From positions 4,576,001-4,640,000 of the forward strand of contig OZ252098.1 in NCBI GenBank assembly GCA_965248355.1: 64,000 bases of DNA, given 5' to 3'. This stretch comes from Candidatus Latescibacterota bacterium (GTDB lineage: Bacteria; Latescibacterota; UBA2968; UBA8231). The translations under genes were made by a program, and so were the position numbers. The notes under the pieces are model-generated. The model was not told where the DNA came from. It worked only from the letters and a program-made list of their open reading frames with translations, and did not search any database. Below, in pieces: positions 1-64,000 of this stretch. Every line of letters starts with the position of its first letter. Positions within the stretch are counted from its first letter, which is position 1.

Positions 1-690
1 ATAGAGGCGGTGCAGCTTGATGCGCGCCTTCTCGGTGGTGAATCGCCATTTGACCGGGGCCTGGCTGTTCTCGCGTTGCGACAGCCAAGCCTGGACCTGT
101 TGGCTCAGTTGCTGAATCGTTGCGATGCGTCGGTCCAGACACTGCCGGGACAGCATCTTCAACCCGATTTCGGCCATGTTGAGCCAACTGCCCCGTTTCG
201 GGGTGAAATGAATGTCGATCTTGTCGGCGATGCGTTTGGCCTCGGCCGGCGCAAAGACATCGTACAACGCCGCCTTCTGGTGCGAACTCAGGTTGTCCAT
301 GACCAAGGTCAGGCGCTCGGCCTCCGGGTAGTAGCGGTCGACCAGGTCTTTCATCACCCGAGCCCAATCTTTCTTGGTGCGCTGCTGCGTGACCTGGACG
401 TGGCAGCGGCCGGTGAGCGGTTCCAGCATCATGAAGACGTTGGCCACGCCCTGGCGGACATAATGATGATCATACCGGGCCGGATGGCCCGGTATCGCCG
501 GCCGAGGGGCCTGCACCTCGCCCACCAGTTGTTTGCTGGTCTCGTCCAGGCAGACCGTGGGATGTTGGGGATCGTAGGGCCGGGTATAGACATCCAGCAC
601 ATCCTCCATGGCACAGACGAAGGCGGCATTGGGGGCGCCCGGCAGGCACCACATTTCCTGCCGCCAGGGCTTCAAGTCGTTTTTTTTAGT
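1..690 (-). CDS. IS630 transposase OrfB (DDE domain), reached by -1 frameshift, runs off the window
   Basis: My translation: KNDLKPWRQEMWC...AFVCAMEDVLDVY...VCLDETSKQL...VMDNLSSH...FTPKRGSWLNMAEIG. Confidence 0.85.
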
Positions 691-1121
691 GTCTTTCGGA
701 CGGTTTCCGGGCTGACCCGGTCGACCACTTCCAAGGCCACCAGGCGGTCGGCCAGCAATCGGAGGGTCCAGCCCTTTCTCCCCTCCGGCGGCGGACTGCA
801 GGCCAGCGCGACGAGACGAGCCTCGCCTTCCCCGTCGATCTTCTTGGCCCGGCGATTCTTCTGCTCCTTGCGCTGCAGGGCGGCCTCCAGGCCTTCTTCG
901 ACGAATCGCCTGCGCAGACGCTCGACCGTGCTGGGATGGACCTCGAGCGCCTGCCCGATCCGTTCGTCGGTCCAGCCCTCTCCCTGCGGTCCTTGATCCG
1001 TCTTCAGGAGAAGGCGCGCATGCCGCTGCTTGAAAGCCGCCGCTTTCCCCTTGGAGATCAGATCGCGCAACCCGGTGCGCTCCTCGGCTGTGAGAGTGAC
1101 GATGTATCTCTTCTTGGGCAA
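672..1121 (-). CDS. IS630 transposase OrfA (HTH DNA-binding part)
   Basis: TTG start at 1121 after GGAG; PKKRYIVTLTAEER...HARLLLKTD...WTLRLLADRLV; ends just after the A8 run at 680-687. Confidence 0.85.
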   Translation of the reverse strand: MPKKRYIVTLTAEERTGLRDLISKGKAAAFKQRHARLLLKTDQGPQGEGWTDERIGQALEVHPSTVERLRRRFVEEGLEAALQRKEQKNRRAKKIDGEGEARLVALACSPPPEGRKGWTLRLLADRLVALEVVDRVSPETVRKTLKKTT

Positions 1122-1210
1122 CGCCGTACTCCTTTTCCAACAAAGGGGATGGGGAAAAAGGATACGGCTGCCACTCTTGTTCCGCAATTCTAAGTGGATT
1201 GACCACTAGT

Positions 1211-2017
1211 ATGCAGGAGGCGCTCGACAGCCTCTCCGACAAGAGTATCCGCCACATCGTCAGCATCTCCGGCGGCAAGGACTCGACAGCTCTCGCCCTG
1301 TACATGCGCCAGAGCTACCCGGAGATTCCAGCGGAGTACGTGTTCTGCGATACCGGCTGCGAGCTGCCCGAGACCTACGAGTACCTGGAACGGCTCGAGG
1401 CTCTGCTAGGTGTGGAGGTGAAGCGGCTCAACGCTCTCGACGACCTGAAGGTGGCGAGAAAGCCCGGGCGCAATCCCTTCGATCTCTATTTGAACGAACT
1501 GTACGGTGGCTTCCTGCCGAACCCTCGGTCCAGGTGGTGCACCCGGGCGCTGAAGATCCAGCCCTTCGAGCGCTTCGTCGGCGACAGCCACGCCTTCAGC
1601 TACATCGGGATCCGCGGCGACGAGGACAGGGAGGGCTACCAGTCCAAGAAGCCCCCGGTCATCTCCCAGCGGCCGAACATCCTGCCGGTGTACCCCTTCA
1701 AAGACGCCGGGATGATCCTGGAGGACATCAAGCGGATACTGACCGAATCCGGCATCGGCATCCCCGGCTACTACCGCTGGCGGTCCCGGTCAGGCTGCTA
1801 TTTCTGCTTCTACCAGCAGGTGGGGGAGTGGCAGAATCTCAAGGAGGTGCACCCCGATCTCTTCGAGAAGGCGATGGGCTACGAGCGGAGCAGCGTTGGC
1901 GATCGAGGATACACCTGGGTCGATGGCCGGCCGCTGCTGAGGATCGCCGAGTTGCCGGAGCGGGAGGAGATCCCCGCACCGGACTTGGCGGAGGGGTGCG
2001 CGGTGTGTCATCTGTAA
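1211..2017 (+). CDS. PAPS-reductase-family protein, SspD/DndC-like (DNA phosphorothioation-associated)
   Basis: PP-loop SGGKDS, DTGxELPE, FLPxPxxRWCT, WRSRSGCYFCFYQ, terminal CxxCHL. ATG at 1211 (the TTG at 1199 lies inside the IS end). Confidence 0.8.
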   Translation: MQEALDSLSDKSIRHIVSISGGKDSTALALYMRQSYPEIPAEYVFCDTGCELPETYEYLERLEALLGVEVKRLNALDDLKVARKPGRNPFDLYLNELYGGFLPNPRSRWCTRALKIQPFERFVGDSHAFSYIGIRGDEDREGYQSKKPPVISQRPNILPVYPFKDAGMILEDIKRILTESGIGIPGYYRWRSRSGCYFCFYQQVGEWQNLKEVHPDLFEKAMGYERSSVGDRGYTWVDGRPLLRIAELPEREEIPAPDLAEGCAVCHL

Positions 2018-2070
2018 GAGAAGGGGAAGGAGAATCCCAACTGACCGACGTCCAACTCACCGTGAAAGAG

Positions 2071-2388
2071 ATGAGGGAGAAACTCACCCATGCCAAGGCC
2101 TCCCTAACCGACGCGGAGGCCGCCCTCATGGACTGGGTGGAAGGCGGACCCCTTACCACCATCAAGGAAGCCTACAAGGGAGTGCTCGACCTGGAAGAGG
2201 CCCTCGACACGGCCACCAACCCCCATCAAGTCACCGCAAGCGTGGACCCGTCCTGTGGTCGCGTCGTCCGCACCGAAGACAATGCGCACCCCGTCATTGT
2301 GTGGTCGATCTTCAAAGGCCCGTACGACGACTCGATCCCTTTTGACAGGCAGGTTCTCGACATCGACGCCAAGGACACCGACGGCTAG
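2071..2388 (+). CDS. Hypothetical protein (about 105 aa; start may be 2041 or 2062)
   Basis: AAGGAG RBS-like site near 2027; protein-like composition; lies between the PAPS reductase and the HNH gene. Confidence 0.5.
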   Translation: MREKLTHAKASLTDAEAALMDWVEGGPLTTIKEAYKGVLDLEEALDTATNPHQVTASVDPSCGRVVRTEDNAHPVIVWSIFKGPYDDSIPFDRQVLDIDAKDTDG

Positions 2389-2668
2389 CCGGCCCACTTC
2401 GAGGACGGAGAATACACTGTCGATGTCGGCGAAGGCTCTCGGGCGCAGGGGATCACCATCAAAGATGGTCGCTTCGACATCGGCCCGACCTGCGATGCCC
2501 TGCACAAGGCGCAAAGCCTGTACTTTGCACACACCAACTACGATCACCGGTTTCTGGAGCACCTGCGCTACAGCCCGGAAAAGGATGTGTTCGTGGCGCA
2601 CTTCGGCAGCTGACAGGTCCGTCCCGAAGGTGGCCTCGCTGGAAGAAGAGCGGCAAGGCCGTAGAGCG

Positions 2669-3574
2669 ATGAATCGCCGGGAATTCCTCCAGAGAATCGA
2701 GCGGATCAACGTCTGGCAGCGACGCGGGGAACGCGCCCCCCACAAGCCCTTGCTATTGCTTCTGGCCCTTGGGCGCGTGCTCCACAGGCGGGAGCGGCTT
2801 GCCGCCTACGAATTGATCGAAGACCAACTGAACAGCCTTCTGCAGAACTTCGGCCCGCCTCGCAAGGCCCGGCACCCGGAGTTCCCCTTCGGTCGCCTTC
2901 CCGCTGACGAACTCTGGGAGGTTCCGGAAAGCGAGACCTTGTCCCGGACTGCGAGCGGGGATCTCCTCGTCGGGGAGCTTCGAGAGCGCGGTGTGAGGGG
3001 TGGTTTTCCAGCTCCGATGCATGACCTTCTGACCGACCACCCGGAAATCGCGAAGGAAGCGGCGCAAAAACTCCTCGACGGGCACTTCCCCGACTCACTG
3101 CACGGCGAGATTCGCGACGCCGTCGGCATTCCTCGTGACTGGGTCGTGCGGGATGCGTCCCTCCCCTCGAGGCGCGACCCGGCCTTTCGCGACAACGTTC
3201 TACGGGAGTACCAGCGCCGTTGTGCCGTCTGTGACTTCGACGTGCGTCTGGGAAGCGATTTGATCGGCCTGGAAGCGGCGCACATCAAGTGGCATGCGTA
3301 CGGAGGTCCTGACGAAGTCGCCAACGGGCTGGCCCTGTGCGGACTGCATCACAAGGCGTTCGATCGGGGCGCGCTCGGCATGAACGCAGACGAAGGAGGA
3401 GGCTACAGGGTGGTCGTCTCAAGTGAAGTCCACGGCCTCAGTGCCCCCGTCCGCTGGTTCCTCGACTACCACGACAAGCCGCTGCAAACACCAAGAAACC
3501 GCGACCTCGGTCCCGCTCCTGAGTTCGTGAAGTGGCATCAGAAGCAGGTCTTCCGCCGCCCGCCACTGACCTGA
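2669..3574 (+). CDS. SBD-HNH phosphorothioated-DNA-binding (type IV) restriction endonuclease
   Basis: N-terminal RAPHKPLLLL and PEFPFGRL (SBD-like HKP and YPFxxL motifs); C-terminal RDPAFR...CAVC...LEAAHIKW...NGLALCGLHHKAFDRG HNH domain. Confidence 0.8.
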   Translation: MNRREFLQRIERINVWQRRGERAPHKPLLLLLALGRVLHRRERLAAYELIEDQLNSLLQNFGPPRKARHPEFPFGRLPADELWEVPESETLSRTASGDLLVGELRERGVRGGFPAPMHDLLTDHPEIAKEAAQKLLDGHFPDSLHGEIRDAVGIPRDWVVRDASLPSRRDPAFRDNVLREYQRRCAVCDFDVRLGSDLIGLEAAHIKWHAYGGPDEVANGLALCGLHHKAFDRGALGMNADEGGGYRVVVSSEVHGLSAPVRWFLDYHDKPLQTPRNRDLGPAPEFVKWHQKQVFRRPPLT

Positions 3575-3591
3575 CTACGAGGGACAACCCA

Positions 3592-4425
3592 ATGCCATAC
3601 ATCGACTCCCACGTGCACATCTGGACCGACGACTACCAGACCTACCCCTTCGCCGAGGGCAGCGACCCCGCCAACGCCAGTCCCCGCACCTTCCACGTGG
3701 AGGACATCCTCGGCCACGCTCGGCCCTGCGGCGTCGACCGCGTCGTGCTGGTGCAGATGAGCTACTACGGCACCGACAACCGCTACATGCTCCAGGCCAT
3801 GGCCGAGGCTCCGGACGTCTTCGGCGGCATCGGCATCGTCGACTGGGACGATCCCGCCGTCGAGGAGGAGATGACGCGCCTCGCCGCGGAGAGGGTTTAC
3901 GGCTTCCGCGTCTATCCGAGGGACGTCCCGACGGAGAGCTGGTGCGACGGCCCCGGCTTCGAGAGGATGTTCGCCGCCGCCGCCCGCCATCGGCTGGCCA
4001 TCTGCCCGCTAATCGCCCCTGACGGCCTGCCGGCCCTGGCGCGGCGCTGCGAGCAGTTCCCCGGCGCGCCCGTCCTCATCGACCACCTGTGCCTCATCGG
4101 CGGCAGGGGCCCTGTCCGGGAAGAGGAGGTGGGGGCCCTGTGCGCCATGGCGCGGTTCGAGAGCGTGATGGTCAAGGTCTCCGCTTTCTACGCTCTGGGC
4201 GAGAAGAAGCCGCCCTACCACGACCTGGCCGGCCTCATCCGGCGGGTCGTCGACGCCTTCGGCCCGCAACGCCTCATGTGGGCCAGCGACGCGCCCTACC
4301 AGGTTCTCGGCGGGCACACCTACGCGGCCAGCGTGGCGCTCATGGAGGAGGGTCTGGACTTCCTGTCCGCCGCCGATCGGGCCGAGATCATGACGGGCAC
4401 GGCGGAGCGGTTCTTCTTTCGGTGA
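3592..4425 (+). CDS. Amidohydrolase family protein (amidohydrolase_2)
   Basis: IDSHVHIW, LIDHL, FGPQRLMWASDAP motifs. Confidence 0.9.
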   Translation: MPYIDSHVHIWTDDYQTYPFAEGSDPANASPRTFHVEDILGHARPCGVDRVVLVQMSYYGTDNRYMLQAMAEAPDVFGGIGIVDWDDPAVEEEMTRLAAERVYGFRVYPRDVPTESWCDGPGFERMFAAAARHRLAICPLIAPDGLPALARRCEQFPGAPVLIDHLCLIGGRGPVREEEVGALCAMARFESVMVKVSAFYALGEKKPPYHDLAGLIRRVVDAFGPQRLMWASDAPYQVLGGHTYAASVALMEEGLDFLSAADRAEIMTGTAERFFFR

Positions 4426-4559
4426 ACTGACCTGACGCGCCAGCCGCGCTCGATCGGCGGCTCGGGGGAGAATCCATGGGGCATCGGACGTCCTGTGACT
4501 CCCCTGATCTCGGCGTCCCCCTGACTCCGGACCCGGGGAGACGAGGTTCACGGCCGTGG

Positions 4560-5060
4560 GCACCCTCTGGCACCCCTTCACCCTGCAGGTCCAGACCGCC
4601 TCGGGCGAGGCGTCGGAGGCGAGAGTCTGGGCGATCGCCAACCCCGGCGAGCACTCCGATCTGGCCATCGAGATTTGCAGCGCCTCCTCGGCGCCGGGAT
4701 GCTGGGGACCGGCGGCCCCATCTATGTCCGCGAGACCTACCTTCCCATACTGGGGTACATCCGGTTCCACGTCGAAGGCGGATGGAGGGACGAGGGCAAG
4801 AAGGTGCCCTCGCCCCCGACTACACCCATTGGCGGGAGTCCGTCTTCGGAGACGAGGTGATGACCCCCTACCTCGACTGGGACAACGGCATCTTCAGTGC
4901 TACCACTCTGCACGCCATGGGCGACATCGGATATCAAGTGGACCCCAGCCAGTCGGACGCCTACAGCCTGCCGTCGCTCTCAAAGCCGGCAGCCGTCGAG
5001 ACCCCGCGTGCCTCTTGCGGGGTGAAGGGGATCGGCCCTGTGGAGGTTGCGCGGTGCTAG
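4560..5060 (+). pseudogene. Fragment of a leishmanolysin-like (M8-type) zinc peptidase
   Basis: HWRESVFGDEVMTP...SATTLHAMGDIGYQVD resembles the C-terminal part of such peptidases; HExxH absent and frames broken. Confidence 0.45.
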
Positions 5061-5067
5061 TCTCCGC

Positions 5068-6339
5068 TCACTCCACCTCGGGAGGCACCTGGCTCGGATC
5101 CTCTCCGTTGAAGGCGACGCTCAGGAGAATGATGGAAGAGTACGGGCGATAGGGGTTGGCGGTGTCCTCGGTCCGACGCCACCGGGTGGGCCACAGGACG
5201 CCCTGGATCTCCTCGTACTTCTCGAAGCGGGTGGTCCAAGTCGGACTCTTCCTGCGCTGATGGCCCCGCTGGGCTCTGAACCACTCCGCTTCCCTCTCCG
5301 ACAGCTCTTCTTCCACGGCCACGAGCAGGGCGTCATCCGCATCGAAGTGGGCCAGGAAGGTGCGGCCGAACTTCCGGTCATCGACGTGCACGGATTGCAC
5401 GGAACGGCCATCGAAGGTCCCCGTGCCGGCGTATCGCAGCTGCACTCCCTCGCCGAGGAACCGGTGGGCGAAGTTCCAGCGCTCGCCCTCCGATCGCTCC
5501 CGGTAGGTCCGGCTCCAAGGAGGGGAGGACCGCCACCGCCCCTCGAAGAATCGGAAGAAGGCCCCAACCTCGTAGTAGGGGACCATCGTGGTCAGGCTGG
5601 GGAAGACCCCCTCCCGGGTGTAGGGCATGCGCTCCCAGGGTTCGGCGCTGCCGGCCTCGAAGCGCCAGACGGACACGGGATGGGCATAGGCGGGCACTCT
5701 GTGGACATAGGGGCGCTCCCCTTTGGCGGTTGGGGGCCGATAGCGGGTCGTAGCCTGAACCCACACCACGGCGGCCATGGAGTGGAGGGCCTCGAGCCGG
5801 TCCACGCCGCCCATGGCGTTCAGGCACGCCAGGACGATCTGGCGAGCTCTTCTGGCGGGGGCGCTCTCCGGATCGGTCGGGTCGGCGTCCGGCACCCACA
5901 GCCGCGCATAGGCGTCGCGTTCCTCCATGGGAAAGGAGGGCCCGAGGTCCTGGGCCTGGACTTCGGTCGTATCCGTCGCCGGCAGCCGGCTCTCGAAGGG
6001 ACGGTGCCGCCCACCCACCTCGATCGGTCCCGCCAAGGTGTCCCCCGGTGCCCCACGCGGCGCGACACTGTCGGAGACGGTGGAGGTGACGGCATCCACG
6101 GCGAGGGACAGATCCGGCATTCGGCCCGCCACCCTCTTCATGGCCGGAGAGTCGGCTTCCGGCTCGGGACCGGAGAGGCGAGGAGCGGAGGGGGCTTTGG
6201 GAGCGCGGAAGAAGGGAAGGTGGCTGGGTGAGGGCGAGGGTGCGATCAGATGGTACACGAGCAGAAGCAGCAGGTGCAGACCCGCGGACAGGAGGAGGGA
6301 GAGGCCGAGTCTGAGCCTGCCCGGGGTCCGATACCGCAT
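5068..6339 (-). CDS. Membrane-anchored hypothetical protein, C-terminal half possibly LolA-like
   Basis: N-terminal TM (LSLLLSAGLHLLLLLV), Pro-rich linker, AMGGVDRL and FEKYEEIQGVLWP segments; paralog at about 31.3-32.4 kb. Confidence 0.7.
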   Translation of the reverse strand: MRYRTPGRLRLGLSLLLSAGLHLLLLLVYHLIAPSPSPSHLPFFRAPKAPSAPRLSGPEPEADSPAMKRVAGRMPDLSLAVDAVTSTVSDSVAPRGAPGDTLAGPIEVGGRHRPFESRLPATDTTEVQAQDLGPSFPMEERDAYARLWVPDADPTDPESAPARRARQIVLACLNAMGGVDRLEALHSMAAVVWVQATTRYRPPTAKGERPYVHRVPAYAHPVSVWRFEAGSAEPWERMPYTREGVFPSLTTMVPYYEVGAFFRFFEGRWRSSPPWSRTYRERSEGERWNFAHRFLGEGVQLRYAGTGTFDGRSVQSVHVDDRKFGRTFLAHFDADDALLVAVEEELSEREAEWFRAQRGHQRRKSPTWTTRFEKYEEIQGVLWPTRWRRTEDTANPYRPYSSIILLSVAFNGEDPSQVPPEVE

Positions 6340-6349
6340 TGGCCTTCCG

Positions 6350-6943
6350 TCACCGATCGCCGGGGGACCTGGCGGCCAGCGCCTTGTAAGCGGAGGTGAT
6401 GGTCTCTTCCAGCAAGTGCTTCAGCTCGACGGGCGGACCGGAAGGGTAGCGAGTCCCCTTGGCGGCGATCACCTCCGAGTGAAGACGGTCTCCCGTCTCA
6501 ACCTGTCGCAATAGGAGCCGCGTGGAGAGAGTGGCCTCCACCCCGGGCGTACGGACCAGGTCACGCACCTCGAAACCTTGGACCGTGAGGGTGAGTTCAT
6601 AACGGCCGAGCCAGTCCGAGTTCCGCAACGCCCCACGGGTGATCCTGGCGCGGAGTCCTTCGAGGATGCGGACGTGCAGGTCCTGCAGTTCCTCATCCAG
6701 CCGCTTGGACTGCTCGTCCCCGAAGGCCGTCTCCAGGATCGCCGGCCGGATGACCGCCAGGTCCTGCACCAGGCCTTCCCAGTCCCGGGAGGGGCAGTAG
6801 GCGTTGACAGCCCACACCACGAGGCCCTGGGAGAGGGAGTCCCGGACCGTGATCCCCAGGCTGTCGGCCTTGGTGGTCTCCGCGGCGGCGGTTAGGGGCT
6901 GGGCAAGGGCCACTGCAAGGGCTGCGGCTGCGGGGAGGATCAT
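6350..6943 (-). CDS. Secreted hypothetical protein
   Basis: Signal peptide MILPAAAALAVALAQPLTA; 10 bp upstream of the next gene; paralog at about 32.4-32.9 kb. Confidence 0.65.
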   Translation of the reverse strand: MILPAAAALAVALAQPLTAAAETTKADSLGITVRDSLSQGLVVWAVNAYCPSRDWEGLVQDLAVIRPAILETAFGDEQSKRLDEELQDLHVRILEGLRARITRGALRNSDWLGRYELTLTVQGFEVRDLVRTPGVEATLSTRLLLRQVETGDRLHSEVIAAKGTRYPSGPPVELKHLLEETITSAYKALAARSPGDR

Positions 6944-7004
6944 GGGAGGCAGGCGCCCGGCGGACGAAGCACAGGACAAACACTTCGTGGGGGAGCTGCC
7001 CCCG

Positions 7005-7033
7005 TTGACGTTAAACGCCGGGCGTTATACATT
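7005..7033 (+). promoter_or_regulatory. Sigma70-type promoter of higBA-1 with a palindromic operator
   Basis: TTGACG (7005-7010), 17 bp, TACATT (7028-7033); palindrome AACGCC-G-GGCGTT (7014-7026) in the spacer; ATG 7 nt after the -10. Confidence 0.65.
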
Positions 7034-7110
7034 GCCTGCATGATACGGTCCTTCGGAGATCGAGAAACAGAGCGGATCTATCATCGAATTCCATAGGCCG
7101 CCCTTCGGAA

Positions 7111-8534
7111 GGCATTGTCCCGATCTTAGTTGAAATAGCACAGGCTCCCATCGTTACGTTTGATACGAGAAATCCCCAAGAAGCCTCGTATCGGTAACCC
7201 AAGGAGCCTGCCATGAGCAAGCTACAAGCACGGAAGAAGGGCGTCAAACGGACCGTGGCCATCGGCCCCGTGAACCGCCAAGCCACCGCGTCGATGGACG
7301 ATCTGGAGACTCGCATCGAGGTCATCCAGCTGCTGATCCCTTTGGGTCTGCAGGCGGTCTCGGAGGAGCTGCAGCAGTCGGTCGAGGCCTTGGCCGGACC
7401 TCGGTATCAGCGCAAGGGTCCGGATCAGGCGTTGCGCCGCTGGGGGGCGCAGGCCGGGTCGGTGTACCTGGGCGATCAGAAACTGCCGGTCGAGGTGCCG
7501 CGCGTGCGCGATGTGGTCCGCGGCACCGAGGTCCCGCTGGAGGCCTATCAGGCCCTGCAGACGCCGAGGCAGATGGACCAGGGGCTGTTGTTGCGGGTGC
7601 TGAAGGGCCTGGCCACGCGCAACTACGAGGCCTGCGCCGAGACCGTCCCGCAAGCCTTCGGTCTGTCCCGTTCCTCGGTCTCTCGCCGGTACGTGAAAGG
7701 CACGGCGCGCAAGCTGGCCGAATTCCAGCAGCGATCCTTGGAAGGCTACGACCTGGTGGCGCTGTTTCTGGACGGCAAGAGCTTCGCCGACGAGGAGATC
7801 CTCATCGCCCTGGGTGTGACTCTGGAGGGCCAGAAGGTGCCCTTGGGCTTCGTGCAGGCGGCCACCGAGAACGAGCGCGTCTGTCGCCGCTTCCTGGCGG
7901 AGCTGGTCGAGCGGGGCCTGCAATACGAAGCCGGGCTGCTCGTGGTGATCGATGGAGGCAAGGGCCTGTACAAGGCGGTGCGGTCGGTGCTTCAAGGCCA
8001 TGCCTGCGTGCAGCGATGCCAGTATCACAAGCGCCAGAACGTGGTCTCGTACCTGCCCAAGAGCGAGCAGGCCGGCCTTCGTCGAAAGCTGGAAGCGGCG
8101 TATGGGCACTCGACGTACGAGGAGGCCCAAGCCGCCCTGGAGGCGCTGAAACCGGGGTTGCAGTTGATGAACCAGTCGGCCCTGCGCAGCTTGGAGGAAG
8201 GCCAGCAAGAAACCCTCACGCTCCACCGCCTGGGCCTGATGCCGATGCTGAAGGCCTCCTTCCGTACCACCAACTGTATCGAGAACGTCAACAGTCTCCT
8301 GGAGCAGTTGACGCACAACGTGCGGCGCTGGACCAACTCGTCGCAGCGTCACCGCTGGGTCGCCACGGCGTTGCTTGACATCGAACCTCGCCTCCGCCGG
8401 GTCAACGGCTACCACCACCTGCCGATGCTCCGGCAAGCGCTCCAAGCCGAGCTCGGCATCCAGCAGCTCGCGATGACGGGCTGACTCATCCACTCGAGCC
8501 TGGGCTACGTTTCAACTGAGAATGGGACTTGCCC
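7111..8534 (+). mobile_element. IS256-family insertion sequence, complete
   Basis: Imperfect 25-bp terminal IRs (GGCATTGTCCCGATCTTAGTTGAAA / TTTCAACTGAGAATGGGACTTGCCC); 8-bp target duplication CTTCGGAA at 7103-7110 and 8535-8542. Confidence 0.92.
7213..8484 (+). CDS. IS256-family (Mutator-type) transposase
   Basis: LFLDGK, VVIDGGKGL, QRCQYHK, RTTNCIENVN motifs; AAGGAG RBS. Confidence 0.95.
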   Translation: MSKLQARKKGVKRTVAIGPVNRQATASMDDLETRIEVIQLLIPLGLQAVSEELQQSVEALAGPRYQRKGPDQALRRWGAQAGSVYLGDQKLPVEVPRVRDVVRGTEVPLEAYQALQTPRQMDQGLLLRVLKGLATRNYEACAETVPQAFGLSRSSVSRRYVKGTARKLAEFQQRSLEGYDLVALFLDGKSFADEEILIALGVTLEGQKVPLGFVQAATENERVCRRFLAELVERGLQYEAGLLVVIDGGKGLYKAVRSVLQGHACVQRCQYHKRQNVVSYLPKSEQAGLRRKLEAAYGHSTYEEAQAALEALKPGLQLMNQSALRSLEEGQQETLTLHRLGLMPMLKASFRTTNCIENVNSLLEQLTHNVRRWTNSSQRHRWVATALLDIEPRLRRVNGYHHLPMLRQALQAELGIQQLAMTG

Positions 8535-8736
8535 CTTCGGAAGCTGCGCATGCTCAATCGGTCAACTGCGCTGGGGGATCTTCGAGTGCCCCTGGCCAAT
8601 CGTCTTGAGAAACTCCGTGGTGATCGGTCAGGCCAGTACAGTATTCGAGTCAATGACCAGTGGCGAATCTGTTTCGAGTGGCACAACGACGATGCCTACA
8701 ACGTTGAGATCGTCGACTACCACTAAGGAAGGGTTT

Positions 8737-9042
8737 ATGCCTGCACAGAAGCTGGCTCCTGTTCATCCGGGAGACGTCCTGCTGGAGGAGTTCCTCAAGC
8801 CGATGGACCTCAGCCAGAACCGCCTGGCCCTGGCCATAGGAGTGCCGCCCCGGCGCATCAACGAGATCGTCCTGGGCAAGCGGGGCATCTCCGCCGATAC
8901 GGCCCTGCGTCTGGCCCGCTACTTCGGCATGTCGTCCCAGTTCTGGATGGGCCTTCAGATGGACTATGAGCTGGATGTAGCCGAAGACGAACTGTCTGAT
9001 CGTCTGGACCGCGAGGTGCGGCCCCACGTGGAGGCTGTGTAA
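8737..9042 (+). CDS. higA: HigA antitoxin (HTH-XRE)
   Basis: PVHPGDVLLEEFLKP...RINEIVLGKRGISADTALRLARYFG...FWMGLQ. Confidence 0.93.
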   Translation: MPAQKLAPVHPGDVLLEEFLKPMDLSQNRLALAIGVPPRRINEIVLGKRGISADTALRLARYFGMSSQFWMGLQMDYELDVAEDELSDRLDREVRPHVEAV

Positions 9043-9051
9043 GCGGGCCCG

Positions 9052-10131
9052 TCAGACCGCCCCGCGGGCGATATCCCCCACCAACTGCACGTCGTGGCGG
9101 GCCTCCGCCAGCGGCGTGCGGCAGGTCTCCCCCTCGGTCACGCAGGCGTGGAAGTGGCGCAGCTCGGCGGCGAAGGGGCTCTCCCAGTCGACGGCGGGCC
9201 GGCGCTCGAAGGGCTCGCCCTCCTCTGAGACCCCGCGGATCACCACTTCGCTCAGCTGCCCCCGGGAGAACCCCGTCGGATAGGACAGGATCACGCCGCG
9301 GTCCGGTCCGTAGACCTCCAGGGTCTCGCGGAAGTGGCGGATGCGCTCCAGCTCCACCCAGGTGGCGGCGCAGCGCAGGCCGCCGGCCCACCCGAGGATG
9401 GTGCTGATCCCCAGTCCGTCGTTCCAGATCTCGGTGGCCGCCACGCGCTCCGGCGGCCCGAAGAGGTGGCGCAGTCCGTAGAGGTCGTGGATCATGCTGC
9501 CGGCCAGGTGGAAGAAGGCGGAACGCGCGGGGCCGGGGGCGTCGCCGAGGGCGCGGGCGGCGTCGGCGTTCCGGAGGGAGGCCGCCTCCCGGAGGGCCGA
9601 GCCGGGCAGGTCGCCGGCGCGCCGCAGCCTGAAGTGGGCCAGGTGGTGGCGGTTGTCGGTGTGCAGGTGGTTCACCTGGGCGAAGCGCAGCTCCGGCCCC
9701 ATGCCCTCCACCTCGCGCTCCAGCAGCCGGAAGGCGGGATCGTAGAGCTTCATGTACGCGGCCTGGGCCACGACCCCGGCGCCGGCGGCGGCCTGGGCCA
9801 TGCGGTCCACGTCTTCCGGGACGAAGGCCACGGGCTTCTCGATGAGCAGGTGGCGGCCGGACTCCAGGACGGCGAGGGCGGCGCCCACCTTGGGGTCGGA
9901 CTGGCACAGCAGGACGGCGTCGAGGTCGGCGTCCAACAGGTCGCGCAGATCCGTGAACCAGGCGGGGACGTGGTACTCCTCGGCGGCGGAGCGGGCCAGC
10001 GTCTCGGACAGGTCGCAGAGGCCGGCGATCTCGAACTCCTCGCCCAGGAAGGCGAGGTTGGGCAGGTGCTGCACCTGGGCCACGGCGCCGCAGCCGACGA
10101 CGCCGATCCGCAGCCGGCGCGCCGCGCTCAT
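9052..10131 (-). CDS. Gfo/Idh/MocA-family oxidoreductase
   Basis: IGVVGCGAVA Rossmann motif, HLLIEKP; ATGA overlap with the cupin gene. Confidence 0.9.
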   Translation of the reverse strand: MSAARRLRIGVVGCGAVAQVQHLPNLAFLGEEFEIAGLCDLSETLARSAAEEYHVPAWFTDLRDLLDADLDAVLLCQSDPKVGAALAVLESGRHLLIEKPVAFVPEDVDRMAQAAAGAGVVAQAAYMKLYDPAFRLLEREVEGMGPELRFAQVNHLHTDNRHHLAHFRLRRAGDLPGSALREAASLRNADAARALGDAPGPARSAFFHLAGSMIHDLYGLRHLFGPPERVAATEIWNDGLGISTILGWAGGLRCAATWVELERIRHFRETLEVYGPDRGVILSYPTGFSRGQLSEVVIRGVSEEGEPFERRPAVDWESPFAAELRHFHACVTEGETCRTPLAEARHDVQLVGDIARGAV

Positions 10132-10763
10132 CCGGTCCGGCCCGCCCGCGGCGCCAGCCGGTTCCACTGCTCCGTGGTCTCGTGGAGCTTGTCCACCACG
10201 CCGCGCAGGGCGAGCCACATGGCCTCGCGGTGACGGCCGGCGGCCTCCTCGTCGCCGGCGGCCAGGGCCTCCAGCAGGCGGCCGCCCTTCTGGCGCTGCT
10301 CCCCGGCGGCGGTGGTCGCAGCCGAGGCCAGCTCCTCCGCCAGGCCGACGAAGCCCTCCACCAGCTCCTCCACCGGGGCCGGGTCCTCCTCCACGTCGTA
10401 GGCTGACGACGGCTGGAAGCGGACGGGCCGCCGGTCTCCCTCCTCGGTGCGGCCCGTATGGGTGGGCTGCACGTGCGGCGTCACCGAGAGATACATGGTC
10501 ATCGGCTCGTCGCCGATCACGCGGACCCGGTGGGGCTCGTGGGCCAGCGCCAGGCAGGCCTGCCCGGGACCGAGGTCGGCCGTCTCTCCCGAGATCTCGA
10601 ACCGGGCCCGGCCCTGCAGGATGAGGAAGATCTCGTGCCCGAGGTCGTGGCTGTGCAGGTCGGCCTGCTGCCCCGGCTCCATGCGCAGAAAGCGCGAGCG
10701 CATCCGCGAGGAGACGAAGATGTTGCGCACGTCGCGGCGGTAGTCGAAGACTTCGATTGCCAT
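10128..10763 (-). CDS. Cupin-domain protein
   Basis: HSHDLGHEIFLILQG...HEPHRV cupin motifs. Confidence 0.85.
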   Translation of the reverse strand: MAIEVFDYRRDVRNIFVSSRMRSRFLRMEPGQQADLHSHDLGHEIFLILQGRARFEISGETADLGPGQACLALAHEPHRVRVIGDEPMTMYLSVTPHVQPTHTGRTEEGDRRPVRFQPSSAYDVEEDPAPVEELVEGFVGLAEELASAATTAAGEQRQKGGRLLEALAAGDEEAAGRHREAMWLALRGVVDKLHETTEQWNRLAPRAGRTG

Positions 10764-10779
10764 CCTTCCTCTCCGTGTC

Positions 10780-11967
10780 TCAGTATTTCCCGATAGCGGC
10801 AAAGTCGATTTCGATCGTCGAGTCCTCCATCTCGGCAGCAGCCGAAACGCGGATGAAGCCCATCTCTGCCAGCCGGATCAGTTCCCGCCAAAGCGTCCGG
10901 CGCTTGACATCCTTGTAGACGGCCTGGACGTAGGGCGCCTGGACCAGTTCGGAGAGTCCGATCTTCCTGGACGGGGCATCGGAGAATGGATCGACAGGCT
11001 CCGTTTCCTTCAGCAGGAAATCGAGCAGACCGTACTCCCGGGTGTTGAGGACGCGGCGGCGCTTCCCCGCGCGTTGCTCCAGGGCCCTGACCATGGTGTC
11101 CCTGTAGACCAGGCGGTTGAGCTTGGCCTTGATGAAGTCGTTGATCCCCCGCAACTCGGCCGCGAAGCCCCTGATGCCGAAGGCCACGAAGGCGGTCAGG
11201 TCGAAGGGCTGCGCGCGCCTGCTCTGCTGAAGGAGCCGCTTGTACTCGTCTGCGTTGCGGTAGAAGAAGTTCGACAGTCCGTAGAATCCCAGCACGTTGT
11301 ACCCCCCTTGGAAGAGAATGCCGGCCTCGACCAGCCTGGAGACTCTCCCGTTCCCGTCGCCGAAGGGATGGATCGTCACCAGGAAGAAGTGGGCTAGCAA
11401 GGCCCGAACCACGGGGTGTTGATCCAGGCAGCGTTTCGAGTTCACGAACTCCACGAACTCGTCCATGAGCCTGGGCAGGTCCTCCGGGGAGACTCCTCGA
11501 TGCACGCCGCCCAGTTCCGGAGTCCCGACGACGACCCGGTGCGTCCTCAGTCGCCCCGGGACGTTGTCCTTCTCATCGGATCCTTCTGTGAGACGTTCGT
11601 GCAGGTAGAGGATGTCCGAGAGTTGGAGAGGTGCGCTGCCGGGCGTGAGCCTCTCCCTGACCCACGCCTGAGCCAACCCTGCGTTGCGCACCTGGCGCTG
11701 CTCCATGGACTGGTTCGCGGGCGGCTCCGAAGACTCCTCAAGATGTTCCATCTGCTGGCGCACTTCGGCTTCCGTCAGAGGGTTCCCCTCGAGGGCGGTC
11801 GTTCCGCGGACCGCACGCACACGATTCAACTGGTCCAACTGTTCCCTCCAGGGCGGAGGGAGGACCAAGTTGAGCGCCGACTGTTTGTAGGCCTCGATCT
11901 CGATCAGATCGGAGGGCAGGCTCTCGATCTGGATAGAGTATTCGAATCGGAATCGTCTCCAGTCCAT
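10780..11967 (-). CDS. Fic-domain protein (class II, auto-inhibitory helix)
   Basis: Catalytic HPFGDGNGRVSR; N-terminal TTALEGN matches (S/T)xxxE(G/N). Confidence 0.92.
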   Translation of the reverse strand: MDWRRFRFEYSIQIESLPSDLIEIEAYKQSALNLVLPPPWREQLDQLNRVRAVRGTTALEGNPLTEAEVRQQMEHLEESSEPPANQSMEQRQVRNAGLAQAWVRERLTPGSAPLQLSDILYLHERLTEGSDEKDNVPGRLRTHRVVVGTPELGGVHRGVSPEDLPRLMDEFVEFVNSKRCLDQHPVVRALLAHFFLVTIHPFGDGNGRVSRLVEAGILFQGGYNVLGFYGLSNFFYRNADEYKRLLQQSRRAQPFDLTAFVAFGIRGFAAELRGINDFIKAKLNRLVYRDTMVRALEQRAGKRRRVLNTREYGLLDFLLKETEPVDPFSDAPSRKIGLSELVQAPYVQAVYKDVKRRTLWRELIRLAEMGFIRVSAAAEMEDSTIEIDFAAIGKY

Positions 11968-12144
11968 TTGTCGGCGTCTTTCTTAGCACCTTCTTTGACA
12001 GGCAATTTGAACCGTTCAAGCCATTGATAATAATACAATTAAATTACTTCAGCAACTCATTGTGGACACCTTATTTGGCACGCTATCTGACAGATACTCC
12101 GACCGGGACTTCGGACCCCCCTGGCACCGGGCGCCGCCCACCTT

Positions 12145-13626
12145 TCAATCCAGGTAGTCCATCTCCGGCCGCAGATCCCACCGGCACACATCGGGCGGCC
12201 GCACCCGCCGCGCCCACTCCGCCAGAACCCGCCCCTCCGCCCGCCGCCGCGCCATCTGCTCCCGCACCCAGGCCGGGTCCCAGCCATCCAGCACCAAGCC
12301 CTCCAGCTCGGCCCGCACCCCGGCGCAGGCCGGGTCCGCGGCCCGGTCGCGGGTCTCGCGGGGGTCCTGCCCCAGGTGGAAGAGCTGGCTGGGCTGGCCG
12401 TCATAGTAGTTGAGCTTCCACGGCCCGCGGCGCACCATGCGCTGGACCACGGGCTCGGCCACGGGCCCGCCCGATCCCGCCGCGTCGAGGCAGAACTCGC
12501 TGAAGGCGATGTCCTCCCACTCGACCGCCCCCGGCTCCTGCAGCAGGGGCAGCAGGCTGCGGCCCCGCGAGTGGGGCAGGGGCGGGCACGCCAAGGCGTC
12601 GAGCAGGGTGGCGTTGAGGTCCAGGCTGCTGGTCACCCGGCCGCAGCGTTGGCCCTCGGGCAGCCGTTCCGGCCAGGCCAGGACCGCCGGCACCCGCACC
12701 GAGTCCTCGTAGAAGGTCTGCTTCCACCACAGGCCGTGCTCGCCGGCCTGCTCTCCGTGGTCGGAGGTGTAGAGGACGAGAGTGTTCTCCACCAGCCCGG
12801 CGGCCTCCAGGGCGCCGAGGATGCGGCCGATCATGTGGTCGAGGCGGGTCACCAGACCCCAGTAGGCGGTCCGGGCCCGCAGGACCTCCTCCTCGGGCAC
12901 CTCCTCGATGCCGCAGGCCTGGCGCCAGGCCTTCAGGTGCGGGTGCAGGTCGTCGGAGAAGGGTTCGGGCGTTCGCGGCAGGGTCATGCGGCCCTCGTAC
13001 CGGGAGTAGTCCTCGGCCTTGGCCACGAAGGGCTGATGGGGGAGCATGAAGCCCACGGACAGGGAGAAGGGGTCGTCCTCCCCGGCGCGGCGGCGCTCCC
13101 CCCGGTGGTGGAGCCAGTCCACGGCCCGGTCCGTGACCTCCTCGTCGTGGACCTGGTAGGCGCTCTGGCCCGGCCCCGACTTGACCAGGCTGACCCGCGC
13201 CGGCCCCGCGGTGCCGGTCAGCTCGCCGTGGTCGACGCCGCGGCCGCCGAGGTGGTTGGGACCGTGGTCTCCCACGAGGCGCTCGGCGTAGCCGTGGAGC
13301 TGGTCGGGGCCGAGGGCGTGCATGCGGCCGATCAGGGCCGGCCGGTAGCCGCCGGCGCCCATGGCGTGGGCCAGGGTGGGGATGGCCGAGTCGAGGACGT
13401 GGCTGTTGGTCCAGACCCCGTTCTCGAAGGGGTGGCGGCCGGTGAGGGCGGACATGCGCGAGGGCACGCACAAGGGGGACGGGCAGTAGCAGGTGTCGAG
13501 GACGACGCCCCGGGCGGCGAGGCGGTCGAGGTTGGGGGTGTGGACCAGCCCGTCGCCGTAGCAGCCGGCCACGAAGGGGCTGTGCTGGTCGGAGTGCAGG
13601 TACAGCAGGTTGGCCCGCTCGCTCAT
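12145..13626 (-). CDS. Sulfatase (choline-sulfatase-like)
   Basis: SDQH, formylglycine motif CVPSR, GRMH, YTSDHGE, WWKQTFYE. Confidence 0.92.
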   Translation of the reverse strand: MSERANLLYLHSDQHSPFVAGCYGDGLVHTPNLDRLAARGVVLDTCYCPSPLCVPSRMSALTGRHPFENGVWTNSHVLDSAIPTLAHAMGAGGYRPALIGRMHALGPDQLHGYAERLVGDHGPNHLGGRGVDHGELTGTAGPARVSLVKSGPGQSAYQVHDEEVTDRAVDWLHHRGERRRAGEDDPFSLSVGFMLPHQPFVAKAEDYSRYEGRMTLPRTPEPFSDDLHPHLKAWRQACGIEEVPEEEVLRARTAYWGLVTRLDHMIGRILGALEAAGLVENTLVLYTSDHGEQAGEHGLWWKQTFYEDSVRVPAVLAWPERLPEGQRCGRVTSSLDLNATLLDALACPPLPHSRGRSLLPLLQEPGAVEWEDIAFSEFCLDAAGSGGPVAEPVVQRMVRRGPWKLNYYDGQPSQLFHLGQDPRETRDRAADPACAGVRAELEGLVLDGWDPAWVREQMARRRAEGRVLAEWARRVRPPDVCRWDLRPEMDYLD

Positions 13627-13791
13627 GTGCGTCCTCGCGGAAAGCCGGCGCCGGCCGTGGCGTCGCGGGCGGGAATCTTAGGCGATGGGAAGAGCCCCGG
13701 CGACGGCGGCGGCGCCGTGCCCGGGGAGGCGGATCGTTCCTATTCTATCCGGGAGGATCCGGAACCGCACCCTGACGAAACGAGACGAGAG

Positions 13792-14616
13792 ATGGAACTG
13801 AACGCCCCGCAGCGCAATGCCGAACTCACCCGGGACAGCTCCCTTCCCAGGGACCGGTTCGGCCGGCCCCTGGTGGCCGACGACATCCTGGAACGCATGA
13901 AGAAGGTGACCACCGAGGAGGCCTGGGGCGTGCTGATGGGGCACGACTTCCGGCTGCAGTACGAGGGCGGCTGGCTGAACCTGCACCCGGAGCGCATCCT
14001 GGTGGGCCGCGCCGTCACCTGCCGCTACGTGCCCCAGCGGCCCGACCTGCAGGAGCTGGTGCAGGAGGAGGGCCAGCGCAACGAGCGCGTGGGCGGCCAG
14101 AACTCGTGGGTCATCGACACCCTGGAGAAGGGCGACGTGCTCGTGGTCGAGCTCTTCGGCAAGATCGAGCGCGGCACCTTCATCGGCGACAACCTCGGCA
14201 CCGCTATCGCCACGCGCACCGGCGGGACCGGCCTGGTGGTGGACGGCTCGATCCGCGACGCCCAGCGCGTGGCGCAGCTGCCGATGAACGTGTTCTGCCG
14301 GGACGTCCATCCCACCGCCATCGGCGATGTAACCCTCGCGGAGATCAACGGCCCCGTCCGCATCGGCGAGGCCACGGTCATGCCCGGCGACGTGGTGCTC
14401 GGCACCCCATCGGGCATCGTTTTCGTGCCCCCGAAGCTGGCCGCCGAGGTGGTGGAGAAGTCGGAGGAGACCCGCATGCGCGACTACTTCGGCAAGATGC
14501 GTATCCGCGAAGGCGTCTACACCCCGGGCGAGGTGGACCGGGGCTGGTCGGAGGCGATGACGGCCGACTACGACGGCTGGAAGAAGTCGGTGCGGGTGGA
14601 GGACCTGGACACGTAG
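13792..14616 (+). CDS. RraA / HMG-aldolase-like protein
   Basis: GRAVT, GDVLVV, FIGDNLG, VVDGSIRD, TVMPGDVVLG. Confidence 0.85.
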   Translation: MELNAPQRNAELTRDSSLPRDRFGRPLVADDILERMKKVTTEEAWGVLMGHDFRLQYEGGWLNLHPERILVGRAVTCRYVPQRPDLQELVQEEGQRNERVGGQNSWVIDTLEKGDVLVVELFGKIERGTFIGDNLGTAIATRTGGTGLVVDGSIRDAQRVAQLPMNVFCRDVHPTAIGDVTLAEINGPVRIGEATVMPGDVVLGTPSGIVFVPPKLAAEVVEKSEETRMRDYFGKMRIREGVYTPGEVDRGWSEAMTADYDGWKKSVRVEDLDT

Positions 14617-14818
14617 CGGAGATCCTGCTTCAAGGGGCTTCCGAGATCTCCGCGGCGCTCTTCAAGGCGTGGTGGCAAGTCGCTCGGGGCCTCATGGGTC
14701 GCGCCGGCGGCCTCTTCCTCACCGAGGTCCGGGATCGACGATTCCTCATCCTTTGCCGCCTCCCTCACCCAGATCGACCGGACGTGTTCCAAAACCTGGC
14801 ATTATCAACGGCCTGCTA

Positions 14819-15982
14819 GTGTCATGTCGCAGAGATTCGCTCACAAAGTCGCTTGACCTTGGCGAGGATGGAATCGGCCGTCGCCGTCCAGACGAAGGGC
14901 CGGGCCTTGGCGTTCCACTTGTCGGTGTACCGTTCGATCCGCTCGACCAGCTCCGGGACCTTCCGAAACGACCCGCGCCGGATCGCTTGACGCGTAATGA
15001 TCCCGAACCAGATCTCCACTTGGTTGAGCCACGAAGCATACGTGGGGGTGTAGTGAACGTGAAACCGGGGACGCCGGGCCAGCCATCGCTTGACCTTGGC
15101 ATGCTTATGGGTGGCGTAGTTGTCGACGACGAGATGGATATCGAGATCCTCGGGCACGTTGGTCTCGACGTGGCGTAGGAACTGGAGGAATTCCTGGTGA
15201 CGATGCCGGGATTTGCACTGGGTCATCACTTCGCCGGTGGCCACGTCCAAGGCGGCAAACAGGGTCGTGGTGCCGTGCCGCTTGTAGTCGTGCGTAACGC
15301 CTTCCACGTATCCCAAGCCCAAGGGCAGCATCGGCTGAGTTCGTTCCAAGGCCTGGATCTGGCTCTTCTCGTCCACGCACAGAACCATGGCGTGCTCCGG
15401 GGGATTCAGGTACAACCCGGCGATGTCCCGTACTTTGTCCACGAAGAAGGGATCGGTGGACAGCTTGAAGTGCTTATGTCGGTGGGGTTGCAGACCATAG
15501 GTGCGCCAAATGCGATGCACCGCGTCCTTGGTCAGGCCGGTTTCCTGGCCCATGGAGCGCACCGACCACTGGGTTTCGTCCTTGGGCTTGGTCTTCAGGG
15601 TCTTGTAGACCACCTCGGCGACCTGCTCATCCGTGATCGATCGCGGCGCCCCCGGACGCAGCTCATCATGCAAGCCCGGGAGCCCGCCTTCGAGAAAGCG
15701 TTGCCGCCACTTGCCGACCGTCACGCGCGACACCCCGACGGCGCCCGCCACCGCTTCATTGGGCCAGCCGTCGGCGGCCAGCAGAACCATCTCGGCTCGC
15801 CGCACCAACCCGTGGGCAAGACTCCGGGACCTGGTCATCGATTCCAATTGTTCCCGGTCCGACGAACTCAATTCCAACGGCAGTAATGGACGCCCCATGG
15901 TAGGTCTCTCCTTTCCGAAACGGGACAAGAGAAACCTACGGCCCCTTCACTCGTCTGTAAAGCTATTTCTACGACGCGACAC
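14819..15982 (-). mobile_element. IS630-family insertion sequence, complete
   Basis: Terminal IRs (CTAG)TGTCATGTCGCAGAGAT and (CTAG)TGTCGCGTCGTAGAAAT; TA duplicated at 14817-14818 and 15983-15984. Confidence 0.9.
14822..15898 (-). CDS. IS630 transposase (single ORF)
   Basis: [54 protein letters not shown]. Confidence 0.95.
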
Positions 15983-15984
15983 TA

Positions 15985-16233
15985 GGCGTCGCAGCGCGGG
16001 CAGCGCATCTTGATCCCGCGCTCATGGTCCACGTAGACATCGACCCGCTCCTGTTCTTGGAACCGCATCTCGAGCACGATCCAGGGGCGCTCGATTCGCA
16101 GCAGACGGGGTGTAGAACTGCTTGAGGTCGTCCATGGGCGGCACTTCCCGGTGAGGGTGGCAGGGCACTTCGATGGACGGACCCTATGATACCACAACAT
16201 CTTGGGGGGTCCCCACGCCTACCCGGATGAGCC
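15985..16233 (-). mobile_element. ISL3-family remnant (left end plus frameshifted transposase N-terminus) cut by IS630
   Basis: End GGCTCATCCGGG at 16233 (minus); MDDLKQFY/LLRIERPWIV...VDVYVDH...MRCPRC zinc-finger start. Confidence 0.6.
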
Positions 16234-16256
16234 ATTATTCGTTACGTGTGTGGTCC

Positions 16257-19200
16257 TCAGAAGGGAATTGACATACGCAGCAGCAGTCCGTGGTCGAACC
16301 GACCCGTTGTGCTTTCTCGCCTCTGGCCTTCCAATTCAAACGTCGCCGGCAGCGCGAGTTGGGGGCGAGCGGTCAGGCTCCAAGCGGTCCCCAAGGCGAG
16401 TTCACGACCCTGCCCTGCCCATCGCAGCCAGCTATAGGGCGTCAGCAGACCCGGCAAGCCCAGCGCCTTCATGCCGGCGTAAGCCACCTCGCCTTCCATC
16501 CGGTACCGGGACCCTATCCCCATCGCCCGCATCCCCGCTGGGCGCATGACGGCATCCGCGTTGTCCCACAGCGTTGTCCGTCCGCCGGCATCCTGGCCCC
16601 GCGAGGGCTTCACCGATACCCTGAACCCGCGCTGCTTCTCGCCCGGGTCCCAGCTTGCCTGCCCGCCCACTCCCCAGTTCCGGTAGTCGCTTTCATGCAC
16701 CACCAGCACCCGGCCGTGCAGCGCCACGTCCAGTCCAAGGTTCGCATCCAGGTACCCCAGACGGAAACCGGTCTCCACGCCGCTGCCCCGATCCGCATCG
16801 CCCCCATCGAAACGCCCGCCGGCCTCCGCCTTCAGGCTCAGTGATCCCCCCGCTGACAGCGCCTTGTCGTGCACCCATTCCAGCATCAACCGGCCCCGGT
16901 GGGCCTCGCCGCTCACCTTCGCGATGTCCTCCGAGGCGTCGGTCTCGAGTCGCGTCGTGATGGCATCCGCGCGCAGACCCCATTCACTGTCACCCCGCCT
17001 GTTCAACACCGCCCTCATTCCCCCAGCGAACATCCGAAAGTCGGCATCGAAGCCGTAAGTCCCGCCCGGCTCCGTGACATCCAATTGACCTACCCCCAAG
17101 CCGCCAATGCCCCACATGCTCATCCGTTCGCTCGGCTGCCAGTACAGATACGGGTGAACCGTGTTCATGCGACTTTCCAGCGCCCCATCTACTCCATCGT
17201 CGGTGTAATCCAGGTCCCCCCAGCCGCGCATGAAAGACAGCCCGGCGAGCATCCGCTCGTTGGCAGGGAGATCCAGCCCGACGTGAGCGGCTTGGAGACC
17301 TCCTCGATAGTCCATCCCGGTCCGCGTCAAGTCCCCGTTGAAGTGCCGCAGATCCCCCTGTCCCCACAACACCGGAACCCAGTTCGTCTGCTCTTCACTC
17401 TCTCCCGGGGACATCTCGAAGGAGACCCCCGACAGGCTGAGCTCTCGATCCCTCATCCCTGAGAAGTCCCCCGATCCCGGTCCCAGCGGCGCGTCTCCGA
17501 TTCCAGAAGCATTTTGTCGATCCTGCCCGTAGACTCTCCCACTCGGCTCCATACCGGAGCCGGGAGAGGCGCCCAAGTGCGTTTGGTCTGAGCGTACGAA
17601 GTTCCCCAACGAACCCAGCGAGAAACTCCGCAGCCACGATCCTGGCGTGCCTGTTTCCCGATTCTCCGAGTTCCAACCGGATCCGGTTGGAACTCTGGTC
17701 TTGGCGGTGCCCAGAGCGCTCTGCACCAAGGAGCCTTCCGATTCTCTGCCGCCGGCGTCCTCGCTGCCTGTCCGCTTTGAATCTCCCGGGCTCAGAGTCG
17801 TGGCGCTATTGTCCCTCCCCGGCTGCGGTGTCGGCATCGCGCCAACCGATGGCCTCGATCGACTTCGTTGGCGATGCCGCTCAAATCGATCCTCTATCGC
17901 CGCCTGCGCGCTCTCCCCCATCGAGCGCGCGATCACCGCTTCCATCACCTCCAGCGTTTGCGAGAACTGCTCCGCCATCCGCCGCTGCGCGAAATGCACC
18001 TGGGTCGCGGAGGGATCGCCCGCATTGACCGCTTCCGGCAACTCGCCCAGGCTCAGCACAATTCCCTCGCCGGGATCGTTCACTTCATCCGCCAGAACCG
18101 CTACGGGAATCGTCTCCTCACTCTCGCCTTCCCCGAACACCACCGACGCCGGCACCCCGCTATAGTCCTCGGGCGTCGTCCCGTTTTGGAACACCACCAC
18201 CAGCGGGACTTCCACTCGCCGGTTCGCCGCCGGCGACATCTTCATTTCGATGCCGGCCCGCTGGCCTTCCTTAACCTCGTACTCCGCCTGACCAAAACTC
18301 ACCTCCAGCACCACCCGGTCGTCGTCCACCAGCGTCACCGTCGTCGTCGCCGAGCTCCCCGCTCTGACATCCACGTCCCCGCTGGCCGGGTCGAGCGGCA
18401 CCGTCGTTTTCGCCTGGCTCCCCGCAGTGACATCCGCGGGCAGCGTGCCGAAGCGCAGCTCGACCGCCTCGTCATCGAGGTCCGCGTCGTCGATCGCCGT
18501 CACCGTGATCGTCTTCGCCTCATCCCCCACCGCAAAGACCACCTGCGTCGCCGACAGGGAAAAGTCCCCGCTCGCGGGCTCGGTCTTCAGCGGCACCGTC
18601 ACTTCCCGGTCCGCGGCCTGGTCCAGGGCCACCGTCACCGTGGCATCGTCGCCGTTCTCCGTGGCCGTGTAGGACGCCGCGGCGAACATCACCATCAGCG
18701 GCGCCCGGGGCGTCGCACTCACCGGGGCCGACGCCGCGCCGGTTCCCGAGGCGTTCAGCGCCCGCACCCTGAAGGTGTAGGCGGTGCCGTTGGTCAGACT
18801 CGTTACCGTGTGGCCGGTGGTGTCGGCGCCGCTGCCGCTGATCTCGATGTAGTCGCCCCCGTCGCGGCTCAGCTCATAGCCGCTGATGCTGCTGTTGCCG
18901 GGGTCGGTCCAGCTCAGGGCCACCTGCCCGTCACCCGGCGCCGCACTCAGCCCCGCCGGCGCCTCCGGCACCGCCAACGGCGTCGCACTCACCGCGGCCG
19001 ACGCCGCCCCGGTTCCTGAGGCGTTCACCGCCCGCACCCTGAACGTGTAGGCGGTGCCGTTGGTCAGACTCGTTACCGTGTGGCCGGTGGTGCCGGCGCC
19101 GCTGCCGCTGATCTCGATGTAGTCGCCCCCGTCGCTGCTCACCTGGTAGCCGCTGATGCTGCTGTTGCCCGGGTCGGTCCAGCTCAGGGCCACCTCCCCG

Positions 19201-22200
19201 TCACCCGGCGCCGCCCTCAGCGCCTCCGGCACCGCCGGCGCCGCCAACGGCGTCGCACTCACCGGGGCCGACGCCGCCCCGGTTCCCGAGGCGTTCAGCG
19301 CCCGCACCCTGAACGTGTAGGCGGTGCCGTTGGTCAGGCCCGTCACCGTGTAATCGGTCGTCTCGTCGTCGCTGCCGCTGATCGGGCTGTAGCTCGTGCC
19401 GTCGTCGCTGCTCACCTGGTAGCCGCTGATGCTGCTGTTGCCCGGGTCGGTCCAGCTCAAGGCCACCTCCCCGTCACCCGGCGCCGCACTCAGCCCCGCC
19501 GGCGCCTCCGGCACCGCCAGCGGCGTCGCACTCACCGGGGCCGACGCCGCCCCGGTTCCCGAGGCGTTCACCGCCCGCACCCTGAAGGTGTAGGCGGTGC
19601 CGTTGGTCAGACTCGTTACCGTGTGGCCGGTGGTGCCGGCGCCGCTGCCGCTGATCGTGTCGTAGGAACTGCCGTCGTCGCTGCTCACCTGGTAGTCGCT
19701 GATGCTGCTGTTGCCGGGGTCGGTCCAGCTCAGGGCCACCTCCCCGTCACCCGGCGCCGCCCTCAGCCCCGCCGGCGCCTCCGGCACCGCCAACGGCGTC
19801 GCACTCACCGCGGCCGACGCCGCCCCGGTTCCCGAGGCGTTCACCGCCCGCACCCTGAACGTGTAGGCGGTGCCGTTGGTCAGGCCCGTCACCGTGTAAT
19901 CGGTCGTCTCGTCGTCGCTGCCGCTGATCTCGATGTAGTCGCCCCCGTCGCGGCTCAGCTCATAGCCGCTGATGCTGCTGTTGCCGGGGTCGGTCCAGCT
20001 CAGGGCCACCTGCCCGTCACCCGGCGCCGCCCTCAGCCCCGCCGGCGCCGCCGGCACCGCCAGCGGCGTCGCACTCACCGGGGCCGACGCCGCCCCCTTC
20101 CCCGAGGCGTTCACCGCCCGCACCCTGAAGGTGTAGGCGGTGCCGTTGGTCAGACTCGTTACCGTGTGGCCGGTGGTGCCGGCGCCGCTGCCGCTGATCG
20201 TGTCGTAGGAACTGCCGTCGTCGCTGCTCACCTGGTAGCCGCTGATGGTGCTGTTGCCGGGTTCGGTCCAGCTCAGGGCCACCTGCCCGTCACCCGGCGC
20301 CGCACTCAGCCCCGCCGGCGCCTCCGGCACCGCCAGCGGCGTCGCACTCACCGGGGCCGACGCCGCCCCGGTTCCCGAGGCGTTCAGCGCCCGCACCCTG
20401 AAGGTGTAGGCGGTGCCGTTGGTCAGACTCGTTACCGTGTGGCCGGTGGTGCCGGCGCCGCTGCCGCTGATCGTGTCGTAGGAACTGCCGTCGTCGCTGC
20501 TCACCTGGTAGTCGCTGATGGTGCTGTTGCCGGGGTCGGTCCAGCTCAGGGCCACCTCCCCGTCACCCGGCGCCGCCCTCAGCCCCGCCGGCGCCTCCGG
20601 CACCGCCAACGGCGTCGCACTCACCGCGGCCGACGCCGCCCCGGTTCCCGAGGCGTTCAGCGCCCGCACCCTGAAGGTGTAGGCGGTGCCGTTGGTCAGA
20701 CTCGTTACCGTGTGGCTGGTGGTGCCGGCGCCGCTGCCGCTGATCGGGCTGTAGGAACTGCCGTCGTCGCGGCTCACCTGGTAGCCGCTGATGCTGCTGT
20801 TGCCCGGGTCGGTCCAGCTCAGGGCCACCTGCCCGTCACCCGGCGCCGCACTCAGCCCCGCCGGCGCCTCCGGCACCGCCAGCGGCGTCGCACTCACCGG
20901 GGCCGACGCGGCCCCGGTTCCCGAGGCGTTCACCGCCCGCACCCTGAAGGTGTAGGCGGTGCCGTTGGTCAGACTCGTTACCGTGTGGCCGGTGGTGCCG
21001 GCGCCGCTGCCGCTGATCGTGTCGTAGGAACTGCCGTCGTCGCTGCTCACCTGGTAGCCGCTGATGCTGCTGTTGCCGGGGTCGGTCCAGCTCAGGGCCA
21101 CCTGCCCGTCACCCGGCGCCGCACTCAGCCCCGCCGGCGCCTCCGGCACCGCCAGCGGCGTCGCACTCACCGGGGCCGACGCCGCCCCGGTTCCCGAGGC
21201 GTTCACCGCCCGCACCCTGAAGGTGTAGGCGGTGCCGTTGGTCAGACTCGTTACCGTGTGGCCGGTGGTGCCGGCGCCGCTGCCGCTGATCGTGTCGTAG
21301 GAACTGCCGTCGTCGCTGCTCACCTGGTAGCCGCTGATGCTGCTGTTGCCGGGGTCGGTCCAGCTCAGGGCCACCTGCCCGTCACCCGGCGCCGCCCTCA
21401 GCCCCGCCGGCGCCTCCGGCACCGCCAGCGGCGTCGCACTCACCGGGGCCGACGCGGCCCCGGTTCCCGAGGCGTTCAGCGCCCGCACCCTGAAGGTGTA
21501 GGCGGTGCCGTTGGTCAGACTCGTTACCGTGTGGCTGGTGGTGCCGGCGCCGCTGCCGCTGATCGGGCTGTAGGAACTGCCGTCGTCGCGGCTCACCTGG
21601 TAGCCGCTGATGCTGCTGTTGCCGGGGTCGGTCCAGCTCAGGGCCACCTGCCCGTCACCCGGCGCCGCACTCAGCCCCGCCGGCGCCGCCGGCACCGCCA
21701 GCGGCGTCGCACTCACCGGGGCCGACGCCGCCCCGGTTCCCGAGGCGTTCACCGCCCGCACCCTGAACGTGTAGGCGGTGCCGTTGGTCAGGCCCGTCAC
21801 CGTGTAATCGGTCGTCTCGTCGTCGCTGCCGCTGATCTCGATGTAGTCGCCCCCGTCGCTGCTCACCTCGTAGCCGCTGATGCTGCTGTTGCCCGGGTCC
21901 GTCCAGCTCAGGGCCACCTGCCCGTCACCCGGCGCCGCACTCAGCCCCGCCGGCGCCTCCGGCACCGCCAACGGCGTCGCACTCACCGCGGCCGACGCCG
22001 CCCCCTTCCCCGAGGCGTTCACCGCCCGCACCCTGAACGTGTATTCGGTGCCGTTGGTCAGGCCCGTCACCGTGTAATCGGTCGTCTCGTCGTCGCTGCC
22101 GCTGATCTCGATGTAGTCGCCCCCGTCGCTGCTCACCTCGTAGCCGCTGATGCTGCTGTTGCCCGGGTCCGTCCAGCTCAGGGCCACCTCCCCGTCACCC

Positions 22201-25200
22201 GGCGCCGCACTCAGCCCCGCCGGCGCCTCCGGCACCGCCAGCGGCGTCGCACTCACCGGGGCCGACGCCGCCCCGGTTCCCGAGGCGTTCACCGCCCGCA
22301 CCCTGAACGTGTAGGCGGTGCCGTTGGTCAGACTCGTTACCGTGTGGCCGGTGGTGCCGGCGCCGCTGCCGCTGATCGTGTCGTAGGAACTGCCGTCGTC
22401 GCTGCTCACCTGGTAGTCGCTGATGCTGCTGTTGCCGGGGTCGGTCCAGCTCAGGGCCACCTGCCCGTCACCCGGCGCCGCCCTCAGCCCCGCCGGCGCC
22501 TCCGGCACCGCCAGCGCCTCCGGCACCGCCAACGGCGTCGCACTCACCGCGGCCGACGCCGCCCCGGTTCCCGAGGCGTTCACCGCCCGCACCCTGAACG
22601 TGTAGGCGGTGCCGTTGGTCAGGCCCGTCACCGTGTAATCGGTCGTCTCGTCGTCGCTGCCGCTGATCGTGTCGTAGGAACTGCCGTCGTCGCTGCTCAC
22701 CTGGTAGCCGCTGATGGTGCTGTTGCCCGGGTCGGTCCAGCTCAGGGCCACCTGCCCGTCACCCGGCGCCGCCCTCAGCCCCGCCGGCGCCTCCGGCACC
22801 GCCAACGGCGTCGCACTCACCGGGGCCGACGCCGCCCCGGTTCCCGAGGCGTTCACCGCCCGCACCCTGAACGTGTAGGCGGTGCCGTTGGTCAGACTCG
22901 TTACCGTGTAATCGGTCGTCTCGTCGTCGCTGCCGCTGATCGTGTCGTAGGAACTGCCGTCGTCGCTGCTCACCTGGTAGCCGCTGATGCTGCTGTTGCC
23001 GGGGTCGGTCCAGCTCAGCGCCACCTCCCCGTCACCCGGCGCCGCCCTCAGCCCCGCCGGCGCCTCCGGCACCGCCAACGGCGTCGCACTCACCGCGGCC
23101 GACGCCGCCCCGGTTCCCGAGGCGTTCACCGCCCGCACCCTGAACGTGTAGGCGGTGCCGTTGGTCAGGCCCGTCACCGTGTAATCGGTCGTCTCGTCGT
23201 CGCTGCCGCTGATCTCGATGTAGTCGCCCCCGTCGCGGCTCAGCTCATAGCCGCTGATGGTGCTGTTGCCGGGTTCGGTCCAGCTCAGGGCCACCTGCCC
23301 GTCACCCGGCGCCGCCCTCAGCCCCGCCGGCGCCTCCGGCACCGCCAGCGGCGTCGCACTCACCGGGGCCGACGCCGCCCCCTTCCCCGAGGCGTTCACC
23401 GCCCGCACCCTGAAGGTGTAGGCGGTGCCGTTGGTCAGACTCGTTACCGTGTGGCCGGTGGTGCCGGCGCCGCTGCCGCTGATCGTGTCGTAGGAACTGC
23501 CGTCGTCGCTGCTCACCTGGTAGCCGCTGATGCTGCTGTTGCCGGGGTCGGTCCAGCTCAGGGCCACCTGCCCGTCACCCGGCGCCGCACTCAGCCCCGC
23601 CGGCGCCTCCGGCACCGCCAACGGCGTCGCACTCACCGCGGCCGACGCCGCCCCGGTTCCCGAGGCGTTCAGCGCCCGCACCCTGAACGTGTAGGCGGTG
23701 CCGTTGGTCAGACTCGTTACCGTGTGGCCGGTGGTGCCGGCGCCGCTGCCGCTGATCTCGATGTAGTCGCCCCCGTCGCTGCTCACCTGGTAGCCGCTGA
23801 TGCTGCTGTTGCCCGGGTCGGTCCAGCTCAAGGCCACCTCCCCGTCACCCGGCGCCGCACTCAGCCCCGCCGGCGCCTCCGGCACCGCCAGCGGCGTCGC
23901 ACTCACCGCGGCCGACGCCGCCCCGGTTCCCGAGGCGTTCACCGCCCGCACCCTGAACGTGTAGGCGGTGCCGTTGGTCAGGCCCGTCACCGTGTAATCG
24001 GTCGTCTCGTCGTCGCTGCCGCTGATCGGGCTGTAGCTCGTGCCGTCGTCGCTGCTCACCTGGTAGCCGCTGATGCTGCTGTTGCCGGGGTCGGTCCAGC
24101 TCAGGGCCACCTGCCCGTCACCCGGCGCCGCCCTCAGCCCCGCCGGCGCCTCCGGCACCGCCAGCGGCGTCGCACTCACCGGGGCCGACGCCGCCCCGGT
24201 CCCCGAGGCGTTCACCGCCCGCACCCTGAACGTGTAGGCGGTGCCGTTGGTCAGACTCGTTACCGTGTGGCCGGTGGTGCCGGCGTCGCTGCCGCTGATC
24301 TCGATGTAGTCGCCCCCGTCGCGGCTCACCTGGTAGCCGCTGATGCTGCTGTTGCCGGGGTCGGTCCAGCTCAAGGCCACCTGCCCGTCACCCGGCGCCG
24401 CACTCAGCCCCGCCGGCGCCGCCGGCACCGCCAACGGCGTCGCACTCACCGCGGCCGACGCCGCCCCGGTTCCCGAGGCGTTCAGCGCCCGCACCCTGAA
24501 CGTGTAGGCGGTGCCGTTGGTCAGACTCGTTACCGTGTGGCCGGTGGTGCCGGCGCCGCTGCCGCTGATCGTGTCGTAGGAACTGCCGTCGTCGCTGCTC
24601 ACCTGGTAGTCGCTGATGCTGCTGTTGCCGGGGTCGGTCCAGCTCAGGGCCACCTGCCCGTCACCCGGCGCCGCCCTCAGCCCCGCCGGCGCCTCCGGCA
24701 CCGCCAGCGGCGTCGCACTCACCGGGGCCGACGCGGCCCCGGTTCCCGAGGCGTTCAGCGCCCGCACCCTGAAGGTGTAGGCGGTGCCGTTGGTCAGACT
24801 CGTTACCGTGTGGCTGGTGGTGCCGGCGCCGCTGCCGCTGATCGGGCTGTAGGAACTGCCGTCGTCGCGGCTCACCTGGTAGCCGCTGATGCTGCTGTTG
24901 CCGGGGTCGGTCCAGCTCAGGGCCACCTGCCCGTCACCCGGCGCCGCACTCAGCCCCGCCGGCGCCGCCGGCACCGCCAGCGGCGTCGCACTCACCGGGG
25001 CCGACGCCGCCCCGGTTCCCGAGGCGTTCAGCGCCCGCACCCTGAACGTGTAGGCGGTGCCGTTGGTCAGGCCCGTCACCGTGTAATCGGTCGTCTCGTC
25101 GTCGCTGCCGCTGATCTCGATGTAGTCGCCCCCGTCGCTGCTCACCTCGTAGCCGCTGATGCTGCTGTTGCCCGGGTCCGTCCAGCTCAGGGCCACCTGC

Positions 25201-28200
25201 CCGTCACCCGGCGCCGCCCTCAGCCCCGCCGGCGCCTCCGGCACCGCCAACGGCGTCGCACTCACCGCGGCCGACGCCGCCCCCTTCCCCGAGGCGTTCA
25301 CCGCCCGCACCCTGAACGTGTATTCGGTGCCGTTGGTCAGGCCCGTCACCGTGTAATCGGTCGTCTCGTCGTCGCTGCCGCTGATCTCGATGTAGTCGCC
25401 CCCGTCGCTGCTCACCTCGTAGCCGCTGATGCTGCTGTTGCCCGGGTCCGTCCAGCTCAGGGCCACCTCCCCGTCACCCGGCGCCGCACTCAGCCCCGCC
25501 GGCGCCGCCGGCACCGCCAGCGGCGTCGCACTCACCGCGGCCGATGCCGCCCCCGTCCCCGAGGCGTTCACCGCCCGCACCCTGAACGTGTAGGCGGTGC
25601 CGTTGGTCAGATCGTCGACGGTGTGGCTGGTGGTGTTCGCGCCGCTGCCGCTGATCTCGATGTAGTCGCCCCCGTCGCTGCTCACCTCGTAGCCGCTGAT
25701 GCTGCTGTTGCCCGGGTCCGTCCAGCTCAGCGCCACCTCCCCGTCACCCGGCGCCGCACTCAGCCCCGACGGCGCCGCCGGCACCGCCAGCGGCGTCGCC
25801 GTCGCCGTCGCCGGCTCTCCGGTGCCCCTTACGTTCACCGCCCGCACCGCGAAGGTGTATTCGGTGCCGTTGGTCAGGCCCGTCTCCGTGTGGCCGGTGG
25901 TGCCGGCGCCGCTGCCGCTGATCGTGTCGTAGGAACTGCCGCCGTCGCTGCTGACCTGGTAGTCGCTGATCGTCGCGTTGCCCGGGTCCGTCCAGCTCAG
26001 CGCCACCTCCCCGTCACCCGGCGTCGCACTCAGCCCCGACGGCGCCGCCGGCAATTCCACATTCGTCACCGTGGGCGTCGCCCACACCCACGCCGCCGCC
26101 CCGTTAACCGCCCGCACCCCAAAGGTGTATTCGGTGCCGTTGGCCAGCCCGGTCACGATGTGCTCGGTGGTGGTGGCGTCGCTGGTGCTGATCGAGTTGT
26201 AGGAACTGCCCCCGTCGCTGCTCACCTCGTAGCCGCTGATGCTGCTGTTGCCCGGGTCCGTCCAGCTCAGCTCCACCTCCCCGTTGCCGACCTTCGCACC
26301 GAGATTCGTCGGCGCCGCAAACAGCGGCGTCGCACTCACCGCGGCCGACGCCGCCCCCGTCCCCGAGGCGTTCACCGCCCGCACCCTGAACGTGTAGGCG
26401 GTGCCGTTGGTCAGATCGTCGACGGTGTGGCTGGTGGTGTTCGCGCCGCTGCCGCTGATCTCGATGTAGTCGCCCTCGTCGCGGCTCACCTCGTAGCCGC
26501 TGATGCTGCTGTTGCCCGGGTCCGTCCAGCTCAGCGCCACCTCCCCGTCACCCGGCGTCGCACTCAGCCCCGACGGCGCCGCCGGCACCGCCAACGGCGT
26601 CGCACTCACCGCGGCCGACGCCGCCCCCGTCCCCGAGGCGTTCACCGCCCGCACCCTGAACGTGTAGGCGGTGCCGTTGGTCAGATCGTCGACGGTGTGG
26701 CTGGTGGTGTTCGCGCCGCTGCCGCTGATCGTGTCGTAGGAACTGCCGCCGTCGCTGCTGACCTGGTAGTCGCTGATCGTCGCGTTGCCCGGGTCCGTCC
26801 AGCTCAGCGCCACCTCCCCGTCACCCGGCGTCGCACTCAGCCCCGACGGCGCCGCCGGCACCGCCAACGGCGTCGCACTCACCGCGGCCGATGCCGCCCC
26901 CATCCCCGAGGCGTTCACCGCCCGCACCCTGAACGTGTAGGCGGTGCCGTTGGTCAGATCGTCGACGGTGTGGCTGGTGGTGTTCGCGCCGCTGCCGCTG
27001 ATCTCGATGTAGTCGCCCCCGTCGCTGCTCACCTCGTAGCCGCTGATGCTGCTGTTGCCCGGGTCCGTCCAGCTCAGCGCCACCTCCCCGTCACCCGGCG
27101 TCGCACTCAGCCCCGACGGCGCCGCCGGCACCGCCAGCGGCGTCGCCGTCGCCGTCGCCGGCTCTCCGGTGCCCCTTACGTTCACCGCCCGCACCGCGAA
27201 GGTGTATTCGGTGCCGTTGGTCAGGCCCGTCTCCGTGTGGCTGGTGGTGTTCGCGCCGCTGCCGCTGATCGTGTCGTAGGAACTGCCGCCGTCGCTGCTG
27301 ACCTGGTAGTCGCTGATCGTCGCGTTGCCCGGGTCCGTCCAGCTCAGCGCCACCTCCCCGTCACCCGGCGTCGCACTCAGCCCCGACGGCGCCGCCGGCA
27401 ATTCCACATTCGTCACCGTGGGCGTCGCCCACACCCACGCCGCCGCCCCGTTAACCGCCCGCACCCCAAAGGTGTATTCGGTGCCGTTGGCCAGCCCGGT
27501 CACGATGTGCTCGGTGGTGGTGGCGTCGCTGGTGCTGATCGAGTTGTAGGAACTGCCGCCGTCGCTGCTCACCTCGTAGCCGCTGATGCTGCTGTTGCCC
27601 GGGTCCGTCCAGCTCAGCTCCACCTCCCCGTTGCCGACCTTCGCACCGAGATTCGTCGGCGCCGCAAACAGCGGCGTCGCACTCACCATCGCCGCCACAC
27701 CGTTCGCCGGGCAGTTCACCGCCCGCACCGCAAAGCTATATTCGGTGCCGTTGCTCAGGCTGTCGACGATATGAGCGGTGGTGATGGCTATCGGGGTGTA
27801 ATTTGCGCCGTTGTCGCTGCTCACCTCATAGCCGCTGATGGCGGAGTTGCCTGGGTTGGTCCAGTTCAGCGTCACCTGCCCGTCGCCGACCGTCGCCGAC
27901 AGATCAGCCGGCGACGCAAACAGAGGCGTCTCTCTTACCGTGGCCGCCACACCGTTCACCGCCCGCACTGTAAACGGTTGCTCCGTGCCGCCGGCCAGTC
28001 CCGTTACCGTGTGCTCGGTGGTAGTGGCGCCGGTAGTGGCGCCGCTGTTGTCGATGGTGCTGTAGTTCGTGCCCCCGTCACTGCTGACCTCGTAGCCGGT
28101 GATGCTGCTGTCCCACGGGTTGTCCCAGGTCAGGGTCACCTGCCTACCACCCGGCGAGGCCTGGAGGCCCTTCGGCGCCGCAAACAGCGGCGTCTCCGTC

Positions 28201-30278
28201 ACCCCCGGGTCCTGCGGCGGACCGGTGCCGGCGGAGTTCTGCGCCTTCACCTTGAACGTGTAAGCGGTTCCGTTGGTCAAGCCCCTGACGATGTAGCTGA
28301 CGGTGGTGGTTTCGCGGTCGCTAACGACAGTGCTGATGTATGTGTAGTTCGTGCCATTGTCGGAGCTTATGTGGTAGTTGGTTATTACCTCGTCGTCGCG
28401 GGTGTCGGTCCAAGTCAGCGTCACCTCGCCGTCGCCGCGCGTCGCAACGAGATTGGTCGGCGCAGTCGGCACCTCCGGCACCGGTGAGGCCGTCAGCTCA
28501 CTAATAGCACCATCACCGATATAGTTGTGGGCCCGCACCGCGAAGTCGTAGCTTGTGGCGTTTTCAAGTTCGTCGATGGTGGCTGTACTGGAAGCCTTGA
28601 TATCTACCCATTCCCCCCAAGCGTTGTCGTTTGTCTTCTTGTAGCGGACCTTGTAGATACTGGTGCGGCGATCAACATCGTCGGGGTCGGGGTCGCCCCA
28701 GCTCAGCTCGACCCTCTCGTGCTTGGGGGTGGCCGTGAGGTTGACCACGGCAACCGGCACCGCCCCCGGCTCCGCCCACGCCTTCGACGGCGCCCCCGCC
28801 CCCGAGGTGTTCACCGCCCGCACCGCAAAGGTGTACCCAGTCCAGTTGGTAAGACTCGTGACCGTGTGGCTGATGGTGCTGGCGCTGCTGCCGCTGATCG
28901 CGCTGTAGTTCGCGCCGTCGTCACTGCTGACCTCGTAGCCGTTGATGTTGCTGTCGCCCGGGTCGTCCCAGCTCAGCGTCACCTGACTATCGGCGGGCGT
29001 GGCCTGAAGGTTGTCCGGTGGGTCGGTGGGCCCCGCCACCGGGTATGCCGTCAATTCTGCCGACGGCCCGGCGGCGCTGCTGTCGTAGGCCCGCACCTCG
29101 AAGGTGTAGGACGTATAGTTGGTCAGGCCCGTCACCGTATGGCTGGTGGTGGTGGCGCCGCTGCTGGGAATATCCGTAAAGGGGTCGCTGTCGATTTTGA
29201 GCTGATACTTGCTGATCTCGGTGGTCTCCGGGTCGTCCCAGCTCAACGTCACCTGGCTGGCCCCGGGAGCGGCGGTGAGATTGCTCGGCGCGGCAAACAG
29301 AGGCGTCGCCGTCAACGAGTCCTCCGCCTCCGTGGGGGACACCGCCCCGATCACCGTACCCTCGGCGTTCGCCGTTCGCACTTTAAAGGTGTACGACGTG
29401 CCGTTGGTCAGGCCGTCAATGGTGTATTTGATGAATTCGCGGTTAACTGCATCAGGGTAGTAGGTCAGGTCGTTGGAATCAACGCTCGTGTAGCTATTGC
29501 CTCCGTCGCTGCTGAATTGATACTTGCTGATGACACTGTCTTTCGGGTCGCGCCAAGACAGCGTCACCCGACCGTAGCCAGGTGTGGCCCTGAGGCTTGA
29601 CAGCGCAGGAATCACCGGCGTCGTCTTCGTCGTATCAAACGTCGCCGCCGCCCCGTTCACCGCCCGCACCTTAATCGTGTAGTTCGTTCCGTTGGTCAGC
29701 TGATAGATGGAGTAGCCGAAAGTCTCGCTCTCGTGGCCTTGGTCTCTGACCTTACTGTAGTTCAAGCCGCCGTCCTTGCTGACCTCATAGCCCGTAATGC
29801 GGCTGTCTTGCGACTCCTTCCAGCGCAGCTGGACATAATTATCGCCGGGCCATGCTACAAGCTCCGTCGGCGCAGGTAACAGGGGCGTCGCCGTCACGGT
29901 GGCTGACGCGCCGGGGCCGGATTCGTCGTAGGCCCGTACAACGAACGTATAGGATGTGCCATTGGTGAGGCCCGCCACCGTGTGCCCGTTAGGCGTCTCG
30001 TCGCTGCACAGGATGTTGATGAAGTTCGATCCGCCGTCGGTGCTGATCTGATACTTGGTGATGTCGTCGTTTTCGGGGTCCGTCCAGCTCAGCGCCATTT
30101 CACCGTCACCGGGCGTCGCCGTCAGCCCCGTCGGCGCAGCCGGCACCGACTGGGCGTGGACGGCCAGCGGAACGATCAGGAGAGCGGCGGCGAGGGCGAC
30201 GAGCACCGGGGTGAAGCGGAAAACGGGGCTTCTGCTCCTGGGCAGGGGGTTCACACGTTCACTCGGCGGATCATTCAT
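16257..30278 (-). CDS. Giant fibronectin type III repeat surface protein with Calx-beta-like domains and a C-terminal autotransporter-like beta-barrel (4673 aa)
   Basis: Signal peptide (LVALAAALLIVPLAVHA); roughly 40-43 FN3 units (LxW...Y...LTNGTxYTFxVRA); FAAASYTATE and FGQAEYEVKEG Calx-beta-like starts; barrel ending ...LLRMSIPF. Confidence 0.9.
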   Translation of the reverse strand: MNDPPSERVNPLPRSRSPVFRFTPVLVALAAALLIVPLAVHAQSVPAAPTGLTATPGDGEMALSWTDPENDDITKYQISTDGGSNFINILCSDETPNGHTVAGLTNGTSYTFVVRAYDESGPGASATVTATPLLPAPTELVAWPGDNYVQLRWKESQDSRITGYEVSKDGGLNYSKVRDQGHESETFGYSIYQLTNGTNYTIKVRAVNGAAATFDTTKTTPVIPALSSLRATPGYGRVTLSWRDPKDSVISKYQFSSDGGNSYTSVDSNDLTYYPDAVNREFIKYTIDGLTNGTSYTFKVRTANAEGTVIGAVSPTEAEDSLTATPLFAAPSNLTAAPGASQVTLSWDDPETTEISKYQLKIDSDPFTDIPSSGATTTSHTVTGLTNYTSYTFEVRAYDSSAAGPSAELTAYPVAGPTDPPDNLQATPADSQVTLSWDDPGDSNINGYEVSSDDGANYSAISGSSASTISHTVTSLTNWTGYTFAVRAVNTSGAGAPSKAWAEPGAVPVAVVNLTATPKHERVELSWGDPDPDDVDRRTSIYKVRYKKTNDNAWGEWVDIKASSTATIDELENATSYDFAVRAHNYIGDGAISELTASPVPEVPTAPTNLVATRGDGEVTLTWTDTRDDEVITNYHISSDNGTNYTYISTVVSDRETTTVSYIVRGLTNGTAYTFKVKAQNSAGTGPPQDPGVTETPLFAAPKGLQASPGGRQVTLTWDNPWDSSITGYEVSSDGGTNYSTIDNSGATTGATTTEHTVTGLAGGTEQPFTVRAVNGVAATVRETPLFASPADLSATVGDGQVTLNWTNPGNSAISGYEVSSDNGANYTPIAITTAHIVDSLSNGTEYSFAVRAVNCPANGVAAMVSATPLFAAPTNLGAKVGNGEVELSWTDPGNSSISGYEVSSDGGSSYNSISTSDATTTEHIVTGLANGTEYTFGVRAVNGAAAWVWATPTVTNVELPAAPSGLSATPGDGEVALSWTDPGNATISDYQVSSDGGSSYDTISGSGANTTSHTETGLTNGTEYTFAVRAVNVRGTGEPATATATPLAVPAAPSGLSATPGDGEVALSWTDPGNSSISGYEVSSDGGDYIEISGSGANTTSHTVDDLTNGTAYTFRVRAVNASGMGAASAAVSATPLAVPAAPSGLSATPGDGEVALSWTDPGNATISDYQVSSDGGSSYDTISGSGANTTSHTVDDLTNGTAYTFRVRAVNASGTGAASAAVSATPLAVPAAPSGLSATPGDGEVALSWTDPGNSSISGYEVSRDEGDYIEISGSGANTTSHTVDDLTNGTAYTFRVRAVNASGTGAASAAVSATPLFAAPTNLGAKVGNGEVELSWTDPGNSSISGYEVSSDGGSSYNSISTSDATTTEHIVTGLANGTEYTFGVRAVNGAAAWVWATPTVTNVELPAAPSGLSATPGDGEVALSWTDPGNATISDYQVSSDGGSSYDTISGSGAGTTGHTETGLTNGTEYTFAVRAVNVRGTGEPATATATPLAVPAAPSGLSAAPGDGEVALSWTDPGNSSISGYEVSSDGGDYIEISGSGANTTSHTVDDLTNGTAYTFRVRAVNASGTGAASAAVSATPLAVPAAPAGLSAAPGDGEVALSWTDPGNSSISGYEVSSDGGDYIEISGSDDETTDYTVTGLTNGTEYTFRVRAVNASGKGAASAAVSATPLAVPEAPAGLRAAPGDGQVALSWTDPGNSSISGYEVSSDGGDYIEISGSDDETTDYTVTGLTNGTAYTFRVRALNASGTGAASAPVSATPLAVPAAPAGLSAAPGDGQVALSWTDPGNSSISGYQVSRDDGSSYSPISGSGAGTTSHTVTSLTNGTAYTFRVRALNASGTGAASAPVSATPLAVPEAPAGLRAAPGDGQVALSWTDPGNSSISDYQVSSDDGSSYDTISGSGAGTTGHTVTSLTNGTAYTFRVRALNASGTGAASAAVSATPLAVPAAPAGLSAAPGDGQVALSWTDPGNSSISGYQVSRDGGDYIEISGSDAGTTGHTVTSLTNGTAYTFRVRAVNASGTGAASAPVSATPLAVPEAPAGLRAAPGDGQVALSWTDPGNSSISGYQVSSDDGTSYSPISGSDDETTDYTVTGLTNGTAYTFRVRAVNASGTGAASAAVSATPLAVPEAPAGLSAAPGDGEVALSWTDPGNSSISGYQVSSDGGDYIEISGSGAGTTGHTVTSLTNGTAYTFRVRALNASGTGAASAAVSATPLAVPEAPAGLSAAPGDGQVALSWTDPGNSSISGYQVSSDDGSSYDTISGSGAGTTGHTVTSLTNGTAYTFRVRAVNASGKGAASAPVSATPLAVPEAPAGLRAAPGDGQVALSWTEPGNSTISGYELSRDGGDYIEISGSDDETTDYTVTGLTNGTAYTFRVRAVNASGTGAASAAVSATPLAVPEAPAGLRAAPGDGEVALSWTDPGNSSISGYQVSSDDGSSYDTISGSDDETTDYTVTSLTNGTAYTFRVRAVNASGTGAASAPVSATPLAVPEAPAGLRAAPGDGQVALSWTDPGNSTISGYQVSSDDGSSYDTISGSDDETTDYTVTGLTNGTAYTFRVRAVNASGTGAASAAVSATPLAVPEALAVPEAPAGLRAAPGDGQVALSWTDPGNSSISDYQVSSDDGSSYDTISGSGAGTTGHTVTSLTNGTAYTFRVRAVNASGTGAASAPVSATPLAVPEAPAGLSAAPGDGEVALSWTDPGNSSISGYEVSSDGGDYIEISGSDDETTDYTVTGLTNGTEYTFRVRAVNASGKGAASAAVSATPLAVPEAPAGLSAAPGDGQVALSWTDPGNSSISGYEVSSDGGDYIEISGSDDETTDYTVTGLTNGTAYTFRVRAVNASGTGAASAPVSATPLAVPAAPAGLSAAPGDGQVALSWTDPGNSSISGYQVSRDDGSSYSPISGSGAGTTSHTVTSLTNGTAYTFRVRALNASGTGAASAPVSATPLAVPEAPAGLRAAPGDGQVALSWTDPGNSSISGYQVSSDDGSSYDTISGSGAGTTGHTVTSLTNGTAYTFRVRAVNASGTGAASAPVSATPLAVPEAPAGLSAAPGDGQVALSWTDPGNSSISGYQVSSDDGSSYDTISGSGAGTTGHTVTSLTNGTAYTFRVRAVNASGTGAASAPVSATPLAVPEAPAGLSAAPGDGQVALSWTDPGNSSISGYQVSRDDGSSYSPISGSGAGTTSHTVTSLTNGTAYTFRVRALNASGTGAASAAVSATPLAVPEAPAGLRAAPGDGEVALSWTDPGNSTISDYQVSSDDGSSYDTISGSGAGTTGHTVTSLTNGTAYTFRVRALNASGTGAASAPVSATPLAVPEAPAGLSAAPGDGQVALSWTEPGNSTISGYQVSSDDGSSYDTISGSGAGTTGHTVTSLTNGTAYTFRVRAVNASGKGAASAPVSATPLAVPAAPAGLRAAPGDGQVALSWTDPGNSSISGYELSRDGGDYIEISGSDDETTDYTVTGLTNGTAYTFRVRAVNASGTGAASAAVSATPLAVPEAPAGLRAAPGDGEVALSWTDPGNSSISDYQVSSDDGSSYDTISGSGAGTTGHTVTSLTNGTAYTFRVRAVNASGTGAASAPVSATPLAVPEAPAGLSAAPGDGEVALSWTDPGNSSISGYQVSSDDGTSYSPISGSDDETTDYTVTGLTNGTAYTFRVRALNASGTGAASAPVSATPLAAPAVPEALRAAPGDGEVALSWTDPGNSSISGYQVSSDGGDYIEISGSGAGTTGHTVTSLTNGTAYTFRVRAVNASGTGAASAAVSATPLAVPEAPAGLSAAPGDGQVALSWTDPGNSSISGYELSRDGGDYIEISGSGADTTGHTVTSLTNGTAYTFRVRALNASGTGAASAPVSATPRAPLMVMFAAASYTATENGDDATVTVALDQAADREVTVPLKTEPASGDFSLSATQVVFAVGDEAKTITVTAIDDADLDDEAVELRFGTLPADVTAGSQAKTTVPLDPASGDVDVRAGSSATTTVTLVDDDRVVLEVSFGQAEYEVKEGQRAGIEMKMSPAANRRVEVPLVVVFQNGTTPEDYSGVPASVVFGEGESEETIPVAVLADEVNDPGEGIVLSLGELPEAVNAGDPSATQVHFAQRRMAEQFSQTLEVMEAVIARSMGESAQAAIEDRFERHRQRSRSRPSVGAMPTPQPGRDNSATTLSPGDSKRTGSEDAGGRESEGSLVQSALGTAKTRVPTGSGWNSENRETGTPGSWLRSFSLGSLGNFVRSDQTHLGASPGSGMEPSGRVYGQDRQNASGIGDAPLGPGSGDFSGMRDRELSLSGVSFEMSPGESEEQTNWVPVLWGQGDLRHFNGDLTRTGMDYRGGLQAAHVGLDLPANERMLAGLSFMRGWGDLDYTDDGVDGALESRMNTVHPYLYWQPSERMSMWGIGGLGVGQLDVTEPGGTYGFDADFRMFAGGMRAVLNRRGDSEWGLRADAITTRLETDASEDIAKVSGEAHRGRLMLEWVHDKALSAGGSLSLKAEAGGRFDGGDADRGSGVETGFRLGYLDANLGLDVALHGRVLVVHESDYRNWGVGGQASWDPGEKQRGFRVSVKPSRGQDAGGRTTLWDNADAVMRPAGMRAMGIGSRYRMEGEVAYAGMKALGLPGLLTPYSWLRWAGQGRELALGTAWSLTARPQLALPATFELEGQRRESTTGRFDHGLLLRMSIPF
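18705..27690. repeat. Tandem array of about 267-270 bp near-identical FN3-coding repeats (about 33 units)
   Basis: Recurrent GGCGTCGCACTCACC...GTGCCGTTGGTCAG...GTCCAGCTCAG units. Confidence 0.95.
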
Positions 30279-30339
30279 CTCAGCTCAAAACCTGTTTCAA
30301 GAGAAGCACGCCACGGTCCTGGGGCGCATCAACTGAGCT

Positions 30340-30460
30340 GACCGGGAGGGTGTTTGATCCAGGCTTCTTCGAGCGCCGCGGCCCGGGGCCGCCCGGCACG
30401 AAGTGTTCGGGGCGGGCGGCGTAGGCTGCCGCGCTGCGCGCCCGAAGTGAACGTATTCGG
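30340..30460 (-). pseudogene. IS3/IS481-like transposase C-terminal remnant
   Basis: AAAYAARPEHFVPG resembles the AAYxxHPERFV tail of such transposases. Confidence 0.4.
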
Positions 30461-30944
30461 GTGCAAACATGGCGATGCCGCCGTGCCGGTGCCTCTGATT
30501 CTACCACTGGTAATTGCACCATCGGAAGAACTCGCGGCAGAAAGCCGCCTCCTCCTCCATGCAATCCTCTGATAACCTGGGCTTCACCTCTGGATTCGGG
30601 CGAGATGTGGCGCCTCTTGCGGTGGCGTAGGCAGCCCTGTGGCAAGTTGGGGGAAATTAGGGAGGCATACTTCGTGGTCAACCCCCATCCCGCCCGGCCT
30701 GCGTCCCTGGATGAACACCGAAGGCGAGGTACGAGGCCGGGTGTCGGAGCCCCCTGTCAAGGGACATCCGGATTCGCGCACGCCTGGTGTTCGGGGGTCG
30801 GTGGTACGGGGGTAGTTGCCTCCCTGCTGAGGTGAAGCGTAGCACGAGGAGAGGAGATCCGCAAAGCCACCCGGGGCGTAGCACCTGCTCCTACGACAAC
30901 CGTCGTCGAACCACGGAAAATTGCTGTAACTGACTGCTATGGAA

Positions 30945-31240
30945 TCACTTAACACATGGCCATAGTGCGGCAGACGATCCAGGATGGCAGTGCCATGGAG
31001 AAGCCGCTTGGCGCGCCCGACCAGCGTCGCGTAGCCGTCGAGAGGGCGTGTGGGCCCCTGCCAGTCCCAGCCTCTTCGCAGCACGATGCGCTGGGCGATG
31101 CCCCCCAAGGCGTGGGCGCCTCGAGATGATCGGGCGGCGCGTCCTCGTTACAGCGCGGGTCGATCCGAAGGGCACGCAGTATTCGCGTCCGTCGAAGCGC
31201 ACCAGGCCGTCGCGGCCCACCTGGTGCCGCACCGCTGTGG
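30945..31240 (-). pseudogene. IS21-family remnants (IstA tail plus IstB tail)
   Basis: QVGRDGLVRFDGREYCVPF (IstA-like); TAILDRLPHYGHVL (IstB-like). Confidence 0.55.
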
Positions 31241-31275
31241 ATATCTGCGCGGAGAGCGGTGGTCAATAGAGGCGC

Positions 31276-32377
31276 TCAATCACCGGCCCTCTCTTCGGTG
31301 GGTTCCTCCGCCTCGGGAGGCACCTGGCTCGGCTCCTCGCCGTTGAAGGCGACGTTCAGGAGAATGGTGGAAGAGTAAGGAGGCCTGCCGGCGCTGCCCC
31401 CGGACGGGCGCCACTTCGTGGGGAACAGGACCCTCTGCACATCCTCGTACTCCTCAAAGCGGGTCGTCCACACCGGGCTCCTCCTCCCTTGATGGCCCTT
31501 CTGGCTTCGGAACCACTCCTCTTCCCTCTCCGAAGCCCTTCTTCCACGGCCGTGAGCAGGGCGTCGTCCGCATCCACGGAGGGGAATTCAGCGGCCAGCG
31601 GCCTTCGAAAAGGCGGGAGAAGGCCCCAAGCTCGTATTAGGGGACCATGTGGGAATAGCTGGGGAAGACCTCCTCCGCACGTAGGGTGCGCGCTTCCAGG
31701 GGTGGACACTGCCGGGCTCGAAGCGCCAGACGGCCACGGGATGGACATAGGAGCGCACGTTGTAGACGACTCCCGACAGATAGCGGGTCGTGGCGCGAAC
31801 CCACACCACGGCGGACATGGAGTGAAGGGCCTCGAGCCGGTCCACGCCGCCCATGGCGTCCAGGCACGCCAGGACGCTGGCGGGCCCTTCTTGCGGGGGC
31901 GCTCTCCTGATCGGTCGTGTCGGCGTCCGGCAGCCAGAGCCGCGCGTAAGCGTCGCGTTCCTCCATGGAAAGCGGCGGCCCGAAGTCCTGGGCTCTCACC
32001 TCGACCGAATCCCTTGCCAGGATCCACCGCTCGAAGGGAAGGTTTCGTCCGCCCACCTCGATGGGTCCCCCCAGGGTGTCCCCCGGTGCCCGGTGGGGCT
32101 CGACACTGTCGGAGACCGCGGAGCGGATGGCATCCGCGCCAAGGGACAGATCCGGCAAACCGCCCTTCACCCTCTCCATGGCAGGCGATTCGGATTCCGG
32201 CTCACGCCCAGCGAGACGAGGTGCGGAGAGCGATTGGGGGCGGCGGAAGAAGGGGAGGTGGTCGGGTGAGGGCGAGGGTGCGAGCAGGTGGTATCCGGCT
32301 ACGAGAAGCAGATGCAGGCACGCGGACAGGAGGATCGAGAGCCCAAGCCGGAGCCTGCCCGGGGTTCGATACCGCAT
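31276..32377 (-). pseudogene. Frameshifted and deleted paralog of 5068-6339
   Basis: Same MRYRTPGRLRLGLS start and EPSQVPPE end, split over several frames with an internal deletion. Confidence 0.85.
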
Positions 32378-32387
32378 TGGCGCCCCA

Positions 32388-32905
32388 TCACCGATCGCCG
32401 GGGGACCTTGCGGCCAGCATCTCGTAGGCGGAGGTGATGGTCTCCTCCAACAAGCCCTTCAGCTCGACGGGGCTGACCGTAGGGGTAGCGGGTCCCCTTG
32501 GCGGCTGAAGCCGATCTCCCGTTTCGACCTCCCGCAACATGAACCGCGTGGACAAGGTGGCGTCTACCCCGGGCGTACGGACGAGGTCCCGCACCTGGAA
32601 ATCGAGGACGGTAAGGGTGCCTCGTACAGGCCGCGCCAGTCCGATTTGCGCAACTTCCCACGGGTGATCCTGGCGCGAAGTCCTTCCAGGATGCGGACGT
32701 GCAGGTCCTGCAGTTCGTCATCGAGCCTCTTGGCATTTTCGTCATCGAAGGCGGTCTCCGGGATGCCCGGCCGGATGTCCGCCAGTTCCTGCACCAGGCC
32801 CTCCCAGTCCCGGGAGGGGCTGTAGGCGTTGACGGCCCACACCACGAGGCCCTGAGACAGGGAGTCCTTCACGGTGATGCCCAGGCTGTCGCCTTGGTGG
32901 TGGCT
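32388..32905 (-). pseudogene. Frameshifted paralog of 6350-6943
   Basis: DSLGITVKDSLSQGLVVWAVNAY...ARSPGDR in broken frames; signal peptide lost. Confidence 0.85.
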
Positions 32906-33002
32906 GCCGTGGCGGGCCTGGGCCGTCCGCGGGCGGCAGGGTGTCCCGCATGACCTGTAAGGCATTACTTGACAAACGCGTTACTTCCCGTCATCTTGAG
33001 TC

Positions 33003-33281
33003 ATGATTGGAGGCATACGGCACAGGGCGCTCAGGAACTACTGGGCGAGCGGCCAGGCGAGGGGTTTGAACGCCGCGTGGATACGGAAGCTGCGACGGAT
33101 CATGTCGGCTCTCGAAGCGGCGGAGCGGCCGGAGCAAATGAACTATCCGGGATCGTACTTCCATCCTCTGAAGGGTGACCGGGAGGGCCGCTACGCAGTT
33201 CGCCTGACCGCCAACGTGCGCGTTACCTTCGGGTGGGACGATGAGGGCGCTGAAAACGTGGACATAGAGGACTATCACTGA
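33003..33281 (+). CDS. higB: HigB-like (RelE/ParE) toxin
   Basis: FHPLKGDREGRYAVRLTANVRVTFGW...VDIEDYH; TTGACA at 32969-32974 upstream. Confidence 0.9.
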   Translation: MIGGIRHRALRNYWASGQARGLNAAWIRKLRRIMSALEAAERPEQMNYPGSYFHPLKGDREGRYAVRLTANVRVTFGWDDEGAENVDIEDYH

Positions 33282-33586
33282 TGATCGAGAGACACCCCTC
33301 CATCGACCCCGTGCATCCGGGAGAGATCCTGCGAGAGGACATCCTGCCTGCCCTATCCATGAGCAAGACGGCCGTGGCCAAGGCGATCGGGATATCCCGG
33401 CAGACCCTTTACGACATCCTCCGCGAGAAGCAGCCGGTTACCGCAGAGATGGCGGTCCGCTTCGGCAAGCTCTTCGGCAACGGGGCCGGCTTCTGGGTGA
33501 ACCTCCAGCGAATCCACGATCTGGCGGTTGCGGAGCGCACCGTGGACGTCTCGGGGATACCAACCCTCGAAGTAGGGTCGGGCTAG
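33281..33586 (+). CDS. higA: HigA antitoxin
   Basis: PVHPGEILREDIL...ISRQTLYDIL...VTAEMAVRFGKLFG...FWVNLQ; TGATG coupling to the toxin. Confidence 0.92.
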   Translation: MIERHPSIDPVHPGEILREDILPALSMSKTAVAKAIGISRQTLYDILREKQPVTAEMAVRFGKLFGNGAGFWVNLQRIHDLAVAERTVDVSGIPTLEVGSG

Positions 33587-33709
33587 CCCGCCCCGCGGGC
33601 GATGTCCACGACGAGCTCGTCGTGGCGGGCCAGCGCCAGCGGAGTGCGGCAGGTCTCCCCCTCGGTCACCCAGGCGTGGAAGTGGCGCAGCTCGGCGGCG
33701 AAGAGGCTC
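33583..33709 (-). pseudogene. Duplicated 3' end of the Gfo/Idh/MocA gene (matches 9057-9182)
   Basis: FAAELRHFHAWVTEGETCRTPLALARHD vs FAAELRHFHACVTEGETCRTPLAEARHD. Confidence 0.85.
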
Positions 33710-34008
33710 TGCGCAGGTCGTCGGGGGAAGGGTCGCGCCTGAGGGCGGCCCGGTAGACGGAGGGCACGAAAGTCTCGGCGTCCGGACCGTCGATCCGGTC
33801 GGCGGGCGTCCTGACGAGAGCCCACAGGGTCCGGGCCAGGCTGGCGGCGAGCAGGTCTTCTCCCATGTCCGTCTCCCAGCAGGCGCTCCAGCTGCACCGG
33901 CTCGCTGTCCAGCGTCAGCGGCCGCTCCACCTCCTCCCCGCGGCTCCCGGCGGCAGGGGCCTGCGACTGGTAGTGTACCCAAGAAACTGAACAGGAGCGC
34001 TTATCTGA

Positions 34009-35966
34009 TCAGAAGTGGAATCCCAGTAGATTCCAGTAGTACAAGAACCAGACGAACCCCAAGGTGATCAGCGTTGCTGCAGAATAGTATAGACGACTTC
34101 CCGTGCTCCAGTACTCGTGCTTCCAGGAAACCGTGGCGCAATAGACCCTCCCGATCGCGAGAATGGAGGTGAGTAGAGGGATGAACAACAGCGCGATCAT
34201 CTCCGGTGGGACCTCGATAACGAGGTCCAGGAATCGATACACCAGCATGAGAATCAGCCCGATGAGAAAGATCAGGTTCAGGCCGCTGCTACTCCACGCC
34301 AGCCATCGCGCCAGATGTACCTTCTGGCCATCTGGTACGGGTCCCTTCCGTCGGCGCCGGCTCAGGTAGACGGCAGGCCATCCCACACACTCTGACAGGA
34401 ATACCAGTACAAAGATCCCCAGAAAGCCCAACTGGTACCGGGTGGCTTCATGCCAGGGTATCTTGTCATAGACTTCTGGCCACTCGTGGTACATATGGGT
34501 GATGCGACCATCTGCTTCTTCGCGAAAGGCCATATGCCGTTCGCCCTTGGTCATACCATCGACTTCGAGGAAGAGAAGCGAATCCACTTCAACCCAGCGC
34601 CAAGGCTCCGGTTGTCCGAAGGACTGCAGGAGAAGCGCTCCATCCCCCACGGCTATTTCGAACTGCGTGGCCAGGCTGATCAGTTTCAGGAAACTCGTTC
34701 GGCTGTACCGATTCACTCGGTAGTAACCCGTATAGCGATCTGCGCGGTGATCGAAACCAGGGGGAGATTGGGGGAGAGCTTGTTCCTCGATCGGGAAATA
34801 GCGCTCCAGGAAGGCGTTGACCAGCGGCCGTCGTACCTTCAATCCTCGAGGAGGGTTAGACTCATCTTGTTGAAGGCGAAGAAAATACCCAGGCCTTCCT
34901 CCGGAATCAGCAACATGCAAGCATAGTGCCCGGGGAGACCTCCACTATGCCAGACCAGACGCTTGCCTCTCTTGTCATGCAGAATGAATGCATACCCGAT
35001 GATGCCCGGAAAGCGGGGATCATTCGTGAATTGCTGCTGCTGCATCGCATGGGCTGAGGACTCCTGCAGAATCCGCGCATCCTTGAAGCGACCCAATTGC
35101 AGGTGGCTGATCATGAAGTGAGCCATGTCCATGGCGGTGGCATCCCAAGCTCCCGCTGATCCATCGTTGATATACAGGTAGGGTTGAGGCTTGTAGGAGC
35201 TGTCCTCGTACGAATACCCGGTCGCCGTATCCGCATGACGCTCATAGTGGGTGCGGTGCATTCCCAGGGGTTGCAGGATGTGCTCCCTCACATACTGGTC
35301 GTACGGTTTTCCGGACACGGCCTCCACCAGGTAGCCTGCCAGCGCTATACCATGGTTCGAATAACTGAAAAATTCACCGGCGGGCATTACTCGGGGAGGC
35401 ATACGGGTTGCCAGGTATTGACCCAATGGAACCACCTCGGTGGCCGAAAGGGCCTGTTTGATATAATCATCGTCGAAGCCGCCCGTGTGGGTGAGCAGGT
35501 GTTTGACGCGGACAGGTTCGGGAAAGGAAGCGTCCAGTTGGAAATCCATCAGATGCTGATTCACATCGTCATCAAGGCCCAGCTTGCCTTGTTCGACCAG
35601 TTGCAGGACCGCCGTGGCGGTGAACACCTTACCGATGGACGCTATACGAACTATGGTTTCATCGGGAACCATCGGACGGTTTGTCTCCAGGTCCGCAAGC
35701 CCGTATCCCTTCTTGAACAGGATATCTTCTCCTTTGACCACTGAAATCACCAGGCCGGGAATGTGCAGCGTATCCATTTGAGCAACCAGGAGGCTGTCCA
35801 GAAAACGCTCAAGTGTCTGCGCGGTGAGAGGGACGGCCTCGAGATCAGCCTGTATTGGTTCCGCCGTCAGGTCGGGGACAACACCTGGACAAGGGAGGTT
35901 GCTCAACATGAGTAGGGGGATGATGGCTGAGACAGATCGAGCTCGGACCGGGGAAGACGCGTTCAT
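34009..35966 (-). pseudogene. Serine hydrolase (class C beta-lactamase-like) with C-terminal TM domain, frameshift near 34870
   Basis: SIGK (SxxK), YSN, WHSGG; the frame changes at AAC AAG ATG, and LVNAFLERYFP plus TM helices continue in another frame. Confidence 0.8.
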
Positions 35967-36106
35967 CGAGTCACCTTCTTCGAGGATGCAGACGGTTTCC
36001 TGGGGCGGCGGGACAGTCGAGCTACCACCGCTCAGGGCGTCTCGGCGCCGGCGCGGGCAAGACGGCGAGCGGCAGTGCAGCAGTGATGACGAGGAGCCTC
36101 TAACCC

Positions 36107-37639
36107 TCACTCCCGCCGCAGGGTGATGTCCTGGCCGGCGTCGATGCTGATCTTCACGGAGCCGTCGCCGATCTTCAGCCGGGCGCTGCGCTGGTCGGTG
36201 GTGGCGGACACGGGAAAGTCGGACTGGATCCGTCCGTGGCGCGTTCGCAGCGAGCCGTTGAACCCGGTGCCGGCGGGAAGGGCGAGGGTGACCGGTTTGC
36301 CGGAGGTGGCCAGCGTGATCCTTCCGCCCTGCCCCAGGCGCTTGATCCGCGAGACCTCGATGGGGCTGTGATTGCCGCGCACGGTGATCGAGCCGGAGGT
36401 CCCGGTGATGTTGACGTCCTTGTAGGAGTTGGACACCACCACGTCGCCCTCGACGAGCCCGGCCGTCACTCTGGACGAGTTGCCGTTCACGGTGAGGTTT
36501 CCGCCCACCTCCTCGACGACCACCGACTTGTACGAGGTGACGATGACGGCGTCGCCCTCCACGGACTGGACCGTCACGCCTGACGAGGTGCCGTTCACGG
36601 TGAGGTTTCCGCTCACGTCCTCGACCCGGATCGGCTTGTACGAGGAGACGATGGCGGCGTCGCCCCCGACCTGGTCCACCTCCACCTCGCTGGAGGTGGC
36701 GCTGACGGCGAGATTCCCGCGCACACGGGAGACGTGGACAGGCTTGTAGCTCGACCTGACCACCGCATCGCCGGTGACGCCGTCGAGACGCACGCTGCCG
36801 CTCTGGCTGACGACCTGCAGGGAGCCGGAGACCTCCTCGAGTTCCACCCTCTTGTAGGAGCTGCGCACCGTGCAGTCGCCTACGATGTCTCGGCCGGTGA
36901 CCTCTCCGCTGAGGCTCTCCACCACCACCTGCCCCCGCACCCCCTCGAGGTGCACGGGCTTGTAGCTGGTGCGGACGTTCACCCGGCCGTCGACCTCGGC
37001 AAGCGTGACCCGGGTGCTGTTGCCGCTCACGTCCACGGGGCCATCGAAACGGCGCACGTTCACGCCGGCGTAGTCGTTGGACACGGAGAGGGAGCCGCCG
37101 GCGTCGAGGATCTCCACATCGCCGGAGCTGTTGTCGACGCGCAGCTCTCCCTCGATCCCCTCCACGCGCACGTCGCCGTAGCGGTTGACGAGATCGAGGG
37201 AACAGCGCGAGGGCACGCGCACCCGCAGCCGCGTGGAGACCGACAGACCGTGGCCCGATCCCTGGTTGTAGAACATCCCGCGCAGGAATCCGATGGCCGT
37301 CGTGCCCTCGCCCTCCGACCGTTCCGGGGTGTCGAGGCGGGCGTACATCCCGTCCCCGTCGCTCTCCAGGACCAGGTCAACGGACTGGAGGTACTCCTCC
37401 ACGGCCGCGGAGTCGCCGCCGGTGATCTCGACCAGGGCCTCCGCGGCCACCGAGTCGCCGCCGGTGCCGGTGATCGTGATCTCGGCGTTGTGGGCTTCGA
37501 GGCGCAGGCGCTCTCCCGCCTGGGCGGGAGCGCTGCGGGCATAGGTGCGCCGCATCGTCTCCCGGTCATCCGCTTTCGCCTGGCTCCACGAGCCCGCGTA
37601 AAGCAGGAGGAGCACCATCAGGGTGGGCATGCGTCGCAT
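36107..37639 (-). CDS. Secreted DUF4097 (toastrack-like) beta-strand repeat protein
   Basis: Signal peptide; repeated SSYKxVxV..V.G / NSSxVxV units; TRHGRIQSDFP. Confidence 0.8.
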   Translation of the reverse strand: MRRMPTLMVLLLLYAGSWSQAKADDRETMRRTYARSAPAQAGERLRLEAHNAEITITGTGGDSVAAEALVEITGGDSAAVEEYLQSVDLVLESDGDGMYARLDTPERSEGEGTTAIGFLRGMFYNQGSGHGLSVSTRLRVRVPSRCSLDLVNRYGDVRVEGIEGELRVDNSSGDVEILDAGGSLSVSNDYAGVNVRRFDGPVDVSGNSTRVTLAEVDGRVNVRTSYKPVHLEGVRGQVVVESLSGEVTGRDIVGDCTVRSSYKRVELEEVSGSLQVVSQSGSVRLDGVTGDAVVRSSYKPVHVSRVRGNLAVSATSSEVEVDQVGGDAAIVSSYKPIRVEDVSGNLTVNGTSSGVTVQSVEGDAVIVTSYKSVVVEEVGGNLTVNGNSSRVTAGLVEGDVVVSNSYKDVNITGTSGSITVRGNHSPIEVSRIKRLGQGGRITLATSGKPVTLALPAGTGFNGSLRTRHGRIQSDFPVSATTDQRSARLKIGDGSVKISIDAGQDITLRRE

Positions 37640-37656
37640 GTTGGAAGTTCCTCCTT

Positions 37657-39306
37657 CTACAGGTGCGCGTTGACGAGGGGCAGCAGGCGCGCCCAGCGGG
37701 GGTTGTTGCCGGCGTAGTTGAGCAGGCCGATCTGGACCCCCTTGAGCTCGCGGCTGTAGTTGACCAGTCCGACGGAGAGGCCGGTGAAACGCTCGTTGAC
37801 CGGCTCGAACCAGCGGCCCGAGCCGCCGGGCAGGTGGCGGCCGCCCACGGCGATCCCGTTGGCCGCGCTCACCGAGATCCCGCGCATGCTCGGCGCGAAG
37901 GCGGTGACTCCGCCGGCGATGAGGCCGCTCAGCTGTTCGCCGGCGCCGACTCCGACAAGGCTGACCAGAAGGCCCCGCCCCGAGCCGCCGGCGCCGACGC
38001 CCACCCCGCCGATGGCGAGGCCGGTCAGATCATTCCCCGCCCCGACGATGCCGGCGGAGCAGGCGGCGCCGCGCAGGTCCTGTCCCACCCCGGCGCCCAG
38101 ACCTCCGGCGAGGATTCCCGTGAGATCGTTGCCCACGCCCGCGCCGAGACCGCCGATGACCAGGCCGCGGGCGTCGTGTCCGGCTCCGGCGCCGAGGCCG
38201 CCGCCGAGGATCCCCCTCAGATCGCCCCCCACGCTGGCGCCGGCACCCCCGAGGACGATGCCGCGGGCGTTGCGTCCGACGCCGGCGCCGACCAGGCCGA
38301 TCACGGCGCCCGCTTGCAGGTCGTGTCCGACCCCCGCGCCGAGGCCGCCCGCGGTCACTCCCGCCAGGTCGTGGCCCACGCCGGCACCGAAACCGCCGAC
38401 GATCAGTCCGCGGGCGTCGTGTCCCGCGCCTGCGCCCAGTCCGCCGCCGACGATGCCGGTCAGATCATGTCCCGCTCCCGCGCCGATGCCGCCGAGGACG
38501 ATCCCGCGGGCGTCGCGTCCGACGCCGGCACCCACCAGGCCGACCACGGCGCCGGCCTGCAGGTCGTGCCCGGCTCCGGCGCCGAAGCCGCCGACGATGA
38601 TCCCGCGGGCGTCGTGTCCCGCCCCGGCACCCAGCCCTCCGGCGAGGATCCCCTCCAGGTCGCCCCCCACGCCGGCACCCAGGCCCCCGAGGATCAGCCC
38701 GCTGCCGTCGCCCTCCGTCCAGGCCCCTCCCGCCGACAGCAGGACGCCGCTGGCGTCCTCCCTGGCCCGGGCGGCCAGCCCTCCGGCGAGGATCCCCCGG
38801 GCCCTGCCCCCGGCCGAGGCCAGGCCCGGGGTGACCGCCGCCCCGTGCACGTCGACCCGCGCCCCGGCGCGGACACCGGCCAGCGCGATTCCCCTCAGGT
38901 GGCGGACGGCGACCACGCCCCCGAGGCCGACGCCGATCCCCTGGATGTCGCGGCCGGCGTCGACGCCGATGCCGCCCACGGCGATGCCGGTGAGGTCCTG
39001 CTCGGTGATGGCGAAGAGGCCGCCCAGGGCGATGCCGTCGAGACGGCGGGCGTACGGCCCCACGAGGCCGAGGGCGGCGCCGCGGATCACGGCGTCGGGA
39101 TTCCGGCGCGCCTTCCACAGGGTCAGGTTGAGACCGGTGACGCGCCGCACCTCGTGGTCGACGAGGTTGACGCGCACCCCGGTGATGCGGCTGGAGTTGC
39201 CCAGGCTCAGGCCGACGCCGCCCACGGCGAGATCCAGCGAGTCCGCCTTTCCGGGAAGGGGAAAGGCAAACAGGGGCAGGAGCAGGAGCGCGGTTCGAAT
39301 GGTCAT
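37657..39306 (-). CDS. Secreted Gly-rich repeat surface protein (LA_2272-like)
   Basis: Signal peptide; about 16-aa repeats GIxxGGLGAGxGxD; C-terminal GVQIGLLNY...LPLVNAHL. Confidence 0.75.
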   Translation of the reverse strand: MTIRTALLLLPLFAFPLPGKADSLDLAVGGVGLSLGNSSRITGVRVNLVDHEVRRVTGLNLTLWKARRNPDAVIRGAALGLVGPYARRLDGIALGGLFAITEQDLTGIAVGGIGVDAGRDIQGIGVGLGGVVAVRHLRGIALAGVRAGARVDVHGAAVTPGLASAGGRARGILAGGLAARAREDASGVLLSAGGAWTEGDGSGLILGGLGAGVGGDLEGILAGGLGAGAGHDARGIIVGGFGAGAGHDLQAGAVVGLVGAGVGRDARGIVLGGIGAGAGHDLTGIVGGGLGAGAGHDARGLIVGGFGAGVGHDLAGVTAGGLGAGVGHDLQAGAVIGLVGAGVGRNARGIVLGGAGASVGGDLRGILGGGLGAGAGHDARGLVIGGLGAGVGNDLTGILAGGLGAGVGQDLRGAACSAGIVGAGNDLTGLAIGGVGVGAGGSGRGLLVSLVGVGAGEQLSGLIAGGVTAFAPSMRGISVSAANGIAVGGRHLPGGSGRWFEPVNERFTGLSVGLVNYSRELKGVQIGLLNYAGNNPRWARLLPLVNAHL

Positions 39307-39321
39307 GGCGGAATCCTCTCT

Positions 39322-39924
39322 CTACAGTTGGAGCTGCACGATCTCTTCGAGGGTTTCTCTCTTGTCCCGCAGGGCCAGCAGCAGGTAGCGGCGGATGTGG
39401 GTGTTGGCCGGGTTGCCGCTCAGGGCCTGCAGACAGCGGTCGATCTGGGTGTCGATGGTGGCGATCTTGTCGCGGTAGAGGAGGGCCAGCTCCGCGTCCA
39501 TGCGCTCCATGCGCTCGCCGGCGATCTGCTCCAGCTCCTCGATGGCGGCGGCGTACTCCCGCTCCCGGTCGCGGACCTTCTCCAGGGCCTCGGCCGTGTA
39601 GAGGCCGCTGGCCGGCTCCGGCGCACTCCATCGCTGCTGCTGTTGCACGAGCGCACCCAGCCCCAGCCCCACGACGAGGACCGCTGCGGCGCGGTAGACC
39701 CAGGCCCGCCGGCGGGCGCGCTGCTGCTCGGCGCGCAGACCGGCCTCGACGCGCTCCCACAGGAAGGGAGGCTCGGTCACTTCCGCGAGGTTGGCGGCCA
39801 GTTCATCGATGACCTCGTCCTCGCGCAGGCGCCGCCGGCATTCGGGGCAGTCCTTCAGGTGGGCCTGGAACGCCTCTTCCTCCAGGCGCCCCAACTCGCG
39901 CTCGCGGTAGCGGCCGCAGCTCAT
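39322..39924 (-). CDS. Zinc-binding anti-sigma factor (ZAS) with TM helix
   Basis: HLKDCPEC (HxxxCxxC); TM AAAVLVVGLGLGALV; overlaps the sigma gene stop. Confidence 0.85.
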   Translation of the reverse strand: MSCGRYRERELGRLEEEAFQAHLKDCPECRRRLREDEVIDELAANLAEVTEPPFLWERVEAGLRAEQQRARRRAWVYRAAAVLVVGLGLGALVQQQQRWSAPEPASGLYTAEALEKVRDREREYAAAIEELEQIAGERMERMDAELALLYRDKIATIDTQIDRCLQALSGNPANTHIRRYLLLALRDKRETLEEIVQLQL

Positions 39925-40499
39925 GGCGAGTCCTCCTCATCGGTCAGGATGGCGCGCAGCCGCTCCCTGGCCTGGAAGACCTGGGCCTTCACGGTGCCCT
40001 CGCGGATCTCCAGCATCTCGGCGATCTCCTTCTGGGGGAAGCCCTCCACGGCATACAGCACGAAGCAGGCGCGCATGCGCTCCGGCAGGGAGAGGATGGC
40101 CTCCTCCAATTGCAGCCGCAGGTCCGGCCCGGCGGCCGGCGGGGGCTCGGCGGGCCGAAGTTCGAAACGGCGCTTCCTCGCTCTCAGCATGTCGTGGCAG
40201 ACGTTGATCAGGATGCGCATGAGGTAGGTGCCGATACCGGCCTCGCCGCGGTAGCGGCCGATGTTCCGGTGGAGGCGGATGAAGGCGGTCTGCACGGCGT
40301 CCTCGGCGTCGGCCGGGTCGCCGAGCATGCGCAGGGCCACGCCGAGGAGCCGGCGCCAGTGCTCGCGGAAGAGGCGCTCGTAGGCGCCCACGTCCCCCCG
40401 CCGGCAGGCGGCGATGGTCTCGCGCTCGGCTTGGGATGGATCGGCGGGCAAGGGCCCTCTTCTCGGAAGACTCGCCCCGAGGGCGAGTGCGGCTGGCAT
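39921..40499 (-). CDS. ECF RNA polymerase sigma factor
   Basis: DAEDAVQTAF, YLMRILINVC, LPERMRACFVL...EIAEML...GTVK. Confidence 0.93.
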   Translation of the reverse strand: MPAALALGASLPRRGPLPADPSQAERETIAACRRGDVGAYERLFREHWRRLLGVALRMLGDPADAEDAVQTAFIRLHRNIGRYRGEAGIGTYLMRILINVCHDMLRARKRRFELRPAEPPPAAGPDLRLQLEEAILSLPERMRACFVLYAVEGFPQKEIAEMLEIREGTVKAQVFQARERLRAILTDEEDSP

Positions 40500-40629
40500 C
40501 GGCGACCGGCTCCGCTGTCGAGGTTTCGGGTTTCTCGACAGTTGGACGAAGCCGGAGGGCCGGAGGTTTAGACGCTCCTGAGAAACAGCCTCCGGTGCTC
40601 GGCCGGGGTTTCCCGGGGGGCTGCGGGTG

Positions 40630-42225
40630 CTAGGCCAGGAACCGCTGCAGCACGTTGCGGGTGATGCGCGAGACCTGCTCGTCCACGGGCAGCGACGCCG
40701 GCCACGAGATCGAGCCCACGGAGAACACGTGGCCGCCGGAGGGGGTGTCGAAGCAGACGATCTCGGCGCCGCCGTCGTCGGGGTTGAGGCCCTTGGCCAG
40801 CGGTATGGCGTTGGCCGGGGAGCTGGCCGAGACCTTGTCGGTCTCGTGGCCGGAGGCGCCGCCGGGGCAGCGCATGTGCAGGCACTCCTGGCCGAAGAGG
40901 TCGCCCTGCCGCAGGCCCGTGCTCTCGAAGATCCAGTGGTCGGGCTCGATGACGCGGTACGGTGCTCCGGTCATGATTCCGGTCTCGGAGCAGGTCACGC
41001 CGAGGAGGTTGGCCTCCGACTCCTGGCGCAGATGGAAGCGGCTCTCGTAGCCGATCTTCTGCAGGTGGAAGAAGCCGCCCCCGTAGGGTCCGTTGTGGAC
41101 GGTGATCGTCGTGTCGTCGAGGAACTCGACCTCGCAGTTGAGGCCGTTGCCGCCGAGGTAGAGGAGCTTCCCGCCCCCATCGAAGACCCACTCCTTCAGC
41201 GCGTAGTACATCTTCGCCGACCAGTACTCGGGATGGGCGCTGACCGCCAGGGCCTGGTAGGCGCCCAGGTCGAGGGTGCCGTCGTGGAGCTGGGTCTCGG
41301 CGTAGAGGTCGTAGTCGAATCCCTCGCGGTCGAGCCAGCCGAAGAACCGCCACTCCGCAGGCGCCACGTGGCAGTTGCTGCGCCCCTCGATGGGGTCGGT
41401 GATGCGCTCGTCCTCGTCGATGTGGTTGATCGGCTCGGGGCGGTCGAAGGAGAGGGGCGGATAGTGGTCGGCGGCGAAGAGCATGTGGTCGGGGTCGGTG
41501 TAGCGCAGCAGCTCCAGGCGCGCGTTCATCGCCGGCGACGGGGTGAAACCGTCGGCGTGGATGTAGTTGGAGCGGCCCCCGAAGTTGTTGTAGCAGTTCC
41601 AGTTGATGTTGGCCGCCAGGACCGCCAGCGGGGTCCGCGGGCGGTCGGGAGCCACCATCCAGGGGAAGGAGAAGAACGCCCCGGACTCGCCCTTGGCGTG
41701 CAGGTAGTAGAGGCCGGAGCGGTCGGGGGCGGTGAGGAATTGCTTGTGGGCGCCGCGGGCGTATCCCCGGTGGTTGAACTGCACCCCCGTCTGGGTGTAG
41801 TCGCCGTCGGGGGTGATCTGCACCGTCGCCCGGGGCCCGTGCTCGTCGTACCAGCCGATGGTCCGTACCAGCTCCTTCTCCCAGCCGTAGCGCCACAGCT
41901 CGAGCTTGTAGGCCTCGTCGGAGTGGACCCGGAACTCGGACTTCTCTCCGGAGCGGACCCACTTGGGCCACATGTAGCCGATCAGCTGGTCCCGCAGCAG
42001 GCGGAAGTGGTGGGGCTCGGCCAGCGGCAGCTCCAGGGTGGTGCGCTTGGCGCCGTACCCGTCCCGCCCGAGGGCGACGTTCCAGCGCCCCGGCTCCAGG
42101 TCGGCGCGCACGGCGCCGGTGATGCTCGACCGCGTCTCCACGACGCGGCCGCTCTCGTCTTCGAACTCGAAGAGGACGTCGGGGACGGCGACGTAGCGCT
42201 CGTCGCTGACGTATCCGATCAACAA
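40630..42225 (-). CDS. N,N-dimethylformamidase beta-subunit-like protein
   Basis: SGLYY, NWNCYNNFGG, SFDRP, HPEYWS, LYLGGNG, GHETD; TTG start after AGGAG. Confidence 0.75.
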   Translation of the reverse strand: MLIGYVSDERYVAVPDVLFEFEDESGRVVETRSSITGAVRADLEPGRWNVALGRDGYGAKRTTLELPLAEPHHFRLLRDQLIGYMWPKWVRSGEKSEFRVHSDEAYKLELWRYGWEKELVRTIGWYDEHGPRATVQITPDGDYTQTGVQFNHRGYARGAHKQFLTAPDRSGLYYLHAKGESGAFFSFPWMVAPDRPRTPLAVLAANINWNCYNNFGGRSNYIHADGFTPSPAMNARLELLRYTDPDHMLFAADHYPPLSFDRPEPINHIDEDERITDPIEGRSNCHVAPAEWRFFGWLDREGFDYDLYAETQLHDGTLDLGAYQALAVSAHPEYWSAKMYYALKEWVFDGGGKLLYLGGNGLNCEVEFLDDTTITVHNGPYGGGFFHLQKIGYESRFHLRQESEANLLGVTCSETGIMTGAPYRVIEPDHWIFESTGLRQGDLFGQECLHMRCPGGASGHETDKVSASSPANAIPLAKGLNPDDGGAEIVCFDTPSGGHVFSVGSISWPASLPVDEQVSRITRNVLQRFLA

Positions 42226-42238
42226 GGCGGATCTCCTT

Positions 42239-44380
42239 TCAGGGTGGGCCGAGGTCTGCTTCGAGCCCGGCGTACCAGGTGCGGCCGGAGGCGGGCTCGA
42301 AGAAGCGGTCGCCGAAGGCGTTGGGGGTGATGGAGCCGTTGTAGGCGGCGTCGAGGAGGTTGTCGACCCCGACGAAGACGCGCAGGCGCCCGAAGGCGAA
42401 GGACCGGGGCGCCACCAGGCGCAGGCCGGCCACGGCGTAGGCGCCGTTGTGAAAGTCGAGCCGGGCGGCGTCGCTGCCCGGTGGCGGTCCGTTGTGGTCG
42501 TTGGCGTAGTACCCGGCCACCCACTCGGTCTCGACCTCGGCGCGGATGTCGAGAGGCAGTTCCGCCGTGACATCCAGCAGCAGCCGGTGAGGCGGCAGGC
42601 CGGGGACCTGCTTGCCGGAGAGCTGCACGGGTTCGTCGCCGGATCGGATCACGTAGTCGTCGAAGCGGAAGTCTATCCAGGTGTAGGACAGGTCTGCGCC
42701 CCAGGCGCCGTGGCGGGCACCGAGGGCGGCCTCCAGGCCGCGGCTGGATGTGCGCCCGGCGTTGCGGTAGTAGACGGCCTCGCTCGCCGGGTCGTCCACC
42801 TGGAAGGGGATCAGCATGCCGTCCACGGCGAGCCGGTAGATCGCCGCGTCCCAGGTCAGGCGGCCGGCGCGGTCGCTTCCCCGGAGGCCAGCCTCCAGGC
42901 TGGACACGCTCTCCGGGTCCAGGTCGGGGTTGAAGCCGCCGCCGCCGTCGGGACGGTTGCCTAACTCCACCGTGGTCGGCGTCTGGAAGGCGGATCCGTA
43001 CGAGGCGTAGAGCAGCGTCCGCGGCGTCACCTGCCAGCCGAGGCCGGCAGAGGGGCTGAGCTGGGAGAGGTCCCGCGTGCCGGAGTCGTCCCCGTCGCCG
43101 AGGAGGCGGTCCGTGGCCTCGAAGGCGTAGCGGTCCAGGCGCCCCCCGAGGCTGAGGGTCCAGCCCGGCCGGGGGTGGACGGCCAGGGCGGCGAAGGCGC
43201 CGGCGCTGCCCACGGACTCCTCCTGGTCCTGCATGAGGGCCCCGAGGGCCACGCTCTCCGGCACCCGGGCCGGTTCCGTGTCCGCGTCGGCGAGCCCCTC
43301 GTTCTCGTGCTCGCGGCGGTCGTCCCTCTGAGCCTCCAGGTCCACCCCCGCCTTCCAGCTGCCCGGCAGGTTCCCCAGGCGCAGGGTCCGGCCGTGAACG
43401 GCCCTCAAGCCGCCGGCGCGCCGCTCCAGGTCGATGACCGCCCCCGGGATCGGGTTCAGCAGGCTGCGGTCGACCCCGTAGAGGGTCAGCTCGGTCCGCG
43501 CCCCGCCGTCGGTGTGGCGCAGGGTGATCCCGCCCTGGCTCTGCCGCGCCTGCTTGGAGGCGCCCTGGCCGACGATGAAGCCCCGGGCGAAGCGGGGCCG
43601 CTCCCGCGAGTCCGCCCGGTTCAGGGAGCTGGGGTTCAGGAGGTAGGGGGCGTCGTAGAGGTTGAGCACCCAAACCAGCTCCCACGACGGGCGCAGGCGC
43701 GAGCGCACCACCGCGTTCAGCCCGCGTACCCGCGCCTCGGAGTGGTCGCGGTACCCGTCGAGGTCCAGCTGCCGCAGGGAGAGGTGGAAGGAGTGGCGAC
43801 CGCCGCCGCGGAAGGCGAGCTGGCGCAGCCACAGGCCGTCGCTGCCGGCGACCAGTCGCGGCTTCACCCGCACGCCCGCGGCCTCGGGGTGCCGTGTCTG
43901 GATGGAGACCACGCCGCCGCCGGCGTTGCCGTACAGGCTCGAGTTGGGCCCGCGCAGGACCTCCACCCGGCCGGCCGTGGCCAGGTCGATGTTGCCGAGC
44001 TGGGTCTGGCCGTCCGGCGTGGTCAGCGGCACCCCGTCGAGCAGGACCTTGACGCCGCGCACGCCGAAGGCGGCCCTCGCCCCCAGGCCGCGCGCCGTCA
44101 GCCGCGGCCCTTGGGACGGGTTGTTGCGCTCGGACACGTGCAGTCCCGGCACCTGGCGCAGAGCCTCTGCCAGGGAGAGCGACTTTTCACCCGGCGCGAA
44201 GCGCTCCCGCCCGACTGCGGAGACCGCCAGCGGCAGCCGGTCCAGGGGGGCCGCCTCCCGGACGGCGGTGACCACCACCGCCGGCGCCGTGTATTGCGTG
44301 GTGTCCGGGGGATCCGCGTCGGCGGCGAGGGCCGCCGGCAGCAGCAGGCAGACGGCCGTCGAGAGGGAGAAGCGGCGCAT
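42239..44380 (-). CDS. TonB-dependent receptor
   Basis: Signal peptide MRRFSLSTAVCLLLPAALA; VVVTA; plug LDGVP and RVEVLRGPNSSLYGNAGGGVV; VDNLLD and GRTWYAGL. Confidence 0.92.
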   Translation of the reverse strand: MRRFSLSTAVCLLLPAALAADADPPDTTQYTAPAVVVTAVREAAPLDRLPLAVSAVGRERFAPGEKSLSLAEALRQVPGLHVSERNNPSQGPRLTARGLGARAAFGVRGVKVLLDGVPLTTPDGQTQLGNIDLATAGRVEVLRGPNSSLYGNAGGGVVSIQTRHPEAAGVRVKPRLVAGSDGLWLRQLAFRGGGRHSFHLSLRQLDLDGYRDHSEARVRGLNAVVRSRLRPSWELVWVLNLYDAPYLLNPSSLNRADSRERPRFARGFIVGQGASKQARQSQGGITLRHTDGGARTELTLYGVDRSLLNPIPGAVIDLERRAGGLRAVHGRTLRLGNLPGSWKAGVDLEAQRDDRREHENEGLADADTEPARVPESVALGALMQDQEESVGSAGAFAALAVHPRPGWTLSLGGRLDRYAFEATDRLLGDGDDSGTRDLSQLSPSAGLGWQVTPRTLLYASYGSAFQTPTTVELGNRPDGGGGFNPDLDPESVSSLEAGLRGSDRAGRLTWDAAIYRLAVDGMLIPFQVDDPASEAVYYRNAGRTSSRGLEAALGARHGAWGADLSYTWIDFRFDDYVIRSGDEPVQLSGKQVPGLPPHRLLLDVTAELPLDIRAEVETEWVAGYYANDHNGPPPGSDAARLDFHNGAYAVAGLRLVAPRSFAFGRLRVFVGVDNLLDAAYNGSITPNAFGDRFFEPASGRTWYAGLEADLGPP

Positions 44381-45055
44381 GTGTCGGCCTGGCGCCGGCA
44401 GTGGGGCGGCCCTCCAGAGCCTGCAGGCCGCAGTCAGCAGCCGGGTGCACGCCGACAGGGAGGACGACCGTGCGCGGCGTCCGGCCGAGGGGGCGGTCCA
44501 GGCGCGCAGGACTGCCGTCAGCCGAGGGGCGGTTCGGACGGCGGTCCACACCCGGATCAACAGCAGCAGGGCCTGCGCCGGGAGCGAGGAGAAGCACCGT
44601 GCGCGGCGTCCTGCCGAGGGGGCGGTCCCGTGGCGAAGGGCCGCCGCCAGCAGGCGGACCGGCCCCAGGAGCGGGGCGCCGCCTCCCCCCGTGGGCGGCG
44701 CGGTCAAGCCGGCGGCTGCCGGGAGTGAGGGCGCCATCGCCGGCAGGATCGGTGCCCTGGGTGAGGGGGCGCGCCTCATGCGGCAGGCCCCGGGAGCGAG
44801 GGGGCGCACAGCATGGGGCTCCTCGCAGGCGGTGCGAGTACGCGGCCGGCTTCCGTGAGTAGGGGGCCGGCGATCCAGGCATGGGTGGCCGCCCTCCCGT
44901 AACCGCGGTTCAAGCGGGGCATCCGCTGGCAGCAGGCCATCGGTCGGTCCATCCTTCCTCCATCTTGGCGCGGGGCATGCGGCGGCCTATGGTAGTGGCC
45001 CGCGTCGGACCGGCGCCACCAGAGCCGGCGTGCCCTCGCCTCATCCCTCGACCCC

Positions 45056-46060
45056 ATGTCAGACAACCCCATCCCCACCACCGGCCGCCGCGTCGTCGTC
45101 CGCCCCGACGGGCAGGTCGGCACCGAGCCCTTCGAGATCACGCCTCCCGGCCCGGGCCAGGTGCTCGTCGAGACCGTTCGCACCCTCATCAGCGCCGGCA
45201 CCGAGCTCGGCAACCAGGAGCAGCACCGCACGGGGGACTATATCCCCGGCTACTCCAACACGGGCCGGATCATCGCCCTCGGCGGCGGCTGTGACGGCTA
45301 CGCCGTGGGGGACCGGGTCCTCTCCTTGGGGCACCACGCGAGCCACGTCACCGTCTCCACCGCTCCGCAGTCCCTCGCCCGACTCCCGGAGGGCGTCTCA
45401 TTCGACGACGGCGCCTACGGCGTCATGGGCAGCATCTCCATGCACGGGGTCCGCAAGGGGCGCCTGGAGCTCGGGGAGTTCGCCGCCGTCACCGGCATGG
45501 GCCTGGTGGGCCAGCTGGCCCTGCAGCTGGCGGCGCGCACGGGGTGCGAGCTGCTCATCGCCGTCGATCTCAGTGCGGCGCGCCTGGAGATCGCCGCCGC
45601 CTCCGGGGCCAGCTACACAATGCAGCCCGGCGACGACCTTCCCTCCCGCATCGCCGCCATCACCAGGGACCGGGGGCTGGACGTCGCCATCGAGGCCTCG
45701 GGCTATCCCGAGATCCTGCCCGTGCTCTTCGACATGGCCCGCATCGGCGGCCGCATCATGGCCCTCGGGTCGATCTGGCACCGCAAGGTCGAGGTCGACT
45801 TTATGGACTTCCATCAGAAGGAGCTCATCCTGGTGGGCTGCCACCAGCCGAAGTGTCCGACCACGGCGACGCCGGCCTGGCCGTGGACCCAGCAGTACAA
45901 CCGCCGCCAGGTTCTGAAGATGATCGAGCGGGGAGAGCTGGACGTGGCCCGCCTCACCAGCCACCGCCTGCCGTTCACCGAGGCCGCGGAGGCCTACCGG
46001 CTCCTGCGCCACGAGCGGGACCGGGCCCTCGGCGTCCTGCTCACCTGGGGACAGTCATGA
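45056..46060 (+). CDS. Zinc-binding (MDR) dehydrogenase family protein
   Basis: ISAGTE, PGYS, GMGLVGQL, DVAIEASG. Confidence 0.88.
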   Translation: MSDNPIPTTGRRVVVRPDGQVGTEPFEITPPGPGQVLVETVRTLISAGTELGNQEQHRTGDYIPGYSNTGRIIALGGGCDGYAVGDRVLSLGHHASHVTVSTAPQSLARLPEGVSFDDGAYGVMGSISMHGVRKGRLELGEFAAVTGMGLVGQLALQLAARTGCELLIAVDLSAARLEIAAASGASYTMQPGDDLPSRIAAITRDRGLDVAIEASGYPEILPVLFDMARIGGRIMALGSIWHRKVEVDFMDFHQKELILVGCHQPKCPTTATPAWPWTQQYNRRQVLKMIERGELDVARLTSHRLPFTEAAEAYRLLRHERDRALGVLLTWGQS

Positions 46061-47292
46061 AGGTCACGGAGATCGAGGTCCACCGGATCAGCCTGCCGTA
46101 CGTCGACTGGATCGCCTACCCGCTCAACCACTACTACGGGCCGACGCAGCGCACCATCTACGTGGCCCACACCGACGACGGCCTCATCGGCCTGGGGGAG
46201 AGCGGCTCCACCGAGCCGCAGGAGACGGTGGACCACTACATCGGCACCAACCCCTTCGACCACGTGGGCGACGAGGTCTCCCTGGGGCTGGGCACGGCCA
46301 TGTACGACCTGATGGGGCAGGCCGCGGGCGTGCCGGTCTACAAGCTCTTCGGACAGAAGCACCGCTCATGGGTGCCGGTGGGTAGCTGGACCGTCTCCAC
46401 CCATCCCGACCGCATGGCCGAGGCCGTGCGCGAGTACTCGGCCCAAGGCTACACCTGGATGAAGTTCCATCTGTCGCCCTTCGAGAACGTCATCGACCAG
46501 ACCGAGGCGATGCAGGCGGTTGCCCCGAAGGGGTTCCGCATCCACTACGACTTCACCATGCACGGCACCGACGACCACATGTTCACCCTCCTGGCGAAGC
46601 TGGCGCGCTATCCGATCGCCGGCTGCTTCGAGGACGCCCTGCCGGCGAACGACCTGCCCGGCTACATGGAACTGCGCAAGCGCAGCCCTCTCCCCGTCGT
46701 CCTTCACCACTCCCCGCTGGGGGCCACCTACGAGGTCCTCATGGGCGCCGCCGACGCCTACATGCTCGGCCACTCGCGAATCGGCGACACCGTGCGCCGG
46801 GCCGGGCTCTTCGCCGCCGGCGACATCCCCTTCATGCTGCAGAACGTGGGCGGCGACATCACCCGCGCCATGACCTGCCACATGATGGCCGCCTTCCCCT
46901 CGGCGCACTTCCACTTCTTCAGCGACTGCGAGACCTGGGCCGACGACGTGGTGCGCGAGCGGTCGCAGCCGGTGAACGGGTTCCTGAGGGTGCCCGAGAG
47001 ACCGGGCCTCGGCGTCACCCTGGACCGCGAGGCCCTGGAGCGCCTGAAGCGGCTCGAGCTGCCCGCTCACTCGCGGTGGATCGTCCGCTCCCGCTTCGCC
47101 AACGGCGCGCGGATGTACAACATCGCCGATCCCGCCGAGTCGATCTTCATGGTGCGCCCCGACCGGCGGCGGCTGATCCCCATGAGCTACGACGCCCCCA
47201 TCGAGACCGACTACTGGGACGACGACGGCTCGCCGGAGTACCGCGCCATGTTCGAGCGGATCGAGCGCGAGGGGATGGTGCTGGAGCGCTGA
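46057..47292 (+). CDS. Mandelate racemase / muconate-lactonizing enzyme family protein
   Basis: TDDGLIGLGE, AMYDLMGQAAGVPVYKLFG, VPERPGLGV; ATGA overlap. Confidence 0.88.
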   Translation: MKVTEIEVHRISLPYVDWIAYPLNHYYGPTQRTIYVAHTDDGLIGLGESGSTEPQETVDHYIGTNPFDHVGDEVSLGLGTAMYDLMGQAAGVPVYKLFGQKHRSWVPVGSWTVSTHPDRMAEAVREYSAQGYTWMKFHLSPFENVIDQTEAMQAVAPKGFRIHYDFTMHGTDDHMFTLLAKLARYPIAGCFEDALPANDLPGYMELRKRSPLPVVLHHSPLGATYEVLMGAADAYMLGHSRIGDTVRRAGLFAAGDIPFMLQNVGGDITRAMTCHMMAAFPSAHFHFFSDCETWADDVVRERSQPVNGFLRVPERPGLGVTLDREALERLKRLELPAHSRWIVRSRFANGARMYNIADPAESIFMVRPDRRRLIPMSYDAPIETDYWDDDGSPEYRAMFERIEREGMVLER

Positions 47293-47309
47293 GGTTCCGC
47301 GTCCGCGGC

Positions 47310-48926
47310 TCAGAGCCCGGCCGCGTGCCGTCCCGCCTCGGGATCGCCGGCGGCCAGGAATCCTCCTCCGGCCTCCACCCGCAGCATCACCGGCGCCGAG
47401 ATCGCCCCCGCCTTCGCCTGCAGCGGGTGGCCCCGCCGCTGAAGCTCGGCCCGCACCTCCGCATCCACGGAATCGTTGATCTCCAGGGCCCCGGCGTCGG
47501 TGAAGGTCTCTTCCCGCCGCGGGTTGGGGTCGAAGGAGTTCTGGTGGTGGAAGGAGCTGAACCGGGGCGCACGCACCGCCTCGGCCGGGGTCATGCCGAA
47601 GTCGATGGCGTCGAGCAGGAGGGCCAGGGTGGTCTGGTCCTGGCGGTCGCCGCCGGCGACGCTCACGGCGAAGGCGGGCCTGCCGTCCTTGAGGACCAGC
47701 GTCGGGGTGAGGGTGATGCGGGGTCGCTTGCCGGGCTGGATGCAGTTGGGGTGGCCCGGCGTCGTGTTGAGGCTGCGCAGGCGGTTGCCGTAGGTGACCC
47801 CCGCCTCGCCGCCGTCCATGCGGGTGGTGTCGACGTTGGCGCTCGGGGTCGCCGAGACGACGTTGCCCCAGCGGTCGGCCACGACGCAGGTGGTGGTGCC
47901 CTCGCCGCCGGGCCGGAAGACGCCCCCCGGCGTGACCGCCTCCATGGCCAGCGGATCCCCCGGGCGCGCCTCGGAGGCGGCGGCGGCCATGTCGATCAGC
48001 GGTCGGCGCAGGCTGGTGTAGGCGTCGGAGAGCAGGGACTCCAAGGGCACGTGGACGAACTCCGGGTCGCCGTAGTGGGCGTCGCGGTCGGCGAAAGCCA
48101 GCTTGATCGCCTCCACCACCGCGTGGACGTAGTCGGCCGACAGGTGTCCCATGGCCGCCAGGTCGAAGCCCTCCAGCAGGCGCAGGGCCTGCAGCAGCGC
48201 CGGACCCTGGGTCCAGGTGCTGCACTTGCAGACCGTGTAGCCGCGGTAGTCGGCGGTGGCCGGCTCCTCGATGGTGGTGCGGTGGGCGGACAGATCGGCC
48301 CGGCGCAGGAAGCTGCCGTGCTTGACGAACTCGGCCTCCAGCTCCTCGGCGATGTCGTTGCAGCGTGAGGAGCGGCCGTAGAAGCGGTCGCAGGCGGCCT
48401 GCAGCCGGTCCTCGCGGGAGCCTCCCGCCAGACTTTCCTCCTCCACCATGCGCCGCAGGGTGCGCGCCAGCTTCGGCTCCCACTCGCGGTCTCCGGCGTC
48501 GAGGATCTCGATTGTCGGGGCGACGACCTGCCCAAGGGACATGGTGCCGTAGCGCTGCATGGTGGTGATGCACAGGTCCACCACCGAGGGCACGGGAGCC
48601 ATCTTCATGTCCCCCCGCCCCGGGATGCCGTGGGCCATGTACCAGTCGATGGCCGCCGGGTCCAGGGGCGCGCGGCCCTGGCCCGACAGGGACTTCACCT
48701 CGCCGCGGCCGGCGTCGTAGATCAGCAGCGGCACCTCGCCGCCGATGCAGCAGGCCACGTGGTCGGTGACCTGCAGGGCGAAGATGGTGGCGGCCGCCGC
48801 GTCGGCGGCGTTGCCGCCCTGCTCGAGGATCCGCATGCCCGCGGCCACGGCGCCGGCGCCGCCCGCGGCCACCGCGCCGGCGCCGCTGGACGCCTGCCAA
48901 CCGATCTGATCCGTGCCTTGCGCCAT
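47310..48926 (-). CDS. ggt: Gamma-glutamyltransferase family protein
   Basis: GGNAADAA, KLAFADR, catalytic GTT..VADRWGN, PGKRPRITLTP. Confidence 0.9.
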   Translation of the reverse strand: MAQGTDQIGWQASSGAGAVAAGGAGAVAAGMRILEQGGNAADAAAATIFALQVTDHVACCIGGEVPLLIYDAGRGEVKSLSGQGRAPLDPAAIDWYMAHGIPGRGDMKMAPVPSVVDLCITTMQRYGTMSLGQVVAPTIEILDAGDREWEPKLARTLRRMVEEESLAGGSREDRLQAACDRFYGRSSRCNDIAEELEAEFVKHGSFLRRADLSAHRTTIEEPATADYRGYTVCKCSTWTQGPALLQALRLLEGFDLAAMGHLSADYVHAVVEAIKLAFADRDAHYGDPEFVHVPLESLLSDAYTSLRRPLIDMAAAASEARPGDPLAMEAVTPGGVFRPGGEGTTTCVVADRWGNVVSATPSANVDTTRMDGGEAGVTYGNRLRSLNTTPGHPNCIQPGKRPRITLTPTLVLKDGRPAFAVSVAGGDRQDQTTLALLLDAIDFGMTPAEAVRAPRFSSFHHQNSFDPNPRREETFTDAGALEINDSVDAEVRAELQRRGHPLQAKAGAISAPVMLRVEAGGGFLAAGDPEAGRHAAGL

Positions 48927-48941
48927 GCTCCTGCGCCTCCC

Positions 48942-49091
48942 TTACGGGTGGCCCTCCAGGTGACGGTCGATCCGGGCGTTCAGGGCATCGAATCGTCGCT
49001 CAAGGCTGTCGATCCTGGCACCCAGAACCTTCCAGAGAAAAACGGTGGCAGCCACTACGACCGCCGGGGTCAAATAGGACTCCAGGCTCAT
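48942..49091 (-). CDS. Small TM plus coiled-coil protein (49 aa)
   Basis: GGAGG RBS; TTGACA upstream; paralog at 61132-61380. Confidence 0.65.
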   Translation of the reverse strand: MSLESYLTPAVVVAATVFLWKVLGARIDSLERRFDALNARIDRHLEGHP

Positions 49092-49166
49092 TGGGTAGCC
49101 CTCCTTCCGCAAGAACCTTCCGGCGGAAAGGCCCCTTGTCAAGCCATCGGAGGAACCGGGGCGCCG

Positions 49167-49622
49167 TCAGCGGCGGGTACTGCCCTTCACCTGGCCCCAG
49201 GACCGGGGCGTCACGGCGGTGGCCGACGAGATCACCAGCGTCACCCGGGGCAGGTCCGCTTCGGCGGGCCCCTCCAGGTAGCGGCCCTCGCGGTCGAAGT
49301 AGCTCTCGTGGCAGGAGCAGGCGATGAGGCCCTCCTCGTCGGGCAGGGAGACCTCGCAGCCCCAGTGAGGACAGGCGCTGCTGAAGGCGATGAGCTCGTC
49401 CTCCGACAGGCGCACCACGATCACGGGCTCGAAGCTGCCCTCGGGGAGCACCTTCATGGAGCCGCCCACCTCGGCCAGGGCGGCGAAGCGCGGGTCGTCG
49501 AGGTCGATGACGACCTGCACCTCCCGCCGCTGCTGCGGTCCGGCGCCGGCGGTCTCCCGCCAGGCGGCGGCCCCGGCCACGGCGAGGGTGACGACGCGGC
49601 GCCCGAAGCACCTGCGGTCCAT
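49167..49622 (-). CDS. Rieske [2Fe-2S] protein with Tat-like signal
   Basis: CPHWGC...CSCHESYFD...GPA; N-terminal DRRCF; C-terminal TAVTPRSWGQVK. Confidence 0.88.
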   Translation of the reverse strand: MDRRCFGRRVVTLAVAGAAAWRETAGAGPQQRREVQVVIDLDDPRFAALAEVGGSMKVLPEGSFEPVIVVRLSEDELIAFSSACPHWGCEVSLPDEEGLIACSCHESYFDREGRYLEGPAEADLPRVTLVISSATAVTPRSWGQVKGSTRR

Positions 49623-49648
49623 GGGTTGCGGGACGGCGCCCGGTCCGT

Positions 49649-50041
49649 CTACTCGCAGAACAGGCGCACCCGCTCGCCGTCCTCGCCTTCGATGTTGATT
49701 TCCAGATCGGCCAGCGACTCCACCAGCTCCTCGGATGCCATGTTGAAGAACTGGTCGATGTCGAAGCCCTCCTTCTTCAGCTTCCCCTTGGCCGAGTCCG
49801 GCACCAGGGCCCCCAGGCGGATGCCGGTCCGGATGAGGGCTATGGGGATCTGCAACTCCACCTTGTCCTCGCCGTCGGCGATCTGGATGCGCAGATAGCG
49901 GGGTGCACTGCGGGACAGGTCGTCCGAGCGGCCTGCCTGCGCGGGCGGGGCCTCCACCTTGTCGAGCAGGCGCTGGGCGTCGTCGACGCTGATCTGGTCG
50001 GCGGCCAGCATGTCCAGGATCTTGCGGCGGTCCTCACTCAT
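49649..50041 (-). CDS. SHOCT-like domain protein (DUF2089 operon partner)
   Basis: MSEDRRKILDMLAADQISVDDAQRLL; RYLRIQI...IPIAL. Confidence 0.8.
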   Translation of the reverse strand: MSEDRRKILDMLAADQISVDDAQRLLDKVEAPPAQAGRSDDLSRSAPRYLRIQIADGEDKVELQIPIALIRTGIRLGALVPDSAKGKLKKEGFDIDQFFNMASEELVESLADLEINIEGEDGERVRLFCE

Positions 50042-50063
50042 GAGGGGTCTCCTTTCATAATGG

Positions 50064-50294
50064 TTACAGCACGTGCAGCAGGAAGCGCTCTCGGGAGCCG
50101 CTGCGGACGCTGACGCGCAGACCCCGCGCCGCGGCGGCCAGCCGCAGCAGGGCGATGCCCCGGGGGTCGCGGGCGATCCGGCCATGGGCGATGACGGGCA
50201 GGGCCAGCGGCCAGAGGAGAACCACGGGGATGGGCACGGGGACGACCCAGCGCCCGCGCCCGAAGGCGAGGAGGACGAGCACGGGCGGGATCAA
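50064..50294 (-). CDS. Small membrane protein
   Basis: TTG start overlaps the upstream stop; hydrophobic VPVPIPVVLLWPLALP. Confidence 0.55.
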   Translation of the reverse strand: MIPPVLVLLAFGRGRWVVPVPIPVVLLWPLALPVIAHGRIARDPRGIALLRLAAAARGLRVSVRSGSRERFLLHVL

Positions 50295-50647
50295 GGCAGC
50301 TCCTCGAGGGCCTGATCGAGGGTGATCTCCCCGCGCGACAGCCTGTCGAGCACCGCGGACTTGTCGGAGGACGGGGGCGGAGTGAAGGCCGCGTCGAGCT
50401 GCGCCACGATCCGGTTGAGCCGGTTCTTCACCGTCGGGTAGCTGATCCCGAACAGCGATTCCATGCGCCGGATGGACCCGTGGCCGCGCACGAAGGCGGT
50501 GACGAAGACCTGGTCGTCGAGGTCGAGCTGGCCGAGGGCCGAGACCTCGATCTCGCCCTCCACGGCCACGCCGCAGGCGCGGCAGACCATTCGCTCGACT
50601 TCGAGCGGTTTGGAGCACTCGGGGCATTGCGCCTTTGAAATATCCAT
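50291..50647 (-). CDS. DUF2089 family protein (Zn-ribbon, HTH, SHOCT-like)
   Basis: CPEC...CRAC; GISYPTVKNRL; VLDRLSRGEIT. Confidence 0.88.
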   Translation of the reverse strand: MDISKAQCPECSKPLEVERMVCRACGVAVEGEIEVSALGQLDLDDQVFVTAFVRGHGSIRRMESLFGISYPTVKNRLNRIVAQLDAAFTPPPSSDKSAVLDRLSRGEITLDQALEELP

Positions 50648-50710
50648 GGAATCATCCCCTGTTTCGGACACCAAGGTAAACAGGACATCAAAAAAATCAA
50701 GTTCTGTATT

Positions 50711-50727
50711 GAATTATTGAATAATTC
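50711..50727. promoter_or_regulatory. Perfect palindrome in the AT-rich divergent promoter region
   Basis: GAATTATT-G-AATAATTC. Confidence 0.55.
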
Positions 50728-50885
50728 TGGCTTCGCCAAAGGGAGAGGCGTCGTCGTCAGGGGGAAGCCAGAGGCAACCGAGCGCCAAGAGCGATCCAGT
50801 ACAAAATTTGTCCTGATTGAGAGAAATTATCTTGCAAAGGACATGTTTTTCCGTAGGATAGTCGTCTATTCGTGGAGATTTTCCA

Positions 50886-51287
50886 TTGAGGAAAGCACTC
50901 GAGCACTGTCCCGCCTGCGGCGGAGAGCTCCGGATCACCCGGCTCAGCTGCGGAAGCTGCGAGACCGAGATCACGGGCCGCTTCGCCGCCACCGTCTTCG
51001 ATCGCCTGTCGCCGGGCTCCCTGGCCTTTGCCGAGGCCTTCCTGCGGGCCCGGGGCAACGTCAAGGAGATGGAGCGCGAGCTGGGCGTCCCCTACGCGGC
51101 GGTGCGCAACCGCCTCGACGAGGTGGTCGCCGAGCTGGGCTTCGAGCGCCGGGGAGAGGCCCAGGCTCCGGCTCCCCCTTCGGAAGACGGCGGGCGCCGC
51201 GGCGTGCTGGAGCGTCTGGAGCGCGGCGAGATCGACGCGGAGACGGCGGTCACCATGCTGGAGCAACTGAAGGAGAAAGGAACATGA
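50886..51287 (+). CDS. DUF2089 family protein (second, divergent)
   Basis: CPACGG...CGSC; GNVKEMERELGVPYAAVRNRLD; VLERLERGEID. Confidence 0.88.
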   Translation: MRKALEHCPACGGELRITRLSCGSCETEITGRFAATVFDRLSPGSLAFAEAFLRARGNVKEMERELGVPYAAVRNRLDEVVAELGFERRGEAQAPAPPSEDGGRRGVLERLERGEIDAETAVTMLEQLKEKGT

Positions 51288-53047
51288 GCGACGAACGCGC
51301 CAAGGTGCTGCAGATGCTGGCGGACGGGAAGATCTCGGTGGAGGAGGCCGAGCGGCTGCTCAAGGCCCTCGGGGCGGAGGACCCGCCCCGGCGCGGGGGG
51401 AAGTGGCCCCGGGTGAAGTGGCCGAGGTTCCCCAATCTCGAAGGCCACGTGCCCGTGGAGCTGGAGGACCTCGAGGGCGAGATCCGCGACGGCTTCCAAC
51501 GCGCCCAGCGGACCGTGCGGGCCTCCATGCCGGGGGTGCGCCGCACCGTGCGCGACGCCATCCCCGACGTGGACAACCTGGTGGACGAGGCGTTTGCCGC
51601 CATCCCCGACCTGGGGGAGGCCCTGCACGACGTGGGCCGGACCATCAGCGAGGCCTTCTCCGAGCCCGAAGACGCCGAGGACGACCGCGAGTACGCCTTC
51701 ACCGCCGAGCACAGCCTCTCCGACGAGGCGCCCCTGTCGGCGGGGGAACGCCTGGTGGTGCGCAACCCCCGCGGGTCGATCCAGGTGCGGACCTGGGACC
51801 GGGAGGAGGTCCAGGTGGAGCTGCGCGTCGTCGCCGGCGCCCACAGCGAGGAGACGGCGAGGGCCCGCGCCCGGCGGGTGGGCCTGGGCCTCGACCGCAA
51901 CGAGGGCGCCCTGCGGATCCAGGCCACGGGCACCGGTTCCGTCGACGAGGAGCCGTGCAGGTTGAGCTTTCACTTCGTCCTGCGCGTGCACCCGAAGGTG
52001 ACGGTGGATCTGCGCAACGCCCACGGCGAGGTCGACGTCGCCGGCACTCAGGCCGACGCCCGCGTCGACGCCCGCCACGGCCGCACGACGCTCCACGGCA
52101 TCGGCGGCGACACCGTCCTCCGGCAGCGCCACGGGGAGGCCGACCTGCGCAAGCTGGGGGGCGGTCTCACCCTCGACGCCTATCACTCCAAGGTGGGGGT
52201 GAAGTCGGTGGGGGCCGCGGCCACCCTGCGCCTGCAGCACTCTCCGGCCAGGGTCCGGCGCGTCGAAGGCGCCCTCGAGCTGTCGAGCGGCCACGGGCCG
52301 GTGAGCGTCCGCCGGGTCGGCGGCGAGGCCCGGCTCCGCCTGCGCCACAGTCCCCTGGAGGCCGAGGACCTGGGCGCCGGTCTCTCGGTCGACGGCAGCC
52401 ACTCGCCCATGGCCGTGGCCCGCGTCGCCGGGGACGCGCAGCTGACCACCTCCCACGGCCCCGTAAAGCTCACCGAGGTCGGGCGGGACGCCGTGGTGCG
52501 CGCCAGCCACTCCCCGGTGGCGGCGTCGGCCGTGGGCGGCAAGCTCGTGCTGCGCGGGGCCCGCTCGCCGCTGAAGGCCTCCGCCGTCGGCGGCGGCGCC
52601 ATGGTCCGCAGCGACCGCGGCCCCGTCGAGCTGCGCGAGGTGGCCGGCGGCGTCGCCCTGCGCTCCGGCGGCGGCCGCACCCTCCTCGAGAACCCGGGCT
52701 CGGAGGTCACCGTCCAGAGCCAGCGCGGCGATGTCGAGATCCGCTGGAATCGGCCCGTCGACTCCCCCTGCACGGTGCAGTGCTCCCGAGGCAGCGTCTA
52801 CCTCGGGGTGGCCCGCGATTCGTCGCTGGAGGTGCTCGGGCGCGTGGAGCGCGGCCGGGCGGCCACCGACCTGCCCCTGGAGGTGGCGGCCGACGGCCGC
52901 GGCGGCCACACGGTCAGCGGCCGCCTGGGGTCCGGCGAGGCGGCGATGCAGGTCGAGGTCGACCGGGGCCACCTGTCCCTCATGGCCGCGCCCGCAGAGG
53001 CCGGCGAGGAGGAGGCGGAAACCGCCTCCGCGGGAGAGAGCCGATGA
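51284..53047 (+). CDS. SHOCT-like plus DUF4097 beta-repeat protein (YvlB-like architecture)
   Basis: MSDERAKVLQMLADGKISVEEAERLL; repeated xHG/xHS beta-strand units; no signal peptide. Confidence 0.8.
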   Translation: MSDERAKVLQMLADGKISVEEAERLLKALGAEDPPRRGGKWPRVKWPRFPNLEGHVPVELEDLEGEIRDGFQRAQRTVRASMPGVRRTVRDAIPDVDNLVDEAFAAIPDLGEALHDVGRTISEAFSEPEDAEDDREYAFTAEHSLSDEAPLSAGERLVVRNPRGSIQVRTWDREEVQVELRVVAGAHSEETARARARRVGLGLDRNEGALRIQATGTGSVDEEPCRLSFHFVLRVHPKVTVDLRNAHGEVDVAGTQADARVDARHGRTTLHGIGGDTVLRQRHGEADLRKLGGGLTLDAYHSKVGVKSVGAAATLRLQHSPARVRRVEGALELSSGHGPVSVRRVGGEARLRLRHSPLEAEDLGAGLSVDGSHSPMAVARVAGDAQLTTSHGPVKLTEVGRDAVVRASHSPVAASAVGGKLVLRGARSPLKASAVGGGAMVRSDRGPVELREVAGGVALRSGGGRTLLENPGSEVTVQSQRGDVEIRWNRPVDSPCTVQCSRGSVYLGVARDSSLEVLGRVERGRAATDLPLEVAADGRGGHTVSGRLGSGEAAMQVEVDRGHLSLMAAPAEAGEEEAETASAGESR

Positions 53048-55029
53048 TCACCCGGCATCTCTTCCTTATGGCGGCCGGCCTGTGCCTCGCCCTCGAGGCC
53101 GGGGCCGGCGACGTCGACCGCCGCACCGCCAACGACGGACAGGTCGTGCTCGAGAACGTGCCCGAGGTGCCGGCCGAGCTGCGCCAGCGCCTGAACCGCT
53201 ACCTCAACACCCGGGGGGCCGGGGTCCGCGACTGGACCGAGGACGGCGGCGGCCTCTACCTCTCGACCCGCTTCGGCAACGTCTACCAGCTCCACCGCGT
53301 CGACCAGCCCGGCGGCGCCCGCCACCAGCTCACCTTCTTCGAGGAACCCGTGGGCGGCGCCCGGCGGCGTCCCGGCGGCCGCCAGCTGAGCTTCACCATG
53401 GACGCCGGCGGCAACGAGGTCACCCAGATCCACCTCTTCGATCCGGAGACCGGCGATCACCGGATGATCAGCGACGGCCTCTCCCGCCACCGCTCTCCCC
53501 GCTGGAGCCCCGACGGCGAGTGGCTGGCCTTCCAGAGCACCCGCCGTGACGACCGCTCCAACGACGTCTGGGTCATGGACCCGGACGATCCGGAATCCGC
53601 CCGCCTCGTGGTCGAGTCGCCCGACGGCACCTGGTGGGGGCCCATGGACTGGAGCGCCGACGGCGGCCGGCTGCTCATCGCCAACTACGTGAGCATCGCC
53701 GACTCGCGCATCCACCTGCTGGACCTGGCCAGCGGCGAGCTGACCCTCGTGGCCGGCGATCCCGAGAGCCCCGTCAGCGTCCTCGGCGCCGGCGGCTGGT
53801 TCGACGGCGACGACGGGGGCGTGTTCTTCGCCACCGACGAGGACGGCGACTTCCGGCAGCTCGCCCACCTGGACCTGGCCACCGGAGAGCGCACCCTCAT
53901 CACCGCCGGCATCCCCTGGGACGTGGACGACTTCGAGCTCAGCGACGACGGGGAGCGGGCGGTCTTCGCGGTCAACGAGGGGGGCCTCTCCCGACTCTAC
54001 CTGCTCGACCCGCGGAGCCTGGAGTACCGGCCGGTGGAGGGCCTGCCCGTCGGCCTGGCGGGCGGCCTCGACTTCAGTCCCGACGGTTCGCGGCTGGCCA
54101 TGACCCTCAACACCGCCCGCACCCCGAGCGACGTCTTCACCCTCGACCTGGGCGAGGGCCCCCTCGAGCATGGCGACCTCGTGCGCTGGACCTGGAGCGA
54201 GGTGGGCGGCCTCGACACGGACGCCTTCGTCGAGCCCCGGCTCGTCCACTACCCCACCTTCGACGACCGGGAGATCCCGGCCTTCCTCTACCAGCCCGCC
54301 GGCGACGGCCCCTTCCCCGTGATCGTCTACATCCACGGCGGGCCCGAGTCCCAGTACCGCCCCTCCTTCAGCGCCACCTTCCAGGGCTGGATCGCCGAGC
54401 TCGGCGCCGCCGTCATCGCCCCCAACGTGCGCGGCTCCAACGGCTACGGGAAGGCTTACGTCGGCCTCGACAACGGCATGGGCCGCGAGGACTCGGTGCG
54501 CGACATCGGCGCCCTCCTCGACTGGATCGCGGCGCAGCCCGGCCTCGACGGGTCGCGCGTCGCCGTGTACGGGGGCAGCTACGGCGGCTACATGGTCCTG
54601 GCCAGCCTCGTGCACTACGGCGACCGCCTGCGGGCCGGCGTCGAGATCGTCGGCATCAGCAACTTCGTCACCTTCCTGAAGAACACGAAGGCCTATCGGC
54701 GCGACCTGCGGCGGGTGGAGTACGGCGACGAGCGGGATCCGGAGATGGAGGCCCACCTGCAGGAGATCAGCCCCCTCAACAACGCCGACCGGATCACGGC
54801 GCCGCTGTTTGTCGCCCACGGCCAGAACGACCCGCGCGTGCCGGTCACCGAGGCCGGGCAGATCGTCGCCGAGGTCCGCGGCGCCGGGTACGACGTCTGG
54901 TTCATGAACGCCCTCGACGAGGGCCACGGGTACCGCAAGAAGGAGAACTCGGACCTCTACCGGCAGATCGTGGTCATGTTCCTGCGCAGGCACCTGCTCG
55001 GCGAGCCGGCCGATCCGGGCGACGGGTGA
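53044..55029 (+). CDS. S9 family (prolyl oligo/acylaminoacyl) peptidase, secreted
   Basis: Beta-propeller region; IHGGPE, GGSYGG, NDPRV, EGHG catalytic motifs. Confidence 0.93.
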   Translation: MITRHLFLMAAGLCLALEAGAGDVDRRTANDGQVVLENVPEVPAELRQRLNRYLNTRGAGVRDWTEDGGGLYLSTRFGNVYQLHRVDQPGGARHQLTFFEEPVGGARRRPGGRQLSFTMDAGGNEVTQIHLFDPETGDHRMISDGLSRHRSPRWSPDGEWLAFQSTRRDDRSNDVWVMDPDDPESARLVVESPDGTWWGPMDWSADGGRLLIANYVSIADSRIHLLDLASGELTLVAGDPESPVSVLGAGGWFDGDDGGVFFATDEDGDFRQLAHLDLATGERTLITAGIPWDVDDFELSDDGERAVFAVNEGGLSRLYLLDPRSLEYRPVEGLPVGLAGGLDFSPDGSRLAMTLNTARTPSDVFTLDLGEGPLEHGDLVRWTWSEVGGLDTDAFVEPRLVHYPTFDDREIPAFLYQPAGDGPFPVIVYIHGGPESQYRPSFSATFQGWIAELGAAVIAPNVRGSNGYGKAYVGLDNGMGREDSVRDIGALLDWIAAQPGLDGSRVAVYGGSYGGYMVLASLVHYGDRLRAGVEIVGISNFVTFLKNTKAYRRDLRRVEYGDERDPEMEAHLQEISPLNNADRITAPLFVAHGQNDPRVPVTEAGQIVAEVRGAGYDVWFMNALDEGHGYRKKENSDLYRQIVVMFLRRHLLGEPADPGDG

Positions 55030-56162
55030 GCAGGAGGGGGTCCGTCCGGCGGAAGGAGAGTTCCGCAAGGCAGGCCCAGCTCTGGACGGCTTCCGCCCTC
55101 GACGGCACCCAGGACATCCTGCAAGGGGAGCTGGCCCGGCGCTTCGGAGAGGAGTGCCTCCTCGTCCCCCACGACCGGCCGGACGAGGTCCACTTCACCT
55201 TTGCGGGAGAGCCGGAGAGGCTGCTCTCCCTGGCCACGGCCCAGAGCCTGCTGCTGCGCCGGGACTTCGCCGTGCAGCGGCCCCGCACCCTTCTGAGCCC
55301 GGAGCACATGACCGCCCTCGTGGAGCTGATCCGCCGCGCCCAGGGCCTGGGGCGCCCCCCCACCGGGTTCCGCTTCGACGCCGCCGGCGCCGGGTCGCCC
55401 ACCATGCGCCGCATCGCCGCGCGTCTGGAGGAGCGCCTCGGCATGCCCTGGGAGCCGGAGGCGGGGGACTGCCTGATCGCCTTCCGGCCAGGGCGCCGGG
55501 GCTGGGAGGTGCTCTGCCGGGTGGGGAACCGCCCCCTGGCCTCCAGGGCCTGGCGGCGGGTCGACTGGCCCGTCAGCCTGAACGCCGTCATCGCCGCCTG
55601 CATGGTGGAGCTGACCCGCCCCCGGCGGGAGCAGCGCTGCCTCAACCTCATGTGCGGGGGCGGGACCCTGCTGATCGAGCGGCTCCTGCGGCGGGGCGCC
55701 GGCGCCGCCGTGGGCCTCGACATCTCCCGCGAGGCCCTGGCCGCCAGCCGCGGGAACCTGGCCGCCGCCGGTCTGGCGGAGCGGGTGCAGCTGGTCCACG
55801 GCGATGCCCGCGCCACGGGATTCCCCGGCGCCTCCTTCGACGCTCTGACCGCCGACCTGCCGTGGGGGGAGCTTCAGGGATCCCACGGGACCAACCGGGA
55901 CCTCTATGGCGCCACCCTCGCGGAGGCCGGGCGCCTGTGCCGCCCCGGCGGGATCCTGGTCGTGCTGACGCAGGACATCCCCGCGCTGCAGGCGGCCCTC
56001 GCGGAGCTGCGCCCGGCGTGGGCGGTCCTCGACGAGCGGCGGATCGTGCAGCGGGGCTACCGCCCCCTCTGCCTGACCCTGCAGAGGAGGGCGGTAGGGG
56101 TCTCGGCGCCGGGTGTGACTCGGGTGCGCGGCCACCCCGGAGGCGCCGGCGAGGCCTGCTAG
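55026..56162 (+). CDS. SAM-dependent RNA methyltransferase (RlmL/Trm14-like)
   Basis: [33 protein letters not shown] overlap. Confidence 0.75.
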
Positions 56163-57508
56163 TACTTGTAGTGCTCCGCCTTGTACGGCCCCCCCGCCTT
56201 GATCCCCAGGTAGCCCGCCTGCCCGCCGCTGAGGCGGTCGAGCCGGATCCCCAGCTTCTTCAGGTGCAGCCGCGCCACCTGCTCGTCCAGCTCCTTCGGC
56301 AGGCGGTAGACGCCGACCTCGTGCCCGCGGTTGAACAGCTCGATCTGGGCTAGCACCTGGTTGCAGAACGACATGGACATGACGAAGGAGGGGTGGCCGG
56401 TGGCGCAGCCGAGGTTGACCAGGCGGCCCTCGGCCAGCAGCAGGATGGAGTGGCCGTCGGGGAAGGTGTACTCGTCGACCTGGGGCTTGATCTCCGTGTG
56501 CCGGATGCCCGGGAACTTCTGCAGCTCCTCCACCTGGATCTCCACGTCGAAGTGGCCGATGTTGCAGACGATGGCGCCGTCCTTCATGGCCTTCATGTGC
56601 TCGATGGTGATCACGTCGCGGCAGCCGGTGGTGGTGACGAAGATGTCCCCCTCCTTCGCCGCCTGCTTCATGGGCATCACCTCCAGGCCCTCCATGGCCG
56701 CCTGCAGGGCGCAGATCGGATCGACCTCGGTGACGATGACGCGGGCGCCGAAGCTCTTCATGGAGCCCACCGAGCCCTTGCCCACGTCTCCGTACCCGGC
56801 GACGATCACGGTCTTGCCCGCCGTCATGATGTCGGTGGCGCGCTTGATGCCGTCGAGGAGTGACTCCCGGCAGCCGTAGAGGTTGTCGAACTTCGACTTG
56901 GTCACCGAGTCGTTGACGTTGATGGCCGGGATCTTCAGGCGGCCCTCCTCCAGCCGCCGGTAGAGGCTGTGGACGCCGGTGGTCGTCTCCTCCGAGGTGC
57001 CGCGGATCTCCGGCAGCAGCTCGGGGCGCTCGTCGTGGACCCAGCCCGTCAGGTCGCCGCCGTCGTCGAGGATCATGTTGGGCCCCTGGCCGCCGGGCCA
57101 GTTCAGGGTCTGGTCCGTGCACCACCAGTACTCCTTCTCCGTCTCCCCCTTCCAGGCGAAGACCGGCGTGCCCGTGGCGGCGATCGCCGCCGCCGCGTGG
57201 TCCTGGGTGGAGAAGATGTTGCACGAGCACCAGCGCACCTCGGCGCCGAGGGCCTGCAGGGTCTCGATGAGCACCGCTGTCTGGATCGTCATGTGCAGGG
57301 AGCCGGCGATGCGCGCCCCCTTCAGGGGCTTCTCCTCGCCGTACTCCTCGCGCAGGGCCATGAGGCCCGGCATCTCCCGCTCGGCCAGGCGGATCTCCTT
57401 GCGGCCCCATCCGGCCAGCCCGATGTCCGCCACTCTGTAATCGTCGGCCCGCCCGTTTCGGCCCTTCGCCTTGCGGGTCTTGCGTGCTGGGGTCGCGGCT
57501 TTGCTCAT
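56159..57508 (-). CDS. ahcY: Adenosylhomocysteinase
   Basis: [45 protein letters not shown]. Confidence 0.98.
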
Positions 57509-58434
57509 GGTTTCCGTCCTCTGAATGTGATGAGTTGAATCGCTTCTGAATCCGGGGCGGCGGTGCCGGCCTCGATCACTTCAAAGCCGGCCGTCTCGAG
57601 CCAGCTGCGCATCTGGTCGGGCTGGAACCCGAGCCACAGATCGGCCAGTTGGTCGCGCAGGCTCTCGTCGGTGTGCGGGGCGAGGTCGATCAGCGCCAGC
57701 TCCCCGCCCGAGGCCAGGGCCCGCCCGGCCTCCTTGAGGGCCTGGGGGGGCGCCGACACGTGGTGCAGGACCATGCAGGCCAGCACCGCGTCGGCCTCGC
57801 CGTCGGCCACGGGAAGGTGCTCCAGATCCCCGAGGCGGAAGTCGCACCGGTGGGCCTCGTCGCCCGCCGACTTGCGCGCCAGGTCGAGCATGGTCGTGGA
57901 GGAGTCGACGGCGATGACCCGCCCGGCGCGCTCCAGCAGGGCGGGCAGCATCAGGCCCGAGCCGGTGCCGAGGTCGAGGATCGTGCCGGCCTGAGCGGGA
58001 AGGACCGAGAGCGCCACGCGGCGGTAGTAGGTGCCGTCGAGGGAGCGGTGGCGCAGCTCGTCGCCGGGGGAGAGGCTGTCGAAGAAGCTGCGCGTCTGCT
58101 CGCGGCGGCGCTCCACCGCCGTCTCCAGCCGCTGCACGTCGGCCTCGTAGTGGGGCATCTCGCGCTCGTGCCCGTCCAGCAGCGCCAGGGTGTGGGCCAC
58201 CAGCGGGGATGCCCCGTCCGCGGCGCGCTCGTAGTAGATCCAGGTGCCCTCGCGCCGGCTGGTCACCAGCCCCGCCTCGGCGAGGATGCGCAGGTGGCGG
58301 GAGATGCGGCTCTGCCCCATGCGCAGGATGCCCAGGATCTCGTTGACGTTCAGCGGCCCCCGCGCCAGCAGGCGCATGAGGCGCAGCCGCGTCTCGTCGG
58401 CGAGGGCCTTGTGGATCTGCAGCAGCTCGGGCAC
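57505..58434 (-). CDS. sahR: ArsR-HTH plus methyltransferase regulator (SahR-type)
   Basis: [10 protein letters not shown]...[19 protein letters not shown]; coupled to ahcY. Confidence 0.85.
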
Positions 58435-58500
58435 GGGGAAGGTCGGCGAGCGGGTTGGGGATCCTTGCGGAGGGAGGGCAGAATGTAGGGCAGGGGGAGC

Positions 58501-58526
58501 AATATATCAAGATTTATTGATGTATT
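58501..58526. promoter_or_regulatory. Putative SahR operator
   Basis: AATATATCAA-N6-TTGATGTATT (10-bp IR, one mismatch) upstream of sahR-ahcY. Confidence 0.75.
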
Positions 58527-58616
58527 CGGGTGGAGCAGAGGCCTGGCTCTGGAATCCGCAGAGGATCGTCACGTACCTTGAACTTGCCTGAACCGCAAAT
58601 CTGCAGGAGTCCAGCA

Positions 58617-59692
58617 ATGAGCAACCAGGGGACCGCCGGGGCAACATCCCCGCGGCTGAGCGGGCAGCAGTACCGCGAGCTGTTCGAAGAGTCGCACGAC
58701 GCCATATTGATCATCGCGCGGGACGGGGTCATTCTCGACGCCAACCACGCGGCGAGCGAGTTGTTCGCCTGGCCCCATGCCGACTTCATCGGCATGAACG
58801 TCCGCCGCATCTACGCCAATGCCAAGGACCGTGAGCGCTTCCAGGAACAGATCGAGCGCGAGGGGTACGTCCGCGACTTCGAAGTCGTCTGCGTTACCCG
58901 CGATGCGCGGCGGCTGGACTGCCTGATCACCACCGTGGTGCGGCGCGCCGCCGACGGCAGCGTCAGCGGGTACCAGGGCATCGTCCGCGACGTCAGCGAG
59001 CGCAAGCAGCTGGAGCGGGAGCGGCGCGAGTACCATGACCAGTTGCGCTCGCTGGCTACCGAGCTCGTGGTGATCGAAGACCGCGAGCGGCGCCGCATCG
59101 CCCTCAATCTGCACGACCGCATCGGGCAGATCCTGGCCGTGTCGCAGATCAAGGTCGAGGCGCTGCGCCAGGCAGCCGGGGACAGCGAGCGTCAAGTCCT
59201 CCTCAATGACCTGCACGGGCTTCTCGACCGGATGAACGAGGACGTGCGCTCGCTGATATCCGACCTCAGCCCCCCCGTGCTTCATGACTTGGGGCTCGTC
59301 CCCGGAGTGCAATGGCTCGCCGGGAAACTCGAAGAGGAGCTGGGTCTGCGGGTGCGTGTTGAGAGCGAGGGGGACTGCGAGGTCCCGGACAAGGATCTGC
59401 GCGCTTCGCTTTTCCGCTGCATTCGCGAGCTACTGCTGAACGTCACTCGGCACGCCGGCACGGAGGCCGCGCGTGTCTCCCTGCGCCGCGAGGAGACTGA
59501 ACTGAGCGTGGTCGTGGAGGACAGCGGCCGGGGCTTCGACCCCTTGCATCCCGAGGGCCTCGGCACCGGTACGGTTTCGGCCTGTTCAGTATCCGGGAGT
59601 GCATGACCCAGGCGGGCGGCTCCTTCCACATCGAATCGACACCGGGCCAGGGGACCCGCTGCCAGCTGACGGTCCCTGGGCCGGGGCGGTAA
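58617..59692 (+). pseudogene. PAS sensor histidine kinase (NarX/UhpB type), frameshift near 59572
   Basis: ERRRIALNLHD, ELLLNVTRHA, DSGRGFD; GFGLFSIRE...PGQGT continues in another frame. Confidence 0.8.
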
Positions 59693-59704
59693 GAAAGGCT
59701 CCCG

Positions 59705-60117
59705 ATGACGACGCGCGTGGCGCTGGTGGATGATCACGAACTGGTGCGCGACGGTTGCGCGCGCTGTTGGCAAAGGACAGCGAGTTCGAGGTAGTCGGCG
59801 AGGCGGAAACCGCCCGGCAGGCCATCGAGGTGGTGGCCGCCCGCAGACCGGAGGTTGTGGTCATGGATGTCGCCCTCCCTGATCTGAGCGGAGTCGAAGC
59901 GACGAGGCAGGTGCTGGCCCACGCCCCGGGCGTGAAGGTGGTGGCCCTGTCCGTGCACGCCGACCAGCAATACGTGGCCGGCATGCTGCAGGCGGGCGCC
60001 TCGGCGTACGTGCTGAAAGAGGAGGCCGCCGTCGAGTTGCTGAAGGCGATCCGGTCCGCCCTGGCCGGTCGCACCTACCTGAGCCCGGAACTGGCCAGTT
60101 CCTGGAGGATTTCCTGA
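59705..60117 (+). pseudogene. NarL-type response regulator, frameshift near 59754, no HTH
   Basis: MTTRVALVDDHELVRDG then a frame change to LRALL...MDVALP...YVLK...YLSP; LuxR HTH not found. Confidence 0.8.
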
Positions 60118-60461
60118 GTGGCATCCCCGAGGCGACCAACCTCGACCTCATGGCCGTCCTCGCGCAGCCGACGCCCTACCAGATCGCCGGCGACACCATG
60201 ACCATCCTCGGAGAGGAACAGGGAGCGGGCTTCGACGATGTAGCCGATGCCGTACCAGCAGCGGGAGTACGGGTCCTCCAGCTCCGGCGGCGTGAAGGTA
60301 AGCTCGACGTAGGCGCTCCGGCCCACGGGCCGGGCCGACAGGTCCGTGACGCCCCCCAGCTCGACGTCCCAGTGGCGCCAGCACTCGAAGTCGTCCACGA
60401 TGGGGCCGCTTGTGGGCTTGGAGCAGCCGCCCAGCACCAGGACCAACAGCAGGCGTCTCAC
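60075..60461 (-). CDS. Putative lipoprotein
   Basis: GTG start; RRLLLVLVLGG-C lipobox-like; GTGA overlap with the upstream ORF. Confidence 0.45.
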   Translation of the reverse strand: MRRLLLVLVLGGCSKPTSGPIVDDFECWRHWDVELGGVTDLSARPVGRSAYVELTFTPPELEDPYSRCWYGIGYIVEARSLFLSEDGHGVAGDLVGRRLREDGHEVEVGRLGDATQEILQELASSGLR

Positions 60462-60840
60462 GCCTCGTCTTCGCAGCCGTGGGGGCCGTCGTGCCAGCGG
60501 ACCACCCGCCAGACACCGGACGAGTCCGCCTCCACCCGGATCGACATCTCCTGCTCCACGTGGGTCAGGGAGTAGCGGGTGCGAAACAGGTGCATCTCCG
60601 CCGGTCCGGTGAAGGTCCGGGAGGTGTGTCCGTCGCTGAGCCAGGGATCGCGCAGGGTCCAGGTGATGCCGAGGTAGTGGTCGAAGACGCCGGAGGCGAC
60701 GTCTCCAGCGTCCCAAACGACCTCGTGGTCCCCGGCCTCCCGGAACCTGTCCACCAAGGTACGCACCGGTTGGCCAATGGCGTTGTAGATCACCAGTCGC
60801 ACGTGGCCAGGCTCGACCAGGCGATATGGGACTTGCGTCG
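60458..60840 (-). pseudogene. Fragment with FlgD Ig-like C-terminal domain
   Basis: VRLVIYNAIGQPVRTLVD...GDHEVVWD...ASGV fused to unrelated sequence. Confidence 0.5.
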
Positions 60841-61131
60841 TGGCCCCTCTCAGCCGGTTTCCGCCTGCGCTCGCGCGGCCTCCTGAGTGGATACTATGAA
60901 GTCCGTTACCGCTACCTGGGACTCGTGAATACGACCCAAGGGGTTGAGCGCCACTTCAATCTCGGGGGGTTCTTCCAATACCGGTGGCCAGTCGGTCCCA
61001 CCTGCGGCTTTCCTCGCCCTGCTCTTCCTGGTGGCCGCCGGGGTCTCGGCCTTGCCCGCAGTTCGGCCTCCTCCCTGGTGATGCTGGTCACCGGGGGGAC
61101 CGTGCTCATGGTCGTCTCTTGCGCTTGGACT

Positions 61132-61380
61132 TCATGGGGTTCCCTCCAGATAGCGGTCGAGGCGGTCGTTGACGCGGTCGATGCGGCCGCCCAGATCGGC
61201 GTTGACGCGGTCGATGCGGCTACCCAGATCGGCGTTGACGCGGTCGATGCGGCTACCCAGATCATGGCGCTGGTCTCGGATCTCGGTGCGCAGATCCCGG
61301 ATCTCCGTGCGCATGAAGCGCCATAGCGCCAAGCCGACGGCCACGACCAAGGTCGGGGTGATCCAGTCGATTCCTGTCAT
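61132..61380 (-). CDS. Small TM plus coiled-coil repeat protein (82 aa)
   Basis: TM ITPTLVVAVGLALWR; DLGSRIDRVNA repeats; ends RLDRYLEGTP. Confidence 0.7.
   Translation of the reverse strand: MTGIDWITPTLVVAVGLALWRFMRTEIRDLRTEIRDQRHDLGSRIDRVNADLGSRIDRVNADLGGRIDRVNDRLDRYLEGTP
61168..61263. repeat. 33-bp tandem repeat, about 3 copies, coding
   Basis: GTTGACGCGGTCGATGCGGC(C/T)(G/A)CCCAGATCGGC. Confidence 0.92.
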
Positions 61381-61537
61381 GAGTCGTTCCCTCCGCAAAG
61401 CGTGGGATGTGGGGTAGAAGTTACTGACCGGCGACTCCTTGAGGCAGTCGCAGCACCTTGCAGCGAAGCCCGGCTTCGGTGGGCCGCTGGCTTCGCTGCC
61501 ATCGCTGCCATCGGCAGGGCGTAGAGATCGACCTGGG

Positions 61538-61729
61538 TCACGTAGACTTCGCTGCGCGCTTGTCGACTTCGCCCGCGGAGGCGGTCTCGAAGAACAAGGT
61601 GAGCGCCTCGGCCAGGTTGTCGCGCGCTTCGGCCACGGTGTCTCCCTGGCTGGCGACGTCAAGTTCGGGGCACAGGGCGACGTATCCGTCCCCTTCGCGT
61701 TCAACGATGGCGGTCAGCTGTCTGGTCAT
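61538..61729 (-). CDS. HicB-like antitoxin (UPF0150), 3' end probably frameshifted
   Basis: YVALCPELDVASQGDTVAEARDNLAEAL; the SEVYVTQV tail lies in another frame; no hicA seen. Confidence 0.75.
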   Translation of the reverse strand: MTRQLTAIVEREGDGYVALCPELDVASQGDTVAEARDNLAEALTLFFETASAGEVDKRAAKST

Positions 61730-61754
61730 GCCGTCTCCTGCAGGGGTGTAGCCA

Positions 61755-62435
61755 CTACTCCAGCCCGGCGCGGATCTCCTCGATCCAGGCGACGACCTGT
61801 TTCACCTTGGAGGTGAGCCCGGCGTAGTCGCGGCTGGCCACGATTTCCCGCGTCACCAGGTTGGAGCCGATGCCGACGCAGGCGACGCCGGCGGAGAGCC
61901 AGGCCTCCAGGCTCTCGCGGGTGGCGTCGACGCCGCCGGTGGGCATGATGCGCGTCCACGGGCAGGGGCCGAGGACGGACTTGACGAAGGCGGGGCCGCC
62001 GACCTCGCCGGCGGGGAAGACCTTGACGATCTCCACCCCCAACTCCTCGGCCCGGGCGATCTCGGAGACGGTGCCGCAGCCGGGGGAGTAGGCGACCTTG
62101 CGGCGGTTGCAGAGGCGGGCCACCTCGGGGTTGAGGAGGGGTCCGACGACGAAGTCGGCGCCGCTGGAGATGTAGAGGCCGGCGGTGGGCGCGTCGACGA
62201 TGGAGCCTACGCCCAAGATGATGTCCAGGTCCTCGGCCACGATCCGCTCCATGGCCTCCACGAAGACCTTCCAGGCGAGGTCGCCGCGGTTGGTGAACTC
62301 GACGCAGCGGGCGCCGCCGTCGGCGCAGGCCTTGATGATGTCGATGGCGATCTGGGGGTCCTTGTTGTAGAACACGGGCACGACGCCGATGTCGCCCATG
62401 GCGCCGAGGACGGTCATGCGGTCGTATCTGGCCAT
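61755..62435 (-). CDS. eda: KDPG/KHG aldolase family protein
   Basis: VEFTNR, GVGSIVD, IVKVFPA, IMPTGGV. Confidence 0.9.
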   Translation of the reverse strand: MARYDRMTVLGAMGDIGVVPVFYNKDPQIAIDIIKACADGGARCVEFTNRGDLAWKVFVEAMERIVAEDLDIILGVGSIVDAPTAGLYISSGADFVVGPLLNPEVARLCNRRKVAYSPGCGTVSEIARAEELGVEIVKVFPAGEVGGPAFVKSVLGPCPWTRIMPTGGVDATRESLEAWLSAGVACVGIGSNLVTREIVASRDYAGLTSKVKQVVAWIEEIRAGLE

Positions 62436-63190
62436 CAGTAGGGAGCCGGGGTGTCGGGGTAGTGGTGGAAGGCGTCCTCGCCGCGCAGCAGGACCGGGCG
62501 CCAGGCGAGGCCTACGGAGTTGGCCTGCACCTGGCGGGCCTGGGGCGGGATGTAGCGCACCGTGAGACCGCAGCGCCGCCGCTGCGAGAGGTTCGGTTGG
62601 CTGGCGTGGAAGAGCTGGCCGTTGTGGATGGAGATCTGCCCGGCCTTCAGCTCCAGCGGCACGGCCTGGCTCGAGTCGACCAGCTCGTCGGGGATCTCCT
62701 GGTTGATGCTCAGCAGGTTGCCGCCGCGGTCGGAGGTGCCGTGCTCGGCGATGCCCTCCCGGTGGGACCCGGGGATGACCTGCATGCAGCCGTTGTCCAC
62801 GTCGGCGTCGTCCACGGCGATCCAGGCGGTGTGGGCCTCGGGCGGCTCCAGCCCCCAGTAGGTGATGTCCTGGTGCCAGGCGACGAACTTCGTCGAATCG
62901 GGGTCGGGGTACTTGCAGAAGAAGTGGGTGGACAGCAGCATGATGTCGTCGCCCATGCAGGCCGCCATCGACTCGACGATGCGCGGGTCGCTGGCCATCT
63001 GCCAGATGAACTCCTCGTCGAAGTGGCGGCCCTGGAGGCCGATCTGGCACTTCTCCCGGCCTTCGCGGGCCTCGAGGTCGTCGAACTGCCCGCGGAAGGC
63101 GGCGATCTCGGGCTCGGTGAAGATGTCGAGGCGGGTGACGAAGCCGTCGCGTTGGTACGTGGCGGCCAGGTCGGTGGTGGTGACGGTCAT
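62435..63190 (-). CDS. Phytanoyl-CoA dioxygenase (PhyH) family protein
   Basis: WHQD (HxD), AWIAVD, NGCMQVIPGSH, FHASQPN. Confidence 0.92.
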   Translation of the reverse strand: MTVTTTDLAATYQRDGFVTRLDIFTEPEIAAFRGQFDDLEAREGREKCQIGLQGRHFDEEFIWQMASDPRIVESMAACMGDDIMLLSTHFFCKYPDPDSTKFVAWHQDITYWGLEPPEAHTAWIAVDDADVDNGCMQVIPGSHREGIAEHGTSDRGGNLLSINQEIPDELVDSSQAVPLELKAGQISIHNGQLFHASQPNLSQRRRCGLTVRYIPPQARQVQANSVGLAWRPVLLRGEDAFHHYPDTPAPY

Positions 63191-63283
63191 GAGGCAGCTC
63201 CTGCGAGGGGGTGAGCACGGCGAGTATAGGCGTCGGGGATCGAGACGGTCAACGGAGCGCGGCAGCATGGAAGGAGGAGGAAG

Positions 63284-64000
63284 GTGAGCACGGAACCGCT
63301 GGTGAACGAGCAGTTGCTGGAGCACGAGGAGTACTTCGCTTCCCCCGGCCGAAGGGAGGAGCTGACGGAGATGTTCGGCTTCGAGCGGCGGCTGCTGCTG
63401 CTCGGGGAGGGGGCCGCGAGCCAGTTGCCGGAGGAGGGCCGGCGCCTCGGCGCCGGGTCGGTGATGGTCGTCCACGACGCTGCCGTGGAGGGGGTGGCCG
63501 CCCCCGTGGTCGAAGGGTTGCGAGAGGCCGGCATTCGGATCGCCGACACCTTCACCGGGATCGTGCCCAACCCGACGGTGGCCTCCGTCGACGCCCTGGC
63601 GGCGGCGGTGGCGGGCAGCGGCGTCGAGGCGGTGGTCGCCATCGGGGGAGGCAGCACCATGGACACCGCCAAGGTGGGGGTGTGCGTGGCGACCTGCGGC
63701 GGTTCCGCGGCCGACTACTTCGGCTTCGACCTCTTCGAGCGGGGGCCGCGCTGGCCGCTGATCTGTCTGCCCACCACCGCCGGCACCGGCGCCGAGGCCA
63801 GCTGCGTGGCCGTGGTCGTGGGCGAGGGCGGCAAGCAGGCGGTCTTTTCCGAGCACATCCAGCCCGCCGCCGCCATCGTCGACCCGCGGCTGTCGGCGGG
63901 CATGCCGCCGGCCCTGACGGCCACCACCGGTCTCGACGCCCTCGGCCACGCCCTGGAGTGCACGGCCTCGAAGAAGAGCGGCCCCCTGGGCGACGCCGTG
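63284..64000 (+). CDS. Iron-containing alcohol dehydrogenase (runs off the window)
   Basis: GTG after GGAGG; PNP, IGGGSTMDTAK, PTTAGTGAE, TGLDALGHALE. Confidence 0.9.
   Translation, partial: MSTEPLVNEQLLEHEEYFASPGRREELTEMFGFERRLLLLGEGAASQLPEEGRRLGAGSVMVVHDAAVEGVAAPVVEGLREAGIRIADTFTGIVPNPTVASVDALAAAVAGSGVEAVVAIGGGSTMDTAKVGVCVATCGGSAADYFGFDLFERGPRWPLICLPTTAGTGAEASCVAVVVGEGGKQAVFSEHIQPAAAIVDPRLSAGMPPALTATTGLDALGHALECTASKKSGPLGDAV

Follow-up and report, generated by a model that had tools for sequence, protein, structure and literature searches.

An SBD-HNH nuclease gene beside an incomplete Ssp phosphorothioation operon in a Latescibacterota genome: a possible trace of writer-reader conflict

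The mark set on DNA by Ssp phosphorothioate (PT) writers is a single-stranded CpsCA. A clash between PT writers and PT-dependent nucleases has laboratory evidence behind it for the Dnd systems: ScoMcrA is reported to be incompatible with dnd (PMC3009677), and the transfer of a dnd cluster to be restricted by sulfur-binding domain (SBD) homologues (PMC6224610). Recent comparative work proposes instead that HNH nucleases beside PT writers are their partners; nucleases of the wHTH-SAD-HNH layout, which stand behind dnd in 698 taxa, are presented there as candidate restriction partners (PMC10853773). For the Ssp writer, the ATPase activity of SspC is described as essential for PT synthesis, and so is nicking by SspB (PMC12914056; PMC8092258). 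In BREX type 4, BrxP is described as a fusion of SspD and SspB, and BrxC as a homologue of SspC (PMC12914056). The locus discussed below and its relatives provide natural-history evidence on the clash for an Ssp system.

The window, a stretch of 64,000 nucleotides from a Candidatus Latescibacterota bacterium, begins inside an insertion sequence (IS) that occupies 1..1209 on the minus strand, measures 1238 bp in total and starts 28 bp before the window. It is followed on the plus strand by sspD (1211..2017), a small gene, orfX (2071..2613), and the gene of an SBD-HNH nuclease, the reader (2669..3574). A first-pass annotation had named these three genes as an SspD/DndC-like PAPS reductase, a small gene and an SBD-HNH nuclease, and all three identifications hold. 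With the upstream flank included, the order at the window's own locus is sspA, sspB, an sspC remnant of ~70 bp, IS, sspD, orfX and reader. A promoter and terminator scan of 900-3800 gave no promoter-like site and terminator-like sites at chance level only, and an Rfam search of the 2.5 kb upstream of sspA gave no match. The surrounding defence island has IS copies and toxin-antitoxin-like genes.

The sspD product (P0001, window 1199/1211-2017, frame intact) matches the PADLOC SspD profile with an E value of 5e-90 (299.9 bits) and Pfam PAPS_reduct with 48.8 bits. Its SspD score far outranks its matches to DndC (E 1e-5) and to the CysH-type profile NF002537 (E 7.6e-5, 22 bits, cut-off 154), and the protein is therefore SspD-like and not CysH; the PADLOC/NCBIfam comparison thus bears out the annotation on this point. 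The CysH-like gene of the genome lies elsewhere, at 3.535 Mb (161.7 bits). A PP-loop of the form SGGKDS and C-terminal cysteine pairs are functional motifs of SspD. P0001 carries the PP-loop as SISGGKDS, and S20-S25 and the four C-terminal cysteines C196, C199, C263 and C266 are invariant among 35 relatives. Identity to the SspD proteins of the related loci L006-L011 is 95-97%.

The native start of sspD, which reads MASMQ in relatives, is split by the IS, whose end lies at window position 1209. The junction letters place the target, CTAG, inside codons 2-3, so that the IS separates the coding frame of sspD from the operon upstream and from its own first three codons. The element (blast edges at genome 4575972-4577209) encodes HTH and DDE_3 transposase frames (Pfam HTH_32/HTH_23 and DDE_3) and presumably belongs to the IS630 family. 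Among its other copies, the one at 3.827 Mb has the identical sequence (100%) and two more reach 99.7-99.8% identity; its insertion in the start region of sspD is recent.

The annotation had suggested looking upstream for the partner genes of a PT writer, and two of the three are present directly upstream of the window: an sspA-like cysteine desulfurase ORF (genome 4573823-4575010), 75-87% identical to the sspA of relatives, and sspB (genome 4575013-4575879), with 209 bits on DUF4007. The canonical order is kept for sspA, sspB and sspD, which are strongly similar to those of full systems. The third partner, the ATPase gene sspC, is deleted; its remnant lies between sspB and sspD, and the deletion junction is visible in comparison with L006. 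Profile searches with PDLC02781 and PDLC02779 gave no match in the 5.5-Mb single-contig genome (95.7% complete), nor did a whole-genome tblastn search with the L006 SspC at E 0.01. No second PT writer was found in the genome, in which DndD is absent and the CysH-like protein is the only other clear PAPS reductase, and PADLOC gave no match to SspE, F, G or H at the locus. The Ssp writer is predicted to be inactive. The deletion of sspC, with no copy elsewhere in the genome, and the IS in the start of sspD speak against the functioning writer that the annotation had assumed.

The nuclease gene is intact. The reader (P0002, 301 aa, frame intact) scores 314.5 bits on NF045808, 'phosphorothioated DNA-binding restriction endonuclease' (cut-off 180), over profile positions 2-284 of 284, and 40.7 bits on Pfam HNH_2; the first 140 residues can be aligned with the solved sulfur-binding domain of ScoMcrA (5zmo, E 2.9e-9). 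A sulfur-binding winged-helix domain spans residues ~1-150 and an HNH domain residues ~170-297. A longer ORF, 2255-3574, was rejected as the nuclease gene, the start in relatives being the ATG at 2669. Residues H25, K26 and P73, which align to H116, R117 and P165 of ScoMcrA, are kept in 82, 83 and 83 of 83 relatives, respectively, and the HNH residues C185, C188, H205, N219, C224, H227 and H228 in 82-83 of 83. The reader is under purifying selection (dN/dS 0.12 against L008/L010, and 0.12 at dS 0.40 between L008 and L010, both already without sspB). SspE joins a DUF262 NTPase to a DUF1524 nuclease, an architecture that P0002 does not share; Pfam gives HNH_2 alone, and no SspE model is among its PADLOC matches at E 0.01. 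The reader's relatives are mostly found by themselves, with no ssp or dnd-like neighbour at 75 of the 80 metagenome loci considered (the best 80 of 398), many of which are short.

Of the special adaptations suggested to allow the reader to coexist with the writer, two do not fare well. The motif FPFGRL, read as a retuned pocket, does occur in the nuclease. The same motif, as EFPFGRL, is also found in L087 and L088, in neither of which an ssp gene lies closer than 10 kb, and the lid position, F in the reader and equivalent to Tyr164, is variable among the 83 relatives (Y 45, F 13, H 11, E 7). A further suggestion, gating by the small ORF, meets the difficulty that orfX is broken here and is absent from L008, L010 and L011, where the nuclease directly follows sspD. 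It is nevertheless a real gene of ~190 aa, with five full-length homologues of 190-202 aa, whose starts lie ~10-22 codons further upstream than 2071. The TAG at 2386-2388 is CAG in relatives, L009 included; among the sequencing reads, T at 2386 occurs in run set X1 only and C in X5, X7 and X9. The nonsense codon is strain-specific. The orfX product belongs to no known family and has no match in Pfam, NCBIfam or PADLOC; an AlphaFold2 model from 6 sequences (mean pLDDT 49.5) was too poor for a fold search, and the Protein Atlas yielded nothing stronger than faint links to viral clusters without a name (0.88-0.90, below the recognition mark).

The linkage of sspD with an SBD-HNH gene is not peculiar to this genome. 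It recurs in L008, L010 and L011 and, independently, in G027/G034, L033 and L124. At 9 of 81 SspD loci (from the best 80 of 548), sspD has an SBD nuclease no further than 8 kb away. Of the 81 loci, 75 are assessable; L028, L030, L039, L040, L064 and L084, cut by contig ends, were left out of the counts. Loss of sspB and/or sspC was found at six of the nine loci with an SBD nuclease vs two of the 66 without one (Fisher p 1e-5 over the 75 assessable loci, which as relatives are not independent). Within the window's taxonomic family, a writer gene is deleted in all six genomes that have sspD and an intact reader, vs 2 of 17 that have sspD without an intact reader (G032, with an sspD fragment at a contig end, was left out). 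Three genomes with both sspC and sspD, namely G043, G055 and G044, have broken readers only. SspC is split over two frames at eleven loci (L027, L032, L038, L043, L057, L062, L065, L076, L078, L080 and L083); these were not scored as broken, since long-read assemblies are frequent among them and frameshifts there may be errors, and the reader is absent from ten of them. The counter-examples are L068, with an intact writer and a reader 7.4 kb away; L063, with an intact writer, SspE and a reader-like gene adjoining sspA that scores 173 bits, below the cut-off; and L062, where the writer lesion is one sspC frameshift only. The genomes used are nearly all metagenome-assembled, and plasmids may be missing from them.

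The boundaries of the lesions indicate that writer genes were deleted beside readers in at least six independent events. One sspC deletion junction is common to the window's own locus, L007 and L009, and another is found in L011; L008 and L010 have a common sspB 3' deletion and further lesions; G027 and G034, which have another Ssp subtype and another reader lineage, have lost sspA-sspB with different boundaries; and L033 has an ORF and the reader in place of sspB-sspC. The retained writer subsets differ by lineage (A-B-D, A-C-D, C-D and A-D). The reader-less siblings G042, G043, G051 and G055 retain sspA-D and have AAA/DndB-like effectors. In the sets examined, writers are short of a gene nearly wherever a reader adjoins them. 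The linked PT defence module proposed by the annotation is supported as to its genes and their linkage, and is not supported as a functioning writer with a specially adapted reader.

The lesions are difficult to reconcile with a reader that serves as an SspE-like effector of a still-functioning writer, binding host PT as self and cutting unmarked invaders. The position would be suitable, as the slot holds SspE (5 loci), SspF/G/H (11), strong PbeA (4) or DndB-like genes (9) among 70 other loci scanned. The wHTH-SAD-HNH nucleases directly downstream of dnd in 698 taxa have been proposed as alternative restriction components (PMC10853773), and mcrA is reported within a PT-making BREX type 4 locus (PMC12914056). 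If the nuclease needed self marks, the at least six independent writer-gene deletions beside such readers would be lethal or useless, and the reader is still under purifying selection after writer loss. The window's genome has no sspC, and the reader has no PADLOC SspE match. We consider such an effector role highly improbable.

The adjacency may also be devoid of function, a type IV nuclease having come by chance into a variable position of a defence island while the writer, an orphan without its own effector, decays neutrally. Even among loci with 92-97% SspD identity, the gene content behind sspD varies greatly, the island contains IS copies and toxin-antitoxin-like genes, and 83.9% of sspBCD modules are reported to be without a known partner (PMC8092258). 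An SBD nuclease by sspD in 9 of 81 loci is, however, far above random placement, given that SBD homologues are reported in ~5% of species (PMC6224610); the deletions concentrate in the reader-bearing loci (6/9 vs 2/66), and the evolution of the remnants, discussed below, is not neutral. A fortuitous neighbourhood is thus distinctly improbable.

On balance, the reader is probably a type IV enzyme that works by itself next to a writer put out of action, and the locus is then the trace of a writer-reader conflict. The writer here is without sspC and has an IS in the start of sspD, and the nuclease therefore likely acts alone; the writer lesions beside readers likely reflect conflict rather than a functioning pair. 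The enzyme would target incoming sulfur-marked DNA. An active PT writer and an active PT-dependent nuclease would be incompatible within one cell. The reader gene would have entered the slot after sspD, which is normally the place of a PT-sensing effector in Ssp operons, and lineages with a reader in the slot would have survived, or benefited, through the deletion of an essential writer gene. Later, strain-specific hits would be the insertion of the IS and the stop codon in orfX. Besides the counter-examples above, further observations count against this model. By parsimony, a full writer and a reader were together for some time in the ancestor of L008/L010/L011 and in that of G027/G034, and PT writers and McrA-like genes are reported to coexist elsewhere (PMC10853773; PMC12914056).

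Selection on the surviving writer genes does not fit a conflict that ended in a dead operon, because a dead operon should drift. Among the window's own locus, L007 and L009, which have the common sspC deletion junction, dN/dS is 0.24-0.31 for sspA, 0.16-0.27 for sspB and 0.03-0.06 for sspD over a dS of 0.14-0.47; the comparison of the intact L006 with L012 gives much the same values. Between L008 and L010, sspA, sspC and sspD are likewise constrained after the decay of sspB, whose pseudogene remnants of ~66 codons are too short to serve as a neutral dN/dS control. The remnants are thus under purifying selection, which leaves room for a reduced writer and reader forming a selected, functioning unit, with gene loss as part of its rewiring. 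SspA and SspD, with SspB or SspC, would transfer sulfur, and the SBD nuclease would read the product, for example in marking DNA for cutting or in sensing self marks. Besides a constraint as strong as in intact operons, such a unit is favoured by the adjacency of sspD and reader in at least four independent arrangements, with the reader downstream on the same strand (the window's own locus with L008/L010/L011, and G027/G034), upstream on the same strand (L124) or divergent (L033), and by the other nucleases that occupy the slot behind sspA-sspB-sspD, namely SBD + NOV_C (L007) and an HNH_4 protein (L009). The layout of a PT sensor followed by HNH also parallels in outline that of SspE, the C-terminal domain of which is an HNH-type nuclease. 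We know of no activity on DNA for SspA and SspD alone, which counts against the unit, as do the differences by lineage between the retained subsets, unlike what is expected of one defined machine, and the further hits in the window strain, namely the IS in the start of sspD and the stop in orfX. PT synthesis is, moreover, reported to require both SspB nicking and the SspC ATPase (PMC8092258; PMC12914056). A functioning reduced unit is in our view unlikely, and the narrower proposal, that selection retains SspA and SspD with only SspB or SspC to partner a PT-reading nuclease, is quite unlikely. If true, a reduced writer with an SBD nuclease would be a new PT defence unit without the canonical four-gene writer, and might mark or sense DNA unlike the full system.

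Under the preferred reading, that of a lone nuclease beside a disabled writer, two-domain readers would recognize, or at least not tolerate, Ssp-type marks, and annotation pipelines in which sspD and sspB suffice for a call of 'Ssp' or 'PT modification' would over-call. Adjacency of defence genes may then be a record of antagonism, and not of cooperation alone. The constraint on the writer genes left behind is a concrete puzzle.

Among known systems, BREX type 4 of Bacteroides salyersiae (brxP-mcrA-brxC) resembles the window locus in combining Ssp-homologous writer genes with a McrA-like gene among them (PMC12914056). As reported, PT is made by that locus while it carries mcrA, and brxC is needed (PMC12914056), whereas the window's own locus has no BrxC/SspC-type ATPase. 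The Dnd loci with wHTH(SBD)+SAD(SRA)+HNH also have a same-strand nuclease after the writer, with the same PT-binding N-terminal domain and HNH (Krishnan et al. 2024, PMC10853773); as described, they differ in having a Dnd writer and a three-domain nuclease with SRA, and the Ssp writer beside a reader is, in comparison, short of a gene in nearly every case. The SBD-HNH type IV enzymes (SprMcrA, EcoWI and seven others screened, PMC7461809; ScoMcrA SBD, 5ZMO) have the same two-domain layout, and the cavity His, Lys and Pro are kept (H116, R117 and P165 in ScoMcrA). Lys is reported at the Arg position in most SBD homologues, and R117K to be without appreciable effect on binding (Liu et al., PMC6224610). 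The window reader differs from ScoMcrA in lacking an SRA domain and in having Phe for Tyr164 and Gly for Trp167, variants that are both found in other family members; of 23 homologues, only 7 are reported to keep Tyr164 (PMC6224610). It also stands directly behind sspD, while fewer than 3.6% of SBD-HNH enzymes are reported near dnd clusters (PMC7461809). The SspABCD-SspE and SspABCD-SspFGH systems are like the window locus in having sspA, sspB and sspD in canonical order and a nuclease in the effector position. The window locus departs from them in the deletion of sspC, the IS in the start of sspD, the absence of SspE/F/G/H and, in the slot itself, a gene whose family cuts PT-DNA instead of sparing it.

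Three genes lie on the + strand of the window in the order described by the first-pass annotation: a gene for an SspD-type PAPS reductase, a small ORF, and a gene for an SBD-HNH nuclease, which confirms that observation. The sspD product (window 1211-2017; 268-272 aa; Pfam PAPS_reduct) scores 300 bits (E 5e-90) against the SspD model of PADLOC, and in profile searches reaches only E 1e-5 with DndC and 22 bits with a CysH-type model, which places it with SspD and not with CysH. The nuclease, or reader (2669-3574, +; 301 aa; Pfam HNH_2), scores 314.5 bits against NCBIfam NF045808, 'phosphorothioated DNA-binding restriction endonuclease' (cut-off 180). Its residues 1-140 can be aligned to the solved sulfur-binding domain (SBD) of ScoMcrA, and the full set of HNH residues is present. 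The small gene between the two, orfX (about 2003/2071-2613, +), has no match in any profile library searched, and five full-length homologues of 190-202 aa; it is interrupted by a TAG codon at 2386-2388, where relatives have Gln (Lys in the homologue P0008).

The window (G000:C1:4576001-4640000) is part of a single 5.5-Mb contig, on which sspA, the cysteine desulfurase gene (genome 4573823-4575010), and sspB, the DUF4007 gene (209 bits), are found directly upstream. The third upstream partner that the first-pass annotation proposed to look for, an ATPase gene (sspC), is missing: none lies between sspB and sspD, and neither two profiles nor tblastn found SspC in the whole genome. DndD was not found in the genome either, and apart from SspD its one clear PAPS reductase is CysH-like. 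About 70 bp remain of sspC, aligning to the first ~15 and last few codons of the gene in the relative L006. An insertion sequence of 1238 bp, which carries HTH and DDE_3 frames and which we take to belong to the IS630 family, also sits between sspB and sspD. Its target is CTAG within codons 2-3 of sspD (SspD of relatives begins MASMQ), and the genome has another copy at 100% identity and two more at 99.7-99.8%. Because sspC is missing, and phosphorothioate (PT) synthesis is reported to depend on both the ATPase activity of SspC-type proteins and nicking by SspB (PMC12914056; PMC8092258), the writer at this locus is predicted to be inactive.

Window 900-3600 was compared with contigs from four public run sets. 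Of these, X1 alone, possibly the source sample, has the T at 2386 that makes the TAG. The other three, X5, X7, and X9, come from three further studies and have C and an intact orfX, and their contigs run on from position 1206 into non-IS sequence. The IS and the orfX stop codon are recent, strain-specific lesions. One X9 contig covers 1982-3253, so the order sspD end, orfX, reader is present elsewhere.

The island has other features. A Mutator-family transposase (7213-8484, +; Transposase_mut, 124.8 bits) adds a second type of mobile element, and a HigB-like toxin ORF (60.8 bits) followed by an HTH_3 protein (8529-9039, +), a few kb from the ssp remnant, is likely a type II toxin-antitoxin pair. 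Two conserved ORFs with no Pfam match (5068-6339, -, 422 aa; 6350-6979, -, 208 aa) flank the island in several relatives, here and in L006. Outside the window, a stretch of lower GC separates sspA from a sulfatase-like gene and contains two ORFs 2-3.5 kb upstream of sspA: one (L169 390-806, -) weakly resembles HicB or UPF0150, under the Pfam cut-off, and the other (L169 1088-1468, -; 106 bits) encodes a DUF6941 protein. Over window 16001-28000 the GC content is 0.64-0.74, the GC skew stays negative, and the AT skew is strongly negative, reaching -0.30.

Most of the best 80 of 548 SspD relatives, on one-genome-per-species contigs, have the order sspA, sspB, sspC of ~3.3 kb, and sspD. The slot after sspD (101 ORFs, 70 loci) is usually filled by a known or candidate PT-sensing partner: SspF/G/H at 11 of the 70 loci, DndB-like proteins at 9, SspE at 5, and strong PbeA at 4. 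The window's reader therefore occupies the effector slot. Eight loci have SspD identity of at least 91%. Only L006 has all four writer genes whole; its slot contains an unknown gene, a DndB-like gene, and an AbiGi-like gene, and no reader. L012 has the four genes with a premature stop in sspD (about 8772, ~13-14 codons ahead of the normal end, with loss of the last Cys pair), and its contig ends 390 bp past sspD. The window's locus, L007, and L009 have one sspC deletion junction in common and different slots: broken orfX and reader in the window, an SBD-like domain fused to a NOV_C nuclease in L007, and orfX with an HNH_4 protein in L009. The L007 protein (8858-9937, +), from a same-genus relative, matches the SBD part of NF045808 over residues 33-154 (E 3e-5) and ends in NOV_C (PADLOC PDC-S36, 175 bits); it would combine a sulfur-binding-like domain with another kind of nuclease. 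L011 has an sspC deletion with other boundaries and a frameshifted reader; elsewhere in its genome, G013, a second reader copy is intact (L187 7118-8410) and adjoins an extra HNH fragment. L008 and L010 retain sspC and an intact reader, and have a common 3' deletion of sspB, with a frameshift and stop added in L008 and a second deletion in L010.

An SBD-part profile built from 83 reader relatives found the domain in 9 of 81 ssp loci (the window's own, L007, L008, L010, L011, L033, L062, L063, and L068). Six loci cut by contig ends were left out, and in 8 of the 75 assessable ones sspB and/or sspC is mostly or wholly lost (the window's own, L007, L009, L011, L008, L010, L023, and L033). Writer loss is thus seen at 6/9 SBD loci vs 2/66 without the domain (Fisher p 1e-5, overstated because relatives are non-independent). 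Eleven loci with SspC in two frames, a possible sequencing error, were not scored as broken, among them L062, where a reader lies beside sspA. There are two counter-examples: L068 has a whole writer and a reader 7.4 kb away, and L063 a whole writer, SspE, and a reader-like gene (173 bits). The SspC frame switch falls at the same place in related pairs (L027/L032 near 6890; L065/L076 near 6620-6640); either the members of a pair share a frameshift or the gene is naturally split in two. L038 has a partial second sspD (10963-11202; query residues 187-268, one stop) downstream of a DndB-like gene.

The window's taxonomic family serves as a second, independent replicate. The reader profile matches 14 of its 76 genomes, with an intact copy in 10; SspD is present in 24 and SspC in 20, and SspC was not found anywhere in the genomes of L007, L009, or L011. 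Two genomes of another genus, G027 and G034, have a different Ssp subtype (SspD 47% identical to the window's) and a low-GC3 reader 42% identical to the window's, in the order sspC, sspD, reader; sspA and sspB are deleted in both, with differing boundaries. Their siblings G042, G043, G051, and G055 still have sspA-D, with AAA and DndB-like genes after them. G043, G055, and G044 have sspC and sspD, and only broken readers, elsewhere in the genome (sspA/sspB verified in G043 and G055). A writer gene is deleted in 6/6 sspD genomes with an intact reader and in 2/17 without (p 3e-4), a count that excludes G032, where only part of sspD is present, at the end of a contig, and in which sspA and sspB were checked in 10 of the 15 genomes scored complete. 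Three more genomes of the phylum have a reader and no SspD. In terms of events and not of genomes, there are at least six separate deletions next to readers and one at a locus that has no reader (L023).

Among the best 80 of 398 metagenome relatives of the reader, many at short loci, only L124 adjoins sspD, which is the sole ssp gene of its 8.7-kb contig; L122, L129, and L106 have weak Dnd-like neighbours, and L141 an sspA-like gene upstream. In a tree of 84 readers, those of the window, L008, and L010 fall into a single clade (SH-aLRT 99), closest to L086-L088, which have no ssp neighbour. The remaining ssp-adjacent readers are placed elsewhere, indicating that the association arose several times. 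ScoMcrA residues H116, R117, Y164, and P165 correspond to H25, K26, F72, and P73 of the window's reader; H, K, and P are kept in 82, 83, and 83 of 83 relatives, and at the lid position Y (45 relatives) is most frequent, ahead of F (13), H (11), and E (7). In ScoMcrA, R117K has no appreciable effect on binding and Y164F lowers it by 65%, and Tyr164 is reported as conserved in only 7/23 homologues (Liu et al., PMC6224610). The pocket, which the first-pass annotation suggested might be retuned, bears no mark of special adaptation to an Ssp host: EFPFGRL, found in the window's reader, L008, and L010, also occurs away from ssp genes in L087/L088.

The sspC remnants of the window's locus, L007, and L009 differ by 9-15% around one common junction, so these loci diverged after the deletion. 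Their dN/dS since then is 0.24-0.31 for sspA, 0.16-0.27 for sspB, and 0.03-0.06 for sspD (dS 0.14-0.47). Between L008 and L010, after sspB decay, it is 0.20 for sspA, 0.19 for sspC, and 0.06 for sspD (dS about 0.25), and between L006 and L012, with four genes present, 0.23, 0.13, 0.17, and 0.09 for sspA to sspD (dS 0.12-0.68). Every frame compared is open, so selection still acts on the remnants. This constraint, which a simple reading as a 'dead writer' cannot explain, leaves room for a reduced writer that works together with the nuclease. With moderate confidence, the comparative pattern points to antagonism of reader and writer rather than partnership. The 'linked module' of the first-pass annotation holds as physical linkage, which is real and recurrent; judged from its genes, this genome has a disabled writer, with sspC gone, adjoining an intact nuclease of the PT-dependent family.

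In the main texts of open-access papers and preprints, we found no description of Ssp operons with SBD-HNH in the effector slot, or of repeated writer-gene loss beside SBD-HNH readers. Related arrangements have been reported. PT is made by a BREX type 4 locus that contains mcrA (PMC12914056), and wHTH(SBD)+SAD+HNH genes lie just 3' of dnd modification genes in 698 taxa, where they are proposed to be restriction partners (Krishnan et al., PMC10853773). Fewer than 3.6% of PT-dependent enzymes are reported to lie near dnd clusters; possible reasons suggested are that the writer is mutated, that the nuclease is inactive, or that the sequence contexts differ (Lutz et al., PMC7461809).
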